From positions 18,236 through 82,235 of the forward strand of contig JAVBVZ010000037.1 in assembly GCA_036679405.1 (NCBI GenBank): a stretch of DNA of 64,000 nt, given 5' to 3'. Position numbers and translations under genes: made by a program. Under the pieces are notes generated by a model. It had not been told where the DNA came from. It saw only the letters and a list, made by a program, of their open reading frames with translations, and ran no database searches. This stretch comes from Christensenellaceae bacterium (GTDB taxonomy: Bacteria; Bacillota; Clostridia; Christensenellales; Christensenellaceae). Each line of letters opens with the position of its first letter. Positions within the stretch are counted from its first letter, which is position 1. This document shows, piece by piece, positions 1 to 64,000 of this stretch.

Positions 1-2
1 AG

Positions 3-533
3 CAGCTTTATGCCGTTCCGGTGGTCGACCAGCAACATAATGTTATTTTAGTGATCGAATATATCCGCGACATTACTTTCCAGCGGCGTGTCGAATATAA
101 TCTGCAGGAACTGGAGCACCGCTTTGAAGCAATGGAAAAACAAAACGAAATGCTTATGCAGATTCTTGCGCAGCGCGAGCAGTACCGGGAAGAACTGGAA
201 GCCACCATTACCAGCAATGTGGAAAAGTTCATCAAACCTTCCCTCAATTATTTAAAAAAAAGCGTGCGCGAACAGGATGTAAATATGGTGAACGGCCTGA
301 TTGACGAGATCGTCTACCCGATCACCAAAAAACGCCCTTCCGCTATCTCCACCCTGACACCGAGAGAGCTGCAGGTCTGCGCGCTGATCAAGGAAGGAAA
401 CGTCAGCAAAGAGATTGCGGATAAGCTGTTCATTACACAAAAAACGGTGGACTACCACCGTATCAATATACGCAAAAAACTGGGTATCAAGCGTTCGACC
501 AGCCTGCGTGCCTATCTGGAAGCGCACCTGTAA
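3..533 (+). CDS. LuxR/FixJ-type HTH transcriptional regulator, 5' end probably cut by window edge
   Basis: Frame is open from nt 3, with no stop before the GTG at 21. C-terminal TPRELQVCALIKEGNVSKEIADKLFITQKTVDYHRINIRKKLG is a classic LuxR-type HTH. Confidence 0.75.
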   Translation, partial: QLYAVPVVDQQHNVILVIEYIRDITFQRRVEYNLQELEHRFEAMEKQNEMLMQILAQREQYREELEATITSNVEKFIKPSLNYLKKSVREQDVNMVNGLIDEIVYPITKKRPSAISTLTPRELQVCALIKEGNVSKEIADKLFITQKTVDYHRINIRKKLGIKRSTSLRAYLEAHL

Positions 534-577
534 CCCGTTTGCACTTACAACTTATAACTTATTAGGAGGTTTTTTAA

Positions 578-1090
578 ATGTCTGAATTCAAACAAATCAT
601 TCCGGAAAATTTTAAAGGAAACCCTTTTACCATGATCGGCACCGACTGTATGCTGATTTGCGGAAAAAAGAAAGACGGCAGCGTCAACGCCATGACGGCA
701 GCCTGGGGCGGCATGGGCGTCATGTGGGGCAAAAACGTCGCTTTTGCCGTGATTCGTCCACAACGCTTCACCAAAAAATTTGTAGACGGTTCCGCCGGCT
801 TTTCCCTCACCTTCTACGGGGGCGGTTACAAAAAAATGCTCAGCTACATGGGTTCTGTCTCCGGGCGTGATGAAGATAAGATAAACAAAATGGGGCTCAC
901 CGTTTTAAGCGACGGAGATACGCCTTATTTTGAAGAGGCCGAAACCGTCTTCATATGCAAAAAATTATACGCACAGGACATGAAGTCTGATTGCTTTACA
1001 GAAAAAGAACCGGATGAAAAATGGTATCCGGCCAAAGATTACCATACCATGTATATCGCAGAGATCGAGAAAATCCTTATAAAAAAATAG
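578..1090 (+). CDS. flavin reductase-like (FMN-binding split-barrel) family protein
   Basis: AGGAGG lies 8 nt upstream of the ATG. GSVNAMTAAWGGMG region and 170-aa size are typical of flavin reductase-like domain proteins. Confidence 0.7.
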   Translation: MSEFKQIIPENFKGNPFTMIGTDCMLICGKKKDGSVNAMTAAWGGMGVMWGKNVAFAVIRPQRFTKKFVDGSAGFSLTFYGGGYKKMLSYMGSVSGRDEDKINKMGLTVLSDGDTPYFEEAETVFICKKLYAQDMKSDCFTEKEPDEKWYPAKDYHTMYIAEIEKILIKK

Positions 1091-1135
1091 CCGATAACTT
1101 TATTTAAAAAGGGCGTGCCGCTGTGCACGCCTTTT

Positions 1136-2353
1136 TTAAGCGCTCTGTTTTTTTGCATGGAGTTTGTGCGCCAGTGCAATCAGAGCTGCGCTTCCTATCA
1201 GCATCAAAGAAACAATCAGCAGCGGTACCGTGTATCCTCCCAGCTGGTCTTTCATCCATCCCATCCACAGGGGAGAAGTTATCCCGCCCAGATTGATCGC
1301 AATCATCACCACACCCGACGCAGATGCGGATTGTCCCGGGAACAGGTCGCAAATCAGATAAACATAGGATGCTACAAAAATGCCCTGCAATACGCCGGCA
1401 ATTACCACCAGTACCACTGCGAAAGCAAGCGCTACAGGCGCAATCACGACCGACGCGATCATGCACAGGGCACTGAAAATCGTCATCCATACCGACATTT
1501 TTAAAATACTGAACCGGTTGAACAACGCCGGCGAAAAGATCCTGCAGGCCAGCGATCCCAAAAAGAAAAGGGTTGTTGCCAGTCCGGAAAATTCAAACGT
1601 GGTACTGATATCCTCATACAGATAAGAGGGATACCAGGTCATAATCCCCCTTTGAAAAGAAAAATACAGTACGCCGGCTGCAATCATTACCCACGCAGAC
1701 GGATATTTGAAAATTTCACCGGGATGCTTTTTTTCTTTTGCCAAACCGGCGGATTGAGCATTTTTTGGCGCCGACGGTATTTTTATTTTTCTTGAAGCAA
1801 CCAAAAAGAAGGCCAGCACGACGACTCCGGCCACGGCGACAAAGAAAAAAGGACGTCCAAAGCTGGAAGGCATGTCCGGATCCACCACGGCTGTAGCAAA
1901 AAACGGGCCGATCACCGCTCCTACCCCGTATGTCATATGAAGCAAAGGCAGCGCCGTTTTTTTTCGCTCCGGAAAAATATCCACGACCGCCGCATTCTCC
2001 ATAATATCCATAAAGGTATATCCGACGCCCGCAACCAGAGCAAACAGCATCATCTGCATATAATTTGCCCCAAAAGCGGTGGCCAGACTTCCGAAGGCAA
2101 GCAAGGCGATTCCTACACCGATCATGCCCAGCTTGTTCATTTTTTCTCCAAAAAACACACAAAGCAGGGAAACCGCCATTCCGCCTATACACTGGATCGT
2201 TATAAGCAGCCCCTGCTCGGCACTGTTGATGTCGAAAAAGTTCATTATTACGGCGGCTTCAGACCCGTACAGGCTTGAAAAGATTGCATAAAGAATCCAG
2301 GCAGAAAAAAAAGTACCAAGTAAAAACTTTTCTTTTCCGCTGAACTTCTCCAT
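1136..2353 (-). CDS. MFS transporter
   Basis: Multi-TM hydrophobic protein of about 400 aa with an MFS-like loop pattern. Start moved to the internal ATG (MEKFSGKEKF...) because the upstream 34 aa look non-native. Confidence 0.7.
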   Translation of the reverse strand: MEKFSGKEKFLLGTFFSAWILYAIFSSLYGSEAAVIMNFFDINSAEQGLLITIQCIGGMAVSLLCVFFGEKMNKLGMIGVGIALLAFGSLATAFGANYMQMMLFALVAGVGYTFMDIMENAAVVDIFPERKKTALPLLHMTYGVGAVIGPFFATAVVDPDMPSSFGRPFFFVAVAGVVVLAFFLVASRKIKIPSAPKNAQSAGLAKEKKHPGEIFKYPSAWVMIAAGVLYFSFQRGIMTWYPSYLYEDISTTFEFSGLATTLFFLGSLACRIFSPALFNRFSILKMSVWMTIFSALCMIASVVIAPVALAFAVVLVVIAGVLQGIFVASYVYLICDLFPGQSASASGVVMIAINLGGITSPLWMGWMKDQLGGYTVPLLIVSLMLIGSAALIALAHKLHAKKQSA

Positions 2354-2518
2354 GATTATCCTCACTTGTTTTTCTATAATTGTTTCATATTCAAAAGAAA
2401 CGGGCCTGCACGCCGCACACCGCCCAAACAGGCGGAATGCATCAGAGGCCCGCAATCATATTCTTGATCCCTGTATCAGGAACTTTATAAAAGGCGCCAA
2501 AACATGCGCCTTGCATTC

Positions 2519-2998
2519 TTATTCCTCGTCTTCAATATACGCTTTTTCAATCACAACCGCAACAACCGGCTTGTCTGAAAAATCCGTTTTATAATTTGCA
2601 ATGGTGTCTACGATTTCCATGCCTGAAACGACTTTTCCAAAAGCAGCGTACTGCCCGTCCAAATGCGGCGAATCGGCATGCATAATAAAGAACTGGGAAC
2701 CTGCCGAATTCGGATCCATGCTGCGCGCCATGGAAACAACGCCTCTTTTATGGCTTATGGGGTTTTCAAAGCCATTAGCGGCAAATTCGCCTTCAATGGT
2801 ATACCCCGGGCCGCCTGTTCCCGTTCCCTTGGGACAGCCCCCCTGAATCATAAAACCGCGGATGACCCGATGGAATGTAAGGCCGTCATAAAAGCCTTCT
2901 TTGACCAGTTTTTCAAAATTTTCCGCCGTCTTGGGCGCTGCCTTTTTGTTCAGACGGATCGTTATGTCCCCTTCACCTTTGATATTCAATACAACCAT
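2519..2998 (-). CDS. peptidyl-prolyl cis-trans isomerase, cyclophilin type
   Basis: FHRVIRGFMIQGGCPKGTGTGGPGY and SMARSMDPNSAGSQFFI are cyclophilin signatures. Confidence 0.9.
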   Translation of the reverse strand: MVVLNIKGEGDITIRLNKKAAPKTAENFEKLVKEGFYDGLTFHRVIRGFMIQGGCPKGTGTGGPGYTIEGEFAANGFENPISHKRGVVSMARSMDPNSAGSQFFIMHADSPHLDGQYAAFGKVVSGMEIVDTIANYKTDFSDKPVVAVVIEKAYIEDEE

Positions 2999-3116
2999 TC
3001 AATTGTACCTCCTCACCCGGTTGATAAGAATCCGGCTGAATCCGCCCTGAATCAGCACCCGGATCCTACTGTCAACTATACTAAAAAATTGCCCGAAAGG
3101 CAACCTCGGTCCGACA

Positions 3117-4391
3117 TTATTTAAGGAGACCTGCAATTGCACACCCCTTCAACACGGCATTTTCCACTTCCAGCACATCCGCTGAAAGATCAAACTTCTC
3201 CAGGCAGGGGTGCAGGGTTGCAAGCACTTCTTCTCGAAGGCCGTACATTTTGTAATAGGTGCTGCCTTCCGCTGTGATACATACCCGGCTTGACCCTCTC
3301 TTTTTCGCTTTTACGGCCATGGCCGCCATCTGCATAGCGCAAAACCTTGCCGCACGCAACACCGTATTTTCCACAATTGCATAGGCCCGCTCAACATCTT
3401 TCGGTTTCATGCACAGCTCGGCAATCTTTCCTTCACCGTCACGCAAAAATTTATCCGCATCCGCCGAAGTTACATTGTGCAGTTTATGCATATACGCCCC
3501 AAAAACATCTTCCTTGGCGGCTTTTTTTAAAAGGAACTCGCACAAAGGACCGATATAGGCGCCGCTAACCATTTTTTCGCAGATATGGTATCCCGGGTCC
3601 AGTGTCGTTTGGTCAAATTCCATATCCAGACTCGTTCTGGGCACAAGCGCATATCCTCCGCCTTCCGTATTGATCATCATAGACCCTTCGGTGGACAAGC
3701 CTCCCAGTTTTCCGATATTGCCGTTAGATTCTATATAGCACCCGTTGTTTCCCGTTCCAAGGATCACGCCCAAAAAGCTCCCATATCCTGCACAGGGTTT
3801 TTCCGCCATGCCGGCCAAAGCACTTGCCACGGCATCATTGGTCACCACAACTCTGCTGGAACGCGCTCCTTTCTGTTCAAGAGCGTCTTCCAGCCTCCTG
3901 CCCAACAACTGGCCCTCCATGCCGGAAATAGAGACTTCTTTCACCATTCGTACGATCCGTCCGTCCAAATCCGGCAAAATTTCTGTTGGATAGGCAAACG
4001 AAACGGATACGCCGCACGCTTCTTTCATATATGGCAGCAGCCAGGCGGACAGGCGGTCGAAAAACTCTTCCGCCTCTATCTTCTCTCCTACACCCGGCAT
4101 TTTCATTCTTTTTATATCGCTTAAAAAACGGCATTTGCCCGAAATATCAAAGTCGATCAGGGCGATCCTTAAGTTTGTCCCCCCCGCATCCACTGCTACC
4201 AACGGTTTTTTCCGCTGAACGGTTCCGGCGGTATTCACAAAAGACGGCAGCATCAAAAGAGAGCTTTCTTCACCGTCAAGCCCCCGCTGCATCTCGCGCA
4301 AATAGGTATCCAGCAACTCCTCAATATGGATGTCCCGGTAGTCCATTTCATGCCTTTTAATAAACGCAAAACCCAAATTAACGTCGTCCAC
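3117..4391 (-). CDS. hexokinase-family sugar kinase
   Basis: LMLPSFV...VAVDAGGTNLRIALI...ILGTGNNGCYIE are hexokinase family motifs. GTG at 4391 has GGAGGG 5 nt upstream; the ORF is also open to a GTG at 4406. Confidence 0.75.
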   Translation of the reverse strand: MDDVNLGFAFIKRHEMDYRDIHIEELLDTYLREMQRGLDGEESSLLMLPSFVNTAGTVQRKKPLVAVDAGGTNLRIALIDFDISGKCRFLSDIKRMKMPGVGEKIEAEEFFDRLSAWLLPYMKEACGVSVSFAYPTEILPDLDGRIVRMVKEVSISGMEGQLLGRRLEDALEQKGARSSRVVVTNDAVASALAGMAEKPCAGYGSFLGVILGTGNNGCYIESNGNIGKLGGLSTEGSMMINTEGGGYALVPRTSLDMEFDQTTLDPGYHICEKMVSGAYIGPLCEFLLKKAAKEDVFGAYMHKLHNVTSADADKFLRDGEGKIAELCMKPKDVERAYAIVENTVLRAARFCAMQMAAMAVKAKKRGSSRVCITAEGSTYYKMYGLREEVLATLHPCLEKFDLSADVLEVENAVLKGCAIAGLLK

Positions 4392-4499
4392 TTCATCCCT
4401 CCGCACTTCTGACTGTACTCATTATAACAAGTTGCCTTCCCCCTTGCAATTATGATATTATGAGTTTGTTTTAAATAATATTAAGGAAGGGCTTTTCTT

Positions 4500-5789
4500 A
4501 TGATACAGGATCTGCTGAACAAAAAAAATTGTACCTGCGGGCGTGACCATACGCTTTCTACCCGGGACTTTGTGATTGAAGAAGACGCCTACCGCCGCTT
4601 CCCTTCCCTGCTTAAAAAACTGGGCGCAGGCAAACGTGTACTGGCCGTCTATGATTCCAATACATGGGCTGCGGCGCACGAAAAAATAAAAGCGCATCTC
4701 CCCGGTATTCAAATCCATATTCTGGAAGGATCCTCCATCCATGCGGACGAATCCCGGGTAGATGAAATCACGGGTGTTATAAAAACGTTATCCCCGGATA
4801 TACTTTTGGCAGTCGGAGGCGGCGTTGTATGCGACATTGTCCGCTACTCAGCTTTCAAAGCGGATCTTCCGTTTATTGCTGTCCCCACCGCGGCCAGCGT
4901 AGACGGATTTGTTTCCAGTTCGGCCGCGATGACGTTCGGCGGCACAAAAGTCTCCATAGAAACCCGTGCGCCCATCGCGGTGGTCGCGGACCTTTCCGTC
5001 ATTGCAGCCGCTCCCAAAAAACTGGCTGCTTCGGGCGTAGGAGATATGCTTTCAAAATTTATCAGTATAGCGGACTGGAGAATCAGCCGGCTCATTTCAG
5101 AAGAATATTATTGCCCTTTTATTGCAGATTTTGAACTGAAAAGCGTTGAAGATATCACCCGGGCAATCCCGGACATCAAAAAAGGCGGCATCGACGGAAC
5201 CCGCAAGCTGGTGGAAGGGCTTGTGATTTCGGGCCTCTCCATGCAGATGGCCAAAATCACCCGGCCGGCCAGCAGTTTTGAACACCATTTCTCTCATTAT
5301 CTGGAAGTGGTTCCGGTACCGGGCGTCAACAAAGAGGCTCTCCATGGAGAAAAAGTAGGCGTCGGTACCGTTATCGCGGCAAAATACTATCCCCTTTTTG
5401 TTCAGTCGCTTCAAAAAATCTTTAATGAAAATCTCCAGAATAAATTTGACATTGAAAAAATAAAATCATATTATTCCAAGTATCCGCAAAACCTTATAGA
5501 CCGTATTGTCGCTGAAAATACGCCTACTTGCACGGATGCCCTGAATCCGGAGATGCTCCGGGAAAATTTCCCGGAAGTGGTCGAAATCGCAAAATCTATC
5601 CCTTCCTCCGGGCAAATGGTCGCCTGGCTCTCCGAGCTGGACGGATACTGCGATTACCGCCAGCTTGGATTGACCTATGAATCCTGCCTTGAAGCGCTGC
5701 GTGTCTGTTGCTACATCCGCAACCGTTTCACTATGCTGCGCATCGTCTGCGATTTTGAAACTTACTCATTTGATGCTTTACTAATTTAA
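4500..5789 (+). CDS. sn-glycerol-1-phosphate dehydrogenase-like (AraM/EgsA, iron-ADH superfamily)
   Basis: LLAVGGGVVCDIVRY, VPTAASVDGFVSSSA, GVGDMLSK..ADW and FEHHFSHYLE match the G1PDH/dehydroquinate-synthase-like fold pattern. Confidence 0.65.
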   Translation: MIQDLLNKKNCTCGRDHTLSTRDFVIEEDAYRRFPSLLKKLGAGKRVLAVYDSNTWAAAHEKIKAHLPGIQIHILEGSSIHADESRVDEITGVIKTLSPDILLAVGGGVVCDIVRYSAFKADLPFIAVPTAASVDGFVSSSAAMTFGGTKVSIETRAPIAVVADLSVIAAAPKKLAASGVGDMLSKFISIADWRISRLISEEYYCPFIADFELKSVEDITRAIPDIKKGGIDGTRKLVEGLVISGLSMQMAKITRPASSFEHHFSHYLEVVPVPGVNKEALHGEKVGVGTVIAAKYYPLFVQSLQKIFNENLQNKFDIEKIKSYYSKYPQNLIDRIVAENTPTCTDALNPEMLRENFPEVVEIAKSIPSSGQMVAWLSELDGYCDYRQLGLTYESCLEALRVCCYIRNRFTMLRIVCDFETYSFDALLI

Positions 5790-5845
5790 TTGAGTAAACT
5801 ATAATTGTTCTATCATTAATTTTAAAATTTTTTGGAGGAACATTT

Positions 5846-6646
5846 ATGAAAAAAGTACTTATTACCGTACTGGCGGTCCTTCTTGCGCTTTCCGTGCTGG
5901 CAGGCTGCTCTTCGTCCGCGTCCCAATCCGCAGACGAGTCCCTTAATTACATTACGGACAAAGGCACCATCGTCCTGGGGCTGGACGCCAGCTTCCCGCC
6001 CATGGGCTTTAAGGATGACAGCGGAAACATCGTTGGTTTTGATATCGACCTTGCAAAAGAAGTTGCGTCCCGCATGGGCGTTGAACTTGAACTGCAGCCC
6101 ATCGACTGGTCGGCAAAAGAACTTGAGCTTAACAACAAAAATATAGACCTGATCTGGAACGGCCTTACCATCACGCCCGAACGGCAGGAATCCATGCTCA
6201 TGAGTGAGCCGTATATGGAAAACAAACAGATTGTTGTCGTACTGAAAGACAGCGACATCCAGTCGCTTAGCGATCTGGAAGGAAAAGACGTTGCCGTTCA
6301 GGATGGTTCCAGCGCGCAGGACGCGCTGGCTGCAGACGGCGATCTTCTCTCCAAGATCAACCAGATCGATTTCAAGGATAACGTGACAGCACTGCTGGAC
6401 CTTAAAAACGGACAGGTAGACGCGCTGGCGGTGGATTCCATTGTTGCTGATTACTATACCAGCCAGGAACCGGACACCTACCGCATCCTGGATGAAGCGC
6501 TTGCGCCCGAAGAATACGGAATCGGTTTCCGCAAGGGCGAACAGGCTTTTGCCGACGCGGTGCAAAAAGCACTGGATGAAATGAAGGAAGACGGCACCTT
6601 TGAAAAAATCAGCATGGAATGGTTTGGTAAGAACGTAGCGCTGTAA
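5846..6646 (+). CDS. polar amino-acid ABC transporter substrate-binding lipoprotein
   Basis: Signal peptide with lipobox LAGC. Family-3 SBP layout (GFDIDLAKEVA...DLIWNGLTIT). First gene of an SBP-permease-ATPase set. Confidence 0.85.
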   Translation: MKKVLITVLAVLLALSVLAGCSSSASQSADESLNYITDKGTIVLGLDASFPPMGFKDDSGNIVGFDIDLAKEVASRMGVELELQPIDWSAKELELNNKNIDLIWNGLTITPERQESMLMSEPYMENKQIVVVLKDSDIQSLSDLEGKDVAVQDGSSAQDALAADGDLLSKINQIDFKDNVTALLDLKNGQVDALAVDSIVADYYTSQEPDTYRILDEALAPEEYGIGFRKGEQAFADAVQKALDEMKEDGTFEKISMEWFGKNVAL

Positions 6647-6659
6647 CTCTTTTGTAACC

Positions 6660-6691
6660 GGTGTGCCCGCACTGCGGGCACACCTTTTTTT
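6660..6691 (+). terminator. strong rho-independent hairpin between SBP and permease genes
   Basis: 11-bp perfect stem GGTGTGCCCGC/GCGGGCACACC, 3-nt loop, then 7 T. Confidence 0.8.
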
Positions 6692-6848
6692 CAGGATTTT
6701 CACGGTACTCCGGGTCCCTTATGCATACGCCCCGGGAAACCAGGCGCAAAACCCCACAAAAAGATCAAGCCAAACCTGATTCAAAACCAACCGAATCACA
6801 AAAAGCCGGTACCCGGGTGGGTCAGGCAATTTAAGACGGAGAAAAAAA

Positions 6849-7523
6849 ATGGAAGTATTTTTAAGCCTGATCCGCGAAATCGTATCCGGGCTGGGCACAA
6901 CACTATGGCTTTTTGCCGTTACCTTGGTGGTTTCCATACCACTTGGATTTTTAGGTTCGCAAATCAGCTTGTCAAAAAAAACCGGCGCACGCCGGGCATA
7001 TAATACTTATGTTTATGTAATGCGGGGCACGCCTCTTATCCTGCAGGTACTGTTTTTATATTTTGGCGTCGGCCTGCTCATTAACATGGTCAATACAAAT
7101 CTCGGCCTGCAAATCAGGTATCCCCGGGAACTGTCCGCACTTATATCCTTTATTTTAAATTATACGGCTTATTTCAGTGAAATTTTCCGCGGCGGCATCC
7201 AGTCCATCAACCGGGGACAATACGAAGCGGCTTCGGTACTGGGCCTTCCAAAATCGGTCACCATGCGCCGCATCGTGGTTCCGCAGGTATTCAAAATTGT
7301 GATGCCTTCTTTGGGCAATGAAGTGATCAACCTGGTCAAAGACACGGCGCTGGTCAGCATTATTGCCATTGCGGACATCACCAAAAATGCCAATTCCGCG
7401 GCAATGCGGGTCGGAAACATTGCCCCTTTTGCAGTAGCGATGCTGTTTTATCTGGCCATTACGGCGGCCGTTACGCTCGCCCTTAAAAAAATTGAAAACA
7501 AAATGGATTATTATAAATTTTAA
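6849..7523 (+). CDS. polar amino-acid ABC transporter permease
   Basis: YTAYFSEIFRGGIQSINRGQYEAASVLGL (EAA-loop region of His/Glu/Gln/Arg-type permeases) in a multi-TM protein. Confidence 0.85.
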   Translation: MEVFLSLIREIVSGLGTTLWLFAVTLVVSIPLGFLGSQISLSKKTGARRAYNTYVYVMRGTPLILQVLFLYFGVGLLINMVNTNLGLQIRYPRELSALISFILNYTAYFSEIFRGGIQSINRGQYEAASVLGLPKSVTMRRIVVPQVFKIVMPSLGNEVINLVKDTALVSIIAIADITKNANSAAMRVGNIAPFAVAMLFYLAITAAVTLALKKIENKMDYYKF

Positions 7524-7541
7524 GGAGGGACTAAAATACAT

Positions 7542-8303
7542 ATGAACGTGCTGGAAGTAAAAGATGCATGCAAATCCTTTGGCGCTTTCAAGGCGCTGCA
7601 AGACGTGTCCCTCATGATGGAAAAAGGGGAAGTCCTGGCGATCATCGGCCCCTCGGGCAGTGGAAAATCCACCCTGCTCAGATGCATCAACTGTCTGGAA
7701 CACCTGGACTTTGGAAGCATTAAGATACTGGATACATACCTTGCGCAAAATAAAAACGGTGTAAGCGAATATTTAAAAGAAGACGAACTGCGCCGCGCAC
7801 GGCTCAACCTTGGAATGGTTTTTCAAAATTTCAACCTTTTCCCCCACCTTTCCGTTCTGGAAAACCTTACGCTTGCCCCCATCCACACCCAGGGGCTCTC
7901 CAAAGAGGAAGCGGACGAAAAGGCTATGGGCCTGCTTTCCAAGGTGGGGCTTCTTGGAAAAGAAAAAAACTATCCGTGCGAACTTTCGGGCGGACAGGCG
8001 CAGCGGGTTGCGATTGCCCGGGCGCTTGCCCTTTCTCCAAAGATATTGTGCTTTGACGAGCCTACCTCCGCCCTCGACCCGGAACTGACCGGAGAGGTGC
8101 TGTCCGTCATCAAAGAGCTCGCCGGAGAACATATGACCATGTTAATTGTTACGCACGAAATGGGGTTCGCCAAAGAAGTCGCAAGTCAGGTTGCCTTTAT
8201 GGATTCGGGACGCATCTTAACGTCCGGGCCTCCCGAAGAACTGCTGGTCAACCCGAAAGAAGAACGTATCCGCGCTTTCTTAAATAAGCTGATCAGCGTT
8301 TAA
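7542..8303 (+). CDS. amino-acid ABC transporter ATP-binding protein
   Basis: Walker A GPSGSGKST, signature LSGGQAQRVAIARAL, Walker B ILCFDEPTSALD. Confidence 0.9.
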   Translation: MNVLEVKDACKSFGAFKALQDVSLMMEKGEVLAIIGPSGSGKSTLLRCINCLEHLDFGSIKILDTYLAQNKNGVSEYLKEDELRRARLNLGMVFQNFNLFPHLSVLENLTLAPIHTQGLSKEEADEKAMGLLSKVGLLGKEKNYPCELSGGQAQRVAIARALALSPKILCFDEPTSALDPELTGEVLSVIKELAGEHMTMLIVTHEMGFAKEVASQVAFMDSGRILTSGPPEELLVNPKEERIRAFLNKLISV

Positions 8304-8412
8304 ACTTTCCCTGCCGTCTCTTTGCAGGCAACATAACGGTCCGCAAATAAAATACATACAGTGCTATTCATTTGCAAATTTTCCTCTGTAGATTTACAAT
8401 AAATACGGAATT

Positions 8413-9183
8413 ATGTTTAATACCGTACAACATGGAGGACAAATGATAGGAGAATTAACCCATAACGTAAATCTTCGAGCTTTTGAATCGGATTTTAACG
8501 GCAGGTGGAAACCTTCCGGTATCATGGTCCGTATGCAGGAGATTGCTGAAGACCACGCAACCGCAATTGGATGCGGACGCCGGGATATGGTGGAAGAAAC
8601 CGGAATGGTGTGGATGCTGACCCGTTTACACCTCGAAATGAAGAAATATCCGACCATTGCCCAGGATATCCGGGTGAAGACCTGGCACGGCCCGGTCCCC
8701 CGCCTTGTTTTTCCAAGACACTTCAGTTTTGCGTATCCTAACGGAGAGTACTTAGGCTGCGCCACTTCCGACTGGGTTCTTTTTAATATCAACGGCCGCC
8801 GCCTGATGCGCCCTTCTGCGCTCCGCGTGCCTTATGAAGCCGACGAATCACTTGCGCCGCCCGCACGGCTGCCTTTGCGTATACGGCTGCCGGAAAATAT
8901 GCGTACGGTTGAAATACGCCAGGTGCGCTACAGTGATACTGATATGAATATCCATATGAACAATGCAAGCTATGTGGACTGGATCTGCGACCTGTTTTCC
9001 ACCGAATGGCTGGCCAAACATATGTTGTCCGAACTTGACATCACCTATTCGGCCGAAGCATCCATGGATCAGGATATCGAACTCAAAATGGCGGAAGAAG
9101 ACGGCCGGTTTTATATCTCAGGAGAAACAAAAGGTAAAAACGTATTCAGCGCTGTCATTATCTGGACCAGCGATTCACCTTAA
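8413..9183 (+). CDS. acyl-ACP thioesterase family protein
   Basis: Hot-dog thioesterase pattern (WMLTRLHLEM..IRVKTW...SDWVLFNINGRR...VRYSDTDMNIHMNNASY). Alternative ATG at 8443 follows GGAGG. Confidence 0.7.
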   Translation: MFNTVQHGGQMIGELTHNVNLRAFESDFNGRWKPSGIMVRMQEIAEDHATAIGCGRRDMVEETGMVWMLTRLHLEMKKYPTIAQDIRVKTWHGPVPRLVFPRHFSFAYPNGEYLGCATSDWVLFNINGRRLMRPSALRVPYEADESLAPPARLPLRIRLPENMRTVEIRQVRYSDTDMNIHMNNASYVDWICDLFSTEWLAKHMLSELDITYSAEASMDQDIELKMAEEDGRFYISGETKGKNVFSAVIIWTSDSP

Positions 9184-9239
9184 GGGGACAGCGCCCTTCG
9201 GCCACCACCCACACCCCACCATTCAAAAGGAGGATAACT

Positions 9240-10316
9240 ATGGCACGCAGGATCGGCATATTAACCAGCGGAGGAGACTGCCCCGGGCTGAACGCAGCCA
9301 TTCGCGGCGTCGCGAAAGCAGCCTACCGCCAAATTGAAAACGTAGAAATCATCGGGATCGCCAGCGGCTTTCACGGTCTCATACACGGAGACCATAAGCT
9401 GATGAACCAATCGGACTTCTCAGGAATTCTCACACTGGGCGGTACTATTTTAGGCACCCGCCGTACCCCCTTTAAAAACATGCATGTGGTGGAAGAAGAC
9501 AACATAGATAAAATTGCCAACATGAAGGCCAATTATAAAAAAATGCAACTGGATTGCCTGCTCACACTGGGCGGAAACGGTACGCACAAAACCGCCAATC
9601 TTCTTTCAAACGAAGGGCTTAACGTCATTGGCCTGCCTAAGACCATAGACAACGACATCTGGGGAACAGACGTGACCTTTGGCTTTCATACCGCTGTGGA
9701 CATCGCGACCGATGTGATCGACCGCGTCCATACCACCGCGGCCAGCCATGGCCGGGTCATGGTAGTGGAGCTGATGGGCAACCGGGCCGGATGGCTGACC
9801 CTTTACTCAGGGATTGCCGGCGGCGCGGATGTTATTCTGATTCCTGAAATTGCGTACGACGGCGAAAAAGTCATTCAAAGCGTAGGGCAACGGGCACAGA
9901 ACGGCAAGGCCTTCTCCATTATTGCCATTGCGGAAGGCGCGGTCAATTTGCAAGAAGAGGGCATGAAGCGCAAATCCATCAAAGAACAGCGTTCCCAAAA
10001 CGGGTTTATATCAGCCTCACAGCGCCTGGCCGGAAAAATTGAAGCGGCTACCGGCATCGAAACACGGGTCGTTGTTCCCGGCTACATTCAGCGTGGCGGC
10101 ATTCCGTCCGCTTACGACCGGCTTCTCTCCACCCAGTTCGGCGTTCAGGCCGCCAAATTAATTGCAGACGGGCATTTCGGCGTGACCGTTGCCCTGAAAA
10201 ATAACCAGCTCTCCTACAACGCCCTCAAAGACGTTGCTTTTAAATTAAAATCGGTCCCAATTCCGTCTCCAATGGTGGATGCTGCAAAAGATATGGGGCT
10301 TTCTTTCGGCGTATAA
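9240..10316 (+). CDS. pfkA: ATP-dependent 6-phosphofructokinase
   Basis: RIGILTSGGDCPGLNAAIRGV, GLPKTIDNDI, PGYIQRGG. AGGA-rich RBS upstream. Confidence 0.9.
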   Translation: MARRIGILTSGGDCPGLNAAIRGVAKAAYRQIENVEIIGIASGFHGLIHGDHKLMNQSDFSGILTLGGTILGTRRTPFKNMHVVEEDNIDKIANMKANYKKMQLDCLLTLGGNGTHKTANLLSNEGLNVIGLPKTIDNDIWGTDVTFGFHTAVDIATDVIDRVHTTAASHGRVMVVELMGNRAGWLTLYSGIAGGADVILIPEIAYDGEKVIQSVGQRAQNGKAFSIIAIAEGAVNLQEEGMKRKSIKEQRSQNGFISASQRLAGKIEAATGIETRVVVPGYIQRGGIPSAYDRLLSTQFGVQAAKLIADGHFGVTVALKNNQLSYNALKDVAFKLKSVPIPSPMVDAAKDMGLSFGV

Positions 10317-10420
10317 CTTTTTTTAAAACGCCTGATGGGTTTTTCGCGGTTCTAAACAAATTTGAGCGCGCCTAACGCCGCATCATAACCACGCATAAAA
10401 ATTGCCTTTTCAGAACAATC

Positions 10421-10451
10421 AAAAAAAGCACCTTGCCGGGTGCTTTTTTTT
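10421..10451. terminator. bidirectional terminator between convergent pfkA and GDPD genes
   Basis: A-run, stem AAGCACC/GGTGCTT, then T-run. Confidence 0.7.
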
Positions 10452-11254
10452 CATAAAACATTATTTTCAAATATAACGGTATCACAGTACCGGTTTGCTT
10501 TTTTAAGCTGTTCTTCCGTACGGATTGTCCATCCCAGTATGGGCAGTCCTTTTTTCCTTAGCCGTGACACCACTTTCCTTGGAAGATCGTCTATTTCGTA
10601 GCTGATAAAATTCGGACGCGCCATAAAGTTGGTAAGCAAATGTTTCAGCCCAAATACCTGATAGGCGGGCAGCGGCTCGGACAGGTCTCTAAATGCGGAA
10701 GAAAGCTGTCCGCGGAGCACCTCCGGCGCATGCGCAGAAAACCATCCAAGCGAATACGGTGAAAAAGACTGCACCGCAAACAGGCCGTCATATTGTTTTA
10801 GAAGCGCCCATGTTTTTTCTTCCAGTTCACCTGCTTTTCCCCTGCTTTTTATTTCGATCAGCAAAGGGACCCGTCCGTTTACCATGTGCAAAACATCTTC
10901 AAAAAGCGGAACGCCCTCTTTGCTCCCCGCCAAAAAAAGATTTGACAGCGTTTTTGCATCAAGCGCAGATACCGCCCGGTCCATTCCCGTCATCCTTTTC
11001 AAATTGTCGTCATGGATCACAACCGGAACCCCGTCGGATGAAAGATGGACATCCAGTTCGATGCCATATCCGCTTTCGGCCGCCCGCCGGAAAGCATACA
11101 TGGAATTCTCCGGAACGCCCTCTCCGTGCAGCCCCCGATGCGCATAGCGGTAAGCCGCTATCCAGCTTTCCGCCCTTTCTCCTTTGGTAATCAAAAAATA
11201 TCCTGCCCACACCGCCACAAAAACCAAAGCAACTGTCAAAATCCAAAACAGCAT
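10451..11254 (-). CDS. membrane-anchored glycerophosphodiester phosphodiesterase
   Basis: N-terminal TM helix followed by [13 protein letters not shown]...[18 protein letters not shown] (GDPD motifs). Confidence 0.85.
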
Positions 11255-11416
11255 AATTATGTGCCTCTTTTCCTTTTAAACTATACCTTTTTTTGTTTTT
11301 CATTTCAACCGCCCGTTTTTGACTTTTCAAACATTTTACATACCCCGCCCCCCTATACATATTGTATAATTTCAAACGATTTGTTATACTATACGGTAGT
11401 CGCTTTGGAGGAACAT

Positions 11417-14400
11417 ATGCAAAAATACAAATTAGGTTTAGATGTTGGCTCAACTACGGTTAAGCTTGTTATTATAGACGATCAGGATCAGATCATTTTC
11501 AGTGAATATATGCGCCACTTTTCAGACATGCGCGGCGTTCTGACGGATCTATTTAAACTGGCCAAGGAAAAATGCGGAGAGCTTTCGGTCGTGACGGCGG
11601 TTACCGGATCGGGCGGCCTTACGGTTTCCCGTCTTTTAAATTTGCCCTTTGTCCAGGAGGTTGTCGCCGGCGCAAGGGCCACGCAAAAATTTATACCCGA
11701 AGCGGATGTCGTGCTTGAATTCGGCGGTGAAGACGCAAAAATCACTTACATGAAACCCAGCCTGGAACAGCGCATGAACGGAACCTGTGCGGGCGGTACC
11801 GGCGCGTTTATCGACCAGATGGCCATGCTTTTAAACACAACGCCCTCCGGCCTTAATGAACTGGCTGCCAAACACGGCGCCATTCATCAGATTGCTTCCC
11901 GTTGCGGCGTATTTGCCAAAAGCGATATTCAATCTTTGCTGAACGACGGCGTATCCAAAGCGGATATCGCGGTTTCAATATTCCAGTCGGTCGTCAACCA
12001 GACAATATCAGGCCTGGCTTGCGGAAGACCTATTCGTGGGAATGTCGCCTTTTTGGGTGGTCCGCTCCATTACCTGCCCGAATTGCGCGTCCGTTTTCGT
12101 GAGACGCTTAACCTTACGGACGAAAGCATGATCCACCCGGAAAACTCCCATCTTTTTGTTGCACTGGGCGCCGCGCTGATGGCGGAAAGCGGCGAAACCA
12201 CTGTCTCCGAACTCTATGACCGTCTGATCCATGCAGGCGACATTGAGCACGAAACCCGGCGGCTTGATCCCTTGTTCTCTTCTCCGGAAGAAGCAGCTTC
12301 TTTTAAAGAGCGCCACGCCCAAAACAAGGCACAGCGCAAAGATTTGTCCGTCCACTCCGGGCCTTGCTATCTGGGTATTGACGCGGGCAGCACCACCATT
12401 AAGGCGGTCCTGATAGACGGCGACGCAAATATTCTTTTTTCTCATTATTCAAGCAACCACGGCAGTCCGCTCAGAGCGGCGGCCGGTATTTTAAAAAAGC
12501 TGTACGAACAGCTGCCTTCCGGTGCCGAAATAGCCGGTGCGTGCGTAACAGGTTACGGAGAAGCGCTGATCAGGGAAGCCCTGACTCTCGATTACGGAGA
12601 AGTTGAGACGATCGCCCACTACCGTGCGGCGGCTTACTTCAACCCAGATGTTGACTTCATCATAGACATCGGCGGGCAGGACATGAAAGCTTTGCGCATC
12701 CGGGACGGCGTTATTGAAACTATTATGCTGAACGAAGCCTGCTCTTCAGGCTGCGGCAGTTTTCTTGAAACGTTTGCCCATTCGCTGGATTTTGATATCC
12801 AGTCTTTTGCCGGGCAGGCGCAAACCGCCTCACATCCGGTAGACCTGGGCACACGTTGCACGGTGTTTATGAACAGCCGCGTGAAACAGGCGCAAAAGGA
12901 AGGCGCCTCGGTAGGCGATATCTCCGCCGGCCTTTCCTATTCCGTTGTAAAAAATGCCATCTATAAGGTGATCAAAATAAAAGACCCCGAGCAGCTTGGA
13001 GAACACATCGTTGTCCAGGGCGGCACTTTCCAAAACGACGCTATCCTCCGGGCCTTTGAAATGGTCCTCGGGCGCAAAGTGATCCGGCCGGACATTGCCG
13101 GACTGATGGGTGCTTTTGGCTGCGCGCTGATTGCACGTAAAAAATCCGCCGGCGGCCATTCTTCCATCATCACACCCGAAGAACTGGCAGACTTTTCTTT
13201 GAAAAGCAAAAACCGGCGCTGCGGCGGCTGTGAAAATCATTGCATGCTCAATATCATAACGTTTGCGGACGGACGCAAATTTATTGCGGGAAACCGCTGT
13301 GAGTTCGGCGCCGGGTTTGAAAAACGCAAGGATATTCCCGATCTTTTTGAATACAAATATATCCGTACGTTTGACTATCCGTCCCTGGGCGAGAGAGCAC
13401 CTTTGGGTACAATTGGGATTCCCCGCTGCCTGAATATGTATGAAAATTATCCGTTCTGGCATACGCTGCTGACCAAGTTCGGTTTTAACGTTGCGCTTTC
13501 CTCCCGTTCGGACCGTAAACTGTTTGAACTTGGGATGGATACGATTCCAAGCGACACCGTATGTTATCCGGCCAAACTGGCCCACGGGCATATTGCAGAT
13601 CTTTTAAAGCAGGGCGTCAAAACAATTTTTTATCCTTCCATCCCTTACCAGCCTAAGGAATACGAAGGCGCAAACAATCGCTTTAATTGTCCGATCGTTA
13701 CATCCTATCCGGATACGGTAAAAAATAATATGGACGACATCCGCGAAGACGGCATCACCTTCCTGCACCCATTTTTTAACCTAGACAACCGAAAATCCAT
13801 GCCGGGCCGGGTTTATGCAGAATTCAAAAGTTACGGCATCACCCGCAAACAGGCGGAAGAAGCCGTTAATGCCGCTTATGCCGCTCAGGAGCAGTACCGT
13901 GCGGACATCTGCAAAAAAGGCGAAGAAACACTCGCGTGGATGAAAAAAACAGGAACCCGTGGAATCGTACTGGCCGGGCGTCCTTATCATATTGATCCTG
14001 AGATCAACCATGGTATCCCTTCGCTAATCACCAGCTACGGCCTGGCAGTCCTTACAGAGGACAGCGTCGCCCACCTGGGCCACGTGGCGCGCCCTCTGCG
14101 TGTGCTTGACCAATGGGCCTTCCATACCCGGCTGTATGAAAGCGCGGGGTTGGTTGCCAAGACCCCGAACCTGGACATGATCCAGTTGAATTCCTTTGGC
14201 TGCGGCCTGGACGCTATTACGACCGACCAGGTAGAAGAGATCTTAAAAGCCGCGGGAAAAATTTACACGGTTTTAAAAATTGATGAAATCAATAACCTTG
14301 GCGCGGCCAAAATCCGCATCCGCTCTCTCATTGCGGCCCTGGAGGAAAAAACATTCGACCCGGAAAAATATAAAGAAGCGGGGCATGTTTTCCACCGCAG

Positions 14401-15664
14401 AATGTTTACCAAGGAAATGCGGGAACAGCATACTCTGGTATGTCCGCAGATGGCGCCGATTCACTGGCAGTTTTTACCCGACGCTTTCAATCCTACGGGG
14501 TACAACTTCGCCGTTATCAATGAGGTGACCAAAGAAGACATTGATGTTGGATTAAAATATGTAAATAACGACGCCTGTTACCCCACCATCATCGTAGTCG
14601 GGCAAATTGTCAACGCCTTTATCAAAGGCGACCTGGACCCTGACAACACTTCGGTAATGCTTACGCAAACCGGCGGCGGCTGCCGTGCGTCCAACTACAT
14701 TGCCTTTTTGCGCAAAGCACTCAGGGAAGCAGGTTTCCCGCAGGTGCCTGTTGTTTCGATCAACTTTTCGCGTCTGGAACCCAATCCGGGATTTAAATTT
14801 ACCGTCAAATTTGCAATGCGCATCATGATGGCCGTTTTATTTGGGGATCTTCTTATGAACGTGCTTTTGCGGACCCGTCCATACGAAACCAAAAAAGGTT
14901 CCACCAACGCTCTTTATTCTTCCTGGGTCAAAAAATGCAGCGCAATCATCCGGCGGGGCAAAAAAAGCGAATTCAAGCGTGCAGTGCGTGAGATCGTATC
15001 CGATTTTGAGGCGCTGCCCATTAACGATATTCCCAAGCCAAAAGTCGGCATTGTGGGCGAGATCCTGGTAAAATATCACCCGGTCGCCAACAATTTTGCC
15101 GCTGAAACCATAGAGGCCGAGGGCGGCGAATGCATTATGCCCGGGCTTATGGATTTTGGCCTGTATTCGTTTTACAACACGCAATTCTCCAGCAGCCATC
15201 TCGGCTCGAACAAGCTGCTTGGATTTGGAGGCCGGGTCGGTATTTCGGTCATAGAAAGTTACCGCAAATATTTAACGCGCGTCCTTGAAAAAAGCAAGCG
15301 CTTTTATACGCCCCAGCATATCCGGGATATTGCAAACCGTGCGGAAAGCGTGCTTTCGGTAGGTAACTGTACGGGTGAAGGCTGGCTTCTAACGGCGGAA
15401 ATGCTGGAGCTTATTGAAATGGGCGCGCCCAATATTATTTGTGTGCAGCCCTTCGCCTGCCTGCCCAACCACGTTATGGGCAAAGGCATGATCCGAGAGA
15501 TCCGGCGCCAGCACCCGCAGGCAAATATTATTCCGGTAGACTACGACCCCGGCGCCAGCGAGGTCAACCAGATCAACCGTATCAAGCTTATGATCTATGC
15601 CGCTTTTGAAAACATGCGCAAAGAACTGGACAACCAGGAAGAGTCGCTGAAAAAGGCGGAATAA
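11417..15664 (+). CDS. acyl-CoA dehydratase activase-related giant fusion (2x BadF/BadG/BcrA/BcrD ATPase plus C-terminal domain)
   Basis: Two ASKHA ATPase modules ([15 protein letters not shown]; [15 protein letters not shown]) and a Cys motif [11 protein letters not shown] at 11417 has GGAGG 5 nt upstream. The track's 1539-aa version runs antisense through the GDPD gene. Confidence 0.8.
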
Positions 15665-15675
15665 ATATTTCAAAC

Positions 15676-15722
15676 AAAAAAGGCATAAAACGCGCCGCCG
15701 CGCAAAGTTTTATGCCTTTTTT
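15676..15722. terminator. bidirectional terminator closing the RiPP-like operon and the activase gene
   Basis: Long stem AAAGGCATAAAAC/GTTTTATGCCTTT flanked by A-run and T-run. Confidence 0.75.
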
Positions 15723-16929
15723 ATTGCAGTCCGAATTTATGGACTTTTTCTTCAAGCCTTTTGGCCCGGCAGCCCGTTAAAACGCCCAATGTGATCTTAA
15801 AAGCTTTGACCGGCGAATGAATGAATTTGCCAACCCCCCTCTGCATCCAGGCGGCAGGTAAAAAAAACGGCCTCTTTTTTAAATAAGCATATCGCTTTGA
15901 CATCGCGCTGCACGGCGGGAACAGCACGGAACGCAAACGTGAAAACTGCGTTTGACCGCCGGTACTCTTTAACGTGCGGCTGTTTAAATTTTTTTTTGCC
16001 AATTCCCTGTCATAATGCAAAAACAAAGGATGCTCCCGCCCAAAGGCACCGTTCTCGAGTATCAATTCTCCCAGCTCGGCGCATATATCCGCCTCGGTGG
16101 CCCTGCCGATATCCACAGGCGCCTTCACACCAAACCAGTCTTCACATAAAGCAAATATATGCCGTGAAAATTGCAGGATTCCGCATTCATTCAATAATTC
16201 AGCCATCTTGCACGCATCTAAATCCCCTCCGTATCGCTTTTGCCATAAAGCGACATCCAGAAGCATCCTGACGCCAAATCCGTCCACCATATGTTTTGCC
16301 ATATGGAACAACATAATTATAAGATGATACTCCGGCTTTGGCCGCCTGCATCCCAAACCGCCGGAAGAAACCGTATTTTCCCAAATATCCGAAAAAATCC
16401 GGCTGTCTATCTTTAAAGATCCCGTTGAGTAAAACAAGGTGTCATGGATCTCAATACATACTCCTTTTTCATTACGATAGGTCCATTCACTGTCTTTTTT
16501 AAAACGGACGTAGCCCGATTCCATCAAGATTGCATGGCACCGGGACCGGTCTTTTGGATATACCAGTATATCTATGTCCCCCATCGTTCTGAGTTCCGGG
16601 TTCGGATAAACGTCACGGACCACAACCCCTTTAAAAGGCATATACGGCATGCTCTCTTTATCGGCTCTTTGGCTGAAGTCCAAAAGCGCCCGTTCCTGCA
16701 GTACGGAACTGCAGATGGAGGCGAAATACCCTTTTTTCAGCAACGCGCTTTCATTTGAGGGCAGCGGAACGTTCACCTTTTTTAAAACGGCATACGCAAT
16801 CCCTTCCACATTATGAATTCTGCAAAGGCGGCAAAAATCTTTCCAGTCCGTATCCGCCGCCTCCAAGGCCCCCTTACCGGCCAGATAATAGCCGAGGAGT
16901 TTTATAAAAAAATGCTGCGTCCTGTTCAT
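15721..16929 (-). CDS. PF14907-like uncharacterised nucleotidyltransferase (RiPP-associated type)
   Basis: YMPFKGVVVRDVYPNPELRTMGDIDILVYPKD matches the NTP_transf_5 core as I remember it. Start overlaps the ABC exporter stop (ATGA). Confidence 0.65.
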   Translation of the reverse strand: MNRTQHFFIKLLGYYLAGKGALEAADTDWKDFCRLCRIHNVEGIAYAVLKKVNVPLPSNESALLKKGYFASICSSVLQERALLDFSQRADKESMPYMPFKGVVVRDVYPNPELRTMGDIDILVYPKDRSRCHAILMESGYVRFKKDSEWTYRNEKGVCIEIHDTLFYSTGSLKIDSRIFSDIWENTVSSGGLGCRRPKPEYHLIIMLFHMAKHMVDGFGVRMLLDVALWQKRYGGDLDACKMAELLNECGILQFSRHIFALCEDWFGVKAPVDIGRATEADICAELGELILENGAFGREHPLFLHYDRELAKKNLNSRTLKSTGGQTQFSRLRSVLFPPCSAMSKRYAYLKKRPFFLPAAWMQRGVGKFIHSPVKAFKITLGVLTGCRAKRLEEKVHKFGLQ

Positions 16930-18668
16930 ACGGCTCCTTTTTTGCTGGATTCTTTTTTGTTTTCAAGCGGCAATTCCCTGACCGTTCCGCCCTTGATTTC
17001 CAGGGCCCGGGTGCAATAATCCAGCATTGAACGCCGGTGGGTAATAATAAAGCCGGTATGCAGCAAATTCGACTCCCGCATCCGCCGTATCACGCGTTCT
17101 TCGGTATCTTCATCCAACGCAGAGGTTGCCTCGTCCAGAATCAATATGGGCGCATCTTTCAGGACTGCTCGTGCAATCGCAATCCTTTGGGCCTGTCCCT
17201 CGGATAATCCGAGCCCGTTTTCGCCTATATTTGTTTTAACGCCCTCTTCAAGGCTTTCGACAAAAGAGAGGCAATCGGCTATTTCGAGCGCGCGGCGCAT
17301 TTGTTCGGGTGTAACATCCTCTTTTCCGGCCCGCAGATTATCCTCCAGCGTCCCGGAAAGCAGCGTGTTTCCCTGGGGTACATAAGATATAAATCGCCGC
17401 GCCTCAGCGGAAGCATCCTCCAGCGCTCCAAAATCACCCGAAAACTCAATTTTTCCCTCTTGCGCTTCTACCAGCGACAACATCAAGCGTACCATTGTTG
17501 TTTTTCCGCATCCGCTTTCCCCGACAATGCCCACAACCTCATTTGGCTCAATCCGGAGACCGACGTCCCGCAAAACATGATCTCGTCCATAGCCGAAGGA
17601 AAGATTTTTGATTTTTACTCCAATATTCTGCACACACGGCCCCGGCATTTTTATGCCTCTCTTTTCTTCCTGCACCGCATCCAGTTCCATCACGCGCCCC
17701 GCGGAAGCCAGTACCGTAATAAACCTTGGTATAATGGTCCCCAGATTGATGATCGGTCCCTGTACCTGCGCAACCAGAGATAAAAATATCGTCATGGTCC
17801 CATAGGTTATACTGCCGCTGGAAAGCCTGTATATCCCCCAGCCGAACGCCAGCAGGTATCCAATGCTGAAAACAGAGCGTATGCAGAGATTCATCATGGT
17901 GTTCAGCCTGTTCCTCTTCAAAATGACCGCCAGGCGCTTTTCTTTGTATTCCAGCATTTTTTCGTTGCAAAAAACTTCCTGCTCAAATGTCTTGGTAACG
18001 GCAATATTTTCAATGGTTTCCTGCATGAACGCGCGATATTCCGATTCTGTTTTGTTCAGTTCCACCTGATATGTTTTCAATTTTCCACTAAAGGCCAAAC
18101 TTAAAACCACGCCGACCGGCCCTATCATGAGGGCGGCCATGGCCAAAAAGTGGTCATAATGGAACAAAACAAAAAAAGCGCTCACCAATTGAAAAAGCAG
18201 CAAGAATATATTAGGGATCATGGAAGAAATGCCATTTGAAATTTTTTCAACATCACTGGTCAGGCGGGTCACGATATCTCCGCTGTGATAAGACATGACT
18301 TTCTGCCATACGCCACGCAGAATGCTGTTATATACTTTTGTACGGATCCCAAAAGCATACCGTTCGCTGATATAAGAAGTCAAAATGCCCACTACCGCAC
18401 TGATGCCGATTCCAAGGGCGGTCAGGCCTATCAGAAGCGCAAGGCCCTGCGTAGAAAACACAGGGCCTTCACCGGTTGCACCGTCAATAATATATTTGGT
18501 CACAACCGTGCTTCCGATGCCCGCAATGGTTATAACCAGGTTCAAAGTCAGAATCAGTATAAACGAGCCCATGAAAGGCCGGGTTTTATCCATCATCCAC
18601 TTCAGGCAGGAGGAGTTGTTTTTTCGGTCCTTCAAAAACCGAATCAGTTTTTTTAAAGTTTCCCGCAT
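16926..18668 (-). CDS. ABC exporter, fused permease/ATPase (type I exporter), no C39 peptidase domain
   Basis: 6-TM N-domain; Walker A GESGCGKTT, signature LSEGQAQRIAIARAV, Walker B ILILDEATSALD. ATG at 18668 (MRETLKK...) follows GGGAG. Confidence 0.85.
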   Translation of the reverse strand: MRETLKKLIRFLKDRKNNSSCLKWMMDKTRPFMGSFILILTLNLVITIAGIGSTVVTKYIIDGATGEGPVFSTQGLALLIGLTALGIGISAVVGILTSYISERYAFGIRTKVYNSILRGVWQKVMSYHSGDIVTRLTSDVEKISNGISSMIPNIFLLLFQLVSAFFVLFHYDHFLAMAALMIGPVGVVLSLAFSGKLKTYQVELNKTESEYRAFMQETIENIAVTKTFEQEVFCNEKMLEYKEKRLAVILKRNRLNTMMNLCIRSVFSIGYLLAFGWGIYRLSSGSITYGTMTIFLSLVAQVQGPIINLGTIIPRFITVLASAGRVMELDAVQEEKRGIKMPGPCVQNIGVKIKNLSFGYGRDHVLRDVGLRIEPNEVVGIVGESGCGKTTMVRLMLSLVEAQEGKIEFSGDFGALEDASAEARRFISYVPQGNTLLSGTLEDNLRAGKEDVTPEQMRRALEIADCLSFVESLEEGVKTNIGENGLGLSEGQAQRIAIARAVLKDAPILILDEATSALDEDTEERVIRRMRESNLLHTGFIITHRRSMLDYCTRALEIKGGTVRELPLENKKESSKKGAV

Positions 18669-18972
18669 ATTCGCAGCTCCCGCTAGAGAAAAACAGTTTT
18701 TTAAAGTTCCGCTTAAACAGCCTCTTTTTAAAAGCTGCGTCTTGCCTGTGATCCAAATTTTTTCACGATGCGGCAATCCGTCCGTATCCGCCGCCTTAGC
18801 CAGGGGCGGCGCGCAAATAAGGAAGCCTTCTTAAAAAAGGGTATATAAACGGCCTGCGCGTTACCTGTACCCACAGGCAAATCAGGTTTCCGCCCTTTTG
18901 AAAATTTTTTTTAAAATCCACGGAAAGCCACGCGGCTTTCAGCCCCGTCAGTTATCCGGCTTTGATCATCTA

Positions 18973-19131
18973 TTAGTTATTTACCGAAACCAGTTCCGGA
19001 GTGCCTGATGTGCAGCTGCTCGTGCCTACATTGGTCCAAACTGAAAAACACGAACTTCCCGATGCGGCAATATGTTCTGAAAAACAGAATTCGGTAACTT
19101 CCAAACGCGGTGTTTCATATTCTTTTTTCAT
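18973..19131 (-). CDS. 52-aa candidate RiPP precursor peptide
   Basis: MKKEYETPRLEVTEFCFSEHIAASGSSCFSVWTNVGTSSCTSGTPELVSVNN, with AAGGAG RBS about 9 nt upstream. Sits immediately downstream of the rSAM/SPASM gene. Cys16/28/40 are periodic. Confidence 0.7.
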   Translation of the reverse strand: MKKEYETPRLEVTEFCFSEHIAASGSSCFSVWTNVGTSSCTSGTPELVSVNN

Positions 19132-19182
19132 ATAAGACTTCTCCTTATAAATATAAATGAACAGCAATGCTTTCTTTGCGCA

Positions 19183-20343
19183 TTACAGTTTTCTGATACC
19201 CTCCAGCGCCATTCGCTTTCCTTCGGCGCACACCCGCGGATTTGCCCGCCCTTCTCCCACAGCCAGCCAATGCACGGCAGGACACAGGACGCACACTCTG
19301 TTATAAAGGCACCCGTCACACTCTTCCGGCATACGGTATTCACACGAACGTTTATAAACGGTATCCCAGGCGGCCGCAAAACCGGATTCAAGGGGAAACG
19401 CCTGCACAAAATCAAACGCGTTGCACGGCGTCATTTTCCCATCCCAGCTTATGGAGAATCGAATCCGCCCCGCCGTGCAGCGAACGCCCTTTACGTTTTG
19501 AAATGGCCTGTCCTCCGCCGTCCCGGCTCTGTCCAGCAAATCCGCTTCACAGGAATAAGGTGCCGGGGTTTTCCCTTCCATTTTCAGCCTTATCCCGGCT
19601 ATTTTAACCATATCATCCAGTGTGACCGAATAATTGTCATATTTCCGCCCCGTTTCTACGCGCGGTTCAAAGGGGAACGCCGTCACATTGCAGCCAAATG
19701 GCTCTTTTGAGCGGCAGTACCTTAAAACCGCTTCAAAATCATTCACAATCTGCCTTGACAGGGTGATTGCAAGATTAAACGGCAGATCCGCGTCCTTTAC
19801 AAGATCAATGGCCCTGTCCACTTCCAAGAAAGCTTCGGCGCTTCCGGTCACCGCCCTGTAGCCTTCGGGCGAACTTCCGTAAACTGAAATCTGGATCTGT
19901 TCAGGAGGGCGTTCACGCATCCAGGCAACGGTTTTTTCATCGAGCAGCGTCCCGTTTGTCAAAACGGTGACCAGTATGCCCCTTGCCTGCAGATGTTCGT
20001 AAATTTCTTTAAACCCGGGATGCATCAAACATTCTCCGCCGGTCAGGGTGGCATGCATCATGCCCGCTTCACAGGACTGGTCTATCAGATCAATCCACTG
20101 CCCTGCGGAAAGCTCATCACAATGCATCTGCCCGGGTTTTAGATGCACATAGCACATGGCGCAGTTCAGCGTGCATCTGGGCGTCAGTTCAAAGCAGCCT
20201 ATCAGAGGGATTCCCCGCTCCCAGGCTTTTTTTCTCATATAATTATAAAACGCATCCGCTTTTTCGATGCCTTTTTTCTGTTCAAGACATTCAAGAAGCT
20301 TTGACATTCCTCTTTGTTCCTCAGCTTTCCTGCAAAATTTCAA
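19183..20343 (-). CDS. radical SAM/SPASM domain peptide maturase
   Basis: CTLNCAMCY (CxxxCxxC). C-terminal SPASM pattern CTAGRIRFSISWDGKMTPC ... CDGCLYNRVCVLC. TTG start at 20343 overlaps the upstream gene; an alternative ATG is at 20307. Confidence 0.85.
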   Translation of the reverse strand: MKFCRKAEEQRGMSKLLECLEQKKGIEKADAFYNYMRKKAWERGIPLIGCFELTPRCTLNCAMCYVHLKPGQMHCDELSAGQWIDLIDQSCEAGMMHATLTGGECLMHPGFKEIYEHLQARGILVTVLTNGTLLDEKTVAWMRERPPEQIQISVYGSSPEGYRAVTGSAEAFLEVDRAIDLVKDADLPFNLAITLSRQIVNDFEAVLRYCRSKEPFGCNVTAFPFEPRVETGRKYDNYSVTLDDMVKIAGIRLKMEGKTPAPYSCEADLLDRAGTAEDRPFQNVKGVRCTAGRIRFSISWDGKMTPCNAFDFVQAFPLESGFAAAWDTVYKRSCEYRMPEECDGCLYNRVCVLCPAVHWLAVGEGRANPRVCAEGKRMALEGIRKL

Positions 20344-21475
20344 GCTCTCTTAATTGGCCCAAAACCGCGCTCAGATCACCTTTTGCCGTTTTTTCATCCG
20401 TTTCATACTCGTCCAAAACGGATTGGAGGACATCTTCTTCGGAAACCGGCTGTTCCATCTGCTTCCATATAAAAGCAGCCACTTCGTTTAATACGATCGC
20501 GCCCTCAAAGTTTTTTATATTTCTTCCGGTAGGCATGACTACCCATTCGTCCATTACATTCTTCAAGAGAAATCCTTCCTTGATCTTCATATCTGGCTGC
20601 TCCTTTTCCAATCGATCGATTTCATCATCAAACAATATCCTGCGCATCACCTCGGCGCTTGAGGGATCAGGCAGGCAAAAAAAACGGTAACACGGAACGC
20701 GCCCGGATATCTGCCGGATCGTCTTTAAAACTTCAAACTTGGCCGTATCGTCCCACATTGGAATCAGGCACTGTTGGGCCAACAGCTTAAAGGCCTGTTT
20801 GCTGTTCAGCTTGCGCACAAGATTGCGTTTTCCTCTCCGCACTTCTACGATTGCCGACACGGGATATTCTTTTTGTAAAAAAACCCGTTCCTTGCCGTCC
20901 CAGGGTACGCCGGATGCATATAACGCTTCATCCCGCATATGCAAAAAAGGCCGGTCACCGCTTAACATATCCGCTCCCAAACATTTTTCCCACAAAGCGG
21001 CCTGCGTGCTTTTTCCCGTTCCGGCCGGCGCCGAAAAAAGCACCGCCCGCCCGTTCAGGCATACGCAAGAAGCATGTATCCCCAGCCCATGATCTGCTGC
21101 CATGCGGCATTCCGCGGCCAGCCTCAGCAATTTTATAAAATTTTCCTGTAATACGCCTCTGTTTGAATTCTGTCCCGCCTCAACATATCCTTGCAGTTTC
21201 TCATAGTTATCCGACGCTTCAAGGCTACAGCGGTTTTTCGTATCTGTACTCAAAAAAAGCCATCTTCCCCCACCCAGATCGGCAATTCTGACTCCCATTC
21301 CTTCCGATACATAAGTCGATCCGGTATATTCAGGCAAGATGCCAAAATACAGCTCAAGAAACGCATCACAGCTGTAAGGTATTTTGCTTTTAAAAAAAGA
21401 TAACGGGCTGTCCAGTAAAAAATCACTCTTATCCAACACCCGCAAACAATATCCGGCAAAAAAGAATTTTTGCAT
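20321..21475 (-). CDS. HPr-kinase-like P-loop domain fused to C-terminal PqqD-family (RRE) domain
   Basis: HASCVCLNGRAVLFSAPAGTGKSTQAALW is an HprK C-domain-like P-loop. The last ~90 aa, IVLNEVAAFIWKQMEQPVSEEDVLQSVLDEYETDEKTAKGDLSAVLGQLRELEIL, are PqqD-like. Confidence 0.7.
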   Translation of the reverse strand: MQKFFFAGYCLRVLDKSDFLLDSPLSFFKSKIPYSCDAFLELYFGILPEYTGSTYVSEGMGVRIADLGGGRWLFLSTDTKNRCSLEASDNYEKLQGYVEAGQNSNRGVLQENFIKLLRLAAECRMAADHGLGIHASCVCLNGRAVLFSAPAGTGKSTQAALWEKCLGADMLSGDRPFLHMRDEALYASGVPWDGKERVFLQKEYPVSAIVEVRRGKRNLVRKLNSKQAFKLLAQQCLIPMWDDTAKFEVLKTIRQISGRVPCYRFFCLPDPSSAEVMRRILFDDEIDRLEKEQPDMKIKEGFLLKNVMDEWVVMPTGRNIKNFEGAIVLNEVAAFIWKQMEQPVSEEDVLQSVLDEYETDEKTAKGDLSAVLGQLRELEILQES

Positions 21476-21610
21476 TATATATGTTATGTACCTTCCCTTT
21501 CGTCAGCAAAATACCATATTTTATCCAAAGCGCATTATAAAATAATTATGAAGAACTGTAAATATGATTTTGTTTAAATCACTATTCTTTTGCCTTAAAT
21601 GTACGAAATG

Positions 21611-22066
21611 TTATTTGTGCCGCACCGACCTGCCCAACCGCTTTGCAAAAACCAAAATCTTCAGGATATGCTTTTTTATAAAAGATTTAAAATGATAAAG
21701 AGGCGTAACACGAAAAATCTTATTTTTCCGCCGGACCTGCCGGGCGATTCCAATGATATCGGATGTCAAAAAAGGCCCTTCGCATGTTTTTTGTGCATCT
21801 CCCCGGTAATACAAAAAATCGCTGCGGCACTTCACCACCCTATGCAGCAGGCAGTGTTCTCCCGCCTGCGTCAGAAGGATGTCTCCTTTTACAGGTTTAC
21901 GCTCCAATGGAACAATAAATACGCTGTCGCGCATATCCCGCAACGTCGGTGCCATGCTTTCGCCCGTTACAGTAAGCCAAAACCCCTGCCGGGCGGCAAT
22001 TTTTTCCCGCATTTGCGGTACAAGTACTTTTGGATCTCCAATATGAACCATACAATCCCATTCCAC
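21611..22066 (-). CDS. S24/S26-family (signal-peptidase-I-like) serine peptidase
   Basis: TVTGESMAPTL (GxSMxPT nucleophile box) and LLHRVV box. First gene of the operon. Confidence 0.65.
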   Translation of the reverse strand: MEWDCMVHIGDPKVLVPQMREKIAARQGFWLTVTGESMAPTLRDMRDSVFIVPLERKPVKGDILLTQAGEHCLLHRVVKCRSDFLYYRGDAQKTCEGPFLTSDIIGIARQVRRKNKIFRVTPLYHFKSFIKKHILKILVFAKRLGRSVRHK

Positions 22067-22209
22067 TTACAGCAAATCTCTTTTCCTTTGCTATTTTAGC
22101 ATGCTCCGCGCCGTTCGAACAGGCTTTCGCTGTTTAAAAATAAATTAAAAGGGGACGCTTTACACTGATTCTAGGCATCCCCCTTCATCTTAAAAAATTA
22201 TTTGTCCTC

Positions 22210-23058
22210 TTACTCTGCAATTACTTTTCTGAGCCAGGCCACACTGTTTGCAATGTTTTCATCGCTGCCGTTGCATTCAATGGAAACATCTCCCTCCCAG
22301 CCAGTTTCTTTCCAGTAATGAATGCAATCACGTATATTCTCCGCATTCACGCCCTGCCCTATGTAGACCGGCGAACAGGGAATTCCCGTTTCCTCGCCGC
22401 GAACAGCCGCAGCGAGGCCTGCGTCAACATCTTTTATATGAGAAGAAACAACATATTTTCCCAGGAACTTGAGGTATTCAAGCGGCGTATGTCCCTGTAT
22501 GAACGTATTTCCCGTATCAAAATTCACGCGCAGATATTCGCTTTCAAAATGCTTCATCAGTCTCATCATAAATTCAGGATCGCCGGTATACGGCCCATGC
22601 GGTTCCACGCAAACGATAATGTTATAATCCTCAGCCCATTTGAGTATCTCGGTATAATTCATCACCGTGATTTTATAAACTTCGTCCCGCGGGATATCCA
22701 GTTCTTTCCCCGAATCCGTGCTGTCCACTTTGGGGCAGCCCAGATCATGCGCAAACCGGATTGACTGGCAGCAATACTGAACCCCGTAAAAAGCACCGCG
22801 CGGTCCCATCATAGGATAAGACCCGTCTACCATTGAAATACGGACACCGGCTTTTTCAAGCATCCGGCGAATCTCCATTGGATTCTGTTCGGTAGAGAGG
22901 CTGGGTTCGTACCCCATTGCACTGATAAAATAATTTCCGTGGATCATTCCCGCCTCAATATGCTCCAATTTATGAAGCACAGCGGAAGCCAGTGCCTGAT
23001 CAAACCCTCCCGACCGCTCTCTCCAGTTATCCGCATGCATGCCAAGATGAATTGCCAT
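22210..23058 (-). CDS. sugar phosphate isomerase/epimerase (xylose isomerase-like TIM barrel)
   Basis: 282 aa, with VEPHGPYTGDP...NFDTGN...HIKD pattern of AP-endonuclease-2/TIM-barrel family. Confidence 0.7.
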   Translation of the reverse strand: MAIHLGMHADNWRERSGGFDQALASAVLHKLEHIEAGMIHGNYFISAMGYEPSLSTEQNPMEIRRMLEKAGVRISMVDGSYPMMGPRGAFYGVQYCCQSIRFAHDLGCPKVDSTDSGKELDIPRDEVYKITVMNYTEILKWAEDYNIIVCVEPHGPYTGDPEFMMRLMKHFESEYLRVNFDTGNTFIQGHTPLEYLKFLGKYVVSSHIKDVDAGLAAAVRGEETGIPCSPVYIGQGVNAENIRDCIHYWKETGWEGDVSIECNGSDENIANSVAWLRKVIAE

Positions 23059-23267
23059 TTTTCATTCCTCCTTATTTTATTTTATTAAATGGATATATAA
23101 TCGCTTAACCGTTTAAGTTGTTTATATTTAAAATTCGACAGCTTTTGTAAAATTCCTTTTTTTCTAAAAAAATACCGGGAAGGCTTGCCGGGCTTCCCTG
23201 TTCTCTTGGCCATATTATTGTAAACGGCCCATAAATGTTCTATACTTAAAAAAAGGGGGCGATTTTA

Positions 23268-23612
23268 TTGAAAGTAGCAAAAAACGAACAAATAGACCAG
23301 GTCCGCGAGCACATGAGGGACGGAGACGGTTGCGCCGTTCTGCACCATATTCTCGTGGAAGACGCCCTGCCCGGCAACTGCAGGCTTTTTTCCCGAATCA
23401 CGCTTATGCCGGGATGCTCCATCGGAGAACACGAGCATATGGATGAAACGGAAATATTTTATATCCTTTCCGGCCGTGCACAAATGACAGACAACGGAAA
23501 ACCGATCGAGCTTGAAGCCGGCGATTCCTGCCTGACAACAAAGGGCAGCCATTCTATCCGCTGCCTGGGCGAAGAACCGCTGGAAATTCTTGCGGTGATC
23601 ATAAGAGGCTGA
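23268..23612 (+). CDS. cupin domain protein
   Basis: 114 aa, TTG start. GCSIGEHEHMDETEIFYILSGRA is a cupin motif 1-like G-x5-H-x-H-x3-E. Confidence 0.7.
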   Translation: MKVAKNEQIDQVREHMRDGDGCAVLHHILVEDALPGNCRLFSRITLMPGCSIGEHEHMDETEIFYILSGRAQMTDNGKPIELEAGDSCLTTKGSHSIRCLGEEPLEILAVIIRG

Positions 23613-23615
23613 AAA

Positions 23616-24269
23616 ATGCTGAACGAATTCATATCAGGCCTCGGAATCCAGCACTACGGCATGGCAAAAATTCCGGCGGAATACCGGCCGTTTAAACATC
23701 TTCCCTATGCCGTCAGCCTGGGGATCCCGCTTTCCAAAACAGTAGTTTCTTCTATCCGCAGCGGGCCTACCCATACCTATTTCCATCATTACCGTACAAC
23801 CAATGCATATTTGGATAACGCGGCAATCCGGCTGATGCTTTTTATAGAAAATCAGGGCTACAACGCCGTATACGTACCAGCCTCCCAAACAGTCGATCAA
23901 ACAGGCATCCGGGGGCTTTTTTCGCACAAAATGGCAGCTACCCTGGCAGGCCTTGGGGGGATCGGTCAAAATGCGCTTTTCCTTTCAAACGAATACGGCC
24001 CGGCCCTCCGCCTTTCCACCGTCCTGACCGATTATCCGCTTCAAACCGGTTTTATGGAAATAAACCCCTGCACAAACTGCGGAATCTGTGTCAAAGCATG
24101 CCCCTCCGGCGCGCTCACCGGCACACAATGGTATCCCGGTATTGCACGCGAAGAGCTTGTAGACGCCCGCAAATGCAGCGTCTATATGAAAAAGGCCTAC
24201 CAAACCATCGGCCGCGGCGCTGTATGCGGCATCTGCATGGCGGTATGCCCTCTGTGTAAAACCTGCTGA
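23616..24269 (+). CDS. 4Fe-4S dicluster protein, epoxyqueuosine-reductase-like
   Basis: CTNCGICVKACP and CGICMAVCP ferredoxin-type motifs. The N-terminal region resembles QueG-type reductases. Confidence 0.5.
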   Translation: MLNEFISGLGIQHYGMAKIPAEYRPFKHLPYAVSLGIPLSKTVVSSIRSGPTHTYFHHYRTTNAYLDNAAIRLMLFIENQGYNAVYVPASQTVDQTGIRGLFSHKMAATLAGLGGIGQNALFLSNEYGPALRLSTVLTDYPLQTGFMEINPCTNCGICVKACPSGALTGTQWYPGIAREELVDARKCSVYMKKAYQTIGRGAVCGICMAVCPLCKTC

Positions 24270-24283
24270 GTTTGTGATCTTGC

Positions 24284-24541
24284 TTATTCTTCCTGCAAAA
24301 CCTCCATTGCATGGTCGTAATCTTTTTTATTTACATATACATAATACAAATTCATATATTCGGTCCGCTTATCCATGTCGTTGACCATAGACCTGGAAAA
24401 ACTGGTCGCGCCGCCCATACCAAACCGGCTCATGGCACGGATATCATAAGGGATATGTGCGGCCGCAAGCTTTTTGCGCACCTCTGTATATTCTTTTACC
24501 GAAGGTCCCATAAACACTTCTTTGCGTTTAAAAAACAGCAT
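24284..24541 (-). CDS. small hypothetical protein
   Basis: 85-aa ORF (alternative ATG at 24511). No family recognised. Confidence 0.4.
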   Translation of the reverse strand: MLFFKRKEVFMGPSVKEYTEVRKKLAAAHIPYDIRAMSRFGMGGATSFSRSMVNDMDKRTEYMNLYYVYVNKKDYDHAMEVLQEE

Positions 24542-24721
24542 CGTGTACCCTTTCTTGGCATATACATAAATTTTTTAAGTTGTCTGCCCGGATATATTTA
24601 TCATAATATATAATGGTGTTTTTTGCAATTCTTCTGTATAAGCGCCTCTATTTTCAGGATGGCTGCAAAAAAACCGTTTCTGCCCTGTGCTTCATTTTTG
24701 CAACGTTCACGTTAGTTCGCG

Positions 24722-24750
24722 TTGCATTTTTGGACCAAAAGTAGTATGAT
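24722..24750 (+). promoter_or_regulatory. candidate sigma-A promoter upstream of dinB
   Basis: TTGCAT-17 nt-TATGAT. The -35 sits inside inverted repeat TGCAACG..CGTTGCA, and the -10 sits inside near-palindrome GTAGTATGATTATACTAC. Confidence 0.35.
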
Positions 24751-24892
24751 TATACTACGGAAGAAACAATTACGCCGGATTAAAAACCCGTCCCCCGGTT
24801 TTTTCAAACACGGCGCTTATTCTGCCCGGTATTTTTGCAAGATGCCGGGATGCTGTAAACAATATATATAAATACCTGCCAAAGCAAATGAT

Positions 24893-26149
24893 ATGAAAAA
24901 CAATCCTGCCCCAAAAGAACGAATCATATTTCATATAGACTGCAACGCCTTTTATGCCAGTGTGGAAGAAGTCTCCCATCCTGAATTTAAAAAGGTTCCC
25001 ATGGCCATCTGCGGGGATCCCGAAAGCCGCCGCGGAATCATACTCGCAAAAAATCAGATTGCAAAAAACTTTGGCGTCAAGACGGCCGAAACAATCTGGC
25101 AGGCGAAAAAAAAATGCCCTTCCCTGGTTTTAAGGCCCGCAAGGCACCATGTATACCGGCAATACTGTGAACAGATTAATGCTATCTATGAGCAATATAC
25201 CGACAGAGTGGAACGTTTCGGTATAGATGAAAGCTATCTTGACCTGACCGAAAGCCTTCATCTGTTTGGAGGCGATGCTTTAAAGCTCGCCCATGATATC
25301 CGCATGCGCGTTGCGCGCGAAACCGGCATCACTGTCTCTGTGGGCGTCTCTTTCAATAAAATATTTGCCAAATTGGCCAGCGACATGAAAAAGCCCAATG
25401 CGGTAACCCTTATTTCACACGACAACTATAGAAAGGTCGCCTGGCCGCTGCCTTCCTCCGCTCTTTTAATGGTTGGAAAATCTACCGAAAAAGCTTTGCA
25501 GAATATGTATATCCATACCATAGGCGACCTTGCCCACGCCCATCCCGCCGCTCTTAAGAAACGTCTTGGAAAATCCGGCGAGCTCCTCCATATATATGCC
25601 AACGGACTGGATGACAGCCGTGTCCTTTGCATAGGCGATTCGCTACCTCCCCATTCCGTCGGCAACGGGATCACGTTCAGGCGGGATCTGGTTTCCGCCA
25701 AAGACATCCAAACGGCGTTGACCGCGCTTGCAGACAGGGTTGCTTCCCGTTTGCGCAAAGCCAATATGAAATGTGCAACGCTGCAACTCACTATTAAAGA
25801 TACCAATCTCAAGGTTATAACCCGGCAAAGGCCTGCCCCTTTTCCCCTTTGGTTGTCTTCAGATATCGCAGCGGAAGCCTTTGAAATCCTGCAATCTTCC
25901 TGGAAGATCGGCGTTCCGATACGCATGATGGCCGTGACCGGGCAAAACCTTATTCCTTCGGGCGAAGCTAAAGAACAGCTTTCTTTTTTTCTTCAGGACG
26001 AGCAAATGAAAAGCCGCAATAAACGGGAAAAAATAGAACAAACGGTCGATCATATCCGTGATCTTTTCGGCAGCGGCAGCATCCTGCCCGGAAGCATCCT
26101 TCAAAACGGACTGGGCATCTATGAAAAGCATGAAAAAGAAGATGAATGA
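24893..26149 (+). CDS. dinB: DNA polymerase IV (Y-family)
   Basis: IFHIDCNAFYASVEE, GIDESYLDLT, SVGVSFNKIFAKLASD. Confidence 0.9.
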   Translation: MKNNPAPKERIIFHIDCNAFYASVEEVSHPEFKKVPMAICGDPESRRGIILAKNQIAKNFGVKTAETIWQAKKKCPSLVLRPARHHVYRQYCEQINAIYEQYTDRVERFGIDESYLDLTESLHLFGGDALKLAHDIRMRVARETGITVSVGVSFNKIFAKLASDMKKPNAVTLISHDNYRKVAWPLPSSALLMVGKSTEKALQNMYIHTIGDLAHAHPAALKKRLGKSGELLHIYANGLDDSRVLCIGDSLPPHSVGNGITFRRDLVSAKDIQTALTALADRVASRLRKANMKCATLQLTIKDTNLKVITRQRPAPFPLWLSSDIAAEAFEILQSSWKIGVPIRMMAVTGQNLIPSGEAKEQLSFFLQDEQMKSRNKREKIEQTVDHIRDLFGSGSILPGSILQNGLGIYEKHEKEDE

Positions 26150-26539
26150 ACAATCCCGAAAAAAGGCGGCTTCTTTGAAACGCGCAACGCATATAAAGCC
26201 ACACCTCCAAGATTTTCTTAGCTTCTCGGATACGCTTGGCCCTTTGCATTGCTTCTTTGGACGGCTTGTAGTATAGTAGGTGAATAAGGGAGCCGTATGC
26301 TCCCTTTTCGAAGCAGATACGGCGGTTCCGGTTGCGGACTTTCTTGATTCGGTATCGGATTTCTCCCCTGCTTCTTTTGATAAGCAAAAGGCGCCTTGGG
26401 TGCCTTTTGCGCTTGTGCGCTCCCTCTTTTCTCCCGGTCCGGCAGCGCATGCAGGGCTTTTATTAAATTGATATAGGATTCGCGGGAAAAATATGTTATT
26501 CTTTAAATATATAAACTTTATAAATTATTGGAGAAATAT

Positions 26540-27535
26540 ATGAGCAGACAAATAAAACGCAAAAGAGGTTCCGCAGCGCTTGCGGTCATATCCATTGTTC
26601 TCATCATCGGGTTGAGCGTTTTTTCAGTTTCGCAGGTTTTAAGGGCAGGCGCCCTTTCCAAAGACCTAGAACAGACGCAGGCCGACAGCGAACAAATAAA
26701 AACCGATCTTGCCGCCCTGCAAAGTCAGAACGATACTCTTAAGAGCGACAATGATTCACTTAAAAGCCAGCTTCAGTCCCTGCAGGATGCATACAGTGAA
26801 CTTGAAAATCAATCGTCTGCCAGCCAGACCTCCGTACAGGATGACACTGCAGGCAGCGACACAGGCAGCGGCAACAGCGGAGAAAAGGTCGCCTACCTCA
26901 CATTTGACGACGGCCCTTCAAAAGTTACTTCCGATCTGCTAAGCGTACTGGATGATCTGGACGTAAAAGCAACCTTCTTCGTCTCCTTTGCAGGTTCGGA
27001 CTCAGCTGAAAAAAGAGCCCTTTTGAAACAGGAATCCGACGCCGGACACGTAGTCGGCGTACACACATGGACGCATGATTATTATACGATCTATGCAAAC
27101 GAAGAAAATTTTCTTGAAGACTTCAACAAAATGAAAGAAGTAATTACGGAATCCACCGGAAAAACGCCTAACGTCTGCAGATTTCCGGGGGGCGCAAGCA
27201 ACACCGTTTCCATTACCGCTTCGGGCGGAGAAATCATCATGCCCCAGCTTGCCAAACTTGTCCAGGATATGGGCTTCCAGTTTTTTGACTGGAACGCAGG
27301 CGGCTATGATGCCGAGAAACCTTATCCCACAGCAAGCGAACTCGCTTCCAAGGTGATCAACGACGCGGAAGGCCGGGATACGGTGGTCATTTTGCTGCAC
27401 GACACACACGATTTTACCGTAGATGCTGTACCGGAGATCGTAAACGAGCTTCGCAGCCAGGGATATACCTTTAAAACGCTGACGCCCGACTCGCCTGCGG
27501 TCCAGCAGGCCTTTGCGCAGGGTAAAAATAGCTGA
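26540..27535 (+). CDS. polysaccharide deacetylase (NodB homology) with N-terminal TM and coiled coil
   Basis: YLTFDDGPS...ATFFV...HVVGVHTWTHD. ATG at 26540 follows GGAG; the track lists a TTG at 26528. Confidence 0.8.
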   Translation: MSRQIKRKRGSAALAVISIVLIIGLSVFSVSQVLRAGALSKDLEQTQADSEQIKTDLAALQSQNDTLKSDNDSLKSQLQSLQDAYSELENQSSASQTSVQDDTAGSDTGSGNSGEKVAYLTFDDGPSKVTSDLLSVLDDLDVKATFFVSFAGSDSAEKRALLKQESDAGHVVGVHTWTHDYYTIYANEENFLEDFNKMKEVITESTGKTPNVCRFPGGASNTVSITASGGEIIMPQLAKLVQDMGFQFFDWNAGGYDAEKPYPTASELASKVINDAEGRDTVVILLHDTHDFTVDAVPEIVNELRSQGYTFKTLTPDSPAVQQAFAQGKNS

Positions 27536-27678
27536 CAACGTTTTGCTTTCCATGTACCTAAAAGCCTCTTTGAGGCTTTTTTGTTTTTTCCGGCACTTTA
27601 AGTTTCTGATTAAGCCATATACATCCGGTTTATATTTAGTTAAATGTTGATTCAACAAATAAAGAAACGGAGAAAAGC

Positions 27679-27948
27679 ATGAAAGACATAACCTATTTCA
27701 GGCTGTCCCTCTGCCCGTACTGCAGAAGGGCGGAAAAATATATAAAAGAACTTAAGCAGGAAAATCCGCAATACGCAGACATCCATATCAATATGATAGA
27801 TGAAAATAAAAACCGGCATATTTCCGACAAATACGATTACTGGTATGTCCCCTGTTTTTATCTGGGAGGCAAAAAATTGCATGAGGGCGCCGCGTCCAAA
27901 GAAAACATCAAACAGGTGCTGGATGCTGCGCTGCGTTCCGCATGTTGA
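27679..27948 (+). CDS. glutaredoxin/thioredoxin-fold small protein
   Basis: 89 aa with a CPYC active-site motif near the N-terminus. Confidence 0.65.
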   Translation: MKDITYFRLSLCPYCRRAEKYIKELKQENPQYADIHINMIDENKNRHISDKYDYWYVPCFYLGGKKLHEGAASKENIKQVLDAALRSAC

Positions 27949-27982
27949 GCAGGCCTGCCAGATAAAATGGTTCCGTCAACTT

Positions 27983-28019
27983 AAAAGGCCCTGTCACTAA
28001 AGTGACATGGCCTTTTTTT
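27983..28019. terminator. bidirectional terminator
   Basis: A-run, stem GGCCcTGTCAC/GTGACAtGGCC, then 7 T. Confidence 0.7.
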
Positions 28020-28032
28020 GCTGGTCGGGGTG
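28015..28032. repeat. 18-bp direct repeat copy 1 (attL-like): duplicate of the tRNA-Pro 3' end plus 7 nt
   Basis: TTTTTGCTGGTCGGGGTG is identical to 29688-29705. Confidence 0.75.
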
Positions 28033-28157
28033 GTGATACAGGCTTTATCGCAGAAACCCAATGAAATTAATGGTTTTGAGCAGTTAATAGGCAGTATTTA
28101 TAAATATTTTTTAACCAAGAAGATAATGGAACGGTTTAAGCGCCATCCCCTTGTCGT

Positions 28158-28994
28158 TTAATCTTGTTTTTGTTTGTTTTGCCTTTTCTTTTTTACCTTA
28201 ATAAAAATAATTACGATAACAACAATTATTATTGGGATAGTCAAAAATCCTAATAGTTCAAAAAAATTGCCCAATACAGCTACTCCATTACTTCCCATAT
28301 TATCTTCCATTATCCTTAATTTCTCAGCAGGGATTTTCTTAACTTCATCAAAATGAATACTATCAATTATATTTTTCATTATTGTGCGTTGATTATCTGT
28401 TATAGGGGCTCCAATACTACTTAAATCAATTGCAACCATGTTTCCATTTATTATTGTTATATATCTTAATAAATTGTATTGTTGTCCTTGATTCTCCATA
28501 GAACCATCAACCTGAAAGAACAATGCTTGGGGATGTTCATAAATCGTATAAGATGTATATTCCACAGGAATATCTTGAGCTGCGCCGCCATCTTTAAAAG
28601 ATTGAAAAATAGTATCGGTCTCATCTGAAAAAATTTTATTTATTTCTGAATACTTGTCTCTAACTTGCTTTAAATCATATACGTCAGTCGTATCTACGCC
28701 TTGACTAAAACCAACTTCTGCAAATGTATCCCCTTTCAAGATAACATCTAAATAAGCATTTTTTTGTATAAATATTTGCCTTAATGTATCGCCATCAACG
28801 CCCAAGAGAGCTAAGTTAGGGTCATTAATATCAATATTTCTTGTAAAAACAATACTATCATCCGGTATTGATACTGACAGTCCCATCTCCTTAATAGTAT
28901 ATATATTAGAATCGAAGTCAGAAGCTAATGCTTTTGTGTTATTGAATATGAATAATATACTCATTAGGATTACTATTATTGACAATTTTTTCAT
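28158..28994 (-). CDS. hypothetical secreted protein with C-terminal TM anchor
   Basis: Signal peptide (..NNTKALA|SD), C-terminal TM IPIIIVVIVIIFI and a basic tail. Very AT-rich codons. No family recognised. Confidence 0.6.
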   Translation of the reverse strand: MKKLSIIVILMSILFIFNNTKALASDFDSNIYTIKEMGLSVSIPDDSIVFTRNIDINDPNLALLGVDGDTLRQIFIQKNAYLDVILKGDTFAEVGFSQGVDTTDVYDLKQVRDKYSEINKIFSDETDTIFQSFKDGGAAQDIPVEYTSYTIYEHPQALFFQVDGSMENQGQQYNLLRYITIINGNMVAIDLSSIGAPITDNQRTIMKNIIDSIHFDEVKKIPAEKLRIMEDNMGSNGVAVLGNFFELLGFLTIPIIIVVIVIIFIKVKKKRQNKQKQD

Positions 28995-29380
28995 AATAAT
29001 ACCTCCGGAAAAGACACGGGACGGTTCATTTGGCTTATCCGTTTCTCGTTCCTCTCACTGTTAAAAATCCTTAACACATACATTATATCACAATTGTTAA
29101 AACATGAAAATTTAGCCAATAAAAAACATTGTTGAAAAATAAAGCGAATCCTTTTTCCCCGCTCTCAAGCCATTAAAAAAACTCAGCCATCACTGACCTG
29201 GTCGGCGTAAAGTGATAGGACTTAGAGAAATCCAGTCATACCAATAATTTGAAGGTGGTCAGCAAGCAATATTTATACAGGAAAACAAGTATGCCCATCG
29301 TATTTAAGAACATTTCTTGAAACGGAATAAAAAAAGTGCGCTCATTTGAACGCCCCTTGCTGTTGAATACTTCGATTTTG

Positions 29381-29551
29381 CTATTTTGGACTGATCGCTT
29401 CTATCGGACACATTTGTGCACACTCTCCGCAATCAATACATATATCAGGATTAATTTCATAATGCGCCGGCCCTTCCGAAATACAACCGATAGGGCATTC
29501 GCCCTCACAGGTACCGCAAGAAATACACGCATCTGAAATAACATATGCCAT
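29381..29551 (-). CDS. clostridial-type 2x[4Fe-4S] ferredoxin (56 aa, not in ORF track)
   Basis: MAYVISDACISCGTCEGECPIGCISEGPAHYEINPDICIDCGECAQMCPIEAISPK, with two CxxCxxCxxxCP motifs. AAGGAG RBS is 9 nt upstream. Confidence 0.85.
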   Translation of the reverse strand: MAYVISDACISCGTCEGECPIGCISEGPAHYEINPDICIDCGECAQMCPIEAISPK

Positions 29552-29658
29552 AAAGCTCATCTCCTTTTTTCTTCAATGATAGTTCTATGTATGAATAATG
29601 TCAACCAAAAAGTACCCGCCATACATATGTTCTTGGATTTCTCCTTTATTGTTAGCAT

Positions 29659-29692
29659 AAAAAGACCATCGACATAAATCGATGGTCTTTTT
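29659..29692 (-). terminator. tRNA-Pro terminator (inside the islet side of the repeat)
   Basis: Stem GACCATCGA/TCGATGGTC with A/T runs on both sides. Confidence 0.65.
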
Positions 29693-29705
29693 GCTGGTCG
29701 GGGTG
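29688..29705. repeat. 18-bp direct repeat copy 2 (attR-like), overlapping the tRNA-Pro 3' end
   Basis: TTTTTGCTGGTCGGGGTG is identical to 28015-28032. Confidence 0.75.
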
Positions 29706-29771
29706 ACAAGATTTGAACTTGCGACCTCTTACTCCCGAAGCAAGCGCGCTACCAAACTGCGCTACACCCCG
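29695..29771 (-). tRNA. tRNA-Pro (anticodon CGG), CCA encoded
   Basis: Hand-folded cloverleaf: acceptor CGGGGTG/CACCCCG, D arm GCGC/GCGC, anticodon stem CTTGC/GTAAG with loop TTCGGGA, T loop TTCAAAT. 77 nt. Confidence 0.9.
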
Positions 29772-29785
29772 AACTCGCGATATCA

Positions 29786-29814
29786 ATTTTATCATAGATA
29801 AAAAACTTACACAA
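29786..29814 (-). promoter_or_regulatory. candidate tRNA-Pro promoter
   Basis: On the minus strand, TTGTGT-17 nt-TAAAAT ends about 14 nt before the tRNA 5' end. Confidence 0.35.
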
Positions 29815-29941
29815 GCATAAAAATAGATTTGTTGTATTTTTTTATTTACATTTAAAAAAGCGGCGCGGCCCTTAAGGCTGCATTGTTCATTTTAAAAAAA
29901 GAGCGGCCCTAAGGGCCGCTCAAAAACAATATCGGACGTTT

Positions 29942-30430
29942 TTACATCATCATGCCTAAGGCCCCGAAAGCTGCTCCGAAAATAACCGCAACAACAATCC
30001 ACCAAATCAAATAGATGATGCCGATAATCAATCCAATGATGCCCAGGATAAATCCTGCGAGCGCCATTCCCCGCTTGCCGTCCGGGAGCTCTTTTCTGCC
30101 TTTTCCGCCCAACACCATGGCTACGATCGCCAGAATCAGGCCAACAATAGGCACCCAGCACAAAACCAAACCAAGAATACCACAAATAAGCGCGCCAATG
30201 CCAATCCCGGAAGAAGGCTCGGCAGGCTGTGCTGTCGCCGCCGGTTGGCTGTACGCCTGTTGCTGTGGCTGGCTGTATGTTTGCTGCTGCTGCTCCGGCT
30301 GAGGTTGTTCCGGCTGAGGTTGTTCCGCCGCCGGCTGTTCGGACATTGTTTCCCCTGATGTGTCCGCCCCGCAAGAAGGGCAGAATTTCGCGCTGTCATC
30401 CATTTCTTTTCCACACTTTGCACAGTACAT
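29942..30430 (-). CDS. zinc-ribbon plus DUF4190-like membrane protein with P/Q-rich linker
   Basis: YCAKCGKEMDDSAKFCPSCG zinc ribbon, EQPQPEQPQPEQQQQ linker, and a Gly/Ile-rich TM pair. Confidence 0.7.
   Translation of the reverse strand: MYCAKCGKEMDDSAKFCPSCGADTSGETMSEQPAAEQPQPEQPQPEQQQQTYSQPQQQAYSQPAATAQPAEPSSGIGIGALICGILGLVLCWVPIVGLILAIVAMVLGGKGRKELPDGKRGMALAGFILGIIGLIIGIIYLIWWIVVAVIFGAAFGALGMMM
30295..30324. repeat. perfect 2 x 15-bp tandem repeat inside the P/Q linker
   Basis: CCGGCTGAGGTTGTT x2, encoding EQPQP-EQPQP on the minus strand. Confidence 0.8.
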
Positions 30431-30556
30431 AACTTATACCCCTTTTTTCATATTTGGTTCATATTTATATTACCATTTACAGACGCGCAAAATCAATCTT
30501 TTTAATAAATTTTGTTCACAAATAGTTCATCTTTGTACGCAATTTCCCCAGTTGCC

Positions 30557-30949
30557 TCACATGGAATATACCGGCATATCTGTAAAATCCGGTATCATTG
30601 AAAAGCCCCAGGCAATCAATGCAATCACAAATGCGCTCAAAGCCAAAGCCACTATCCCGAGTACAACACCGGCAATCGCCTGTCCCTTCCCGCGGACACC
30701 CGCCTGTTTTTGTATTCCCAGGCCTAAAGCAAGCGCAACCGCTCCCAACACAATTCCAGGAATCACCGTCCAAAAAAACACGACGCCCAAAATACCACAA
30801 ACCATTGCGGCAATGCCCGTTCCTCCATAAGTATCTTCCCGGTTTACTGCCTGCGGCTTTTCAACATAATCACCGCTGACCGGCCGGCCGCAAAAGGAAC
30901 AAAATTTTGAATCTGACCGGATTGGTTGTCCGCAATTCCTGCAAAACAT
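30557..30949 (-). CDS. zinc-ribbon plus DUF4190-like membrane protein (paralog of 29942-30430)
   Basis: FCRNCGQPIRSDSKFCSFCG with the same TM architecture (GIAAMVCGILGVVFFW...). Confidence 0.7.
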   Translation of the reverse strand: MFCRNCGQPIRSDSKFCSFCGRPVSGDYVEKPQAVNREDTYGGTGIAAMVCGILGVVFFWTVIPGIVLGAVALALGLGIQKQAGVRGKGQAIAGVVLGIVALALSAFVIALIAWGFSMIPDFTDMPVYSM

Positions 30950-31149
30950 ATTCTGTGGCCTCCCTCTTCTTTGCTATACAGGTAAACCCTTTTTTGAGGG
31001 TCATAAGATCATAACTGTCACTATTATTATAAATAACAATATTTTCTATTTCAATATCATTCTATACTATCCTTACGCATTTTTACAAAATCCGTCTTTA
31101 CAAAACACACTTTTTACGCTCCGTATATAGACGGGAACGGCATTATAAA

Positions 31150-31794
31150 TCAGCTGTACCTGCTGGGCTTCGGTTTTATCATGCAAACCACATAATCTTT
31201 TGCGCGCGCGGGGATTTCCCGCAAGCTGCGAACCCACTGGTTTTTTTCACTCGTTTGAGCCGCGGTTCCACGGGCATCCAGGCCAAGGGCGCGCGCGTCG
31301 TAAAGAGCCCGGGGCATATGATATGCCTGCGTCACAATGATCACGCTCTGAAAGCCATAAACCTTCCCTGCCCGGTATACGGAAGAATACGTATCAAATC
31401 CTTCCCGGTCAACAATGATATCTTCTTTTGGAACGCCGGCCTCCAGTGCATACCGCTGCATTACGCTTACCTCATCATAGCGGTGCTCTCCGCCGTCCCC
31501 CGTCAAAAAAAGTTTTGGCGCGGCTCCCTGTTTATATAAATCAATCCCTGTTTCCAGGCGTTTCTTCAAAATATCCCCGGGTACGTCTCCGTTTACACGC
31601 GCACCCAGCACAAGTATACATTGCGCATTTAAATTTTCCATATCCTGCTCCGCTGCAGTCTCTTCGTCCGCACTGCATAAGATGGCCGCGTTCGTAAAAG
31701 CCAAAGCTGACACAAACAACAAAACCAATGCGGCAGCAACTACAGCCCACTTTTTTAACGGTTTTTTCAATTCTGTCCCGGACTTTTTTAACAT
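31150..31794 (-). CDS. SanA/YdcF (DUF218) family protein
   Basis: N-terminal TM; ILVLGARVNGD...LFLTGDGG...DTYSS...TQAYHMPRALY. Confidence 0.8.
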   Translation of the reverse strand: MLKKSGTELKKPLKKWAVVAAALVLLFVSALAFTNAAILCSADEETAAEQDMENLNAQCILVLGARVNGDVPGDILKKRLETGIDLYKQGAAPKLFLTGDGGEHRYDEVSVMQRYALEAGVPKEDIIVDREGFDTYSSVYRAGKVYGFQSVIIVTQAYHMPRALYDARALGLDARGTAAQTSEKNQWVRSLREIPARAKDYVVCMIKPKPSRYS

Positions 31795-31963
31795 GCGGAT
31801 CCTCTTTTTGCTTTATCATAACACAATCCGCTTTTTTTTCCCATGTATTTCGGGGAGCTTTAAAATAAGGGCCCTGTAAGTTTACAGATGTTCCTGTGCT
31901 AAATAAAAAGGGCTGCAAAACGCAACTGCCGCCGCCTCTTTTACTTTTTTGCCTGCGTGCAGG

Positions 31964-32353
31964 CTACCCGCTGCTCATATTGCCGTAAGGCCATACACGT
32001 ATGCCTCCGAAATCCAGAATATTGGTATATCCCAATTCAGCAAGTGTTCGGGAAGCTTCTTTACTCCGCGTTCCATTGCATCCGTAAACCAGTATCATCG
32101 CATTTTTATCCGGCAATTTTTCCGGTGCCATTGATTCTATTTGTGTATCCGGAATAGATATACTGCCCTTAATACGGCTTTTTTGATATTCCGACGCCGG
32201 CCGCACATCCAGTATAATGAAGGGGTCATTCCCATCCATGATTTCTTTTGCCCTCTCCGGTGAAATCTGCTCATAATCCGCCGCCGGATCATTGATTCCG
32301 CAGCCCGTAAGCAGCACAAGCGCAGCCAGTAAAACGGCTGCCAATCTTTTCAT
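31964..32353 (-). CDS. rhodanese-domain lipoprotein
   Basis: Lipobox LTGC; rhodanese fold with active-site loop CNGTRS. Confidence 0.8.
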   Translation of the reverse strand: MKRLAAVLLAALVLLTGCGINDPAADYEQISPERAKEIMDGNDPFIILDVRPASEYQKSRIKGSISIPDTQIESMAPEKLPDKNAMILVYGCNGTRSKEASRTLAELGYTNILDFGGIRVWPYGNMSSG

Positions 32354-32538
32354 ATTACCCTCCTTCCTGCATATCCCTATGAAAAGCGCCTGGGAACCCT
32401 ATAAAAAACCGGCAAAGCAGGTTGCCGCTTTGCCGGAAATCATTACGCTCCGCAAAGAATATTTTTTGGAAGCCTTATAATGCACTCTTCAAAAAGCGCT
32501 GCTTTTTAAAGAGCCTGCGGGCATTTCCGCCCGCCGCT

Positions 32539-32706
32539 TTACTTATCTTCATCTTCTTCAAATTCAACCGTCTTACAGGATTCACCCGTAAAAGGATGTG
32601 AATAGGTGTTTTCGCTTTCCGTATCCGTATTTTCCTCATCCACATCAAATTGTGCACGGATTACGTGTCCGCTCTCCAGATGGCATACGCCTTTCTTCTT
32701 TTTCAT
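32539..32706 (-). CDS. 55-aa acidic small protein (not in ORF track)
   Basis: MKKKKGVCHLESGHVIRAQFDVDEENTDTESENTYSHPFTGESCKTVEFEEDEDK. AGGAGG is 8 nt upstream and a GCGGGC/GCCCGC hairpin lies downstream. Confidence 0.5.
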   Translation of the reverse strand: MKKKKGVCHLESGHVIRAQFDVDEENTDTESENTYSHPFTGESCKTVEFEEDEDK

Positions 32707-32728
32707 GTTTTACGCCTCCTCGCCTAAG

Positions 32729-33118
32729 TTACCCGGTCACCAAACCGCCATAAGGCCAGTCCTGGATTCCGCCCATATCTGAAACATGGGTATATCCCAT
32801 GTCTGCCAACGCCTGTGACGCAATTGCGCTCCGTCTCCCGGACCGGCAATAAACAAGTATAGTTGCATCCTTGTCCGGCAATTTTTCCGGCGCCAATTGT
32901 TCAATTTCCGTATAGGGGATCAATATGCTGCCTTCAATATGCCCCGAATCATATTCTTCCTGCGTACGCACATCCAAAAGGATATACGAATCACCGCTTT
33001 CAATAATCTCCTTTGCCTCTAAGGCCGATATCTTTGCATATGCGGCGGCAGTTCCGGCGCCTGCACACCCTGTCAGCAACAATATTGATGCTAACATTAT
33101 TGTAAAAAATTTTTTCAT
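32729..33118 (-). CDS. rhodanese-domain lipoprotein (paralog)
   Basis: Lipobox LTGC; active-site loop CRSGRRS. Same 129-aa length as 31964-32353. Confidence 0.8.
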   Translation of the reverse strand: MKKFFTIMLASILLLTGCAGAGTAAAYAKISALEAKEIIESGDSYILLDVRTQEEYDSGHIEGSILIPYTEIEQLAPEKLPDKDATILVYCRSGRRSAIASQALADMGYTHVSDMGGIQDWPYGGLVTG

Positions 33119-33216
33119 AGGCCCCCCGTTTGTATCTTTGGGCTTATTGCCGCTTGTATATTATGATAAACCCAAAACAGCTGCCGCAAACGGGCTGTAC
33201 GCACCTAAAACATATA

Positions 33217-34446
33217 TTACCGGTCCTGTTCGGCCCAAAAGATATCTTCCCCCATTTCAGGCATCTGGCCGCGGCTGCAAACGACACAATTTCCGCCCAT
33301 AAGCTTTGCTTCATACAGCGCACCGTCTGCCATCCGGTAAATCTTTTTAAGATCGGTTTCTTTTGTGGGGATGATTGTCACAATACCAATGCAGATCGTT
33401 ATTCTGATTTTTGCATGTTCGTAAATCGCTTTTATTTCTATCGTCCGCCGCATTCGCTCGGCCACCAGACTAGCTTCTTCTTCATTTGCGTCGGGCAGCA
33501 GTATAGCAAACTCATCCCCTCCATACCGTCCAAAAAGATCATATGAACGCAGCCCTTCCTGCACAATTAAAGCTACTTCTTTCAGCGCGGTATCTCCAAC
33601 ATAGTGTCCGTAAGTGTCATTCACTTTTTTAAAATCGTCTATATCAAACAACAAAAAGGAGACCGGCCCCTTCTTCCGTTCGAAATAGCGAAGGGAACGT
33701 TTTCCCTGTTCGGCAAATGCCCTGCGGTTTAAAATACCGGTCAGGCTATCCGTATTGGCTCTCTTAAGCAGCCGTATATCGGCCTGTTCCTTGGCCAGCA
33801 GAAAGTATCCGGTCCCGGACAAGATCATCATGACAAACAGGGCAAAGTTTATCCACGAATATATCTCTTCCACGGACGCAAAAGAAGCATGAAACAAGCC
33901 GACCGCAACCAGCATTCTTGATAAGAACCCCCCGATCACCAGCAAATACAAGATGCCCACAATCCTCTGCAAATATGATTTCTGATGATTGAATAAAAGA
34001 TGCAGCGCCGGGTATAAAATAAACAGCATACAAAAAGCGGATACTAAAACAATTCTTGCTTCCTGTCCGCTTACGGCAAAATAGAGAAAAGAATATGCCG
34101 CCGCAAAAGCGGCCGTCGCCAGCGGAAGAATTTTCTTTGCCCATAGCCGTCCGGCGCCAAAAAGCGCCAGTACAGCCAGCCCTTCCAGAGCGATTGCAGA
34201 AACAAACAATACGTTTTCCACAATCAAATAAAAAAAATCCATAGAAGAAGTATCTATGGCTCCGGTCATCAAAACACCAAGGCCCCATAAGATAAAATTT
34301 GTCATCTGACAAATTTTCGCAGCCAAAAAGATCTTCAAAGACCTGTCTTTGAGTATGTTTTTATAGCTTATAATCAGAACGATCATAAAGATGTCAACCA
34401 GAATGACCGCCAAGACGATTGTAGTGCTGTCGATAGACACCGTCAT
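33217..34446 (-). CDS. membrane-bound diguanylate cyclase (GGDEF)
   Basis: Multi-TM N-terminal sensor region; C-terminal DSLTGILNRRAF...RYGGDEF. Confidence 0.85.
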   Translation of the reverse strand: MTVSIDSTTIVLAVILVDIFMIVLIISYKNILKDRSLKIFLAAKICQMTNFILWGLGVLMTGAIDTSSMDFFYLIVENVLFVSAIALEGLAVLALFGAGRLWAKKILPLATAAFAAAYSFLYFAVSGQEARIVLVSAFCMLFILYPALHLLFNHQKSYLQRIVGILYLLVIGGFLSRMLVAVGLFHASFASVEEIYSWINFALFVMMILSGTGYFLLAKEQADIRLLKRANTDSLTGILNRRAFAEQGKRSLRYFERKKGPVSFLLFDIDDFKKVNDTYGHYVGDTALKEVALIVQEGLRSYDLFGRYGGDEFAILLPDANEEEASLVAERMRRTIEIKAIYEHAKIRITICIGIVTIIPTKETDLKKIYRMADGALYEAKLMGGNCVVCSRGQMPEMGEDIFWAEQDR

Positions 34447-34545
34447 CTTTTCACCAAATCCAATGATATTTTATTTATGAAAAACACGTCAGGCAGTAGA
34501 TTATTATACACTAAATACGCTTACTTTTAAAGTTGTTTTCAAAAT

Positions 34546-35004
34546 TCAGCTGCAAAATGCAGCCGCTTGCGCCGCCACCGCATCTTCATCCGCCTTATCC
34601 TTAGGAATGCCGAATTTAAATGGAATAGGGCCTATCTTTTCTTCCAGCTTTTTGAATACGGGATCCGTATCTCCTCCTCCGCTCGATAAAACCAGGCAAA
34701 CCTTCTGAAGGTTTGATTTTTCTTTTTCCAAAAGAGAATAGACCGCAGGCGCAGCATTTCCTGCCCAAACGGGTCCTACAATCAAAATATGGTCCAGTTC
34801 ATTAAAATCAACTTCAGGGTCGATTACGGGCGTGGTTTTTTTAAAACGCAACGCATAAAATCCGCCGCGCAGAAATCCAAATATGCCTTTCCAGTTCTTA
34901 TCGTCCGTGATTTGCGAGAGGCCACATCCCCCCTGCGCCGCAATTTTTTCAGCTATGCGTTTTGAATTCCCGCTTAATGAAAAATATAACACCCTGCAAT
35001 TCAT
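34546..35004 (-). CDS. flavodoxin-like fold protein
   Basis: VLYFSLSGNSKRIAEKI N-terminal FMN-loop-like motif; 152 aa. Confidence 0.6.
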   Translation of the reverse strand: MNCRVLYFSLSGNSKRIAEKIAAQGGCGLSQITDDKNWKGIFGFLRGGFYALRFKKTTPVIDPEVDFNELDHILIVGPVWAGNAAPAVYSLLEKEKSNLQKVCLVLSSGGGDTDPVFKKLEEKIGPIPFKFGIPKDKADEDAVAAQAAAFCS

Positions 35005-35178
35005 ACTTTTTCTCCTCTACCTTATATTTGGCAAAACTTCCAGCCGGTTCTTCTGTAATACAGTTTCTATATAAAAACAAAAAATCCTTTTTGTACTTTC
35101 CGTATTTTTGTTTTCTCCATCCATCTTAAAAAGAAAGACACCGGCGACGCACGCCGGTGTCTTTAGATTTAAAACAGG

Positions 35179-35367
35179 CTATTCAATCCTGATCGCTTCA
35201 GAAGGGCAGCTGTCTGCGGCTTCTTTGGCGCTGTCCTCCACGCCGGCCGGTATTTCATCCACCAGGACCGTCGCAACATCTTCAAGTCCAAATTCAAATA
35301 CTTCCGGACAAATATTAGGGCACAGCCCACACCCGATACACAAATCTTTGTCAACATACGCCTTCAT
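35179..35367 (-). CDS. small single-cluster ferredoxin
   Basis: MKAYVDKDLCIGCGLCPNICPEVF...DSCPSEAI. ATG at 35367 has GAGGGG 10 nt upstream. Confidence 0.8.
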   Translation of the reverse strand: MKAYVDKDLCIGCGLCPNICPEVFEFGLEDVATVLVDEIPAGVEDSAKEAADSCPSEAIRIE

Positions 35368-35767
35368 AAATTGCAATCCCCTCTTTCATGATAGAATATT
35401 TGCCTTTATTATATACCCGGCGCAGAGCTCCCGCAAGCCCAAAACTTTTCTAATATGTACTCATTTGGAAAAGCGCCTGCCCGGCATTTAAATCACAAAA
35501 AAAGAAGCGGCTTTTGCCGTTTCTTTTATCTATATAAACTCCTCTTTGCGCAGAAAGCGTTGCAATGAATCGCATGCGCTTTCTACAGGAGGAATCGTTA
35601 TAAAAAAAAGCTGTACAATGTTTCTCTTTTATTTATGTCCTAATCATAATCCCTGTTTGTGAACTATAAACGTAAAAATTATGAAGAATCCATGAACATT
35701 CTGCCTGAGACAAAAAAGACAGCCCTGCGTCTGAAAATATTGTTTTGGGCGGTGCTTTATACAAAGT

Positions 35768-35802
35768 GCAAAGAGCGGGCACCCTGGTGCTCCGCTCTTT
35801 GC
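35768..35802. other. long, near-perfect hairpin in a 0.5-kb non-coding gap
   Basis: GCAAAGAGCGGGCACC / GGTGCtCCGCTCTTTGC (about 16 bp, one bulge), with no adjacent T-run. Confidence 0.6.
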
Positions 35803-35952
35803 GCGTGAGGAATCTTTTATGATGAACTTTAAAGTAAGCCTTATATTCTGTTGCTATTAATATAATTCCAACCGCGCCTTCTTAAACCGCAAATGTGTGT
35901 TTTTCATAATTTTATTTAAAAGCGCATTCTTGTTTCATAACGCCGGGTTTTC

Positions 35953-35984
35953 CAAAAACAAAAAGCCGCTTTTAAGCGGCTTTT
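35953..35984 (-). terminator. terminator of the GH18-like gene
   Basis: Stem AAAAGCCGC/GCGGCTTTT followed on the minus strand by a T-rich run. Confidence 0.7.
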
Positions 35985-35999
35985 CCATTTAATCATTTT

Positions 36000-37136
36000 T
36001 CAATTCAAACTTGCACCTTTGAGGTTCCCCAGCATTTTTAATGTATCCGGCCTCGCGCCGCCCATTTTCCACAACGCAGCCCTTCCGCATCCAAGCGATT
36101 TTGAAAGGTCAAACCATCCTGCCAAAGTTTCCGCATCCGCATACCATACAGTGTGCACGGTTCCGTCCTCAGCAGTATATTCAAAATACAGGGCGCCGCT
36201 GTTTTTATCCCGCTGGATATTCCCACTGAAAAGGGAAAGTTCGTACGCCTCTGTTTCGGTAATTTCCCGCGCATTTCCGGAAGCATCCCAGTCAATGCCG
36301 CCTGTCGCAAAGGCCATCCGCGCATTTCCCGGCAAACCGTCCATTTGTTTTGCAGTATCGCTTATGGATGCCGCATCCGTCCTTGGCCCGGGAATGGCTC
36401 CCGTCCCATTCAAATCATAAGCCGCCACCACATACTCCGGGCCTTCCGGAAGTGCAGCGGCATCCCAGCCGCCTCCCTGTTCCAAAACGACCCTGAGTTT
36501 CATATCCAATCCGGTAAGGCGATCATACAGTTCATCTAAAAAAAGTATAAATCCCTCCCGGGCAGTGCCGCTGATATTGGCATAATTGATTTCCACACCG
36601 TTAAATCCGTTTGTCCGCGCCAGAATCACAAGATCATCAATATGACGGGCGCGCGCCTTTTCAGTGGTCAGTAACCGTTTAAGCAGCGCCCCGTCCCTGT
36701 ATATCCATTCGCCGTTCTCCCTTGCCCGGTTATTTACCAGCGTTAGATACACCGGCAGGTCATTGGCGCCTTCCCTGATCCCCAGCGCTAAAATCATTTG
36801 GGAAGCATCTTCTGTAAAAAAGATCCCGTCCTCCTCATTGAAGGCGGCGGAATAAGCCTGTATACTATCCGGCATGCCGGCAACCGCGTTGACTTCTTCC
36901 AAGCCCTCCTGCCAGTCCGACGAATCAACCCATACCGAAAGATCAAACCGTGCAGAATCAGCCTCAGACTGCGCCGCACCGTATGCAGAAGAATCTGCCC
37001 CGGGGTCTTCTTCCAGTTCGGCCATCCGCCCGAAATGCTTGGTCCAGAGGCCGGCTAAAAGAATAAGGGCTGCGGCCGCACAAACCAATAGTCCTATTAA
37101 TATTGCTTTATAATTTATTTTTTTGGGTTTTGCCAT
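36000..37136 (-). CDS. membrane-anchored GH18-like (chitinase-fold) protein, catalytic motif degenerate
   Basis: N-terminal TM. FNGVEINYAN occupies the position of the GH18 DGxDxDxE box. TIM-barrel-like length. Confidence 0.45.
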   Translation of the reverse strand: MAKPKKINYKAILIGLLVCAAAALILLAGLWTKHFGRMAELEEDPGADSSAYGAAQSEADSARFDLSVWVDSSDWQEGLEEVNAVAGMPDSIQAYSAAFNEEDGIFFTEDASQMILALGIREGANDLPVYLTLVNNRARENGEWIYRDGALLKRLLTTEKARARHIDDLVILARTNGFNGVEINYANISGTAREGFILFLDELYDRLTGLDMKLRVVLEQGGGWDAAALPEGPEYVVAAYDLNGTGAIPGPRTDAASISDTAKQMDGLPGNARMAFATGGIDWDASGNAREITETEAYELSLFSGNIQRDKNSGALYFEYTAEDGTVHTVWYADAETLAGWFDLSKSLGCGRAALWKMGGARPDTLKMLGNLKGASLN

Positions 37137-37380
37137 ATCTCAGTCCTTAAAACTGCCGTCGGCCACACTCCGCTTTTTATAGTATTTACTAAGGGCCCGG
37201 CTGCTGCGCTTTCCATGTATTCGGATCGGCAGCAATCCCTGCCATTCAAAAGTAATGTTACCACATCTCTTCTTTTTATTCAACCAATCCACTCATAAAG
37301 CAGGTCCTTTGGTTCCGCATAAGCCGTATTATTGGGGAAGCATTCATAAATTCTTTTCAGGCAATCCTGAAGCCGGACAT

Positions 37381-38256
37381 TTAGAAATCACAGGCCGCTT
37401 CTTCTTTTGTTTTGTTTTTCTTTATACGGTACATCTCCCTGTCGGCCCTTTCCTCCAATGAGTAAAGTGTATCGTCCGTCTTCATTTCCGAAATCCCTGC
37501 ACTGAAGGTAATGGCGACCGCTTTTTCGTCCGGCCGGTTTTGACTTCCCATCTGACCTTTCACCCTTTTTAAAACGGCTTTTGCTTCAGCTTTGTTTGTA
37601 TCAGGCAACAAAATCACAAATTCGTCTCCTCCATACCTTCCCAAAATATCAAATTCACGAATGCTGGCTTGCAGGTTTGCCGCAAAATCCTGTAGGATCC
37701 GATCTCCGGCCGGATGGCCTTTTTCATCATTTATTTTCTTAAAGCAATCTATGTCTGCCATCACTACACAAAGATTTTTTTTGTACCGCTTCGCTTTTTC
37801 CACCTCAACGGCTGCCATCTGTTCAAAATATTGCCGGTTGTTTATACCGGTCAATCCATCCGTTTGGGCCATTTCACGCAATCGTTCGCCCAATACCTTT
37901 TCGGTTATATCCATACAACTGCCGATATAACCCATAAAAATGCCGGCGTCATCAAAAAAAGGCACCCCCCGGTCATTAATCCATCTGTAGTCTCCGTCGA
38001 ACCGTTTTAAACGGTACACCATTTCAAACGGCTCTCTTTGCGCAAAAGCTTTCATATAAGTGTTCACACAGCGTTCCATATCCTCAGGGTGTACGCCCTC
38101 GGCCCACCCGTTTCCCATTTCCTGCTGCATGGTGCGTCCCGTGAACTGCAGCCATCGCGTATTAAAATAATTACACAGGCCATCCGTGCCCGCACGCCAT
38201 AAAAGATTCGGAGAATTCTCCACAATCATTTTATACTGCCCGCCATCCAGTTCCAT
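37381..38256 (-). CDS. PAS-GGDEF diguanylate cyclase
   Basis: PAS-like N-domain (NLLWRAGTDGLCNYFN..W..FTGR) and DGLTGINNRQYF...RYGGDEF. Confidence 0.85.
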   Translation of the reverse strand: MELDGGQYKMIVENSPNLLWRAGTDGLCNYFNTRWLQFTGRTMQQEMGNGWAEGVHPEDMERCVNTYMKAFAQREPFEMVYRLKRFDGDYRWINDRGVPFFDDAGIFMGYIGSCMDITEKVLGERLREMAQTDGLTGINNRQYFEQMAAVEVEKAKRYKKNLCVVMADIDCFKKINDEKGHPAGDRILQDFAANLQASIREFDILGRYGGDEFVILLPDTNKAEAKAVLKRVKGQMGSQNRPDEKAVAITFSAGISEMKTDDTLYSLEERADREMYRIKKNKTKEEAACDF

Positions 38257-38398
38257 ACATACACCTTCCTCCTATTGTTCTATTATCATAGATAACGCGC
38301 TGTTCCTCCACAAAACATTATTTTGTTTTTCTGTATTATTCTCCATTTAAAATCCTGAAATTCACCGCTCAAGATCCTTATATCTTATTTAAGTTCTT

Positions 38399-39166
38399 TT
38401 ACCGGTAAGAAGCCTCGCCTTCCAAGGGCTTCGTATCGTAGGGGGAAAACTTAAGATTCAATTCGGGTGTTTCATCCATACCGATGTCCGCCTGCGTCAG
38501 TGTCAGGCTGAGAACATGCCCTCCTCTGGTTTTATTTTCAGAAACAAAATGCAGGTGATATCCCGCAGCATTTGTATTCCCCATAAAATCAGGAAACCAG
38601 AACCCCACCAGCGTTCCGCTGATATCGGTATAATCAAATACGGCCTGGTTTTCTACCGCCACGGCCAGAGGCGGATATGGCTTATCATATGTTCCTACAC
38701 TTCGAACCTCGATTTTTGAAAGCGTACAGGGGATCCTTATGGCATACGGCAAATCATTCCTGGGCCGCAGGCTGTCCAAAAGCGCTTTGAGACTGTCATA
38801 ATCCATATCCGCGTCCGTCACCTGTTTTTGGATATCTTTATCAAAAGTTGTTACCGCATAAAACGGGCTTCCTTCTTCGTCCCCCTGCACGGTTACTTCC
38901 CCCGTCCGGGATGCCTTATACACAACCCCGTCCAAAACTATCATCTCACCGTCCAGCCGGTCAAATGTCCCAAGACCGGTATCCCCCTCTAAACGTATAT
39001 CGCATACCGTCGCAACCGCATCATAATTTCCCGCCAAAAGCGCTTCCATGGCTGCGCCCTGATAAATTGTTTCTTCATTTGCTTTTTGCGCCGAGCACCC
39101 GGCCAGCAAAATAACGCCTGCAACTGCAGCAACCCATATCTTCTTCACTTTCTCCCCCCGATTCAT
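38399..39166 (-). CDS. alpha-acetolactate decarboxylase family protein with lipoprotein signal
   Basis: IYQGAAMEALLAGNYD..GLGTFDRLDGEMIVLDG..AGYHLHFVSENKTRGGHVL matches AlsD/BudA. N-terminus KKIWVAAVAGVILLAGCS is a lipobox. Confidence 0.8.
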   Translation of the reverse strand: MNRGEKVKKIWVAAVAGVILLAGCSAQKANEETIYQGAAMEALLAGNYDAVATVCDIRLEGDTGLGTFDRLDGEMIVLDGVVYKASRTGEVTVQGDEEGSPFYAVTTFDKDIQKQVTDADMDYDSLKALLDSLRPRNDLPYAIRIPCTLSKIEVRSVGTYDKPYPPLAVAVENQAVFDYTDISGTLVGFWFPDFMGNTNAAGYHLHFVSENKTRGGHVLSLTLTQADIGMDETPELNLKFSPYDTKPLEGEASYR

Positions 39167-39244
39167 TATGATGATATAATAAAAAATCAAATCCCGTTTC
39201 TTTTTGGTTTTTAAAAAAAGGCCCTGCCTCCCGGCATTTTTTCC

Positions 39245-40108
39245 TTATCCGCATAGTATGGAGCTCATAGGGTCATAGCTTTTGATATTTTTTGCAACCT
39301 GTCCCAAGTTGTAATTCGCGTAACAGTATTTGCATCCGCCCGGGCAGGTATTATATGCGCCGATATCAACGCTTGCCGCACAGCCGCATCCTGGACGCTG
39401 ATACCTGTCTTTTTCCGCGTTGGGATTTTTTCCGGTAATTCTTTCAATCAGCGCCGCATCAACGCAACTGGCATGGCCAACCCCGACCCCCGAAAGATCA
39501 ATCTCTTCCGCACAGGTCTCCATGCCTATTCCGTAAGACATGGCGATTATTGCCAGTTGTTCTGCCGCTTGCCTCATCGTTTCTTCTCTCCATTGCCCGG
39601 GCGCTACCTCGCTCATTCGTTTTTGTGTATTGCGGTAAAAATCCATAAAACTTATAACGCACTTTTCCGTGTACCCTTTCAGCGCCCGGGCTATCTCTTC
39701 AAAATGTTCCCGGTGCCGCTCCAGCGTATACTTTTCACTTAAAAAAATCGGATCGTAACGCCAAATCACCCGCTCGGGACCGATTCTGTCCGCCAAATTT
39801 AAAAATGAAGAAATTAAATCTTCATCTTTTGAAGGAATCCCCGGCTCAACATCTTTCCCATATCCCGTAAGGGTAAACAAAAAATAGTACGCAAAGCCGG
39901 AAAGCCGGTCCAACTGTTTTAGCATAGGCTCTGGATTTTTTGTCCAAAACACCATGCAATCCACATCCGTCCTTCGCAAAGATATCCGCCGGATCTGTTT
40001 TGCATTAAAGGGGTTTTTCACTTCCACATATCCCTGCCGCAGCCGTTCGAAAAACCAGTCTGAAAAAAAAGCAGGGATGTCCGTCCGCCTGCTTGCGCTG
40101 ATAATCAT
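39245..40108 (-). CDS. DUF1848 family protein (C-terminal Cys cluster)
   Basis: MIISASRRTDIPAFFSDWF N-terminus typical of DUF1848. C-terminal GCGCAASVDIGAYNTCPGGCKYCYAN. AGGAG is 10 nt upstream of the ATG at 40108. Confidence 0.65.
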   Translation of the reverse strand: MIISASRRTDIPAFFSDWFFERLRQGYVEVKNPFNAKQIRRISLRRTDVDCMVFWTKNPEPMLKQLDRLSGFAYYFLFTLTGYGKDVEPGIPSKDEDLISSFLNLADRIGPERVIWRYDPIFLSEKYTLERHREHFEEIARALKGYTEKCVISFMDFYRNTQKRMSEVAPGQWREETMRQAAEQLAIIAMSYGIGMETCAEEIDLSGVGVGHASCVDAALIERITGKNPNAEKDRYQRPGCGCAASVDIGAYNTCPGGCKYCYANYNLGQVAKNIKSYDPMSSILCG

Positions 40109-40153
40109 TCTTTTTTGCTCCTTTGCCTTCAAGACTCCCCCGGCTGCAGACAC

Positions 40154-41029
40154 TTAAACGTTTCCAATATAAACATAATTTAAAAATTCACGCGCCGCCA
40201 TTGCAAGCTCTTCTAAGCTTTGCCTGGATGTCTGTGCCCGGTCACGCATTTCATACCTTGGAAAAAAACGGGATAAATGCAAAGGCAGGTCGGGCGTAAG
40301 ACGGGCCAGCCATTCGGCCATCCGCCGCATTTCATCTACCGAATCATTGAGCCCGGGTACTACCAAAGTGGTTATCTCAACATGGCAGCCTTTCACGGAA
40401 GCCGCAATCGTATTCTTTACTTCGTCCAGGCCGCCCCGCATGACTTCTCTGTAAACTTTTGGGTCATATGTTTTGAGGTCAATATTCATTGCGTCAATAT
40501 AGGGCAACAAATCCTCCAGCGGCTCTTTTGAAATATACCCATTGGTCACAAGAACATTCTTCATGTTCTTCCGGCGTACCGCTTTAGCGGCATCCAGCAC
40601 GTATTCAAACCAAATGACGGGTTCATTGTACGTATAAGCGACACCAATATTTCCACGGTCCGCAAGCGCTTCTGAATTTTCGGCAAGCGCTTCCGGCGGG
40701 ATATAACGGGTCTCCGCCTGTTCGGGCCGGATACGTGCAATATTATGATTCTGGCAAAACGGGCAGGCGAAATTGCACCCTACCGAGCCGACGGAAAGGA
40801 TCCTGCTGCCCGGATAGAAACGGTTCAACGGCTTTTTTTCGATTGGGTCCAGCGCCAAAGCCGATACCAGGCCGTAACTTATTGCATAAAGCTTTCCTCC
40901 GTGATTTTCCCTAACCCCGCATACGCCCCAGTTTCCCGGAGCAATCAAACAGCGATGCGGGCATAGGCGGCACCGTACTTTACCGTTTTCAGCCGCTTCT
41001 GAATAAAGCGCCTCCTTTATTTTTTCCAT
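40154..41029 (-). CDS. AmmeMemoRadiSam-system radical SAM enzyme
   Basis: CNFACPFCQN (CxxxCxxC) preceded by CRLCPHRCLIAPGNWGVCGVR. Directly follows the AMMECR1 fusion gene with a 7-nt gap. Confidence 0.75.
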   Translation of the reverse strand: MEKIKEALYSEAAENGKVRCRLCPHRCLIAPGNWGVCGVRENHGGKLYAISYGLVSALALDPIEKKPLNRFYPGSRILSVGSVGCNFACPFCQNHNIARIRPEQAETRYIPPEALAENSEALADRGNIGVAYTYNEPVIWFEYVLDAAKAVRRKNMKNVLVTNGYISKEPLEDLLPYIDAMNIDLKTYDPKVYREVMRGGLDEVKNTIAASVKGCHVEITTLVVPGLNDSVDEMRRMAEWLARLTPDLPLHLSRFFPRYEMRDRAQTSRQSLEELAMAAREFLNYVYIGNV

Positions 41030-41036
41030 TTTTCCC

Positions 41037-42413
41037 TCACCTGAACCGTTCAACTTTGAAACGCTCCATCGAATATTGCTCATTCGGGCCGATCCCGGCT
41101 TTTCTAAGGGCAATCTCCACCTGATCTTCAGGCGTATCCACCCCTTCAAGGTCGGGAAGCAGCAACCCTCTTTTGTATCCGGATGTCACAATAACACCAT
41201 ATTTTTTCACGTCCAGTTCATCCATAGAAGCAATTTTCTCAGGTTCAAAAAGCACATCCACCGAATATGTCAGATTGGGAAGTTCTTCTTCTGAAACCGC
41301 CTCAAAACGCGGATCCTGTGTCCCTGCGCTTACAGCGTTTTCTATGATCTCTTCCGCCATACTATGACGTACCGGACTGATCGTGCCGATACAGCCCCTC
41401 AAAGCGCCCCTTATCTTAAGAGAAACAAATACGCCTGCGCGGGTATCCCTGAATTCTTCCGGAACCCATGCAGGCACATCAATTGTTTTCCCTTTCCGCA
41501 CATAGGTTTCCAGCGTTTCTCTGGCCAAACGCACATGCGGGCTTTCATCCGCTTCCGTATACGTTTCTTCTTTTTCCTCTCCGCCCGCTTCCGACACGCT
41601 CAGTTTCGCAACCATATATCCGACGCCAAACGGTCCTTCATAGGAATATACGTCCGTATGAAAACTCTGTCCGGACATCGCCCCCAGCATCATCATAACA
41701 GACCGGGTTCCGCATTCCCCGGCCTCTTCCATAAACACCGGGTCGGTTAAGAGAATCCCCTGGGCGTCGGCCGCCTGCAGTTTCTCAATTAATTGCCGGT
41801 CATATTCCGCACCTTTTGGGCTGTACCCCGCAGGCGCATCTCTGGTCAACCGGTGCGACAGATCCGCACTCGCCACATAAACAACTTCTTCATTCGACTC
41901 GCTTACCGCCTGTGCGATGCACCTGCCCATTTCATACAAATCATCCGCCGGCAAAAAGGGCGTTGAGATATGCACCAGCCTGAAATCCCGGTAAGCCTGC
42001 GCAATATAATACAAAGGCACCAACGCTCCATGGTCCAAATGGTCCGACAGGCGAAGCCGCGCACGCGTATCTTCATCCAGGCTTCCCGCGGCGATTCCCT
42101 TTTCCTGTGCCAGTGTCCGTATCCGTTCGGCCAACGGGATATCATTATCCGCTTCTACCCTCACTTCCGGACTTCTAAATGCAGCAAAGTCGCCCGAGAG
42201 GCGCTCTCCTCCCGAAATATAAAAATAATCCAAAAAGCACGGAGCATGCGGAGAGGATACAATAATCGTATCCGGCGCTTCCCGCGCAATTTCATCCGCC
42301 GCGCGCTTCATTGCGTCAATAGTAGCCCGTGCGTCCTTTTCCGCCCCTCTGCCTACCCTGGGTACAATAATGGGCGGATGGGGCATAACATAACTTGCAA
42401 CAATCCTTCCCAT
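41037..42413 (-). CDS. LigB-type (class III extradiol dioxygenase-like/Memo-like) domain fused to AMMECR1 domain
   Basis: N-terminus SYVMPHPPIIVP..SSPH..DHGALVPL..ADLSHRL is LigB-like. C-terminus PHVRLARETLETYV..GVFVSLKIRGALRGCIGT is the AMMECR1 signature. Confidence 0.75.
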   Translation of the reverse strand: MGRIVASYVMPHPPIIVPRVGRGAEKDARATIDAMKRAADEIAREAPDTIIVSSPHAPCFLDYFYISGGERLSGDFAAFRSPEVRVEADNDIPLAERIRTLAQEKGIAAGSLDEDTRARLRLSDHLDHGALVPLYYIAQAYRDFRLVHISTPFLPADDLYEMGRCIAQAVSESNEEVVYVASADLSHRLTRDAPAGYSPKGAEYDRQLIEKLQAADAQGILLTDPVFMEEAGECGTRSVMMMLGAMSGQSFHTDVYSYEGPFGVGYMVAKLSVSEAGGEEKEETYTEADESPHVRLARETLETYVRKGKTIDVPAWVPEEFRDTRAGVFVSLKIRGALRGCIGTISPVRHSMAEEIIENAVSAGTQDPRFEAVSEEELPNLTYSVDVLFEPEKIASMDELDVKKYGVIVTSGYKRGLLLPDLEGVDTPEDQVEIALRKAGIGPNEQYSMERFKVERFR

Positions 42414-42446
42414 AATTACTTTCTCCTTTTATCGGTTAGCGAAGTT

Positions 42447-43112
42447 CTAAATCCACTCAAACACGCTTTCTAAATCCCTGCGTTTTTTCTCTGTTTGCGG
42501 ATGCTTCCTGTATCCAAAAGCCGCCATACAGCAAATGCCGTAAACCTTACGGTCCATAGCCCCTTCCCGGCTTAATATTTCCTCCACCTCATCCCGTACG
42601 AACCCCTCGATCGGGCAGGAATCGATTCCCAAAAAAGCCGCTGCCGTCATCATGTTTGCAAGGGCAATATATACCTGCCTGGAAGCCCAGTAAAACATTG
42701 CGGTCTCATCGTTGTAAATTTTAAAGTCATCCGTAAAAAAATTTTTGATCCGCTTTTTCTTTGCTTCAAGTGTTTCTCCCGAAAGATGCTGTACATCTTT
42801 TAATATTGCTTCAACATAGTCCGATCCGGGCAGCAATTCAGAGCGCCTGCAGCCAAGTAAGATCACAAAATGGCTTGCGGTCGGCAATTGTTTTTTCGCC
42901 CCCCAACAAGCCGGACGTATTTTTTCCCTCAGCGCCGGGTTCTGCAAAACAAGAAACTTCCATGGTTCCAGCCCAAAAGAACTGGGCGAAAGACGCGCTG
43001 TATCGCAAATAACTTTAAAATTTTCATCAGAAATTTTTTTGCCTGTGTCAAATTCCTTGCAGGCGTGTCGAAAGTGCATGACCTTTAAAATTTCTCTTCC
43101 GCTTATCTGCAT
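42447..43112 (-). CDS. nitroreductase-family NAD(P)H oxidoreductase
   Basis: RHACKEFD...LSPSSFGLEPWKFLVL pattern. Confidence 0.8.
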   Translation of the reverse strand: MQISGREILKVMHFRHACKEFDTGKKISDENFKVICDTARLSPSSFGLEPWKFLVLQNPALREKIRPACWGAKKQLPTASHFVILLGCRRSELLPGSDYVEAILKDVQHLSGETLEAKKKRIKNFFTDDFKIYNDETAMFYWASRQVYIALANMMTAAAFLGIDSCPIEGFVRDEVEEILSREGAMDRKVYGICCMAAFGYRKHPQTEKKRRDLESVFEWI

Positions 43113-43240
43113 TTCCCACCTCGCACAAACTTTTACATTATGTTTTTATTATAACACCAAAGCTTTCTGATTTGTATTCTGCGAAAACCAGAGCATATCC
43201 CCGCTTTTAAAGGCCAAAATGCCCGTTTAAACATTCCGGA

Positions 43241-43600
43241 TCAAGACATGCGTTTTCTATACCGTTTTTCCAGCAAAAACAAAATACCGGCGGCCAGCGG
43301 CGGCGCAGATATCATCAAAAAGCTTTCCATGCGGACATACGTATTAAACCAAACCGTTAGAATTACCGCAATCCCGATAAAGATCCATCCCAAAAATAAA
43401 GGACGGCTCCAAAAAATCCCCAGGATCACCGCCATGGCAATGGAGGGTATAGAATGAATCAAAAAGCCGCCTATTTGTTCTAAGACTCCCGACCCCATAG
43501 AAAAAACATCAAATGCAAAAAGCATCAAAAACAACAAGTACGCAATTACAATGATCCGGGGTGCCCAAAAAAGCCTTGTGGAATTTTTTTTCATCAGCAC
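43241..43600 (-). CDS. small integral membrane protein, hypothetical
   Basis: 119 aa with four hydrophobic segments. No family recognised. Confidence 0.5.
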   Translation of the reverse strand: MLMKKNSTRLFWAPRIIVIAYLLFLMLFAFDVFSMGSGVLEQIGGFLIHSIPSIAMAVILGIFWSRPLFLGWIFIGIAVILTVWFNTYVRMESFLMISAPPLAAGILFLLEKRYRKRMS

Positions 43601-43654
43601 ACCATCTCCTCTTTATACCCGTTTGTCACACTTTTCAGAAAAACACCGGGTCCC

Positions 43655-45130
43655 TCAAACCGGTTTGAATTCCTTCTTTTCTTTTTTGCATATAAGCTGC
43701 GCCAAATCCCGCGCACTCTTAAAAGCCATGGGGATACCGCTCCCCGGCTGGACCCATTGCCCGGCCATGTAAAAATTACGGAGTTCGGGCAACTCCCTGT
43801 AAAATGGATCGTCCGTAATGATGTTTTTGCTGTTCCATCCCTTTACCGCTCCCCTCCAGTTGCCGGTAAGGTGAATATAAGTTGCGGGTGTTGTCACGTT
43901 CATCATTTCAATATCGCTTTTAATTGGAGAGACACGGCTGTCAAGCACGTCGGCCACCCAGGCGGCCACCTCTCTTTTTTCTTTTTTATACCGCTCTTTT
44001 TCCGCCTTTTTAAGCATCCACCAGTAAGAAGCAAACTTTGTATCCATCTGCACTCTGAAAAGTGTTTTCTTTTGCCCATGTACCGTCTGTGTAAAACGCA
44101 TCACTTCAATAAAAGACTGTACACTGCCGTCATGCAGCTCATGCGGAACATCCAAAATGATCCTGCGCATGGGAAATTCGTCTTCAAACGCCTGCCTAAC
44201 GCCAATGGCGACCTGTATGACCGAGGGAGTCAAATCAGGTTTTTCATAAAGTGAACGTATCTGGTCATTCATAAATTTTCCGCCTAAAAGATCAAACAGC
44301 GTCCCTCTTCCGTCCATTGCGGAAACAATAATATCTCCATGCGCGCTTTTTCCGTTTTCAAACAGTATCCCTTTTGCAATCCTGTTTTCTACGCGAATCT
44401 TTTGTGCACGGCAAAAGTAATGCAGCGTACCGCCCAAAGATTCGTATTGTTCCGCCAGTTTTTCTGCCAATGCGCTTGCACCTCCGGACGGATATCCGTT
44501 TGCCCCTACGCCAAGACCGGCAAGATAAAACATTTCCATCAAAACAGGCGTTCTGAATTGCTCGGTGATCTGCGAAATCATAGGATTTTTAAATTGCCTG
44601 GAAAAATCATGCGAAGTCATTCTGCTCCATTTTTTCAAAAGAAGAACTTCTTTGCCTTTTTTGATCCGCATCCGTTCCGATAACCCGTACAATTCTTTTG
44701 GTTTTTCAATAGGCAGATAGATCTTTGTGATTTTGCGTGTATCGGCAATCCATTCCCGGATGAGCCCTTCGTCTTCAGGCGATATTTCAATCATTTCCTG
44801 CTCAAGACGGCCCAGATCCGCATATTCCTCAAAGCGTTTTCCATCCGGAAAATCGTATACCGTTTTGATTGCCGGGCTGGAAAACGCAAGCGCTTCCATA
44901 TCCAGAAGTTCACTGTATAATTTATAAAAAGGATGCTTGGGACCAGAACCCCACAGGCCCGTCAGTCCTCCCTCAATGCGGTATCCGTCTCTCTCCCAGC
45001 CTGTACAGAGGCCGCCCGGTTTTCCGTTTGCCTCATAGATCTCAGTGGAAAACCCGCTTTTTTGCAAATAGCACCCAAGCGAAAGCCCGGCAATTCCCGC
45101 ACCGATAATTGCAACTTTTTTACTCCCCAT
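43655..45130 (-). CDS. phytoene-desaturase-family FAD/NAD(P)-dependent oxidoreductase
   Basis: N-terminal KVAIIGAGIAGLSLG dinucleotide fold; 491 aa. AGGAGG RBS. Confidence 0.7.
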   Translation of the reverse strand: MGSKKVAIIGAGIAGLSLGCYLQKSGFSTEIYEANGKPGGLCTGWERDGYRIEGGLTGLWGSGPKHPFYKLYSELLDMEALAFSSPAIKTVYDFPDGKRFEEYADLGRLEQEMIEISPEDEGLIREWIADTRKITKIYLPIEKPKELYGLSERMRIKKGKEVLLLKKWSRMTSHDFSRQFKNPMISQITEQFRTPVLMEMFYLAGLGVGANGYPSGGASALAEKLAEQYESLGGTLHYFCRAQKIRVENRIAKGILFENGKSAHGDIIVSAMDGRGTLFDLLGGKFMNDQIRSLYEKPDLTPSVIQVAIGVRQAFEDEFPMRRIILDVPHELHDGSVQSFIEVMRFTQTVHGQKKTLFRVQMDTKFASYWWMLKKAEKERYKKEKREVAAWVADVLDSRVSPIKSDIEMMNVTTPATYIHLTGNWRGAVKGWNSKNIITDDPFYRELPELRNFYMAGQWVQPGSGIPMAFKSARDLAQLICKKEKKEFKPV

Positions 45131-45311
45131 CTTATGCCTCCTTCAATACATTGTCGCCGCCAGCGAAGCGTCTGAAAGCCTGTTTTTATCAGGGAGCCAT
45201 TCTCCCTGGTTTCGGGTTGTCTTTTTTTCTTTTTTGTTCAATATAAAACAATATAAAGACGGGTGCCTGATTTTAAAGGCCTGTTAAAAATAGTAAGTTC
45301 TTCCTGACTTC

Positions 45312-45340
45312 ATTGTATGAAAGTTCCGTGCGCTTGTCAA
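45312..45340 (-). promoter_or_regulatory. consensus-like promoter about 175 nt upstream of the oxidoreductase ATG
   Basis: Minus strand TTGACA-17 nt-TACAAT. Confidence 0.5.
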
Positions 45341-45392
45341 TCTGTCTCTTGCAAACACATTCCTTTTTCAGGCAGTTTTGGGCAAAATATCT

Positions 45393-45851
45393 TTAGCCCT
45401 CCTCTGCAATCCTGAGCATTTCCTTGGCAAACGCTTCCGCATCCTGCAGATCATCTTCATCCGGGTATCCTTTGGACAATCCGCCCACCACCTTAAACAA
45501 CGGGTAGGTATCATACCCACGGCAATGAAAACTGCCCAGGTTGTCCGCCCCTTTTTCTAAAAGAAGCCCAAGCGTGTCGCTATTATACCGTTCAGCGCCG
45601 AATCCGCTGGTAGAAAAAACAAACGTCTTTTTCCGCTCCAAAACCGCCTGCTTCATAAAAAAGAGCATTTTTTTATGAAATTTGCCATAATAAATACCGG
45701 ATCCCAACCCAATCAGCTCATAAGAAGCTATCTCCTCCGGTTGCGCCTCGTTAATCAGTACCGGCTCAGCGCCTATCGCCTGCGCCATTGCAAGGGCTAT
45801 TTTTTGTGTATTCATATGATGATAAGAAGCATAAACAATGAGCACTTTCAT
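45393..45851 (-). CDS. flavodoxin family protein
   Basis: MKVLIVYASYHHMNTQKIA...LIGLGSGIYYG. Confidence 0.7.
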   Translation of the reverse strand: MKVLIVYASYHHMNTQKIALAMAQAIGAEPVLINEAQPEEIASYELIGLGSGIYYGKFHKKMLFFMKQAVLERKKTFVFSTSGFGAERYNSDTLGLLLEKGADNLGSFHCRGYDTYPLFKVVGGLSKGYPDEDDLQDAEAFAKEMLRIAEEG

Positions 45852-45934
45852 ATAAAATTCCTCACACTGTATCCATATAACCGCCGGTTTGCATCCAAAC
45901 CGTCCCGCGGTTCTTTAAGCTTCCGCCTTACTTA

Positions 45935-46249
45935 TTATATAACCTTTTTTTCAACCATGTCGATCTCAAAGAAATTTGTAACTTCTTTGTTCCATACCTC
46001 TTTTACATACTCTTGATGCGGTTCATATTCAAAGCTGTAGCGGTCGTAATCCTCTTCGCTTTCAAAATACATAGAAAACCCGTAGTCATAGTTGTTTTTT
46101 TTACTCACTTCAAAAAACACTTTAAAATCTTTTGCATAGGGCGTATTCTCTAAAACATTCCTGCTTTTCTCAAAAAAGCGTTTCTCTTCCGGCGAATCTT
46201 TCTCATGCTTTAAATTAAATATTACGCTATGAATAATTTTCATAAACAA
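45935..46249 (-). CDS. Dabb (stress-responsive alpha/beta barrel) family protein
   Basis: About 100 aa. IIHSVIFNLKH...H..YV pattern of dimeric alpha-beta barrel proteins. Confidence 0.55.
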   Translation of the reverse strand: MFMKIIHSVIFNLKHEKDSPEEKRFFEKSRNVLENTPYAKDFKVFFEVSKKNNYDYGFSMYFESEEDYDRYSFEYEPHQEYVKEVWNKEVTNFFEIDMVEKKVI

Positions 46250-46264
46250 TTCTCCTTTTTTAAT

Positions 46265-47521
46265 CTACCGTACAGCGTTTGCCGCATCATTCCCTAAAAA
46301 AGTTTCTGTCCTTTCACCTGCACTTTTTGCGGTATCTGCGGCCGAATCTCCTATTTTCTCTCTGATTTCGGTTGTCTTGGAGGCGATAGACGGCAAAACG
46401 GTATATTCTCCTCCGGCCCGGTAAAAGTAAGTGGGAAGATACCGTGCTCCCTCAACACGCGCGCCCTGCGCATCTTTGACAATATCTACATACGCAACCA
46501 CGCTGCGCGCACAGTCGTCTCCGTCCATATTTGAGATGAAATTCCCCAGGGAATAGGCTACAAAACCCTGCCGCTCATCGGTGCCGTCCCCGGCCGTCAC
46601 CCATTCCATCGGCTGAAGCACATGCGGATGCGCATAAAAAATCACATCCGCTCCCGCAGCAACAAAATCTTCCGCCCACTGTTTTTGATTCCAGGTAGGT
46701 TCGCTCGTCCGCTCTTCTCCCGTATGCAAACAAAGCACCACAATATCCGCACCGGATTGTTTTGCCAAACGAATATCCCCGGCAACCGTATCTTCATCTA
46801 TAAAATTGACCGCATGAGAAAGCTCATCACCCGCATACCCTCCGCTGTTGCCGTTCACGCTGTTTGTATAGGCCAAAAAGGCAATAGATATGCCGTTCAC
46901 TTCTTTGATGAGCGCACTCTTCTCCTCATCCGGGAGGTTTGTTCCCATGCTTTCAAGTCCGGCCGCCCGAATCGCGCGGATCGTATTTTCCAGCCCTTCT
47001 TTATTTTTGTCGAGCGCATGATTGTTTGCTGTTCCCAATATATCAAATCCTGCATTTTTAAGAGCATCCAAAATCTCGGGCGGAGCATTGAAATACGAAT
47101 ATCCCCTCGTCCCGTCCTCACGTAATTCCCCACTCACCGAAAATCCCATTTCATTTCCGGCTACCGGTGTCTCCAGATTGGCCACGGCGATATCTGCTTC
47201 CTTGATATACGGCTCAACCAGAGAAAATACCGGATCAAAATCAAAACCGCTTTCTGTTTTTGCGTCGTAGATCTGAGTAGCCATCAGCATTACGTCTCCC
47301 ACTGCTGCAATGGTCACGGTCTTTACCTCAGGAGAAGGGGATGGAGAAGGTTCCTCTGCCCTTTTCAAAGCGCCCGGCGATACATCAACATAAGCGGAAA
47401 CACCCCCGTCATTCTCTACAGCGAGGGCGCTTCCGCTTTCCTGCGTTCCGTATTGGGCCATGCAGCCGGCAGTCCACAGGCAAAGAAGAAGGACTATCCC
47501 GGCCGCAAAGATTCTTTTCAT
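46265..47521 (-). CDS. CapA-family (PGA_cap metallophosphatase-like) lipoprotein
   Basis: Lipobox TAGC; AAVGDVML..ANLETPVA..GTANNHALD..HTGEE. Confidence 0.8.
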   Translation of the reverse strand: MKRIFAAGIVLLLCLWTAGCMAQYGTQESGSALAVENDGGVSAYVDVSPGALKRAEEPSPSPSPEVKTVTIAAVGDVMLMATQIYDAKTESGFDFDPVFSLVEPYIKEADIAVANLETPVAGNEMGFSVSGELREDGTRGYSYFNAPPEILDALKNAGFDILGTANNHALDKNKEGLENTIRAIRAAGLESMGTNLPDEEKSALIKEVNGISIAFLAYTNSVNGNSGGYAGDELSHAVNFIDEDTVAGDIRLAKQSGADIVVLCLHTGEERTSEPTWNQKQWAEDFVAAGADVIFYAHPHVLQPMEWVTAGDGTDERQGFVAYSLGNFISNMDGDDCARSVVAYVDIVKDAQGARVEGARYLPTYFYRAGGEYTVLPSIASKTTEIREKIGDSAADTAKSAGERTETFLGNDAANAVR

Positions 47522-47572
47522 AACAACCTCTGTTCAGCGCTTATTCAAATACGCTTTTATCAAAAACAATGT

Positions 47573-48232
47573 TTACCATTCTCTGCCCGGATCACCGGCC
47601 ATCTGATTCACCGTCGCCTGCGGATCAAACACAGAATAATGGTCTAAATTCGGGTCTTGCGAATCGGTCGTCATATCAAAAACCAAAAGCATTTTGTAAT
47701 TGTCGTTTACAACATATCCATACACTTCCTGATTTAAGCTGTTGATTTCAGCGGTATGGTCCGGTTCCCCATACGCAGCCGTCACCTCCGAAAGCTTTAT
47801 TGTTTTCAATTCCGGATCAAAAGAGCGCACTTCAAAGATCTGTTCTCCCTTGTTGACGCCAAACGCAATATTTTCCGCATCATATGTCTCATATATACCG
47901 CTCGCAACATCTTCCGCATCATCTGTTTTATTCGGCTCGCCCCACTGATCATTTACATTGCCGATATCGCTATCCACTGCAAAATCACAATTGATGACCA
48001 ACCCTTCCTTCGCCTTTTCCATCATGGTTTTTAAAAGATCCGTCCCGGCAGTTTCACTGGCCGAAGGCGATTCGCTTGCGCTGGCCTCGGGTGTTTGCGA
48101 GGGATCCAGCTCTGCAGAACCGGTCACTTCCGATGCTGTTTCCTGCGGCGTTCCCGTACACCCTGCTGCAACCGCCATCAGCAACAACACGGACAATACG
48201 ATTCCTGCTATTTTTAAAATCTTTGCTTTCAT
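47573..48232 (-). CDS. YjgB/DUF4309-like lipoprotein
   Basis: Lipobox AAGC, S/E/T-rich linker, and a C-terminal domain with WGEP...YGEPD pattern. Confidence 0.55.
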   Translation of the reverse strand: MKAKILKIAGIVLSVLLLMAVAAGCTGTPQETASEVTGSAELDPSQTPEASASESPSASETAGTDLLKTMMEKAKEGLVINCDFAVDSDIGNVNDQWGEPNKTDDAEDVASGIYETYDAENIAFGVNKGEQIFEVRSFDPELKTIKLSEVTAAYGEPDHTAEINSLNQEVYGYVVNDNYKMLLVFDMTTDSQDPNLDHYSVFDPQATVNQMAGDPGREW

Positions 48233-48376
48233 TCTCTTCCTCCTGTAATCAGTCTGCTTTCCGCGACTGAAGCTAAGACCCTCCCGGGGCCTTCACTATT
48301 TATTTGATTATACCAGTTTTTGGAGATTTTTTCACTCCAAAAAATCCGGTTATCAAAGAATCGGGGAAAAAAGCTC

Positions 48377-49117
48377 TTATATTTCCGTATTTCTTTTTAC
48401 ATCAAAAGAAAAATAATTTTTGCGTAAAATATCCATCTCGTTTGTACGATAGCATTGAATATTTTTTTTGCTCATAAACCACAACGCGTCCGACCGTCCT
48501 TTAAAATTTCCAAAAAAAACATAATCCAGATCGGGCGAACGCTCAAACAGATCCAAGAACTGTTTTACATAAAAAAGAACCAGCTCATCCATCCCGTCCG
48601 GATTTAATATGTATGAACCCAGCGGCGTTATATCTTCCATAAAAAAGCAGGTTTTTATTCCCCCGGAAGCAAGACATACGCCTTCCTCTCTCAAAGCCGT
48701 TCTATATTCGTTCAATAGTGCATAATGCTGCCTGAATGCCAGTGCACAATTCATCAGATACCCTCTCGCACTGCCGGGGCCTCTGAATACGGGCGGAAGC
48801 ATTTTAAAATTTCCCGTCATGTTTTTTTTTGCCTTTCTTAAACGCCGCTGTTTTTTTAAAAACATATCGGAAAAATTTTTTTCCTGCCCGGACAGGTTCA
48901 CTGCCGAATCAAAAGTCACATGGTCTATAATCAATATGCTGTGGTTCGTTTTAGAATAATAAAAAGGCAGTCCGCTTTCGCAAAGCATGCCCAGTTGACG
49001 GCAAAGAAAAAAAAGCTCATCCTGTGGACACGCTTCACAGCCATCACCTGTATAAATGGGATGCTCACCGGACAAAACACGTTTTTCAATAATCTTTTTG
49101 AGTTCTTTTTTTCCCAT
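48377..49117 (-). CDS. hypothetical protein
   Basis: 246-aa ORF with no family recognised. Coding-like composition. Confidence 0.45.
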   Translation of the reverse strand: MGKKELKKIIEKRVLSGEHPIYTGDGCEACPQDELFFLCRQLGMLCESGLPFYYSKTNHSILIIDHVTFDSAVNLSGQEKNFSDMFLKKQRRLRKAKKNMTGNFKMLPPVFRGPGSARGYLMNCALAFRQHYALLNEYRTALREEGVCLASGGIKTCFFMEDITPLGSYILNPDGMDELVLFYVKQFLDLFERSPDLDYVFFGNFKGRSDALWFMSKKNIQCYRTNEMDILRKNYFSFDVKRNTEI

Positions 49118-49153
49118 ACGACTTCCCCCAAACGGCAGAACCGTACTGATCCA

Positions 49154-49603
49154 TCATTGACTGATATGAAACACCGTTTCGACCTCAACATTGCCCCGTA
49201 TCATCGCCCATACCGGACAGTATTTTTTTTCGGTCATAATATTCGCCTTTTCAAAATCTTCTATTACTGCATCGGGAGATTTTACATGGATGTCCATATG
49301 GATAAAAGAAAAACTTTTAGGATGCTCTCCTCTTTCTTCCCCCGTCATCTGCACTTCATACGACTCGATCGTGCGTCCAAATTTCCTGACCAGAGAAAGG
49401 ATTGTTCCTCCCGCACATGTGCCCAGAGCGACCAAAAACAATTCCATAGGATAATAGCCGTCCCCTTCGCCATATGGCGGAAGATAATCTGTAATGATTT
49501 CATATTTTCCCGGAGCGGCAGAAGAAAACCGCAATTTGTCATTCAGAAGTTTTATGTTCGCTTTTAAAATTCCACTCATTGTTTCATCCTTACTTTGGCT
49601 CAT
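49154..49603 (-). CDS. OsmC/Ohr family protein
   Basis: LVALGTCAGGT ... KYCPVWAMI (two conserved Cys of OsmC family). Confidence 0.75.
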   Translation of the reverse strand: MSQSKDETMSGILKANIKLLNDKLRFSSAAPGKYEIITDYLPPYGEGDGYYPMELFLVALGTCAGGTILSLVRKFGRTIESYEVQMTGEERGEHPKSFSFIHMDIHVKSPDAVIEDFEKANIMTEKKYCPVWAMIRGNVEVETVFHISQ

Positions 49604-50069
49604 AATCCCAGTAAAAACCTGGGGTTCTATTGTTTTTCAGGGGAATATATTCGCATTCCCGTCATAAAACATTCACAAAATACTGGCTCTATACTGGTAA
49701 TATTCTATATATACAGTCCAAAATCCTTTTTTAAAAAAGAAACCCTCCCGCTAAAGCCCCGCTTTGTCCCTGCATACGCGGTTTTATTTGCAAAAGCCTT
49801 TTTCCGCCGGCATAATCGCCGGTACTTCCCGTATTTTTTACATCGCGTAATCCTCCACATAAAAAAGCCGCCCGGAAATACTCCGGGCAGCCTTAAAAAG
49901 GCGGAAGCTCCGCGGGGATTCGTGCATTCCCCGTGAATGGGCCGCCGTTCCCACAGGTTCAGAAAGCGTTCACCGGCAGCGCCGCATCTTTCTTCTTTAA
50001 TTATATTATATACCATTCCCTGCAAAAATAAACATATCAAAAAGCAAGATCTGCATGCGAAAGTCCTTT

Positions 50070-51281
50070 TTATTCTTCCGTGCCTCCCAGGCGTGAAGGC
50101 GTTGCTTTGGCCAATGCCATCCCCAGCAGTCCGGCTGCCATAATCGCCGCTCCCGAAATAACAAACCAAACCGCAATGCCCAGCGTTTCCGCAAAGGGAG
50201 CTGCCAGAAAAAGGCCAAACGGAATAGTCAGAGACATCAGGCTGGCCATCAGGGAAAGCACCCGGCCCATAATCCCGGGGGAAACCGTTGTTTGAACATG
50301 CACAATATACGCCAGCCAAAAAAAGCTGCCCATAAGCCCAAGAATTGCAGAAAAAACAACAAACCAGTAAAACCCTCCGGGCGGCAGCAACCCGGAAAAC
50401 AACAAAAACATTCCCAACGCAAATATCGCAAGTGACATTTGCATAAACTTGTTTTTCATGCCCCCCCATATTCCTATGATCAAAGAGGCGCCCAGCATTC
50501 CGCTGGCAAATACGGCCTCAACCATACTTGAATGCCATGCGGTTTTTCCAAAATATCCGCTTACCATTAACGGATACAGCGAACTCACGGGAAAATAAAA
50601 CAGCATGGCAATAATAAGCGGCCACGTCATTCGGCTTAGAATGCGGTTATGACGTATTGCCGCGATACCAGCCTTCATTTCGGCCCATATATGTTTTCGG
50701 GGCTCAGGCGGCGGATCCGGTATGCGGACCGCCAAAAGGGTCGCAACAGCAAACGCGGCGCCCACAACATCCAGCAGCATTGCCCCGGAAACAGAATACA
50801 TGGAATACAGCAGCGCGCCCAATACGGGCCCCAGCATATTGGATCCTGAGAAAACAAACTGGTTGATCCCCGAAGCCCGCTCTATATATTGCTCCGGAAC
50901 AATCATGGGGATAGAGGCCTGAAGCGCAGGTGCATGAAAGACGCCTCCTGCCGCGCGAAGAAAAAGAGCCAGAAAAACCATCCATACCGGCGGTTCTCCG
51001 TGGAGCGCCGCCAGCATCAAGACCAGCGAAACCGCTGCAATAAACGAATCGGCGGCGATCATGACTTTTCTGCGGCTTGTCCTGTCTATCCATGTTCCGG
51101 CAAAAGGGCCCAAAACTGCCTGTGGTAAAAAAGCGCATATGCCGGCGCCTGCCAATACGGCCGCAGATCCGGTCCGGACGGTCAGATACCAAACCAGCGC
51201 AAATTGTGCGGCCGCGCTCCCCACCAGGGAAAACACCTGTCCCCCCAATATAATTTTGAAGGTATGTTTCCAATTGTTCAA
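50070..51281 (-). CDS. MFS transporter (drug-efflux-like)
   Basis: 12-TM profile. TTG at 51281 has GGAGGG 6 nt upstream; the track's ATG at 51314 lacks an RBS. Confidence 0.75.
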   Translation of the reverse strand: MNNWKHTFKIILGGQVFSLVGSAAAQFALVWYLTVRTGSAAVLAGAGICAFLPQAVLGPFAGTWIDRTSRRKVMIAADSFIAAVSLVLMLAALHGEPPVWMVFLALFLRAAGGVFHAPALQASIPMIVPEQYIERASGINQFVFSGSNMLGPVLGALLYSMYSVSGAMLLDVVGAAFAVATLLAVRIPDPPPEPRKHIWAEMKAGIAAIRHNRILSRMTWPLIIAMLFYFPVSSLYPLMVSGYFGKTAWHSSMVEAVFASGMLGASLIIGIWGGMKNKFMQMSLAIFALGMFLLFSGLLPPGGFYWFVVFSAILGLMGSFFWLAYIVHVQTTVSPGIMGRVLSLMASLMSLTIPFGLFLAAPFAETLGIAVWFVISGAAIMAAGLLGMALAKATPSRLGGTEE

Positions 51282-51541
51282 AGCTTGCCCTCCAAAATAA
51301 AAGCATTCCGGCATTTAGGTTATCATACCTTTACCTCCGGTATCTTGTCAATTCAACCGGAGTTTTCTTCTGTTTTGTACAAAACAGTACAAACACCTTA
51401 AAAGACCCTTTATCAAAAAAAAAGCCCCGGACAAGTGCCCAAGGCTTTTTTAATGATTTTTTTATTAATGCGGCCTCCCCTTATGGGAAGGCTGCCGCTG
51501 TTGCGGCGTGCGGGGTTTTTCCCCGTTAATATTCTGTTTTT

Positions 51542-52060
51542 TTAAGCGTTGCACTCGCCCACCAACTCATGCATGAGGGACTTCACCTGCGGGATCCACC
51601 CGCCTGTTGCGCAGTATACGCGCCCTATTTCGTCTATGGTGTCCCGTCCCTTACTGATATACAGTCTGTCTAAAAGATCAAACATATAAGCAATGCATTC
51701 TTCCTTGGATGCAAACGCTCGGTAGGCGTCTCCGCTGCCTTTTATCCCGCCCAAATTGTTTTTGTTTTGAGCCAGATAGCTGGTCCCGTTCCCGCTTTCC
51801 AGCCGGACGATCGCGAGCACAAACAGTGCGTTTATATTGTGTTTTTCTTCCCCGTCGCAGAACGCTTGGCCCAGGCCTTTTAAATCCTCAGGCAGCAACG
51901 TTTCGATCATATCGGGAACCAGATTTGATTTTTGGGTAATATCTTCGGATACGTTGAGCTTCACACTAGATGTCATGACATACCCGTCGTCCAGGTCGGA
52001 AGTATATTCCAGTGCAAACGCAGTCGATGTCTGTGCAATAATTACAAAAGCAGCAACCAT
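51542..52060 (-). CDS. secreted glucosaminidase-domain (LytD-like) protein
   Basis: INALFVLAIVRLESGNGTSYLAQNKNNLGGIK. Start uncertain: a possible ATT at 52084 follows AGGAGG. Confidence 0.7.
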   Translation of the reverse strand: MVAAFVIIAQTSTAFALEYTSDLDDGYVMTSSVKLNVSEDITQKSNLVPDMIETLLPEDLKGLGQAFCDGEEKHNINALFVLAIVRLESGNGTSYLAQNKNNLGGIKGSGDAYRAFASKEECIAYMFDLLDRLYISKGRDTIDEIGRVYCATGGWIPQVKSLMHELVGECNA

Positions 52061-52766
52061 TGCAATGATGAACCTTTTTAGAATACGCTTCTACCTCCTG
52101 TAAAAAGATTCTCGTCTTCCATGTTTCACGCTCCTTAAATCTTTTGCCCATTCTTTTAAAGGCAGTCTTTTTCGGCCTGCACAGGCGGCGTTTTTTTGTC
52201 ATCTTTAAGAGGGCGTTATTCCGTCCTTAAAGGCTGCCCGGCGAGACCCAAGAAAGGAATATAGCATCAAAATATTTACTTGTCAACTCTTTAGCCCTCT
52301 TAAGCTTCTGCTTTTCATCCTTTTTCTTCCAGACATCTCATTTTTTATTTCATCTTCTTTTTAAACAGAATTTTTTTGAACTTCGCTTAAAAATCGCTTT
52401 AGAAAAGGATTTTTCGCATTTCACCATCGTTTGTTCCCATACCTGTGGTTTCTTTAAATAATTATTTATGAAATTTTTTTAAATTTTTTTTACTGAAAAA
52501 CGGTTTTTACCTATTTTATTCCTTTTTATTACATATTCTGCATCCCGGTTCATCCCGCTTTTTTGATTGCACAAGCGCCTTGTTTTTTGTATTCTTCTTT
52601 TAAAATAACTTTCTGATTTTAAATCAAAAAAAAGTGTCTTTATACATATAAAAATTTTTCTTTGTCGGTCTCTCAAAGCAAAAAACGCAAGATTTACAAA
52701 ATTGCGAAGGCAAAAGCATTTTTCCGCAGATGCCTTTTTTTTGCGGCGCAGCCTTAATTTTGGTAC

Positions 52767-52795
52767 TGGACAAAAACAAGCGTAATGGGTATAAT
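52767..52795 (+). promoter_or_regulatory. tRNA-Val promoter
   Basis: TGGACA-17 nt-TATAAT, about 32 nt before the tRNA 5' end. Confidence 0.55.
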
Positions 52796-52826
52796 ACGTT
52801 TATTGGCAAAATTCCACACCTTATAT

Positions 52827-52903
52827 GGAGGCATAGCTCAGCTGGTTAGAGTACTTGCTTGACATGCAAGGGGTCACTGGTTCAAGTCCAGTTGTCTCCA
52901 CCA
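52827..52903 (+). tRNA. tRNA-Val (anticodon GAC), CCA encoded
   Basis: Hand-folded: acceptor GGAGGCA/TGTCTCC, anticodon stem CTTGC/GCAAG with loop TTGACAT, T arm ACTGG-TTCAAGT-CCAGT. 77 nt. Confidence 0.9.
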
Positions 52904-52931
52904 AAAAAACCGCATTTTGGTGCGGTTTTTT
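52904..52931 (+). terminator. tRNA-Val terminator
   Basis: Stem ACCGCA/TGCGGT followed by 6 T. Confidence 0.7.
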
Positions 52932-53091
52932 GTTTGCAAAAAATTGAGCGCAGCCCTCTTAACGCCGTACAGATCTCCCGCCGCATATTACAGGGCACGC
53001 AATAGCGGATATGCGGGGGATCCACATAAATCCAGTAATAATTCCAAAGCACGGAGAAGATAAAACCAAGGCTCAAAAAGCCTTGGTTTTA

Positions 53092-53769
53092 TCACGTTTC
53101 TTTTTTGTGGCTCTGATCAAATTTAAATTCTGCTATAACATCCAGAACCGCATTTTTCAATATTGTGCTGGTTTCAATGCCGCGGGTGCCTTGATAAGGA
53201 TTGATCTCCCGTTTGCCTATTTCCCGGACCGCTTCCACAATCCACTGCACAGCCGTTTCGGAAGAAATCTGGCCCGTATTGATAACAAGATCAAATAATT
53301 TATATTCCTTTCCATTGACTGCGTAAAACGTCCCCAGAAAACTCTCTCTCGCCTTATCTTTCTGGGCGACCAGCTTTTCTGCTTCTGAATAATTCTCCAG
53401 TTTTTGAGAATTCAATATGTTGTTTACACGCTTCTCAAAAGGAGAGCTGATACAGACATTCAAAACATTCGGATACTGGCTTAAAACCACATACCCACCC
53501 CGGCCCAATATAACGCTGTCATCAAGACTGGCAAATGTAAGAATTGTTTTATTCAACATTTCTATCATATAATCATAGGTTATGTTGTACCGGTCCCAAA
53601 TATTATGTTTTTCTTCAATGGTTTCTTTGAGCTGGCCCATTCCATATTGATTAAGCACTTTGCCTATCAGGTTGATATCCACCAAAAAATAGCCAAGTGA
53701 TTTTGCAGCCTGCTGGGCAATCAAGTCTCCGGCACTCCCAAATTCACGTGATATCGTAACAACGGCCAT
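53092..53769 (-). CDS. cytidylate-kinase-like family (AAA) protein
   Basis: MAVVTISREFGSAGDLIAQQAAKSLGY. ATG at 53769 follows AAGGAG. The track's 57-aa N-terminal extension is rejected. Confidence 0.7.
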   Translation of the reverse strand: MAVVTISREFGSAGDLIAQQAAKSLGYFLVDINLIGKVLNQYGMGQLKETIEEKHNIWDRYNITYDYMIEMLNKTILTFASLDDSVILGRGGYVVLSQYPNVLNVCISSPFEKRVNNILNSQKLENYSEAEKLVAQKDKARESFLGTFYAVNGKEYKLFDLVINTGQISSETAVQWIVEAVREIGKREINPYQGTRGIETSTILKNAVLDVIAEFKFDQSHKKET

Positions 53770-54162
53770 TTTACACATCTCCTTCCAAATAATTGAATAA
53801 AATTTATGGAAAAGACGAGATGCAAAAATATAAAAATGAAGAACTGATGGTATTTTTATTATAATGCAGTTCACTGCTTCGGTCAACTTTCGTGCCGCTT
53901 CCTTCTTTACGCAATCAAAATTTAAATTGATACGATTCATTCTTAATTTGCCATACCATGCAGGAGTCGCTTTGATTCAGCCGTATTATGCAGAGTATCA
54001 GGGCGCCTGCCATCCCATACGTTCGTTATCTCCGCATGTGCTCCCGGAATAATTTGTATAATGGTTTCCTTTCCTTTCACGAAAATAACACCATATTTTT
54101 ACTTTTTGTTCAATAATCTGTCACGCTGCATGTTTACGATATAGTAAAAGGAGGCAACGGCA

Positions 54163-55530
54163 ATGACAAAATCAAAAAAATTATTGGCTTTAGGATGCGT
54201 AATTGCACTCATTCTTACCATAGCAACAAGTTGCAGCACAACGGCTGCAACGGATACGGCATCCTCATCAGCCACATCCACAGCAGCCGAAACAACGCAA
54301 ACGGAACAGGCGGACGCCATGTCCCAGGACGCACCGCCCGACGGCGGCGGTTCGAGCACAGTGGCTACCGGGTCGGGGGCTTATGTGCTTTCTGATGAAG
54401 AAACTCTCAGCGGTGACACATATACTTCCACCAATGAGGATGAAAACGCTATCCGCGCCGAAGGCGATGTAACGGCTACTCTGGAAGACGTTGCGGTCGA
54501 GAAAACGGGCGGAGATGCTTCCAGTAGCGATGCAAGCAGTTTTTACGGCCTCAACGCGGCCATACTAGCTTTGGACGGTGCCACGCTCAATATCACCGGC
54601 GGTACGGTCACCGCAACGGCAGAAGGAGCAAACGGCGTATTTGCATATGACGGTGCGACCATCAACATTGCCGGAACAACAATAAGCGTTTCCGGCGGAA
54701 ATGCAGGCGGTATCGAAGTCGCCGGCGGCGGCACCATGGTTGCAACAGACCTGACCGTCAATTCGGTCGTAAAAGCCGCTATACGAAGTGACCGCGGCGG
54801 CGGCACAATGATTGTGGACGGCGGAACCTATACAACCGGCGGCAGTTCAGGCGCCCCGGCCGTTTACAGCACTGCGGATATTACCGTCAGCAATGCGACC
54901 CTGACCGCCAATGATTCCGAAGCAATCGTTGTGGAAGGTCTGAATTCCGTGACCCTGACCGACTGTGATGTTATGGGAAATATGTCCGGCACTTACGGGG
55001 ATGAAAGCGGAGAGAACATCCACAACGTCATGCTGTATCAAAGCATGTCGGGTGACGCGGAAAAAGGCACCAGCTCTTTCACCATGACGGGCGGCACCTT
55101 GGTATCCCAAAACGGCGACATGTTCTATATCACCAATACCGACAGCATCGTCACACTGAGCGGCGTGGAAATGACGATGGCCGACGGCACTAATCTGCTC
55201 GTAGTGGCAGGCAATGACGGTGAACGGGGTTGGGGAACAGCCGGTTCCAATGGCGGCATCTGCAGCTTCAATCTCTCGGCCCAGACCGCAGAAGGCGACA
55301 TTACGGTAGACGATATCTCGCAGCTCTCCATGTCCATCGCGGATTCTTCTTCCTACACCGGCGCGATCAATACGGACGGCACCACAGCGGCAGCCCTCTC
55401 TGTCACATTGGATTCCAGCAGCACCTGGACCCTCACCGGAGACAGCTATATCACAGAATTCAACGGCAGCATGGATAATGTTGTAACCAACGGCTATACA
55501 TTATATGTAGGCGGCACGGCAATGAACTGA
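54163..55530 (+). CDS. Thr/Gly-rich beta-helix-like surface lipoprotein
   Basis: Lipobox ATSC. Repeated GGT.T..G / G.T.N..G.T strands typical of right-handed beta-helix proteins. AGGAGG RBS. Confidence 0.6.
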   Translation: MTKSKKLLALGCVIALILTIATSCSTTAATDTASSSATSTAAETTQTEQADAMSQDAPPDGGGSSTVATGSGAYVLSDEETLSGDTYTSTNEDENAIRAEGDVTATLEDVAVEKTGGDASSSDASSFYGLNAAILALDGATLNITGGTVTATAEGANGVFAYDGATINIAGTTISVSGGNAGGIEVAGGGTMVATDLTVNSVVKAAIRSDRGGGTMIVDGGTYTTGGSSGAPAVYSTADITVSNATLTANDSEAIVVEGLNSVTLTDCDVMGNMSGTYGDESGENIHNVMLYQSMSGDAEKGTSSFTMTGGTLVSQNGDMFYITNTDSIVTLSGVEMTMADGTNLLVVAGNDGERGWGTAGSNGGICSFNLSAQTAEGDITVDDISQLSMSIADSSSYTGAINTDGTTAAALSVTLDSSSTWTLTGDSYITEFNGSMDNVVTNGYTLYVGGTAMN

Positions 55531-55648
55531 CAAATGATGAAACATTCTTTTACAGAGTGTTTCTGAAAATAAAAAGAGACCTAATAGGTCTCTTTTTATT
55601 TTTTATGTTTTAAACTTTCAGAAATTTCTTATACGCCAGAGTACTTTC

Positions 55649-55677
55649 TTGATTTTTTAAAAAAATCATGTTAGAAT
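55649..55677 (+). promoter_or_regulatory. extended -10 promoter of the methyltransferase/rSAM operon
   Basis: TTGATT-17 nt-(TGt)TAGAAT. Confidence 0.6.
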
Positions 55678-55696
55678 ATACCCCACCGGGGTATAT
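55676..55696. promoter_or_regulatory. perfect palindromic operator, CsoR-family type
   Basis: ATATACCCC-ACC-GGGGTATAT (9-bp arms) overlaps the -10. A related box is at 60434-60454. Confidence 0.6.
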
Positions 55697-55729
55697 ATAG
55701 GATATGATAGAGAAAGGATCCATATACAT

Positions 55730-56368
55730 ATGCACTCAACAATACAAAAAAGATACTCGCAATCCAGCGTTCAAAGCGATGCCCTGAGCTGCGGGGCAAA
55801 TGTCGAGCATCTCAAAATCAAATCTGGTGAAACCGTTTTGGATCTGGGCTGCGGCGGTGGCGCGGAAACAATTCTTGCCGCCCGGACTGCCGGTCCGGCC
55901 GGGCTGGCTGTCGGACTGGATCTAACGCCTTCTATGGTTGAGCTGGCCAAGAAAAACGCCAAAAAAGCCGGTGTATTCAACGCAGAATTTATTACCGGAG
56001 ATATTGAAAACCTTCCCTTCGCAGATGAAATGTTTGACGCCGTCATCAGCAACTGCGTTATCAACCATGCAAAAAACAAAGAAAAAGTTTACCGGGAAAT
56101 CATGCGCGTGCTGAAAAGCGGCGGGCGGTTTGTCGTGTCGGACGCCGTCACAAAATACCCCCTCCCCCCAGAAGTAAAAAACGACCCGGAAGCCTGGGCG
56201 CAGTGCTTTGGCGGTTCGATTACCAAGGAAGAATATTTTGCAAGCATCCGGGCAGCCGGCTTTTCCAGGGTCGATTTGGTCAACAGCAGAGAATATATTA
56301 AAAACGGTTATGACTTTCTAAGTCTGACTATAAAAGCAACCAAAGGCTTACAGAAGGAGGTGAAATAA
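55730..56368 (+). CDS. ArsM-like class I SAM-dependent methyltransferase
   Basis: ETVLDLGCGGG (motif I), DAVISNCVINH, and CFGG Cys positions reminiscent of arsenite methyltransferases. Short at 212 aa. Confidence 0.7.
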   Translation: MHSTIQKRYSQSSVQSDALSCGANVEHLKIKSGETVLDLGCGGGAETILAARTAGPAGLAVGLDLTPSMVELAKKNAKKAGVFNAEFITGDIENLPFADEMFDAVISNCVINHAKNKEKVYREIMRVLKSGGRFVVSDAVTKYPLPPEVKNDPEAWAQCFGGSITKEEYFASIRAAGFSRVDLVNSREYIKNGYDFLSLTIKATKGLQKEVK

Positions 56369-56475
56369 TGAAGAAAGTAACAAAAAAAGAAGGCGCAAAA
56401 TGCTGCCAGGCAACGTTTACAACGGCGCAATGCTGTTCTAAATCCTCAAAAATCGTAGCAGGTTGCCACAATTAA
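56368..56475 (+). CDS. 35-aa Cys-rich peptide (not in ORF track), candidate rSAM substrate
   Basis: MKKVTKKEGAKCCQATFTTAQCCSKSSKIVAGCHN. GGAGG is 7 nt upstream, and the ATG overlaps the upstream stop (TAATG). Confidence 0.6.
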   Translation: MKKVTKKEGAKCCQATFTTAQCCSKSSKIVAGCHN

Positions 56476-56521
56476 TTTGCACTCTAAAAAACCTTACGGC
56501 TTTTAGGGTAACCCTGAAAAA

Positions 56522-56546
56522 GGAGGCGGCGCAAAATGCCGCCTCC
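56522..56546 (+). other. GC-rich stem-loop between peptide ORF and rSAM gene
   Basis: GGAGGCGGC-GCAAAAT-GCCGCCTCC (9-bp stem), followed by an A-run rather than a T-run on the plus strand. Confidence 0.65.
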
Positions 56547-56569
56547 AAAAAAATATTTGGGAGAATACA

Positions 56570-58702
56570 ATGATACAGGCAAAAAACAATATCATTATAA
56601 AAATAGAAGAAAAAAATGAATACGCCATTTTAAACCCCGTGTCCGGCAGTTTTGACCTTATGGGGCAAAAAGAATATGATTCTTTGCAAAAAACCGAATC
56701 CCTTCCAAAATCAGACCCTGCGCTTGCAGAATATCTTTTGGAACGCGGTTATGCGTATAACACACCGGATGAACAGGAAATGGCCATTGCCCGTGCATAC
56801 GAAGAATTTCAGAAAGAAACGGCGGCCTCTCCCGTGCAGCTGATGCTGGTACCTACCTACGGATGCAACCTGGCCTGCACGTATTGCTTTCAGCATGGAA
56901 TAGAAGAACAACGCGCCCTTATATCCAAAGATACCGTTGACGCTTTCTTTGCCTACGCCAAAGATAATTTTTCACTGGCCGCGCAAAAGCCGTTTGTCAC
57001 CCTGTTCGGCGGTGAACCGCTGGTAAGCGCGCCTGCCCAAAGGGAAATCATCTCATATATTGTTGATGGATGTGCAAAAGCGGGATATGAAATTGCCGCC
57101 GTGACCAACGGGTACGACTTTGCGGACTATATAGATATTCTTAAAAAAGCAAAAATCAAGGAGATCCAGTTTACCCTGGACGGCAGCCGGCCGGTACATG
57201 ACAGCCGCAGGGCCACCGTCAACCATAAAGGTACGTTTGACCGGGTTGTTGCGGGCATTGAAGCTGCTGTCCAAAACGGAATTCCTGTAAATCTGCGTAC
57301 AGTGGTGGATATCGACAATATTGAAGATCTGGTGAACCTTGCCGAATTTTTGGATAACAAAGGGTGGCTTGACCTTCCGCCCGAATTATTTAAAACCCAA
57401 ATCGGACGAAATTATGAACTTTTTGAGTGCTATGCCAAACCCCAGCACCTGCTGTCCGAGGTTGAACTTTGGAGCCGTATTTCCGCACTCTCAAAAACGC
57501 ATACCATTCTCGCCAAATTTCACCGTCCTGATTTCAAAGGGATACGGCATATTGTAGATACCGGTGAAATGTACATGGCTTCATTTGATACCTGTCCTGC
57601 AGCAAAAACGGAATGGGTTTTTGACCTTCACGGAAAAATATACGGTTGTACCGCAAGCTGCGGACGTGAAGAGTATCTGCTGGGCACCTATTGGCCCAAA
57701 GTACAGCTGAACAAAGAAGTGATTGAAAGCTGGCAATGCCGGGATGTGCATTCGATCGCAGCATGCAAAGACTGTAAATACGACGTGATCTGCGGAGGCG
57801 GCTGCGGAGTGGTAGCAGCCAATCATCATGGTGGAGACCCTCTGACGCCGGACTGCCGTCCTATTCAGGAACTTCTTGAAATCGGTGTCAACCATTACAG
57901 CGAAGACCTTACTTCCATGGCCGAGGGAACCGCTCCCACTGAAATCCCGTCTTGCGACTGTGGCGCCTCTGCGGCCCATACATCCGGGTGTGCAATCTGC
58001 GGAAAAGAACTGGTTTATTCAGATACGCCCGCCGAACAGGTCTGCATGATCTGCGGAAAAAAGCAACGCGCATATATCTCCTGCCCCTCCGGACATTACG
58101 TATGTGACGAATGTCACGGCGCGGATATTATAACGCAGGCACAGAATCTTTTGGCGGCAAGCCGGGACCAAGATCCCGTCAGCCTTGCACAAAAGGTGTT
58201 CTCGCTGCCCGCTCTTAAAATGCATGGTCCGGAATACCACAGCCTGGTGCCTGCCATTTTGGTTACAGCCGCACAAAACGCCTCCGGGGAAAAGAACATC
58301 CCGCAAATTGCGGAAGCGCTCTCGCGCGGCCGCGACTTTAAGGGAGGAAGCTGTGGCCTGTACGGCGTATGCGGCGCAGCCGCGGGCGCAGGGATCGCTT
58401 ATTCCGTTTTAAGCCGCGCCACCTCCATGAAAGGACGGGAACGCAGCGGCGCGAACGAAATTGCCGGCAAGGCACTGATTGCAATCAGCGCGAATGTCGG
58501 CCCAAGATGCTGCAAACGCGAAGCCGTTACTACCATCCAATCATTCGCCCAAAGCACGCCGTATTTTGAAGATGTGCAAATAACAGATTATGTCTGCAGC
58601 CAATCAGCGCAAAACAGGGACTGTATCGGCACAGCCTGCCCTTTCTTTCAGGCAGTATCTGCCGCCGTTTCCCAAGAAGATGCCTTGAAAGCCGCAGTCT
58701 GA
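56570..58702 (+). CDS. radical SAM/SPASM enzyme with N-terminal peptide-binding-like extension and C-terminal Cys-rich domain
   Basis: C99-x3-C103-x2-C106 (CNLACTYC). SPASM: C342-x13-G-x4-C360 and C399-x2-C-x5-C-x3-C412. Residues ~455-710 carry 16 further Cys, including CxxC pairs and GVCGAAAGAG. Confidence 0.85.
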   Translation: MIQAKNNIIIKIEEKNEYAILNPVSGSFDLMGQKEYDSLQKTESLPKSDPALAEYLLERGYAYNTPDEQEMAIARAYEEFQKETAASPVQLMLVPTYGCNLACTYCFQHGIEEQRALISKDTVDAFFAYAKDNFSLAAQKPFVTLFGGEPLVSAPAQREIISYIVDGCAKAGYEIAAVTNGYDFADYIDILKKAKIKEIQFTLDGSRPVHDSRRATVNHKGTFDRVVAGIEAAVQNGIPVNLRTVVDIDNIEDLVNLAEFLDNKGWLDLPPELFKTQIGRNYELFECYAKPQHLLSEVELWSRISALSKTHTILAKFHRPDFKGIRHIVDTGEMYMASFDTCPAAKTEWVFDLHGKIYGCTASCGREEYLLGTYWPKVQLNKEVIESWQCRDVHSIAACKDCKYDVICGGGCGVVAANHHGGDPLTPDCRPIQELLEIGVNHYSEDLTSMAEGTAPTEIPSCDCGASAAHTSGCAICGKELVYSDTPAEQVCMICGKKQRAYISCPSGHYVCDECHGADIITQAQNLLAASRDQDPVSLAQKVFSLPALKMHGPEYHSLVPAILVTAAQNASGEKNIPQIAEALSRGRDFKGGSCGLYGVCGAAAGAGIAYSVLSRATSMKGRERSGANEIAGKALIAISANVGPRCCKREAVTTIQSFAQSTPYFEDVQITDYVCSQSAQNRDCIGTACPFFQAVSAAVSQEDALKAAV

Positions 58703-58732
58703 AATATTTAAGATAAAGAAAGGATCAAAACT

Positions 58733-60013
58733 ATGAGCGACAAAATCACCTATATAGACGGCGCAGAATTTGAAAACGCCGTCCTGAAATCCAATCTTCC
58801 GGTTATTGTGGATTTTTTTTCAGACGAATGCCCTCCCTGCGAAGTGCTTGCGCCTATTTTTGAAAAAATGGCCGAAAAATACGGAGAGCATATCCGGTTC
58901 ATAAAAATCAAGCGGGAAGAAAATAAGGAATTCGCCAAATCCCTGAATGTTTCAGGCAGTCCGACCGTCCTGTTTTTCAAAAACGGCCGGGAGATCGGCT
59001 CACGCCTCAGCGGATTTATGTCCAAACCGCAGGTGCGGCAGGCTATTGAGGATATTTTGGGCGACATTCTTCCCAAAGAACCCATTTCACGCATTGATTG
59101 CGACGTCCTCATTCTGGGCGCCGGCGCAGCCGGCCTCTCTGCTGCAATTTATGCCGCCCGCGCAAAGATGAACACCGTGATCGTAGATGAAAGCGTTCCG
59201 GGCGGCCAAACCGCCTCCACCTACCACATCGCAAACTATCCCGGCACTCCGGGCATGGTGCGCGGCCGGGAAATTATAGAAAACATGCGCAAGCAGGCTC
59301 TTTCCTTTGGCACACGGATAGACGACCTGAAAGAAATTGCAAAAGTAGACCTGAAAAGCAAAATTAAATATGTACTGACCGAAGACACGGAATACTATTC
59401 CAAATCCGTTATTATCGCTTCCGGCGCCAAGCCGCGCGCGCTGCCCGCAATGGGCGCCGACGAATGCAAAGGCCGCGGCGTTCATTACTGCGCTACCTGC
59501 GACGGTTCCATGTATCAGGATCGGTGTATCGTTGTAGTCGGCGGCGGAAATTCTGCGGTGGAAGAAGCCGTATTTTTAAGTAAATACGCAAAAGAACTAA
59601 CGCTAATTCATCAGTTCGATAATTTTCAGGCCTCACAAACCGCACAGGAAGCCCTCTTCAACAACCCAAAAATCAAAGTGGTCTGGGATTCGGAAGTCCG
59701 TAAAGTCAACGGCATAGGGCACGCTCTGGACAGCGTTGAAATAGAGAATATAAAAACAAAAGAATGTTCTGTCCTTCCTACCGAAGGCGCGTTTGTTTAC
59801 ATCGGCACCCAGCCCATGTCGGATATGTTTGCCGGTCAGGTTGAACTGGACAAATACGGTTATGTGAAGGCGTCCGAAGATACACAGACAAATCTTGAGG
59901 GCGTATTCGCTGCCGGCGATATCCGCACCAAACCCATTCGCCAGGTTGTTACCGCCGCTTCAGACGGCGCCGTTGCAGGGATTATGGCAGAACGGTATGT
60001 AGCCGGACTGTAA
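58733..60013 (+). CDS. thioredoxin(CPPC)::thioredoxin-reductase-like flavoprotein fusion
   Basis: N-terminal Trx fold VIVDFFSDECPPCE. Then GAGAAGLSAAIYAAR, redox CATC, GGGNSAVEEA and GDIR. HQFDNFQ sits where HRRxxxR is expected. Confidence 0.85.
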   Translation: MSDKITYIDGAEFENAVLKSNLPVIVDFFSDECPPCEVLAPIFEKMAEKYGEHIRFIKIKREENKEFAKSLNVSGSPTVLFFKNGREIGSRLSGFMSKPQVRQAIEDILGDILPKEPISRIDCDVLILGAGAAGLSAAIYAARAKMNTVIVDESVPGGQTASTYHIANYPGTPGMVRGREIIENMRKQALSFGTRIDDLKEIAKVDLKSKIKYVLTEDTEYYSKSVIIASGAKPRALPAMGADECKGRGVHYCATCDGSMYQDRCIVVVGGGNSAVEEAVFLSKYAKELTLIHQFDNFQASQTAQEALFNNPKIKVVWDSEVRKVNGIGHALDSVEIENIKTKECSVLPTEGAFVYIGTQPMSDMFAGQVELDKYGYVKASEDTQTNLEGVFAAGDIRTKPIRQVVTAASDGAVAGIMAERYVAGL

Positions 60014-60060
60014 GAGGACCCCTTCTTTTAATCCCGGGCAGCCTTAAAAGCTGTCCAATA

Positions 60061-60087
60061 AAAAAGGAGCAAAAGCTCCTTTTTTTA
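60061..60087. terminator. bidirectional terminator between convergent operon and repressor gene
   Basis: AAAAAGGAGC-AAAA-GCTCCTTTTT. Confidence 0.8.
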
Positions 60088-60135
60088 TTGGAAAAATCCA
60101 AAAATTATACCGATTAAAAAATTCTTTTTATCGTA

Positions 60136-60420
60136 TCACTCTGAAAATTTCATAAAACTTTTCATTGCATTTGCAAAATCCGCCAGGGATTTATCTTTAT
60201 CATCACTTAAAGCCGCGTTCTGAATACACGTCATCGAATATTTTTCCAGTATCAGGCTGCCCACCTTCCCTATGGCTGCGCGGACTGCCGAAACCTGCGT
60301 CAGAATATCTATACACGTTTTGTCGTCACCTATCATCCTTTGAATCCCCTTGACCTGCCCTTCAATGCGCCGCAGACGCCGCAAGAGGTCTTCTTTGGTT
60401 TCCAAGCTTTGTTTATCCAC
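60136..60420 (-). CDS. CsoR/RcnR/CstR-family (DUF156) transcriptional repressor
   Basis: LLRRLRRIEGQVKGIQRMI...CIDILTQVSAV. GTG start with GGGAGG RBS. Cys36, Tyr61, Cys65. Confidence 0.85.
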   Translation of the reverse strand: MDKQSLETKEDLLRRLRRIEGQVKGIQRMIGDDKTCIDILTQVSAVRAAIGKVGSLILEKYSMTCIQNAALSDDKDKSLADFANAMKSFMKFSE

Positions 60421-60433
60421 TTTGTCTCACCTC

Positions 60434-60454
60434 CCATACCACACAGGGGTATAT
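60434..60454. promoter_or_regulatory. operator-like box in the repressor's own promoter
   Basis: Minus strand ATATACCCC-TGT-GTGGTATGG. One arm is identical to the 55676 box and the other matches 6 of 9. Sits 4 nt downstream of the -10. Confidence 0.5.
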
Positions 60455-60458
60455 GTTT

Positions 60459-60487
60459 ATTATATACAAAACATACTTTCAAATCAA
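60459..60487 (-). promoter_or_regulatory. promoter of the CsoR-family gene
   Basis: Minus strand TTGATT-17 nt-TATAAT. Confidence 0.6.
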
Positions 60488-60546
60488 CCGTTCCTCCCTT
60501 TTGCACATGTCTTTAATCAGCAAAATCACACCCAAACTCCGTCCTG

Positions 60547-60585
60547 AAAAAAAAGCGCCCGCAGAAATATCTGCGGACGCTTTTT
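60547..60585 (-). terminator. rubredoxin terminator
   Basis: Stem AGCGcCCGCAG/CTGCGGaCGCT with an 8-A/T run. Confidence 0.7.
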
Positions 60586-60606
60586 GCTTCTTAAAATGAA
60601 GTCCTG

Positions 60607-60768
60607 TTATTCCGTAGGCTCAAACTGATCTTTGTCCGCAAAACAAACCGGGCAGGTCCAGTCTTCGGGCAGCTTTTCAAAAGGCGTGCCCGCCTCTATC
60701 CCGTTATCCGGATCTCCTTCGGCTGGATCATAGACATAACCACATGGCACACAAACATATTTTTGCAT
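60607..60768 (-). CDS. rubredoxin (53 aa, not in ORF track)
   Basis: [53 protein letters not shown], with CxxCG and CPxC motifs. AAGGAGG RBS. Confidence 0.9.
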
Positions 60769-60789
60769 CTTATTTTCCTCCTTGATTTT

Positions 60790-61110
60790 CTATACCATTT
60801 TTGAAGGAGACGGCGCCTTCACAATAATAAGCTCGAGCGCTGTATTTCCTTCATTTCTGACGTTCATTTTTGTTTTATACGGAATCGCAAGGACACTCCC
60901 CGCTTCATATGTATGGATTTCCTGGCTTCCAAGCCCTATATAAAGAGTTCCACGCACCACCGTCATATACACGTTTGAATTGGAATCATGCAGTGGAAAA
61001 CCATCTCCCGGTTCAAAAACAACATGGATATATTGTATGTTTTCATCCAAAATAAGCTTGTCGACCGCTTTTTTATCACCCAAGGTGTAATGGAAAACTT
61101 TTTCAATCAT
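60790..61110 (-). CDS. cupin domain protein
   Basis: 106 aa; GDGFPLHDSNSNVYMTVVRG cupin-like core. Upstream of rubredoxin on the same strand. Confidence 0.6.
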   Translation of the reverse strand: MIEKVFHYTLGDKKAVDKLILDENIQYIHVVFEPGDGFPLHDSNSNVYMTVVRGTLYIGLGSQEIHTYEAGSVLAIPYKTKMNVRNEGNTALELIIVKAPSPSKMV

Positions 61111-61193
61111 ATGCAGTGCCTCTTTCTTTCATATTTATTATATATACACCGCAGCGCGCTTCATAAAACCATGGATGCTTTTTTATTTTTTAC

Positions 61194-61234
61194 AAAAAAA
61201 GGCGGGGCGCACCGCCCCGCCTGTGTCTTTTTTT
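61194..61234 (-). terminator. terminator of the sugar ABC operon
   Basis: Stem GGCGGGGCG/CGCCCCGCC with a 3-nt loop and a 7-nt T-run on the minus strand. Confidence 0.8.
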
Positions 61235-62213
61235 ACCGGCTTTTAGAGCCCATATTACTCACAAACACCGCACCTACGATAATTGCCCCAAGGACAATAT
61301 ACTGATAGAAGGATGCCACGTTCAAAAGATTAAGCGAGTTTGAAATCACACCGATCAACACGGTTCCCAAAAAGACGCCCCAGATGCTTCCGCGGCCGCC
61401 GGCCATGGAAACACCGCCGATAACGGCAGCAGCAATCGCCTGCATCAGGAGGGAATCTCCCATTACCGAGTTGCCCGAACTCAAACGGGACAAAAGGATC
61501 ATCGCGGCAACGCCCAGAAGGCCGCCGTTCAGCATGTACACGTAAATCTTGTTCCTTTTGATTTTAATACCGGACAAATAAGCGGCTTCGGTATTATTGC
61601 CGATTGCATAGGCTCTCCGTCCAAACTTGGTAAACTTCAGTACCAGGAACATGATCACAAAAATCGAAATCAGAAAAATTACGGGAATCGGAACCACTTC
61701 AAGGACTTTGTCACGTCCAAAAGTAAAATCAGAAGCCGCCGGCAGATTCTGCCCGCCGGTTACCAGCAGCGTAAATCCCTGATAAACGCTCATCATTCCC
61801 AGCGTGATAATGAACGGTTCCGCTTTGCTCAAGACGATCAGCGTTCCATTCAATGCACCGCATCCAATGGCGACCACAAGGCCTACAATAACGGCAAATT
61901 CCATACTGTATCCAAGCCCCATCAGAGCAGCTGTTGAACAGCCCGCAAAAGATATTACGTTGCCCAAAGTTAAATCAATGCCGCCGGATATCATAACCAC
62001 CGCAGCACCTGCCGCAGCAATCCCCAACGCAGTGATCTGCGTTAAGATATTCATAATGTTTTTTGTCTGATAAAACCGGTCGGTAGCAATACACATGACA
62101 ACAATGATTGCCGCCAGTGCGATACCCAGGAGCAAGATCTGTGATTTTGACTTGTTCCTTAAAATATTTTGAAATCCTCTTGTAGAATTAATTGAACACG
62201 CTTTTTCGCTCAT
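61233..62213 (-). CDS. sugar ABC transporter permease (RbsC/BPD_transp_2 type)
   Basis: 10-TM profile; GGIDLTLGNVISFAG motif. Confidence 0.85.
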   Translation of the reverse strand: MSEKACSINSTRGFQNILRNKSKSQILLLGIALAAIIVVMCIATDRFYQTKNIMNILTQITALGIAAAGAAVVMISGGIDLTLGNVISFAGCSTAALMGLGYSMEFAVIVGLVVAIGCGALNGTLIVLSKAEPFIITLGMMSVYQGFTLLVTGGQNLPAASDFTFGRDKVLEVVPIPVIFLISIFVIMFLVLKFTKFGRRAYAIGNNTEAAYLSGIKIKRNKIYVYMLNGGLLGVAAMILLSRLSSGNSVMGDSLLMQAIAAAVIGGVSMAGGRGSIWGVFLGTVLIGVISNSLNLLNVASFYQYIVLGAIIVGAVFVSNMGSKSR

Positions 62214-62217
62214 GTTT

Positions 62218-63717
62218 TTATCCCCCTATCGATACGGCTATAATAGATTCTTCGTTTATTTCAGGACCGGACAGTTCTGCGACCAGCTTTTTGTCTTTCA
62301 TGACCGCTACTCTGTCACTCATCGCAATAAGTTCAGGCATATCAGAGGATATCATGATGATGAACTTCCCCATCTTTGCGAGTTCCAACATCAGTTTATA
62401 AACATCTTCTTTCGCACCAATGTCGATTCCTTTAGTCGGCTCGTCAAAGATGATCACATCTGCATCTGTATGCATCCATTTTGCCAAAACTACTTTTTGC
62501 TGATTGCCGCCCGAAAGGTATTTGATTTCCTGATCGGGGCCTTGCGTCTTGATTTGTATTTTATCAATATAATCGCTTAAAACTTTATTCTCTCTCTGTT
62601 GGTGCAGCAGCATACCCTTGTTCTTATTGATCGCCGCCGAAACAAAATTCCAGCCCACGCTGTGGTCCAAAAACATTCCCGTTAATTGCCGGTCTTCGGT
62701 AATGAGGCAAATTCCGTTTTTGATTGCGGTATACGGATCTTTGGCGGTCACTTCTCTTCCGTCGATCCACACGCTTCCGCAATCCGGCCGTACCGCACCA
62801 AAAATAAGATTTGCAAGCTCGGAGCGCCCGGAACCAACCATTCCGCCAAAACCCAGAATTTCTCCCCGCCGCATCTTAAAGGACGTCTTTTCCAAATAGC
62901 CTTTCTTATAAAGGTCTTTCACTTCAAAGATCCCGTCGCCTTTTTCCACTTCGGAACGGTTAAAGAACATTCCCATATCCCGGCCGACCATGTCCTGAAG
63001 CAGACATTGTTCGTTCACTTCATCCCGTGAGTAACACGAAATTTTCTGTCCGTCCCGCAGTACGGTCACACGGTCCGCCAGTTCAAACACTTCATCTAAA
63101 TGATGGGAGATGTAAATCACACCGATCCCTTTGGCCGCCACCTTTTTTACCAGCTTCAAGAGACTGGTTTTTTCCCGCTTTCCATAAGAAGCGGTCGGCT
63201 CATCCAGTATCAGCACTTTAGCCTCCTGTGCCAGGGCCCTTGCAATCTGAACCGCTTGCCGCTCAGTAATATCAAGATCCCCCAGCCGCGCAGCCGGATC
63301 AATATCAACTTCCGTATCCTTTAATATTTCCGCAGCTTTTTTCATGAGTTTTTTATAACTCATGAAACCGGTCTTATTGGTCACGTAATCGCCCATGAAA
63401 ACGTTTTCCGCCACGGTCAGATCATGCATCAGGAACTGATTCTGATAGATTGTCTGCACGCCCATTTTTTTCAGGACATCCGGGTTAAAATGCTTTACTT
63501 CTTTTCCATTAATGAAAACCCTGCCGGAATCGGGGACATATGCGCCGGACAATATCTTGATAAACGTGGATTTACCCGCGCCGTTTTCGCCGACCAGGCA
63601 ATGAATCTCGCCTTCCAGCAAATCGAAGGATACGTCATTAAACACCGTTATGCCCGAGAAGCACTTGCTGACACCTTCAACATGAACCACGACCCGAGGA
63701 TTTTTTTTATTCATCAT
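62218..63717 (-). CDS. sugar ABC transporter ATP-binding protein (duplicated ABC domains)
   Basis: GENGAGKST; LDEPTASY; second half LSGGNQQKVVLAKW, FDEPTKGID. Confidence 0.9.
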   Translation of the reverse strand: MMNKKNPRVVVHVEGVSKCFSGITVFNDVSFDLLEGEIHCLVGENGAGKSTFIKILSGAYVPDSGRVFINGKEVKHFNPDVLKKMGVQTIYQNQFLMHDLTVAENVFMGDYVTNKTGFMSYKKLMKKAAEILKDTEVDIDPAARLGDLDITERQAVQIARALAQEAKVLILDEPTASYGKREKTSLLKLVKKVAAKGIGVIYISHHLDEVFELADRVTVLRDGQKISCYSRDEVNEQCLLQDMVGRDMGMFFNRSEVEKGDGIFEVKDLYKKGYLEKTSFKMRRGEILGFGGMVGSGRSELANLIFGAVRPDCGSVWIDGREVTAKDPYTAIKNGICLITEDRQLTGMFLDHSVGWNFVSAAINKNKGMLLHQQRENKVLSDYIDKIQIKTQGPDQEIKYLSGGNQQKVVLAKWMHTDADVIIFDEPTKGIDIGAKEDVYKLMLELAKMGKFIIMISSDMPELIAMSDRVAVMKDKKLVAELSGPEINEESIIAVSIGG

Positions 63718-63885
63718 GTAAACTCCTCATTCCTTTTCTATAATGTATTGAACTTCATTTGGGCAAAAGTATATATATTTGCAATATACACTGAAAATTC
63801 ATTGATTATTATATACATTTACCCGCAAAAATGTCTTTCGATATAGTATAGAAATAAACTTTTTTGTTTGTTTGACTCAAATAAA

Positions 63886-64000
63886 TTATACGCACTGCGT
63901 TTTTCTGTATTCTTTGGGCGTCATATCCGTATATTTTTTAAACAAAACAGAAAAATACTGTGAATTCGGAATACCGACATCCACTGCAATTTCTGATATT
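63886..64000 (-). CDS. AraC-family regulator, C-terminal fragment (continues beyond window)
   Basis: Minus-strand frame reads ...ISEIAVDVGIPNSQYFSVLFKKYTDMTPKEYRKTQCV*, the second HTH of AraC/XylS proteins. Confidence 0.7.
   Translation of the reverse strand, partial: ISEIAVDVGIPNSQYFSVLFKKYTDMTPKEYRKTQCV

Follow-up and report, generated by a model that had tools for sequence, protein, structure and literature searches.

A minus-strand operon of six closely spaced genes (15721-22066) was analysed within a 64,000-nucleotide stretch of Christensenellaceae DNA, hereafter the window. It is a genuine operon, dedicated to a small peptide that would be chemically modified and secreted (RiPP). Probably, the locus is a pathway of the LPP (Linear Polyphosphorylated Peptides) type, to which a radical SAM (rSAM)/SPASM maturase acting on core Cys has been added. 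The genes encode a peptidase, a kinase-RRE fusion, the rSAM/SPASM enzyme, a 52-aa precursor, an ABC exporter and a nucleotidyltransferase (NTase).

Layout and signals of the operon

The features of the region are as follows.

15676..15722, no strand: bidirectional intrinsic terminator, a hairpin separating the NTase gene from the plus-strand gene that converges on it from upstream
15721..16929, minus strand: PF14907 nucleotidyltransferase-fold enzyme, predicted PsmN/LppN-like (Pfam; ATGA overlap with the ABC gene)
16926..18668, minus strand: MsbA-like ABC exporter, permease-ATPase fusion, 580 aa (mechanical ORF to 18776)
18973..19131, minus strand: precursor peptide, 52 aa, MKKEYETPRLEVTEFCFSEHIAASGSSCFSVWTNVGTSSCTSGTPELVSVNN
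19183..20307, minus strand: predicted radical SAM/SPASM peptide maturase, 374 aa from the ATG at 20307 (mechanical ORF to 20343)
20321..21475, minus strand: fusion protein of 384 aa, in which an HprK-like P-loop kinase lies between a beta-rich N-terminal domain and a PqqD/RRE at the C-terminus that is predicted to bind the leader
21534..21562, minus strand: putative promoter-like site, TTTACA-17-TATAAT, in the 135 bp that separate the peptidase and kinase-RRE genes
21611..22051, minus strand: predicted SipW/archaeal-type signal-peptidase-I-like leader peptidase, LppS-like (PF00717, AF2 model, invariant residues)
22093..22101, minus strand: possible extended -10 (TGcTAAAAT), putative, upstream of the peptidase gene, from direct reading of the letters

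The first-pass annotation had described six packed minus-strand ORFs in the 15721-22101 region as a RiPP operon, and all six were found where it had placed them. The same six genes, including the precursor, were called by an independent gene caller in other assemblies, where the starts were placed later and the products have 146, 372, 374, 52, 580 and 402 aa; the peptidase measures 146 aa from its ATG and its mechanical ORF reaches 22066 from a GTG. The rSAM gene starts 13 nt past the kinase-RRE stop and is directly followed by the precursor gene. The ABC and NTase genes do overlap by ATGA, providing translational coupling. The terminator hairpin has a folding energy of -28.9 kcal/mol (z = -5.4), a value reached by none of 200 shuffled sequences, and is bordered by an A-run and a T-run, bearing out the earlier claim of a strong bidirectional terminator. 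At the upstream end, TGCTAAAAT was found at 22101-22093 and may serve as an extended -10; a consensus promoter scan did not list this element, and the number of promoter-like matches in the region equalled the chance expectation. The candidate site TTTACA-17-TATAAT agrees with the consensus at 11 of 12 positions and is the top match of the region, within the same chance-level count.

Domains and invariant residues of the proteins

All domain calls are supported by Pfam scores, AlphaFold2 (AF2)/Foldseek comparison and invariant catalytic residues. In the HMM searches, the models for Peptidase_S24, PqqD, Radical_SAM, the ABC domains and PF14907 were matched, with SPASM below its cut-off and HprK matched weakly. 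The peptidase is marginal by sequence (Peptidase_S24, PF00717, 24.6 bits, cut-off 23.3). The structural matches of its AF2 model (pLDDT 88) include LexA, lambda cI and the type I signal peptidases SpsB and SipA, and S37 (TGxSMxPT), H75 (LLHRV) and D90 (GDA) are invariant. The predicted S24/S26 clan thus holds, the subtype being SipW (Ser/His) and not LexA-type. The N-terminal helix and catalytic motifs resemble those of LppS, as far as can be judged from LppS fragments rebuilt from published primers.

The fusion protein carries a PqqD domain at residues 310-381 of 384 (Pfam, 56 bits). HprK_rel_A and ScmC match only weakly, at the P-loop, and precomputed annotation places PF27840 (ScmC) in the N-terminal region of fusion homologues. 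The HprK likeness is weak at the sequence level (E = 2e-4), counting against the favoured reading. The AF2 model (pLDDT 94), however, matches HprK/P (3tqf, 1kkm), PEPCK and the lasso RRE TbiB1 (TM 0.81). Across 45 sequences with identity down to 33%, there is no variation at H134, the Walker A residues G154-K155-S156, D174-R175 or a PWDGKE motif. Both the HprK-like P-loop and the PqqD/RRE-like assignments hold. In the RRE, D367 does not vary among fusion homologues and N330 hardly does; they align with PbaB1 G42/Q79, which are the positions of LppB N33/D70 that fix the Pro/Tyr of YxxP.

The rSAM protein matches PF04055 (Radical_SAM, 71 bits), and its cluster motif CX3CX2C (C57/C61/C64) is invariant in 33 homologues. 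SPASM scored 17.5 bits, under the cut-off of 21.5, but the low score is offset by a seven-Cys pattern (C289-x12-G-x4-C307, C342/C345/C351/C354, C372) invariant in the same 33 homologues; the rSAM (CTLNCAMC) and SPASM call therefore stands. A Pfam scan detected no RRE domain in the rSAM protein itself. The closest solved relative is thioether-forming SkfB (E = 1e-16). In an NCBIfam search no curated model was matched at its cut-off, the best sub-cut-off matches being the cofactor enzymes PqqE and AhbD, with PqqE, which makes a C-C bond and not a thioether, on top (84 bits against 381).

In the exporter both ABC domains were matched (ABC_membrane, 122 bits; ABC_tran, 97 bits) and the C39 peptidase domain (PF03412) gave no Pfam match, as expected from the first reading; the best NCBIfam match, MsbA, is far under the model cut-off. 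The NTase matches NTP_transf_5 (PF14907) with 154.7 bits, and all 30 homologues examined share D118-x-D120, in agreement with the PF14907-like call.

The precursor family and its linked genes

The 52-aa ORF, with its own AAGGAG RBS 8 nt 5' of the ATG, is a genuine precursor: 81 further distinct sequences with the same leader were found in related loci, giving with the window's own a set of 82. This family, together with the domain calls, supports a RiPP operon. The common leader is MKKxYETPxxExVxFxYxDQVVA(S/A)(S/G), in which Y, P and F are 100% conserved. A Ser or Thr at the leader-core junction (+18 to +21) and at least one Cys are present in 82/82 precursors, and exactly two Cys in 66/82. 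The window core consists of a scaffold C-x3-W-x-N-x-G-x3-C and a 12-aa tail; in the family the tail after Cys2 is mostly of 10-12 residues, and an aromatic residue is frequent at Cys1+4, with Asn at Cys1+6. Phosphorylation of a C-terminal Ser, as in paeninodin, had been considered for this locus, but the model does not fit because the window precursor has a C-terminal Asn, and Ser is the last residue in just 4 of the 82 family members.

A total of 562 rSAM homologues were present in the protein collection, and at least 593 species genomes, most of them from Clostridia, carry the family. With the rSAM as search seed, linkage was counted in 80 related loci, of which 46 are long (at least 12 kb). 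The gene set and a similar small peptide co-occur in these neighbourhoods, the recurrent set of the 80 loci being peptidase, kinase/RRE, rSAM, ABC and NTase. Of the 46 long loci, 44 carry an RRE with the seed, 42 the kinase, 37 the peptidase, 31 an ABC exporter and 18 the NTase. One polypeptide combines kinase and RRE in 52/80 loci, and in 11/80 the two occur solely as separate genes; a second or third rSAM paralogue lies beside extra precursors in 23/80. This gene combination, so far without a characterised product, is widespread in Clostridia of the gut and rumen.

Comparison with known pathways and the proposed route

The closest known system is LPP, encoded by lppA-K-B-S-D-N of Paenibacillus alginolyticus, a member of Bacilli, and defined by an S24/S26 peptidase, an HprK-like kinase, an RRE, an NTP-transferase, an MsbA-like exporter and a YxxP leader (Popov et al., Nat Commun, May 2026, PMC13381572). 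Of the seven components of the present cluster, five have LPP counterparts. Shared are a SipW-type leader peptidase with a Ser/His/Asp triad, an HprK-like kinase, an MsbA-like exporter, an uncharacterised NTP-transferase, a lasso-type RRE with Asn and Asp fixing the YxxP leader, and a YxxP leader with a conserved Ser just past it; the junction Ser/Thr of all 82 precursors is comparable to Ser3 of LppA. In contrast to LPP, kinase and RRE form one polypeptide here, an rSAM/SPASM enzyme is one of the conserved genes, two conserved Cys stand in short cores of about 25-35 aa, the hosts are gut/rumen Clostridia and not Bacilli, and the cluster is not inside a capsule locus. The leader past YxxP reads ...ExVxFxYxDQVVAS here and ...VLxHQxIxFETxxS in LPP, and the conserved Ser lies at +19/+20 from Tyr instead of +18, so that the LPP cleavage and phosphorylation sites cannot be transferred with confidence. 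Popov et al. (2026, PMC13381572) make no mention of a radical SAM enzyme, a kinase-RRE fusion or Clostridia. The gene combination had been described as unrecognised: most of the set is now known as LPP, and the only additions are an rSAM/SPASM enzyme, the fusion of kinase to RRE and a core with Cys.

The phosphorylated lasso peptides of Bacillota (paeninodin, pseudomycoidin) share the HprK-like kinase, the PF14907-type enzyme (PsmN of pseudomycoidin adds hexose to the phosphate), a B1-type RRE, a YxxP/WxxP leader and an ABC exporter. They differ in having an Asn-synthetase-like cyclase and a B2 cysteine protease and in using the C-terminal Ser as phosphorylation site; the RRE here has Tyr-type determinants (N, D) versus the Trp-type (G, Q) of paeninodin. 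A recurrent HprK-related protein, PqqD homologue and PqqE-like rSAM/SPASM are also found in Haft's SynChlorMet (Scm) cassette and GeoRSP, known from TIGRFAM/NCBIfam definitions and, to our knowledge, experimentally uncharacterised. Their models are far below cut-off here (ScmC 16.8/125, ScmE 75.6/400, HprK_rel_A 20.6/200), the taxa differ, and we know of neither a SipW-like peptidase nor a YETP-type precursor in either definition. With PqqD/PqqE of PQQ biosynthesis the cluster shares an RRE supplied in trans that presents the peptide to an RRE-less rSAM/SPASM, the PqqE score here being only 84 bits against 381; hypervariable cores, an exporter and multiple precursors indicate a secreted peptide rather than a PQQ-like cofactor.

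Three other readings were weighed. An ordinary sactipeptide or ranthipeptide cluster, in which the HprK-like domain is a non-catalytic RRE-bearing scaffold and no phosphorylation occurs, would account for the rSAM/SPASM maturase and Cys-containing core shared with sporulation killing factor, for SkfB as nearest solved relative and for HprK-family matches that are weak and limited to the P-loop, and its minimal set (rSAM, RRE, precursor, protease, exporter) is already complete. We consider it unlikely, since invariance of the Walker A GKS, H134, D174-R175 and PWDGKE is unexpected in a dead kinase, the separate kinase gene in 11/80 loci indicates that the kinase is kept for its own sake, the junction Ser/Thr is universal and the homologous LPP kinase is active. 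Moreover, a kinase, an NTase and a SipW-like peptidase do not belong to sactipeptide or ranthipeptide systems, no curated maturase model was matched, the thioether is a prediction, and the rSAM would depend on a kinase-fused RRE, whereas sacti- and ranthisynthases usually carry an N-terminal RRE.

A plain LPP-type phosphopeptide cluster, with the rSAM/SPASM gene as an unrelated neighbour or cofactor maker, agrees with the cofactor enzymes among the NCBIfam matches and with published LPP clusters working without an rSAM. This is improbable given the 13-nt spacing and the adjoining precursor gene, the kinase and RRE beside the seed in 42-44 of 46 long loci, the lack of an own RRE typical of enzymes using one in trans, the conserved core Cys absent from the LPP description and the paralogues beside additional precursors. 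Least credible, and very improbable, is a lasso pathway with cyclase and B2 protease encoded elsewhere in the genome, to which the RRE nearest to lasso B1 proteins, the lasso-type YxxP and the known lasso tailoring roles of kinase and NTase would point. As the first-pass annotation had noted, these enzymes are missing here: no Asn-synthase-like protein was detected among scanned window ORFs of at least 400 aa or in some 20 kb of annotated sequence surrounding the cluster, and no cyclase or transglutaminase-like protease was present among Pfam-annotated neighbour genes. The scan covered all such ORFs but two of about 410 aa (33217-34446 and 50070-51314), which are judged too small for a lasso cyclase. 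The recurrent set of the 80 loci likewise has neither, and where a lasso cluster has B2, this one has its own S24/S26 peptidase, like LPP with its linear product.

For the favoured LPP-type pathway with an added rSAM/SPASM, thioether crosslinks, a phosphate and a further decoration are predicted from the sequences. By analogy of sequence and structure, the C-terminal RRE of the fusion would bind the invariant YxxP of the leader, and the fused kinase would phosphorylate the junction-side Ser (S24 here), as LppK polyphosphorylates Ser3 of LppA (Popov et al. 2026, PMC13381572). The rSAM/SPASM may be recruited to the same RRE-leader complex, like PqqE to PqqD, and would modify the core at conserved C28 and C40, with sactionine- or ranthionine-type thioethers as the most likely product. 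Alternatively, the two Cys could merely form a disulfide, with the rSAM acting elsewhere, e.g. at the aromatic Cys1+4 or Asn Cys1+6. The SipW-like Ser/His peptidase would remove the leader in analogy with LppS, whose cleavage is RRE-assisted and poor on unphosphorylated precursor (Popov et al. 2026, PMC13381572). The PF14907 enzyme may decorate the phosphate, as PsmN, which is required for +162 Da additions, hexosylates phosphorylated pseudomycoidin; against this analogy, no activity was seen for LppN in the LPP study (Popov et al. 2026, PMC13381572). The NTase gene is found in just about 40% of related loci, so the decoration would be optional, and the absence of NTase and ABC genes from many loci counts against the favoured reading. 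The MsbA-like transporter would export the product. The hypervariable cores and tandem precursor copies of related loci suggest a role in inter-bacterial competition or signalling.

Organization of the six-gene operon and its surroundings

The six genes of the operon were found as consecutive minus-strand ORFs at 15721-22066 in the mechanical ORF list, in agreement with the first-pass annotation, and an independent gene caller on other assemblies gave the identical six genes, including the 52-aa ORF of the precursor. Its details of layout were likewise recovered, namely the AAGGAG ribosome-binding site 8 nt ahead of the precursor ATG, the ATGA overlap joining the ABC exporter and NTase (PF14907-type nucleotidyltransferase) genes, and the terminator hairpin at 15676-15722 (−28.9 kcal/mol, z = −5.4). 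The gene for the radical SAM (rSAM)/SPASM enzyme begins 13 nt beyond the kinase-RRE stop and has the precursor gene on its other side. The precursor gene, a candidate promoter and the two flanking genes, both unrelated to the operon, are as follows.

Features of the operon and its flanks
18973-19131, minus strand: precursor gene, encoding a core scaffold that recurs among its relatives
21562-21534, minus strand: candidate sigma-70-like promoter TTTACA-17-TATAAT, matching at 11/12 positions, the best of the region, within the 135 bp separating the peptidase and kinase-RRE genes
11045-15664, plus strand: BcrAD_BadFG and DUF2229 gene on the convergent flank (mechanical ORF, 1539 aa; independent pipeline, 1415 aa)
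22210-23058: AP_endonuc_2 gene on the other flank

In a consensus scan, promoter-like matches occurred across the region at the number expected by chance, and therefore both the TTTACA-17-TATAAT element and the extended −10 proposed earlier (read as TGCTAAAAT at 22101-22093) stay candidates. Since the best sigma-70-like match falls between the peptidase and kinase-RRE genes, the peptidase gene may be transcribed apart from the remaining operon. A candidate attenuator after the precursor gene (hairpin at 18923-18940) was dropped, its z of −1.26 being not significant. The Rfam scan of the window detected two tRNAs only, both distant from the cluster.

As to the surroundings, the 11045-15664 protein resembles a fusion of 2-hydroxyacyl-CoA dehydratase activator and component, and the initial 124 or so codons of its ORF are probably non-coding. 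The two tRNA genes, 29698-29771 (minus) and 52827-52900 (plus), each lie in a low-GC island (28001-30000, GC 0.353, and 52001-54000, GC 0.382, compared with roughly 0.47 window-wide); these islands may be integration sites of mobile elements. The 458-aa protein encoded at 41037-42413 (minus) has a LigB/Memo-like domain and AMMECR1 in one chain and is adjacent to a 331-aa ORF at 40154-41149 (minus); the two may together resemble the three-gene 'AmmeMemoRadiSam' system, with two components fused here. Another radical SAM protein, unrelated to that of the operon and 710 aa long with a C-terminal DUF5714, is encoded at 56570-58702 (plus), directly followed by a thioredoxin/thioredoxin-reductase fusion at 58733-60013 (plus).

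Conserved enzymes and precursor peptides of the family

The 384-aa fusion protein, modelled from 45 homologues (pLDDT 94, pTM 0.90), carries the two domains that the first-pass annotation had assigned to it. The PqqD/RRE-like domain scored 56 bits at residues 310-381, and in Foldseek the C-terminus matched the lasso RRE TbiB1 (TM 0.81, rmsd 1.9 Å); the best PDB sequence matches of the RRE were TbiB1, PbaB1 and TfuB1. The middle of the protein matched the HprK/P structures 3tqf, 1kkm and 1knx in the PDB with probability 1.00, at 20% identity or less and with the related PEPCK fold matched as well. Even homologues of 33% identity keep H134, the Walker A residues G154-K155-S156, D174-R175 and a PWDGKE motif without change, and this invariance argues for an active kinase. 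Within the RRE, D367 is invariant among the fusion homologues and N330 nearly so.

The rSAM enzyme matched PF04055 (Radical_SAM) at 71 bits. The SPASM call fell short of the Pfam cut-off (17.5 against 21.5 bits), but the complete SPASM cysteine set is invariant: in 33/33 aligned homologues, the CX3CX2C motif (C57/61/64) is accompanied by C289-x12-G-x4-C307, C342/345/351/354 and C372, a cysteine pattern of the SPASM/twitch auxiliary-cluster type as in sacti- and ranthisynthases. Because the radical SAM core begins about 40 residues into this 374-aa protein, there is no space for an RRE of its own. The nearest solved structure is that of thioether-forming SkfB (E = 1e-16).

For the other three enzymes, too, the domain calls of the first-pass annotation hold. 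The peptidase scored 24.6 bits against Peptidase_S24 (PF00717, cut-off 23.3), and its model from 19 homologues (pLDDT 88) matched LexA, lambda cI, SpsB, SipA and E. coli signal peptidase, confirming the S24/S26 fold by predicted structure. The invariant residues are S37 (TGxSMxPT), H75 (LLHRV) and D90 (GDA); the catalytic set is thus Ser/His as in the SipW/Sec11-type signal peptidases, not Ser/Lys as in LexA. The exporter matched ABC_membrane and ABC_tran in Pfam with no C39 domain found, and its top NCBIfam match was MsbA, below the cut-off of that model. The NTase gave 154.7 bits against PF14907, with D118-x-D120 present in 30/30 homologues. PDB sequence searches gave no match for either the peptidase or the NTase, and NCBIfam lacks a family for these two enzymes and for the precursor.

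Homologues of the rSAM numbered 562 in the protein collection, with matches in at least 593 species genomes of a GTDB-based collection. Clostridia labels predominate among the 80 genomes listed (Oscillospiraceae, Lachnospiraceae, Acutalibacteraceae and unclassified gut or rumen MAGs). In the 80 fetched loci, ORFs were called and searched with profiles made from the window proteins, and partners were counted in the 46 that span 12 kb or more.

Partners of the rSAM gene in loci of at least 12 kb
Kinase domain: 42/46
RRE: 44/46
S24/S26 peptidase: 37/46
ABC exporter: 31/46
PF14907 enzyme: 18/46

Recurrence of the same neighbours and of a similar small peptide with the rSAM in other genomes was thus borne out, both by the 80 loci and by the leader shared among 82 precursors. 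Kinase and RRE are fused in 52/80 related loci and encoded only by separate genes in 11/80. Nine loci (L008, L016, L018, L024, L031, L034, L039, L041 and L045) derive from genome bins labelled as Bacteroidota (Alloprevotella, Bacteroides uniformis, Phocaeicola dorei, Alistipes, Prevotella and Paludibacteraceae), the rest of the family being clostridial; these represent either mis-binning or inter-phylum transfer.

The precursor set comprises 82 distinct sequences, the window peptide counted in. The Tyr-anchored leader consensus is M-K-K-x-Y-E-T-P-x-[AV]-E-x-V-x-F-x-Y-x-D-Q-V-V-A-[SA]-[SG], of which Y, P and F are 100% conserved. All 82 precursors have Ser or Thr at +18 to +21 and at least one Cys past the leader, so that Cys donors, as in sacti- and ranthipeptides, are present in the core peptides. 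Exactly two such Cys, spaced by 7-18 residues, occur in 66/82; the window peptide has its conserved pair at C28 and C40, Cys 16 being within the leader at a variable column. Frequent elements of the core scaffold are an aromatic residue at Cys1+4 (W or Y, 57%), Asn at +6 (45%) and Gly at +8 (34%). Of the 66 two-Cys precursors, 47 have a tail of 10-12 aa beyond Cys2, and a length this uniform may reflect a set fold or crosslinks at set positions. Some clusters have precursor genes in tandem, as many as five, with differing cores (L031, 10756-12303; L029, 8194-9007; L010-L012, L015, L047 and L067). Two or three rSAM paralogues are present in 23/80 loci, including some of the clusters with tandem precursors, and this combination suggests product diversification inside a single locus.

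Relation to LPP and other RiPP classes

The closest known system is that of the Linear Polyphosphorylated Peptides (LPP, lppA-K-B-S-D-N of Paenibacillus alginolyticus DSM5050, around PAL01S_RS16300), a class first defined in May 2026 in Bacilli (Popov et al., Nat Commun, PMC13381572). Its set consists of the precursor, LppS (SipW-like SpI peptidase, WP_029196374.1), LppB (discrete RRE), LppK (HprK-like kinase), LppN (uncharacterised NTP-transferase) and LppD (MsbA-like exporter). LppK adds several phosphates to core Ser3, and LppS (S29/H68/D93) cuts off the leader after T-1 in an LppB-dependent manner, acting poorly on the unphosphorylated precursor; the effect of LppN was undetectable in that study (PMC13381572).

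Most of this set has a likely counterpart in the operon. The putative kinase is HprK-like by fold, with Walker A and Asp invariant, and the NTase and MsbA-like exporter can be likened by description to LppN and LppD. The putative leader peptidase is of the SipW/archaeal SpI-like type with a Ser/His/Asp set. For closer comparison, fragments of LppA, LppS and LppB were rebuilt from the published mutagenesis primers, giving MEENTKREQKLYARPMVLSQQPVRFET followed by AQSWNKGKGN for LppA, and MQFHKEFVQIMTHAINKRGWIELPARGTSMYPFI and ...GNLVAHRFCR... for LppS. TGESMAP and LLHRV of the window peptidase parallel RGTSMYP and VAHRF of LppS, and both proteins share an N-terminal helix, then R-x-G-(F)W-L-x-V-x-G-x-S-M-x-P, and an x-L-(L/A)-H-R motif. 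Placement of the cleavage site by the signal-peptidase −3/−1 rule was rejected, as LppS cuts after F-E-T, outside this rule. In the RRE, N330 and D367 align with G42 and Q79 of PbaB1 (PDB 9x90 alignment), positions which correspond to N33 and D70 of LppB, the residues that hold the kinked Pro and the Tyr of YxxP in place (PMC13381572). By this alignment, the RRE would carry the Asn and Asp for a YxxP leader and is predicted to be of the Tyr-binding LPP/lasso type, not of the Trp-binding paeninodin type, in agreement with the invariant Tyr of the leaders.

The operon is nevertheless outside LPP as defined, because the RRE is fused to the kinase C-terminus instead of being a discrete protein, the leader consensus is different, and a putative macrocyclising enzyme is present. 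The LPP leader is YxxPxVLxHQxIxFETxxS (PMC13381572), whereas that of the window family is YETPxxExVxFxYxDQVVA(S/A)(S/G); YxxPx[LVA] and Glu at +14 are common to both, and the conserved Ser is at +19/+20 against +18 in LPP. In contrast to the published LPP core set without a macrocyclising enzyme, the window has an rSAM/SPASM enzyme, linked to the kinase-RRE and precursor genes in 42/46 long loci. The text of the LPP paper contains neither 'radical', 'SPASM', 'rSAM' nor Clostridia, and the only fusions named are laboratory tag constructs, the kinase-RRE fusion being absent; in the accessible parts of the paper and its supplements, 'radical SAM', 'SPASM', 'PF04055', 'PF14907' and 'Clostridi' are also absent (PMC13381572).

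The operon is also outside every curated sacti-, ranthi-, Scm and GeoRSP family. Among the best 25 of 55 NCBIfam matches of the rSAM, none reached its cut-off; the leading ones, all sub-cut-off, were PqqE, AhbD, ScmE, SkfB and MftC. Sacti- and ranthisynthase models scored low (SkfB, 64.5 against 300; AlbA, 59.7 against 850; StsB, 47 against 625), and so did the Scm models (ScmC, 16.8 against 125; ScmE, 75.6 against 400; ScmF, 51.7 against 400) and the GeoRSP/Scm-type HprK models (HprK_rel_A, 20.6 against 200; HprK_rel_B, 15.4 against 200). The literature searched for RiPPs combining HPr kinase, radical SAM, PqqD and nucleotidyltransferase yielded only lasso reviews and a RaS-RiPP review highlighting other clusters. 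Kinase and NTase are both unmentioned in the RRE-Finder paper and the Mitchell rSAM compendium, a 2014 survey mentions HPr kinase in lasso clusters only, and no ranthipeptide cluster with kinase and nucleotidyltransferase appears in the Hungate1000 survey.

Proposed pathway and its meaning

The analysis shows which genes are present, how they are linked across genomes, what folds are modelled for their products and which catalytic residues and precursor features are conserved. By analogy, the operon is most likely an LPP-type pathway plus an rSAM step. The RRE would bind the YxxP leader and the kinase would phosphorylate the junction Ser, S24 here, as in LPP. The rSAM would dock onto the same RRE-leader complex and introduce crosslinks, most likely thioethers, at C28 and C40 of the core, with a disulfide of the two Cys as the alternative, as the conserved Cys pair and the known behaviour of SPASM maturases suggest. 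Following the LPP model, the SipW-like peptidase would remove the leader and the ABC transporter would export the product. In pseudomycoidin, +162 Da additions on the phosphorylated peptide require PsmN, which depends on a DxD pair. Phosphorylation of a C-terminal Ser, as in the paeninodin model, is unlikely because the window peptide ends in Asn and only 4/82 relatives end in Ser. The earlier interpretation was largely right, the finding being real and well described, with the LPP context missing from it.

Three other readings of the locus are disfavoured. A kinase domain retained as a dead scaffold would fit poorly with its invariant catalytic residues and with those loci that encode the kinase on its own. 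If the rSAM were an unrelated neighbour, one would not expect genes so closely packed, partners that recur from locus to locus, or cores that carry Cys. A lasso pathway whose C and B2 genes lie elsewhere is the third reading; the operon does resemble lasso systems in combining a B1-type RRE with an invariant YxxP leader. In line with the first-pass annotation, however, lasso C (Asn-synthetase-like) and B2 (transglutaminase-like) were absent from the operon, from about 20 kb of annotated surroundings and from the scanned ORFs of at least 400 aa, B2-sized ORFs elsewhere in the window being scanned in part; a dedicated S24/S26 peptidase in the cluster also stands against this reading.

Returning to the LPP-like pathway with an rSAM step, it is quite possible, if somewhat short of probable, that the family is the first RiPP class in which a kinase-made Ser (poly)phosphate, with an optional PF14907 cap, is combined with rSAM crosslinks, one kinase-fused RRE serving the kinase, the rSAM and the SipW-like peptidase in turn, and that the species concerned, no fewer than 593 and chiefly Clostridia of gut and rumen, harbor a possibly major unrecognised peptide family of the microbiome. 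Hybrid RiPP clusters are unsurprising per se, but the family is widespread and uncharacterised and its enzyme combination unusual. The two-Cys cores are short and hypervariable, making heterologous testing easy. An LPP-type module of kinase, RRE, SipW-like peptidase and NTase is here combined with radical-SAM chemistry, in a family whose species genomes (at least 593) mostly bear labels of Clostridia from gut or rumen. Should the model hold, RiPP chemistry would gain a peptide scaffold that is both phosphorylated and crosslinked, a single RRE would be seen in nature to serve three unrelated enzymes, and attention would be drawn to a family which generic genome-mining rules may be expected to tag at best as 'RRE-containing'.

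Follow-up and report, generated by a model that had tools for sequence, protein, structure and literature searches.

A probable precursor of a radical-SAM-modified peptide in a six-gene cluster common in Clostridia

Introduction

Lasso peptide systems offer precedents for the tailoring of a ribosomal peptide by a kinase and by PsmN (PMC9266682, PMC6993621). The latter lasso tailoring enzyme is an uncharacterised nucleotidyltransferase of the PF14907 kind (PMC6993621). Lasso-type recognition domains (RREs) have also been noted earlier to co-occur with radical-SAM (rSAM) enzymes (PMC7470986). An HPr-kinase-like protein and rSAM enzymes are paired in the SynChlorMet (SCM) cassette of NCBIfam/TIGRFAMs, for which no paper was found in the literature searched.

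Here we describe a locus in a stretch of 64,000 nucleotides from a Christensenellaceae bacterium (the whole stretch is called the window below). It joins an rSAM enzyme with an HPr-kinase/PqqD fusion and a signal-peptidase-like protein, a combination of which we found no description in the literature searched. The gene cluster is uncharacterised, and it is common in Clostridia.

Results

Organisation and conservation of the cluster

Six genes on the minus strand (15721-22051) form the cluster. They encode a protease, an HPr-kinase-fold/PqqD fusion, an rSAM/SPASM enzyme, the precursor, an ABC exporter and a PF14907 protein.

21611..22051, minus strand: signal-peptidase-I-like protease (S26, ER/SipW-type Ser-His), candidate leader peptidase; Pfam Peptidase_S24, 2e-5
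20606..21475, minus strand: HPr-kinase/PEPCK-fold (ScmC-like) P-loop domain, residues 1-290 of the fusion protein; weak profile matches and fold
20324..20590, minus strand: PqqD-type recognition domain (RRE), residues 296-384 of the same fusion protein; Pfam PqqD, 4.9e-15
19183..20307, minus strand: rSAM/SPASM maturase, 374 aa from the publicly called ATG; Pfam Radical_SAM, 1.4e-19
18973..19131, minus strand: precursor peptide gene, 52 aa and a stop codon; translation, homologues and codon changes
16926..18776, minus strand: ABC exporter, fused permease and ATPase; Pfam ABC_membrane and ABC_tran
15721..16929, minus strand: PF14907 (NTP_transf_5) nucleotidyltransferase; Pfam, 4e-45

The synteny of the cluster was kept in close and distant relatives. 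Among 46 related loci of at least 7 kb, the rSAM gene was found in every one (46) and was closely tied to the kinase gene, and the signal-peptidase-like protease and the ABC exporter were found in 43 and 42 loci, respectively. The PF14907 gene was present in 14 of the 46, as well as in the close homologues L046, L049 and L134-137; tblastn gave no match to it in the sister-clade loci L001-L045. The cluster was confirmed in 140 metagenome stretches, and 1,154 protein clusters (50% identity) matched the fusion protein at E <= 1e-30. A related cluster is carried by a cultured strain, Clostridium polyendosporum JCM 30710, in which experiments are feasible.

The precursor gene

The minus-strand translation of 18973-19131 is exactly MKKEYETPRLEVTEFCFSEHIAASGSSCFSVWTNVGTSSCTSGTPELVSVNN followed by a stop, identical to the peptide given in an earlier note on this DNA; the plus-strand reading gave only stops in translation and was rejected. 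Compared with the L055 homologue, the codons differed by 21 synonymous and 9 non-synonymous changes, and the ORF is under purifying selection. On 13 public contigs the gene annotation includes the same 52-aa ORF. A Shine-Dalgarno sequence (AAGGAG) precedes the ATG by 9 nt, and purine-rich sites occupy the equivalent place upstream of homologous precursors. The ORF is a real, conserved gene. The earlier note's reading of its product as the precursor of a modified ribosomal peptide, encoded next to an rSAM/SPASM enzyme, was supported.

19141..19146, minus strand: Shine-Dalgarno sequence of the precursor gene
18923..18940, minus strand: terminator-like hairpin after the precursor stop codon; pattern match, weak evidence
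21534..21562, minus strand: promoter-like TTTACA-17-TATAAT upstream of the fusion gene; 11/12 match, weak evidence

The last two elements were rejected. The region of the hairpin folded no better than shuffled sequences (z = -1.0), and the number of promoter-like sites in the region equalled the expectation from shuffles.

The relatives of the precursor comprised nine close homologues and 83 family members. A leader HMM built from the nine close homologues recovered few distant precursors, and was replaced by a second HMM with a broader seed and metagenome loci. When the peptide and eight related precursors were scanned against NCBIfam and Pfam, none fell into a curated family; the only matches were weak ones to lasso leader models, which fell within residues 1-12.

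Leader and core of the peptide

Column conservation among the precursors divides the peptide into a putative leader and a putative core.

19060..19131, minus strand: putative leader, residues 1-24, MKKEYETPRLEVTEFCFSEHIAAS; column conservation over 83 precursors
18976..19059, minus strand: putative core, residues 25-52, GSSCFSVWTNVGTSSCTSGTPELVSVNN; boundary from column conservation

The leader contains Y5, P8, F15 and F17 and ends in A22-A23-S24. The N-terminal Y5-E-T-P8-R-L10 was present as previously reported, and had been taken as the conserved YxxPxL leader determinant of lasso systems. This held for Y-x-x-P, with Tyr5 in all 83 family precursors and Pro8 in 82, and failed for the last position, which is Ala in 53/83 and Leu in only 7/83. 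F15 was found in 76/83 precursors, within the conserved block E-V-T-E-F-x-F-S-E-H-I-A-A-S. The leader end followed the pattern [A/V]-x-Ser in 75/83 precursors, the Ser being residue 24 here. A lasso-like spacing had placed the leader/core boundary near residue 22; conservation moves it to Ser24, after which the leader probably ends. A boundary at this position would suit the co-encoded signal-peptidase-like protease, and would not suit a B2 protease of lasso systems, an enzyme missing here.

The core is 39% Ser/Thr, has E46 as its sole acidic residue and ends in N51-N52. Cys28 and Cys40 lie within the motif C-x3-W-x-N-x-G-x3-C. Across the family the cores were hypervariable apart from the cysteines, of which 50/83 members have two and 30/83 have three. 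In a 59-member alignment, the columns of C28 and C40 were each at least 90% Cys. The C-x11-C spacing was confined to a subfamily of 20 members that carry the motif CxxxWxNxGxxxC, and the distance from the first to the second core Cys ranged from 7 to 20 in the whole family. The C-terminal residue was Asn in 24/83 members and Ser in 4/83; the window's peptide ends in N-N.

Translation confirmed Cys at residues 16, 28 and 40, and counting confirmed 14 Ser/Thr between residues 13 and 50. On this basis the earlier note had proposed three 12-residue pseudo-repeats, each headed by one of these cysteines and each receiving one rSAM crosslink. The spacing is exactly 12 residues in this one sequence, and CFS...SS is common to repeats 1 and 2. 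However, nothing else is shared, F29 and S30 vary among homologues, and the identity is 5/12 residues between repeats 1 and 2 and 2/12 between repeats 2 and 3. The equal spacing is no more than chance could give: of random placements of three residues in 52 positions, 2.9% are equally spaced. Against the proposal, Cys16 lies inside the conserved leader block, as the earlier note had itself suspected, at a variable position (N/Q/R/D/C/S) that is Cys in only 6/83 members. It is Arg in 4/9 close homologues, and the change from TGT to CGT is a single transition. The C16-C28 distance also varied from 12 to 15 among the close homologues. What persisted of the supposed periodicity was the Cys28/Cys40 pair; Cys16 and the three-Cys spacing did not. 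Because Cys16 occupies a variable leader position, three repeats with three crosslinks are unsupported, and we consider this reading very improbable. Judging from the alignments, only Cys28 and Cys40 appear to matter.

The radical-SAM/SPASM enzyme

The open frame of the rSAM enzyme reaches a TTG at 20343. Its CxxxCxxC motif is formed by C57, C61 and C64, and seven conserved C-terminal cysteines (289, 307, 342, 345, 351, 354 and 372) make up the SPASM region, although the Pfam SPASM match was weak (17.5 bits, below the 21.5-bit cut-off). Among solved relatives SkfB ranked first, both with the single sequence (1e-16) and with the profile (9e-28); anSME, SuiB and PqqE reached about 1e-12 with the profile. 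The similarity to SkfB lies mainly over the rSAM core. By single-sequence score among the best 25 of 55 NCBIfam matches, PqqE came first, above SkfB, and ScmE third. The enzyme has no recognition domain of its own.

The kinase-fold/PqqD fusion protein

The kinase-fold domain gave weak NCBIfam matches to HprK_rel_A and ScmC, and PF27840 ScmC was among the precomputed matches of the fusion protein. Its AF2 model had a pLDDT of 91.5, and Foldseek matched this predicted structure to PEPCK and HPrK/P. The invariant residues were H134, G152-x-G-K-S-T, which leaves the P-loop intact, and G173-D174. H134, K155 and D174 are thus all invariant, and the neighbour of D174 is G173 instead of the Asp expected from the lasso motif, which was compared by its description.

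The PqqD domain was confirmed two genes upstream of the precursor in the direction of transcription, where the earlier note had placed it. In a profile search of solved relatives it matched TbiB1 (1.8e-6), TfuB1 (4.4e-6) and a lasso PqqD chaperone (1.5e-4), and PqqD itself only at 0.86. Foldseek aligned its predicted fold with 5v1v, TbiB1 with the TbiA leader, at a TM of 0.81 and an rmsd of 1.9 Å. The E-values of these Foldseek and profile matches were modest. By modelled fold and profile, the domain is of the lasso B1 type.

The protease and the exporter

The protease boxes G-x-S-M-x-P, G-D, H-R and G-D were invariant across the family. The individual residues G35, S37, M38, P40, G61, D62, H75, R76 and G89 were invariant, and D90 nearly so. 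The sequence has the marks of S26B: Ser in S-M-x-P, His replacing Lys in the H/K-R box, and a G-D-N box. SEC11C and SEC11A (2e-5) were the best solved relatives by profile, with the catalytic boxes aligned. No obvious N-terminal membrane anchor was seen in the protein. The Pfam scan also showed that the ABC exporter lacks a C39 peptidase domain, and therefore a separate leader peptidase is needed.

Discussion

Proposed pathway

The gene content, synteny, conservation and fold and profile matches lead us to regard it as rather probable that the ORF is the precursor of an rSAM-modified ribosomal peptide made by the six-gene cluster, along the following lines. The leader (residues 1-24), through Y5-x-x-P8 and the aromatic F15 and F17, would be bound by the lasso-B1-type PqqD domain fused to the kinase-fold enzyme. 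The SkfB-like rSAM enzyme may then crosslink Cys28 and Cys40, leaving Cys16 as a neutral leader residue; the likeliest product would have two thioethers like those of sactipeptides or ranthipeptides. The leader-tethered kinase-like domain might phosphorylate a hydroxyl of the peptide, and the PF14907 transferase may extend that phosphate, like PsmK and PsmN in lasso systems. We infer that the ER-type signal-peptidase-like protease cuts off the leader after A22-A23-S24, and the 28-residue product would be exported by the ABC transporter.

Several features appear to count against parts of this scheme. The score of PqqE above that of SkfB and the confinement of the SkfB likeness mainly to the rSAM core would weaken the thioether proposal. 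Phosphorylation is made less certain by the apparent lack of the C-terminal Ser of lasso kinase substrates and by the presence of only one of the two adjacent Asp of those kinases. The limited distribution of PF14907, the protease with no obvious anchor, the prevalence of Ala at position 10 and the modest E-values for the recognition domain may also speak against the model.

Alternative readings

The rSAM enzyme could instead make a C-C or C-N crosslink, for example a Trp32-Asn34 cyclophane of the triceptide Omega-x-X type, with the Cys pair forming a disulfide loop. The two cysteines do bracket a loop in a manner typical of disulfides, W32-x-N34 is kept without exception throughout the 20-member CxxxWxNxGxxxC subfamily, another subfamily has Y-x-N, and the top-scoring PqqE is a C-C crosslinker. 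However, aromatic-x-Asn is not family-wide, and the Cys pair is the sole shared feature of the cores. The family profile is also far nearer to SkfB, which forms thioethers, than to either SuiB or PqqE, and the best 25 of 55 NCBIfam matches include no triceptide maturase model, so that such a crosslink seems unlikely. A lanthionine-like route would give the kinase another role: phosphorylation of core Ser/Thr would be followed by elimination and Cys addition, with the rSAM enzyme performing a different step such as epimerisation. The fusion of a kinase-fold domain to a recognition domain, the Ser/Thr-rich core and the absent C-terminal Ser acceptor agree with this. We nonetheless find it quite improbable, as no lyase or cyclase domain was detected in the cluster, the Ser/Thr positions relative to Cys are unconserved across the family, and the rSAM gene is universal and bound to the kinase gene. 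That the peptide is simply a lasso precursor has next to no chance of being right. The YxxPxL-type leader with its weak lasso-model matches, the B1-type recognition domain, and the kinase, PF14907 and ABC genes, for which the clusters of paeninodin and pseudomycoidin are precedents, all recall lasso systems. The gene content, however, already refutes this reading: Pfam found neither a B2 protease nor an Asn-synthetase-like lasso cyclase in the cluster genes, in either flank or in those related loci for which Pfam listings were precomputed, and the biosynthetic centre is held by an rSAM enzyme. The peptide itself lacks Asp/Glu at core positions 7-9, whether the boundary falls after residue 21 or 24, and Thr at the penultimate leader position, where -2 is A23 (boundary 24) or H20 (boundary 21).

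A further alternative concerns the role of the product, and its chemistry could equal that of the thioether and phosphorylation scheme preferred above. In this alternative the product would be tied to capsule or exopolysaccharide (EPS) and would not be an antimicrobial, acting as a regulatory signal or as a phospho-glycosylated peptide in eps operons. The whole cassette lies within capsule/exopolysaccharide operons in many gut and rumen Clostridia, between cpsD/cpsB regulators and a priming glycosyltransferase. It adjoins the priming glycosyltransferase in 25 of the 46 related loci and a cpsD-like tyrosine kinase in 23. The capsule genes were on the same strand as the cassette in all 14 loci checked, in 10 of which the cassette lay between cpsD/cpsB and the transferase, and PF14907 genes were intermingled with sugar-nucleotide genes at L046, L049 and L052. 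On the other side, no capsule genes were found within the window, where the cluster lies outside any EPS locus, and the co-location may merely reflect insertion into variable surface-polysaccharide islands. We regard this role as doubtful.

Implications

We tentatively suggest, as a possibility and not a probability, that the cluster represents an undescribed class of modified peptides, with a lasso leader and kinase-fused RRE, an SkfB-like Cys crosslinker, a signal-peptidase leader protease and a capsule-linked role of the peptide. Because the cassette recurs in capsule operons, the peptide, possibly phospho-glycosylated via PF14907, might act with or on surface-polysaccharide synthesis instead of being a conventional bacteriocin. 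This recurrent placement points to a possible link between peptide and polysaccharide that can be tested genetically. If the proposal is true, Clostridia, including those of gut and rumen metagenomes, hold a widespread family of modified peptides that is so far unstudied. Lasso leader recognition, precursor kinases and PF14907 transferases would then be portable modules that can be re-wired to rSAM chemistry, and a signal-peptidase homologue would join the set of dedicated leader proteases. The kinase-RRE fusion would also give a handle on leader-guided HPr-kinase-like enzymes that do without a C-terminal Ser.

Comparison with known systems

As regards triceptides, the aromatic-x-X motif W32-T33-N34 was conserved in the 20-member subfamily and not across the family, and the rSAM enzyme is nearest to SkfB. 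The SCM cassette has the same pairing of an HPr-kinase-like protein, ScmC, with the rSAM/SPASM enzymes ScmE/ScmF. However, the scores here were far below the cut-offs (16.8/125 bits for ScmC, 75.6/400 for ScmE and 51.7/400 for ScmF), and the taxa and precursors differ. With ER-type or SipW-like signal peptidase I (S26B; SEC11) the protease shares the G-x-S-M-x-P, H-R and G-D-N boxes, and the leader ends in the -3/-1 small-residue motif A-x-S. It differs from S26B in being short (146-180 aa), in having no evident N-terminal anchor and in being dedicated to a modified-peptide cluster. The leader on which it would act lacks a hydrophobic core and is therefore no signal peptide.

The lasso clusters of paeninodin (PadeK) and pseudomycoidin (PsmK/PsmN) resemble the present one in an MKKxYxxPxL-type leader, a B1/PqqD-type RRE, an HPr-kinase-family enzyme, a nucleotidyltransferase (PsmN there, PF14907 here) and an ABC exporter (PMC9266682, PMC6993621). 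Compared with these Firmicute clusters, the B2 protease and the lasso cyclase are missing here and an rSAM/SPASM enzyme replaces the cyclase; the peptide has no C-terminal Ser acceptor and no Asp/Glu at ring positions 7-9. The kinase motif is G-D here and D-D in PadeK, ThcoK and PsmK, the lasso motif being taken from its description.

The sactipeptide system SkfA/SkfB likewise combines an rSAM enzyme with auxiliary clusters, a Cys-bearing precursor with a leader and an ABC exporter, and among solved proteins SkfB stands much nearer to this rSAM family (9e-28) than any other. In contrast to that system, the RRE here is part of the kinase-fold protein instead of the rSAM enzyme, the leader resembles that of lasso peptides, the candidate leader protease is of the signal-peptidase kind and there is an extra PF14907 transferase; the thioether is a prediction here. 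The CxxxCxxC motif with the SPASM Cys set and the conserved core Cys donors are the features expected of sactipeptides and ranthipeptides, and both were found in this cluster.

Gene organization and the precursor

The cluster consists of six genes, all in the same direction:

15721-16929, minus strand, PF14907 nucleotidyltransferase gene
16926-18776, minus strand, ABC exporter gene, without a C39 peptidase domain
18973-19131, minus strand, precursor gene
19183-20307, minus strand, radical-SAM/SPASM enzyme (rSAM) gene
20321-21475, minus strand, gene for a 384-aa fusion protein, with a kinase-fold domain and a C-terminal PqqD domain
21611-22051, minus strand, S24/S26-type peptidase gene

The flanking genes are unrelated (PFK, GDPD, CoA-enzyme activase, TIM-barrel protein, cupin, ferredoxin-like protein and DinB) and so mark the limits of the set. 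Neither a lasso protease nor a lasso cyclase was found in the cluster or its flanks. At 20308-20343 and 22052-22066 the mechanical ORFs begin at TTG/GTG codons 5' of the publicly called ATG starts; the public calls give 374 residues, not 386, for the rSAM and 146, not 151, for the peptidase, and the overlap between the rSAM and fusion genes disappears when the rSAM gene is read from its ATG. The flanking activase (BcrAD_BadFG plus DUF2229) is a 1539-aa ORF at 11045-15664 (plus strand), with an unusual N-terminal extension (some 120 residues) without a Pfam match and a weak IS110-transposase-like match at residues 130-199. The start annotated for it probably lies too far upstream.

The position assigned to the precursor in the earlier note, 18973-19131, was correct, but the coding strand is minus: read on plus, the interval yields only stops. 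The 52-residue peptide quoted there is identical to the reverse-complement translation, and Cys16, Cys28, Cys40, Y5-E-T-P8-R-L10 and the 14 Ser/Thr within residues 13-50 were all recovered by translation and direct count. The ORF behaves as a gene: a Shine-Dalgarno-like AAGGAG lies 9 nt 5' of the ATG, 21 synonymous and 9 non-synonymous codon differences separate it from its homologue in the related locus L055, and this 52-aa product is annotated on 13 public contigs. Terminator-like and promoter-like calls around the cluster were weak.

Leader and its predicted recognition

The precursor sample was widened by synteny, using a genome scan with the rSAM (45 loci), look-ups of fusion-protein homologues and a metagenome scan with the fusion-protein alignment (80 loci), which together gave 83 distinct sequences. 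In the leader, Y5 and Y/F17 were present in all 83, P8 in 82, K2 in 81 and F15 in 76. The proposed lasso-type YxxPxL motif was thus retained at Tyr5 and Pro8 but not at Leu10, which occurred in only 7 of the 83 precursors compared with 7 of 9 close homologues. Position 10 is mostly Ala (53) or Val (12), so the family motif is better written Y-x-x-P-x-[A/V/L]. Residues 1-12 matched lasso leader models (paeninodin-family and cyanobacterial lasso) weakly, with E about 0.09.

The PqqD domain of the fusion protein was recognized by Pfam at 4.9e-15. Against solved structures, its family profile matched the lasso B1 recognition proteins TbiB1 (1.8e-6) and TfuB1 (4.4e-6) and a lasso PqqD chaperone (1.5e-4), with PqqD itself at 0.86 only. 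The AF2 model of the fusion protein was confident (pLDDT 91.5), and the modelled domain superposed on TbiB1 with bound TbiA leader with a TM of 0.81 and an rmsd of 1.9 Å. Profile matches and superposition both indicate that the domain is of the lasso B1 type. The earlier suggestion that the leader would be read by this domain is, as a prediction, well founded. The authors of RRE-Finder had noted lasso-type recognition domains alongside rSAM enzymes where lasso genes are lacking (PMC7470986).

Cysteine pattern and likely crosslink

The 12-residue periodicity of the three cysteines, each heading a repeat in the earlier note, was not preserved across homologues. Among nine close homologues C40 was found in all and C28 in eight, while position 16 was Arg in four (TGT to CGT, one transition) and the C16-C28 distance ranged from 12 to 15. 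Over the 83 precursors position 16 was Asn in 20, Gln in 19, Arg in 13, Asp in 11, and Cys and Ser in 6 each. Random placement of three residues along 52 positions gives equal intervals in 2.9% of cases. The three pseudo-repeats share only CFS...SS, of which F29 and S30 themselves vary. Core cysteines numbered two in 50 precursors and three in 30, and the alignment columns of C28 and C40 were each at least 90% Cys. The conserved feature is a core Cys pair, not a periodicity. Its spacing across the family was 7-20 with a mode of 12; C-x11-C is strict in a 20-member subfamily (C-x3-W-x-N-x-G-x3-C), the one that includes the window peptide, but not elsewhere.

The rSAM carries CxxxCxxC (C57/61/64) and seven conserved C-terminal Cys in the SPASM pattern; its sequence includes no recognition domain. 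In the family-profile comparison SkfB, a sactipeptide synthase, scored best (9e-28), far ahead of all other solved rSAM enzymes, including anSME, SuiB and PqqE (about 1e-12) and CteB (6e-8); the best single-sequence NCBIfam match was PqqE. The Cys pair being the one core feature that the whole family shares, thioethers formed from C28 and C40 would be the most economical reading. A cyclophane-type crosslink is a less probable rival, to which the PqqE match and the conserved W-x-N give some weight; W-x-N is specific to the subfamily, whereas the Cys pair that thioethers would use is found family-wide. The aromatic-x-Asn triplet of the window peptide, W32-T33-N34 (19030-19038, minus strand), lies between the two conserved Cys and recalls the motif of three-residue cyclophanes (triceptides); its conservation is strict within the CxxxWxNxGxxxC subfamily only.

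Leader/core boundary and peptidase

Leader conservation ends at [A/V]-x-Ser in 75 of the 83 precursors, the rest carrying T/M/E at -3; the window precursor has A22-A23-S24 here, with Gly next. As the -3/-1 rule would predict, many different residues occupy -2 (A, T, E, Q, S, N, H and others). In the peptidase family the G-x-S-M-x-P, G-D, H-R and G-D boxes are invariant, and its profile matched the eukaryotic signal-peptidase catalytic subunits SEC11C and SEC11A (2e-5) with these boxes aligned. These features make the peptidase a homologue of signal peptidase I of the ER/SipW Ser-His type, which fits the leader end. Of 46 loci of at least 7 kb, 43 have it together with the cassette. We take residues 1-24 as the probable leader and G25-N52 as the probable core. 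The lasso-like boundary near residue 22 considered earlier found no support, as there is neither a Thr at -2 nor a B2 protease.

Kinase-fold domain

Residues 1-290 of the fusion protein have a fold like PEPCK and HPr kinase/phosphatase (AF2 model, structure comparison), and H134, the P-loop G152-x-G-K-S-T and D174 are present in all homologues. Matches to HprK_rel_A and ScmC were weak; PF27840 ScmC is among the precomputed annotations for the fusion protein. In lasso systems, the target of HPr-type kinases is the precursor's C-terminal Ser, and the nucleotidyltransferase PsmN then adds a hexose to the resulting phosphate (PMC9266682, PMC6993621). Fusion of the kinase-like domain to a recognition domain argues that the precursor may be its substrate. 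Unlike lasso kinase substrates, the precursor has no C-terminal Ser (across the family, Asn in 24 of 83 and Ser in 4), and the second of the two Asp in the lasso kinase motif, as described in the literature, would correspond to Gly. The phospho-acceptor could be one of 11 core Ser/Thr or the junction Ser. The PF14907 gene was present in only 14 of the 46 loci of at least 7 kb. Many representatives of the clusters matching the fusion protein (P0238, P0246, P0250-P0276 and others) matched the kinase-like part of the profile in two stretches, at residues ~110-400 of 380-410-aa proteins, which suggests a reversed domain order or another N-terminal domain fused to a ScmC-like domain.

Distribution and genomic context

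At least 144 homologues of the fusion protein are found in a database clustered at 90% identity, named at best "PqqD family peptide modification chaperone", and 1,154 clusters at 50% identity match it at E <= 1e-30. A sister clade (L001-L045) has an rSAM about 30% identical and a kinase-like gene directly upstream in nearly all 45 loci. Its precursors are longer (e.g. L001 16181-16411, L008 15907-16146, L022 6043-6267) and share the MKxYxKPx leader. In many of them the C-terminal residue is Ser, which lasso kinases use as their acceptor, and one group (MKDYIKPTFTLAGL...AASC) has in addition the look of a lipoprotein signal peptide. The sister-clade locus L011 (7974-11129) comes from Clostridium polyendosporum JCM 30710, a cultured isolate that could be used for experiments; its cluster is split into an rSAM, a 61-aa precursor, an HPrK-like gene, a separate PqqD gene and a signal-peptidase-like gene.

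Of the 46 loci of at least 7 kb, 25 have a priming glycosyltransferase beside the cassette, 23 a cpsD-like kinase and 15 cpsB. In all 14 loci checked the capsule/EPS genes lay on the cassette strand, and in 10 the cassette was flanked by cpsD/cpsB-like genes on one side and the priming glycosyltransferase (Bac_transf) on the other. The capsule/EPS-adjacent loci (L051, L052, L053, L064-L069, L076, L083, L104, L106, L108 and L114), all outside the window, carry the cassette as protease/rSAM/precursor/kinase-PqqD/ABC. The window's own cluster, judged from its flanks and the rest of the window, is not within a capsule/EPS locus. Multiple copies were seen in L051 (2347-7062; four different precursors, two rSAM genes) and L053 (4545-9666; two rSAM genes, two PqqD domains, a separate ScmC-like gene).

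Comparison with known systems

We rate the cluster, which is real and widespread, as probably an rSAM-modified ribosomal peptide system, all mechanistic steps being inferred from homology and conservation. No description of it was found in full-text searches. Identity as a lasso peptide was rejected, since B2 protease, cyclase and a ring-forming Asp/Glu are all lacking, and the cluster scored far below the cut-offs of the SynChlorMet families. The closest likeness would be to sactipeptide/ranthipeptide pathways, in which an rSAM acts on core Cys. The recognition and tailoring modules appear to be borrowed from Firmicute lasso clusters, and the putative leader protease is of the signal-peptidase type.

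Follow-up and report, generated by a model that had tools for sequence, protein, structure and literature searches.

A four-gene module of anaerobic bacteria comprising an ArsM-type methyltransferase, a cysteine peptide, a probable radical SAM/SPASM maturase and a thioredoxin–thioredoxin reductase fusion

The operon described here is one copy of a widespread and previously undescribed four-gene module of anaerobic bacteria, made up of an ArsM-type methyltransferase (MT), a short cysteine peptide, a probable radical SAM/SPASM (rSAM) maturase with an RRE-like N-terminal domain, and a fusion of thioredoxin with thioredoxin reductase (Trx::TrxR). Our preferred reading, to which we assign a probability of roughly 0.45, is of an intracellular, stress-inducible module in which the rSAM-matured cysteine peptide works with the ArsM-type MT and is recycled by the dedicated reductase. 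The proposal of the earlier note, an inducible system with an rSAM enzyme and a methyltransferase acting on a Cys-rich peptide and with its own disulfide reductase, fits these findings. Synteny was counted in 97 loci for which only the peptide served as seed, with denominators that vary with the gene: the MT adjoins the peptide in 81 of 84 loci, the rSAM gene is adjacent in 68 of 69, and Trx::TrxR is present in 50 of the 51 with enough sequence; the same core synteny recurs across several phyla, in 12 genome loci. The module is hosted by anaerobes (Clostridia, Syntrophomonadaceae, Carboxydocella and Thermodesulfobacteriota-type MAGs). Neither the rSAM nor the MT attains the cutoff of any curated NCBIfam or Pfam model, no family in either collection covers the peptide, and a full-text literature search found no paper describing the system, in agreement with the earlier note, which had not recognised it as a described one. 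All elements named in the earlier note were confirmed at their given positions; features of the window, the whole 64 kb stretch of DNA analysed, are collected in Table 1.

Table 1. Position of the operon, its convergent repressor gene and their control elements in the window
Feature	Position	Strand	Evidence
Sigma-70-type promoter of operon	55649..55677	+	read directly in sequence
Operator palindrome (predicted)	55676..55696	.	perfect 9-3-9
ArsM-type class I SAM methyltransferase (MT), 212 aa	55730..56368	+	NF008823, ArsM alignment
35-aa Cys peptide gene	56368..56475	+	ORF, TAATG overlap, homologues
Stem-loop between peptide and rSAM genes	56522..56546	+	GC-rich
710-aa protein gene, RRE+rSAM/SPASM::Zn-ribbon::DUF5714	56570..58702	+	PF04055 and PF18978 matches
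RRE-like domain, aa 1-90 of 710-aa protein	56570..56839	+	AlphaFold2 model, Foldseek, CefB profile
Radical SAM core and full SPASM domain	56840..57919	+	PF04055, invariant Cys
Zn-ribbon-like module	57977..58120	+	invariant residues, model
DUF5714 (PF18978)	58145..58648	+	PF18978, 170.6 bits
Trx::TrxR fusion	58733..60013	+	PF00085, PF07992, TIGR01292
Bidirectional terminator-like hairpin	60060..60086	.	read directly in sequence
CsoR/RcnR-family repressor, 94 aa	60136..60420	-	PF02583, 93 bits
Repressor promoter and second operator	60436..60487	-	sequence, inverted-repeat pair, pattern scan

The most conserved part of the cassette is the small ORF, whose start codon shares bases with the MT stop (TAATG), the coupling originally claimed for it. 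The peptide, MKKVTKKEGAKCCQATFTTAQCCSKSSKIVAGCHN, is basic at its N-terminus, carries a CC pair that is optional, and has a C-terminal core, AQCC[SA]KxSK[IV]VAGCH[DN]-stop, that homologue alignments show to be nearly invariant. Three Cys in a CC...C pattern fall within this 17-residue core and homologues vary in the upstream CC pair or lack it; the CC-CC-C mini-peptide of the earlier note is real as a Cys peptide, but only CC...C is its conserved feature. A profile search recovered 119 standalone homologues, 31-69 aa long and all annotated 'hypothetical', and at least 211 metagenome loci carry a confirmed peptide, which in the loci examined is present as a single copy and fused to no other protein. 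Conservation of the ORF in syntenic loci had been named in advance as a point on which the original proposal could fail, and the peptide is kept in essentially every related locus.

The 212-aa protein, first read as an ArsM-like methyltransferase, does have arsenite methyltransferase NF008823 as its best NCBIfam match (222.6 bits, cutoff 263), aligning to profile positions 63-243 of 272 with some 60 N-terminal positions missing. Alignment with solved ArsM (4KW7/4FR0) places Cys21, Cys109 and Cys159 on CmArsM Cys72, Cys174 and Cys224, i.e. three of the four ArsM catalytic Cys are kept and the N-terminal segment bearing the first is absent; all four Cys of the MT, this triad among them, are invariant across 22 cassette MTs. 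A full-length relative, P0264, has an 'LCC' pair in exactly the segment missing from the MT. ArsM-like folds are also seen in other unexplained contexts, such as selenoprotein fusions. Where the peptide is without its upstream CC pair the main pattern is that the MT has a CC pair instead: among 73 unique combinations the pair is in the peptide only in 40, in the MT only in 22, in both in 9 and in neither in 2. This trade-off holds within the AK clade also (Fisher p = 0.003), and the path on the MT tree runs from MT-only through both to peptide-only. It represents roughly 2-3 independent evolutionary transitions, and phylogenetic inertia may be its source. As the ArsM Cys triad is kept, the Cys pair is traded, and the MT gene is on the same side of the downstream hairpin as the peptide, the MT looks to be a central partner of the peptide more than a tailoring enzyme.

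The RRE-like N-terminus of ~90 aa, the CNLACTYC motif and the SPASM domain attributed to the 710-aa protein are all supported by structural modelling, by alignment to CteB and by invariant Cys. In an AlphaFold2 model (pLDDT 85.8) three strands are followed by three helices at residues 8-59, this block having pLDDT 88-93 except in one loop. Foldseek matches the protein to the RRE-bearing thioether synthase CteB (E 3e-15), the alignment to 5WHY/5WGG spanning ~480 columns and essentially the whole target, and the CefB profile alignment begins at residue 4. The radical SAM motif (C99-x3-C103-x2-C106; PF04055, 82 bits) and the SPASM motif CX12GX4C ... CX2CX5CX3C ... C (C342, G355, C360; C399-x2-C402-x5-C408-x3-C412; C429) have Cys that are invariant across 64 homologues. 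The best-matching relatives of known structure are CteB, anSME, TigE, SuiB and ChlB, and the nearest curated families, CefB, TIGR04463, PapB and SCIFF, are all RiPP maturases. Given the RRE-like N-terminus, the CteB alignment and these nearest families, the rSAM appears to be a peptide maturase.

The Cys-rich tail of ~250 aa is likewise present, refined here into two Zn-ribbon-like CxxC pairs and a named domain, DUF5714. The Zn-ribbon-like module, with invariant C474/C477/C492/C495 and then C505/H509/C512/C515/H516, forms a β-hairpin in the model (overall pLDDT 89.6) and accompanies DUF5714 in standalone and fused proteins. DUF5714 itself is all-α and Cys-rich, with invariant H552/E555/H557, C595, C601, C647-C648 (RCCKRE), C676, C685 and C690; it scores 135.6 bits against the MbdU model NF045648 (cutoff 600), and Foldseek found no solved structural relative of its confident model (best E 1.3). 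Fused or separate, it occurs in 32 of 49 loci and is accessory, not core, and further accessories are DUF1847 and a new 48-aa four-Cys protein (15/49 loci). Fusions of rSAM::ArsM-type MT::CC-rich linker::DUF5714 and of MT::DUF5714 were found, and the triple-fusion relatives are without both peptide and Trx::TrxR, indicating that the peptide is dispensable for some versions of the chemistry.

This maturase architecture and its nearest families are what would be expected of a conventional RiPP cluster, in which the rSAM would cross-link the precursor (sactipeptide/ranthipeptide type), the MT would tailor it by S-, O- or C-terminal methylation, the product would be secreted or signalling, and Trx::TrxR would only keep the precursor Cys reduced. 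A small Cys-rich ORF directly upstream of the maturase and followed by a hairpin is also the layout of many RiPP operons, and the solved relatives of the MT include LahSB, a peptide-C-terminal methyltransferase (E 9e-15). We nevertheless consider a RiPP cluster unlikely, as an antimicrobial core would be expected to diversify and this one is nearly invariant across phyla, each locus has a single precursor copy, and the recurrent neighbours in ~90 loci include no protease and no exporter. Nor does simple tailoring explain the invariant ArsM Cys triad or the Cys-pair trade, and a dedicated Trx::TrxR is not a known RiPP feature.

The last gene is, as had been claimed, a Trx(CPPC)::TrxR-like fusion, with a thioredoxin part (aa 1-107) and a low-Mr thioredoxin reductase part (aa 122-426) bearing CATC, and scores 335 bits against TIGR01292 (cutoff 343). 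Its NADPH motif HRRxxxR reads HQFDNFQ in alignment with solved TrxR, motif conservation being viewed across 20 loci.

The operon promoter (-35 TTGATT, 55649-55654; 17-nt spacer; extended -10 TGtTAGAAT, 55669-55677) has 9 of 12 consensus matches with TG ahead of the -10, and its -10 end is overlapped by the palindrome ATATACCCC-ACC-GGGGTATAT, both as first described. With a G/C tract between AT-rich inverted repeats, the palindrome is a predicted operator of CsoR-family type. The convergent CsoR-family gene does carry a related operator in its own promoter, ATACCACACAGGGGTAT (60436-60452), placed between the start codon and the -10 (TATAAT, 60464-60459), which a 17-nt spacer separates from the -35 (TTGATT, 60487-60482). 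Exact ATACC-N7-GGTAT occurs in the 64 kb at these two promoters only, and allowing one mismatch gives 4 matches, a count reached in 0 of 100 shuffles; this restriction and the shuffles place the pattern beyond chance. An equivalent promoter/operator arrangement precedes the MT genes of L001-L005, L008, L022 and others, and in 19 of 44 SK-clade loci, versus 0 of 27 in the AK clade, the motif is found in the 330 nt preceding the MT gene. The repressor is a lineage-specific accessory, the CsoR-like gene itself being present in 5 of 49 loci. Its fingerprint Cys35/Tyr60/Cys64 replaces the Cu(I) ligand set Cys/His/Cys (His to Tyr in alignment with CsoR 4M1P), leaving two Cys but not the His ligand for Cu(I), an arrangement shared with the persulfide sensor CstR, and the cassette-linked homologues in L022, L028 and L030 retain EKYSMxC. 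Regulators vary between lineages (CsoR-type, MarR, LysR, HK/sigma-54), and no single inducer is implied.

The hairpin reported after the 35-aa ORF, GGAGGCGGCG-CAAAA-TGCCGCCTCC with a stem of 9-10 bp, is likely an attenuator or transcript stabiliser. Its position is kept across loci and its sequence is not: 59 of 86 distinct loci, versus 5 of 86 shuffled controls, have a gap-free stem of 8 bp or more no further than 70 nt from the peptide stop, and in 21 of the 59 a T-tract follows. The terminator-like hairpin AAAAAAGGAGC-AAAA-GCTCCTTTTTTT, common to the convergent operon and repressor gene, was found by eye and is missing from the list of the hairpin scan.

A two-Cys repressor of this CstR-like kind, and a disulfide reductase that is nearly universal in the cassette, would also suit a peptide-derived redox cofactor or ribosomal low-molecular-weight thiol, an intracellular thiol/disulfide carrier reduced by Trx::TrxR in anaerobes without glutathione, comparable in role to glutathione, mycothiol and bacillithiol and in origin to PQQ and mycofactocin. 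The cofactor precursors PqqA and MftA have an invariant C-terminal core, as the peptide does, and the RRE+rSAM/SPASM maturase, the anaerobic hosts, the lack of recurring export genes in the flanks and the recurrent thiol-redox neighbours (TlpA-like redoxin; rubredoxin or desulfoferrodoxin nearby) are all consistent with this. However, a carrier of this kind is improbable: it leaves no role for a near-universal ArsM-type MT with an intact metalloid-binding Cys triad, the rSAM::MT::DUF5714 fusions link the radical enzyme to the MT and not to the reductase, and mycofactocin/PQQ maturase models fall far under cutoff (TIGR03962, 72 bits vs 265 for L023).

The cassette is flanked mostly by housekeeping genes, and its recurrent neighbours are thiol- and metal-handling proteins, with an ArsP_1 permease in 8 loci, among them L017, where it follows directly downstream. 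Neither ArsR, ArsC, Acr3 nor ArsB recurs near it in ~90 loci, an unusual setting compared with arsenic detoxification loci, and the absence of arsR, arsB, acr3 and arsC from the window claimed in the earlier note agrees with Pfam calls on the flanks of the 710-aa gene, over ~8.6 kb on the upstream and 7 kb on the downstream side, and with a rough signature-motif scan of the whole window, neither of which found any of them. A plain operon for arsenic (metalloid) methylation and detoxification, comprising a short ArsM, Trx::TrxR as reductant, an ArsD-like As(III) chaperone peptide (CC...C offering three thiolates, like Cys12/13/18 of ArsD) and the rSAM/DUF5714 protein as a passenger or an ArsL/ArsS-like organoarsenical maker, would accommodate the ArsM match, the retained triad and ArsP_1, but is less probable still, as the regulators are of CsoR-family, MarR or LysR type and not ArsR, and the rSAM is no passenger, being adjacent almost throughout, with an RRE-like domain, and a SPASM peptide maturase not of ArsL/ArsS type (no rSAM arsenic-family model is among its top 25 NCBIfam matches listed).

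In the stress-inducible module that we favour, the two-Cys repressor would, in this lineage, sit on the -10 palindrome and on its own promoter and release on a thiol-reactive signal other than Cu(I). The MT and peptide, translationally coupled and both upstream of the conserved hairpin, would be co-produced, and the hairpin would lower read-through into the enzyme genes. Family resemblance suggests that the maturase uses its RRE to bind the basic peptide N-terminus and its radical chemistry to alter the invariant core, most likely by forming an intramolecular thioether or a related cross-link. The matured peptide would stay intracellular and serve the MT as a substrate or as a partner that donates cysteines; the Cys pair missing from the MT N-terminus would come, as the trade-off pattern suggests, either from the peptide or from a CC pair inserted into the MT itself. 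Trx/TrxR is the established reductant of ArsM/AS3MT, and by analogy the dedicated Trx::TrxR would re-reduce disulfides of the peptide or enzyme, with DUF5714, DUF1847 and the 48-aa protein as putative interchangeable Cys-rich helpers. The MT substrate may be a metalloid, although arsenic can be methylated without any rSAM enzyme. The methyl acceptor is most likely a thiolate-held soft metalloid or chalcogen, As(III) or Sb(III) before all and possibly Se, Te or persulfide sulfur, with a residue of the peptide as the main alternative.

The four genes of the cassette encode an ArsM-like methyltransferase (MT), a 35-aa Cys peptide, a radical SAM (rSAM)/SPASM maturase of 710 aa and a thioredoxin::thioredoxin reductase (Trx::TrxR) fusion, and they converge on a CsoR-family repressor gene. 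The earlier note had described a promoter overlapped by a perfect palindrome, the four genes, a hairpin between the second and third of them and a related operator in front of the repressor, and on re-reading the sequence we found every one of its elements where it had placed them. Within the 64 kb the exact pattern ATACC-N7-GGTAT occurs only in the promoters of the operon and the repressor. The repressor gene is adjoined by rubredoxin and cupin genes. The product of the gene 5' of the operon combines a lipoprotein-like N-terminus with a low-complexity Thr/Ala/Ser-rich stretch and a right-handed beta-helix (PF13229), and it seems to have no relation to the cassette. Two tRNA genes are the sole Rfam matches at or above the gathering threshold in the 64-kb window, and at this threshold no riboswitch or other known RNA element was found near the operon. 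Recent horizontal acquisition was rejected, as GC content is 49% in the cassette vs 47% in the window.

Features of the operon and its surroundings, in window positions
Feature	Position	Strand	Remark
tRNA gene	29698-29771	-
tRNA gene	52827-52900	+
Gene for 455-aa protein	54163-55530	+	5' of operon
Perfect 18-bp hairpin terminator	55566-55602		3' of 455-aa protein gene
Sigma-70-type promoter TTGATT-17-TGtTAGAAT	55649-55677
Perfect 9-3-9 palindrome ATATACCCC-ACC-GGGGTATAT	55676-55696		overlaps promoter -10
MT gene, 212 aa	55730-56368		TAA stop overlaps ATG of 35-aa ORF
35-aa peptide ORF MKKVTKKEGAKCCQATFTTAQCCSKSSKIVAGCHN	56368-56475
GC hairpin, 9-10 bp	56522-56546
710-aa protein gene	56570-58702
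Trx::TrxR fusion gene, 426 aa	58733-60013		last gene of operon
TrxR motif stretch LIHQFDNFQAS	59500-59560		three NADPH-motif Arg missing
Terminator-like hairpin	60060-60086		common to operon and convergent CsoR-family gene
CsoR-family gene, 94 aa	60136-60420	-	convergent to operon
Second operator ATACCACACAGGGGTAT	60436-60452		in repressor gene's own promoter
Rubredoxin gene	60607-60768	-	adjoins repressor gene

The four-gene core is strictly conserved. In 12 genome loci, from Clostridia, Syntrophomonas, Carboxydocellales and an Acidobacteriota MAG, the order MT, peptide, rSAM, Trx::TrxR is held wherever the contig allows, with the exception of homologous locus L011, in which the Trx::TrxR gene lies upstream of that for the MT. 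In a metagenome scan with nothing but the peptide core as seed, at least 211 peptide loci were confirmed among the first 600 pattern matches. For 97 distinct peptide-seeded loci, with each component counted only where there was enough flanking sequence, the MT lies upstream of the peptide in 81/84, the rSAM gene is immediately downstream of it in 68/69 and Trx::TrxR is present in 50/51. The other components counted were DUF5714, fused or separate (32/49), a previously unnoticed 48-aa four-Cys protein (15/49), DUF1847 (7/49), a CsoR-like gene (5/49) and MarR (3/68). DUF5714 as a core component was rejected, since it is absent from L009, L010, L012 and the whole clade with the peptide core AQCCAK (AK clade), the maturases of which are short forms of 436-450 aa; in Carboxydocella its gene stands by itself, about 2.4 kb downstream of that for Trx::TrxR. 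Relatives of the 710-aa fusion protein number at least 798, named only 'DUF5714 domain-containing protein', and among genomes and named proteins relatives were found in Clostridia, Syntrophomonadaceae, Carboxydocellales, an Acidobacteriota MAG, Humimicrobiaceae and Deltaproteobacteria.

Many cassettes sit amid housekeeping genes. Clustering all flank ORFs of about 90 loci revealed as recurrent neighbours a second small methyltransferase (13 loci), a TlpA-like redoxin (11), a Fer4_5 membrane protein and an ArsP_1 (PF03773) permease (8 each), DUF1847 and DUF302 (7 each), DUF6132 (4) and DUF6951 (3). The DUF302 protein is encoded directly downstream of the cassette in the AK clade (L100:10431-10832 and six others). 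The ArsP_1 permease, the sole neighbour with an arsenic connection, is encoded at full length or as two split halves (L017:11479-12497, directly downstream of the cassette; L007:1437-2411; L003, L008, L045, L054, L055, L077). The unannotated 48-aa proteins (…TEKEAELLRKSISHCLxTCKEGGxKDGCTDCAALExLLxRLP), with four Cys and one His, match no Pfam or NCBIfam family and have no copy in the window; their gene usually lies just after that for Trx::TrxR (L016:11544-11690; L025:9557-9712; L002, L003, L006, L008-L012, L018, L019, L022), and L005 has two copies (10518-10661 and 10836-10937).

No part of the cassette is better conserved than the peptide. Searching with a profile yielded 119 standalone homologues, 31-69 aa long and without exception annotated 'hypothetical', a few of them belonging to the cultured Carboxydocella thermautotrophica, Zhaonella formicivorans and Thermohydrogenium kirishiense. 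They form two clades, AQCCSK... (SK clade) and AQCCAK..., which have in common a basic MKxhxKK N-terminus and the core A-Q-C-C-[SA]-K-x-[ST]-[KN]-x-[VI]-[AV]-G-C-H-[DN]-stop, with its three invariant Cys. The CC pair upstream of this core is optional, and where it is missing the MT has a CC three residues before the equivalent of Cys72 in CmArsM, a solved ArsM (…SCCLSCGG…). Among 73 unique peptide-MT combinations the pair is on the peptide only in 40, on the MT only in 22, on both in 9 and on neither in 2 (Fisher p = 1.5e-9 overall with kinship ignored, i.e. without phylogenetic correction; p = 0.003 inside the AK clade). In a tree built from the MT core, MT-only leads through both (L027, L081) to peptide-only (L086, L101), and because these changes amount to roughly 2-3 independent transitions the apparent trade-off between peptide and MT is suggestive, not proof. 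That the peptide could be a fragment split off the MT was rejected, as it is encoded 3' of the MT with a separate RBS and start codon and there are zero fusions among the 119 homologues.

The 710-aa protein has a peptide-maturase architecture of four parts, an RRE (RiPP recognition element)-like N-terminus, a radical SAM core, a SPASM domain and a tail in which two Zn-ribbon-like Cys pairs precede DUF5714. The RRE assignment is drawn from a predicted model (pLDDT 85.8), in which residues 8-59 form three strands and then three helices and which Foldseek aligned with the RRE-bearing CteB and SuiB over the full length of these two; no Pfam PqqD match was found in the protein. The cluster motif CX3CX2C (C99-N-L-A-C103-T-Y-C106; PF04055, 82 bits) is invariant in 64 homologues, the seven Cys of the SPASM domain (C342-x12-G355-x4-C360; C399-x2-C402-x5-C408-x3-C412; C429) are all invariant, and the fold matches SPASM enzymes. 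For the whole model CteB was the best Foldseek match (about 480 columns, E 3e-15), followed by anSME, TigE, SuiB, ChlB and SkfB. The nearest NCBIfam families are all RiPP maturases and all far under cutoff, at 137.6 bits vs 600 for CefB ('Cys-every-fifth', NF038107), 127 vs 525 for TIGR04463, 99.7 vs 340 for PapB (NF047865) and 81.2 vs 425 for ScfB (TIGR03974). The short forms are likewise under these four cutoffs, and no form of the cassette maturase reaches that of any curated maturase family.

As in the CteB/CteA thermocellin, PapB ranthipeptide, SCIFF/ScfB and CefB systems, the order of parts is RRE, CX3CX2C core and seven-Cys SPASM, and a short Cys-rich peptide gene adjoins that of the maturase; a further likeness to SCIFF is a strongly conserved peptide that is frequent among anaerobic Firmicutes and has no export partner. 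Unlike in all of these, the invariant 17-residue C-terminal core of the peptide fits no family, the cassette always includes the ArsM-type MT and Trx::TrxR, and the maturase is often fused to Zn-ribbon and DUF5714. That the cassette makes a classical RiPP product, in line with these likenesses, we regard as unlikely; neither a protease nor an exporter is recurrent in the flanks of the approximately 90 loci. A peptide-derived thiol or redox cofactor is an equally doubtful alternative. With mycofactocin (MftA/B/C) and PQQ (PqqA/D/E) the cassette shares a short precursor whose C-terminal core is invariant, an RRE and an rSAM/SPASM enzyme, one precursor gene per locus and, presumably, an intracellular product, but unlike them it is without peptidase or flavoenzyme partners, having MT and disulfide reductase instead, and the score on the mycofactocin rSAM model, 72 bits vs a cutoff of 265, gives no membership.

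The best NCBIfam match of the MT is arsenite methyltransferase NF008823, at 222.6 bits and so below the cutoff of 263, and the alignment spans only profile positions 63-243, with 1-62 unmatched. The MT has a class I SAM-binding fold, and alignment to 4KW7/4FR0 pairs its Cys21, Cys109 and Cys159, invariant in 22 cassette MTs, with Cys72, Cys174 and Cys224 of CmArsM, which bind As(III) and, according to published work on CmArsM, make up the catalytic set together with Cys44. The equivalent of Cys44, the N-terminal catalytic Cys that the first methylation requires, is missing, as the MT begins about 20 residues before the Cys72 equivalent; a full-length relative, P0264, has 'LCC' within the N-terminal ArsM segment that the cassette MT is without, aligned to the first-Cys region of the solved ArsM. 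The MT resembles ArsM/AS3MT, which need a thioredoxin system as reductant, in being a class I SAM methyltransferase with the Cys triad kept and in having thioredoxin and thioredoxin reductase encoded beside it. It differs from ArsM in the loss of about 60 N-terminal residues including the Cys44 equivalent, in having no ArsM C-terminal domain, in a context other than an ars operon, and in a Cys pair apparently provided in trans from the peptide or else by its own CC before the Cys72 equivalent.

Pairing of an ArsM-like MT with a Cys/Sec-rich helper is a recurring theme, seen also in MbdU ('metal-binding double selenoprotein') and in the ArsM/AhpD and ArsM/DUF2284 selenoprotein fusions, families attributed to Haft & Tolstoy 2025 in a review (PMC13188914). 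The MT matches the ArsM-fusion models (NF041537, NF041536) at 157-164 bits, below their cutoffs. The cassette is set apart from these families and MbdU (NF045648) by scores far below cutoffs of 510-600, by having no selenocysteine and by its peptide, rSAM/SPASM maturase and Trx::TrxR, none of which these families are reported to have beside them.

The dedicated Trx::TrxR matches both PF00085 and PF07992 and has the CPPC, CATC and Gly-rich FAD/NAD(P)H motifs, with C[PA]PC, CATC and GGGxxAxEEA kept across 20 loci. The NADPH-specifying HRRxxxR is missing from the TrxR domain, which has HQFDNFQ here and in six other lineages and HR-SxFRA in the rest, and because this motif is not kept the electron donor is uncertain and may be NADH or a small redox protein. 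At L012:7467-7844 (Syntrophomonadaceae) the reductase part is missing, and a 125-aa thioredoxin ends with the last TrxR residues in what looks like an internal deletion of the fusion gene.

DUF5714 is matched by PF18978 over residues 526-693 at 170.6 bits vs a gathering threshold of 26.2, and a fold search of the tail/DUF5714 model (pLDDT 89.6) against the PDB gave no meaningful match (best E 1.3). The MbdU model matches the tail over positions 33-272 of 468 (135.6 bits), and we think that the 'CU' motif listed for MbdU in a review table (PMC13188914) may correspond to the invariant CC (RCCKRE) of DUF5714. The Zn-ribbon and DUF5714 module forms about 990 clusters at 50% identity, most of them standalone proteins of about 240 aa, and is also found as MT::DUF5714. 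In proteins of 1000-1080 aa it is covalently joined to rSAM, an ArsM-type MT (about 222 bits on NF008823, Cys triad kept) and a CC-rich linker. This triple-fusion family has at least 375 members, mostly in Thermodesulfobacteriota (e.g. P0266, P0272, P0260; L108:8001-11132 and L110:8001-11126). Since the three are fused in one chain, radical enzyme, ArsM-type enzyme and DUF5714 would act together. The genes stand alone, that in L108 between pgi and pentose-phosphate genes; neither peptide nor Trx::TrxR was found near them, and use of the same peptide by these relatives was rejected as it was not found nearby.

The repressor has the PF02583 fold (93 bits) and, like CsoR and CstR, both conserved Cys, and its operator likewise has a G/C tract between the arms of an AT-rich inverted repeat and overlaps the promoter. 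CsoR is a Cu(I) sensor and CstR a persulfide sensor. Alignment to 4M1P places Tyr where CsoR has its Cu(I)-ligand His, so that the Cys-His-Cys ligand set is incomplete, and the same His to Tyr change is found in the cassette-linked homologues L022, L028 and L030; CstR (7MQ1), in contrast, has Asn at this position. Scores on all curated models of named CsoR-family members are under cutoff (RicR 74 vs 175). The second operator copy suggests autoregulation. In 19/44 SK-clade and 0/27 AK-clade promoters a predicted operator of CsoR type is found no more than 330 nt upstream of the MT gene, in the SK clade mostly directly after the -10, even with the repressor gene elsewhere. Judged from these sequences control through such an operator appears lineage-specific; universal CsoR control was rejected, the operator being missing in 25/44 SK-clade and 27/27 AK-clade promoters. 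Carboxydocella thermautotrophica (L025) does have it. MarR, LysR or HK/sigma-54 genes adjoin the cassette in other lineages. At nine AK-clade loci (e.g. L078:5659-6093, minus strand) a divergent gene about 160 nt upstream of the MT gene encodes a 144-aa protein with an IS1595-type transposase Zn-ribbon, which may be a domesticated regulator. The hairpin after the peptide gene is conserved as a structure, with an ungapped stem of at least 8 bp in 59/86 distinct loci vs 5/86 shuffled controls, a variable sequence and a T-tract in 21/59. It is likely an attenuator, with MT and peptide upstream of it and rSAM and reductase behind, and in this place it would influence expression.

The individual parts are of known kinds, and the cassette is an rSAM/SPASM peptide system. 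Our general model, to which we assign a probability of roughly 0.45, is that the maturase cross-links or otherwise modifies the peptide core, that the matured peptide would stay intracellular as the Cys-donating partner or a substrate of the MT, and that the reductase would recycle the resulting disulfides; the methyl group would be accepted by a soft metalloid or chalcogen bound through thiolates, or alternatively by a residue of the peptide. A simple detoxification operon of the ars type is very unlikely, with no ArsR, ArsC, Acr3 or ArsB recurrent in the flanks of the approximately 90 loci, no ArsR, efflux pump or ArsC seen in the window (Pfam near the operon, a rough signature-motif scan throughout), and an ars island rejected as recurrent ars genes are absent from the flanks. 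A further, improbable reading would have the matured peptide as a ribosomal thiol carrier presenting As, Sb, Se, Te or sulfane sulfur to the truncated ArsM-type MT, a task that falls to glutathione conjugates elsewhere. The strongest form of this reading draws on ArsL and ArsS, in which As(III) is attacked by a carbon radical, and would have the rSAM enzyme forge a carbon-metalloid or carbon-chalcogen bond on the peptide; this, if true, would be the first peptide-bound organometalloid, with a redox cycle closed by a dedicated Trx::TrxR. There is but a modest chance of something categorically new, such as peptide-borne metalloid chemistry.

Neither curated families nor the searchable literature contain the gene combination, the families of the peptide and the 48-aa protein, or the trade-off in Cys pairs. 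Searchable full texts held nothing relevant on DUF5714, MbdU, the peptide motif, the operon gene set or ArsM with SPASM/RiPP, and an rSAM-RiPP compendium (PMC10288494) had nothing on the cassette. The analysis defines an unnamed system with hundreds of loci, all parts of which are annotated 'hypothetical' or 'DUF', and offers a first way into the function of DUF5714 and of the large rSAM::ArsM::DUF5714 fusion family. The system lends itself to direct tests, with its four genes, a peptide of 35 residues and, in Carboxydocella thermautotrophica, a host in culture. It connects two so far unlinked fields, radical-SAM peptide maturation and ArsM-type thiol-dependent methylation, and should the peptide turn out to be a thiol carrier, or a partner, in the methylation of metalloids or sulfur, this would reveal how anaerobes without glutathione deal with such species.
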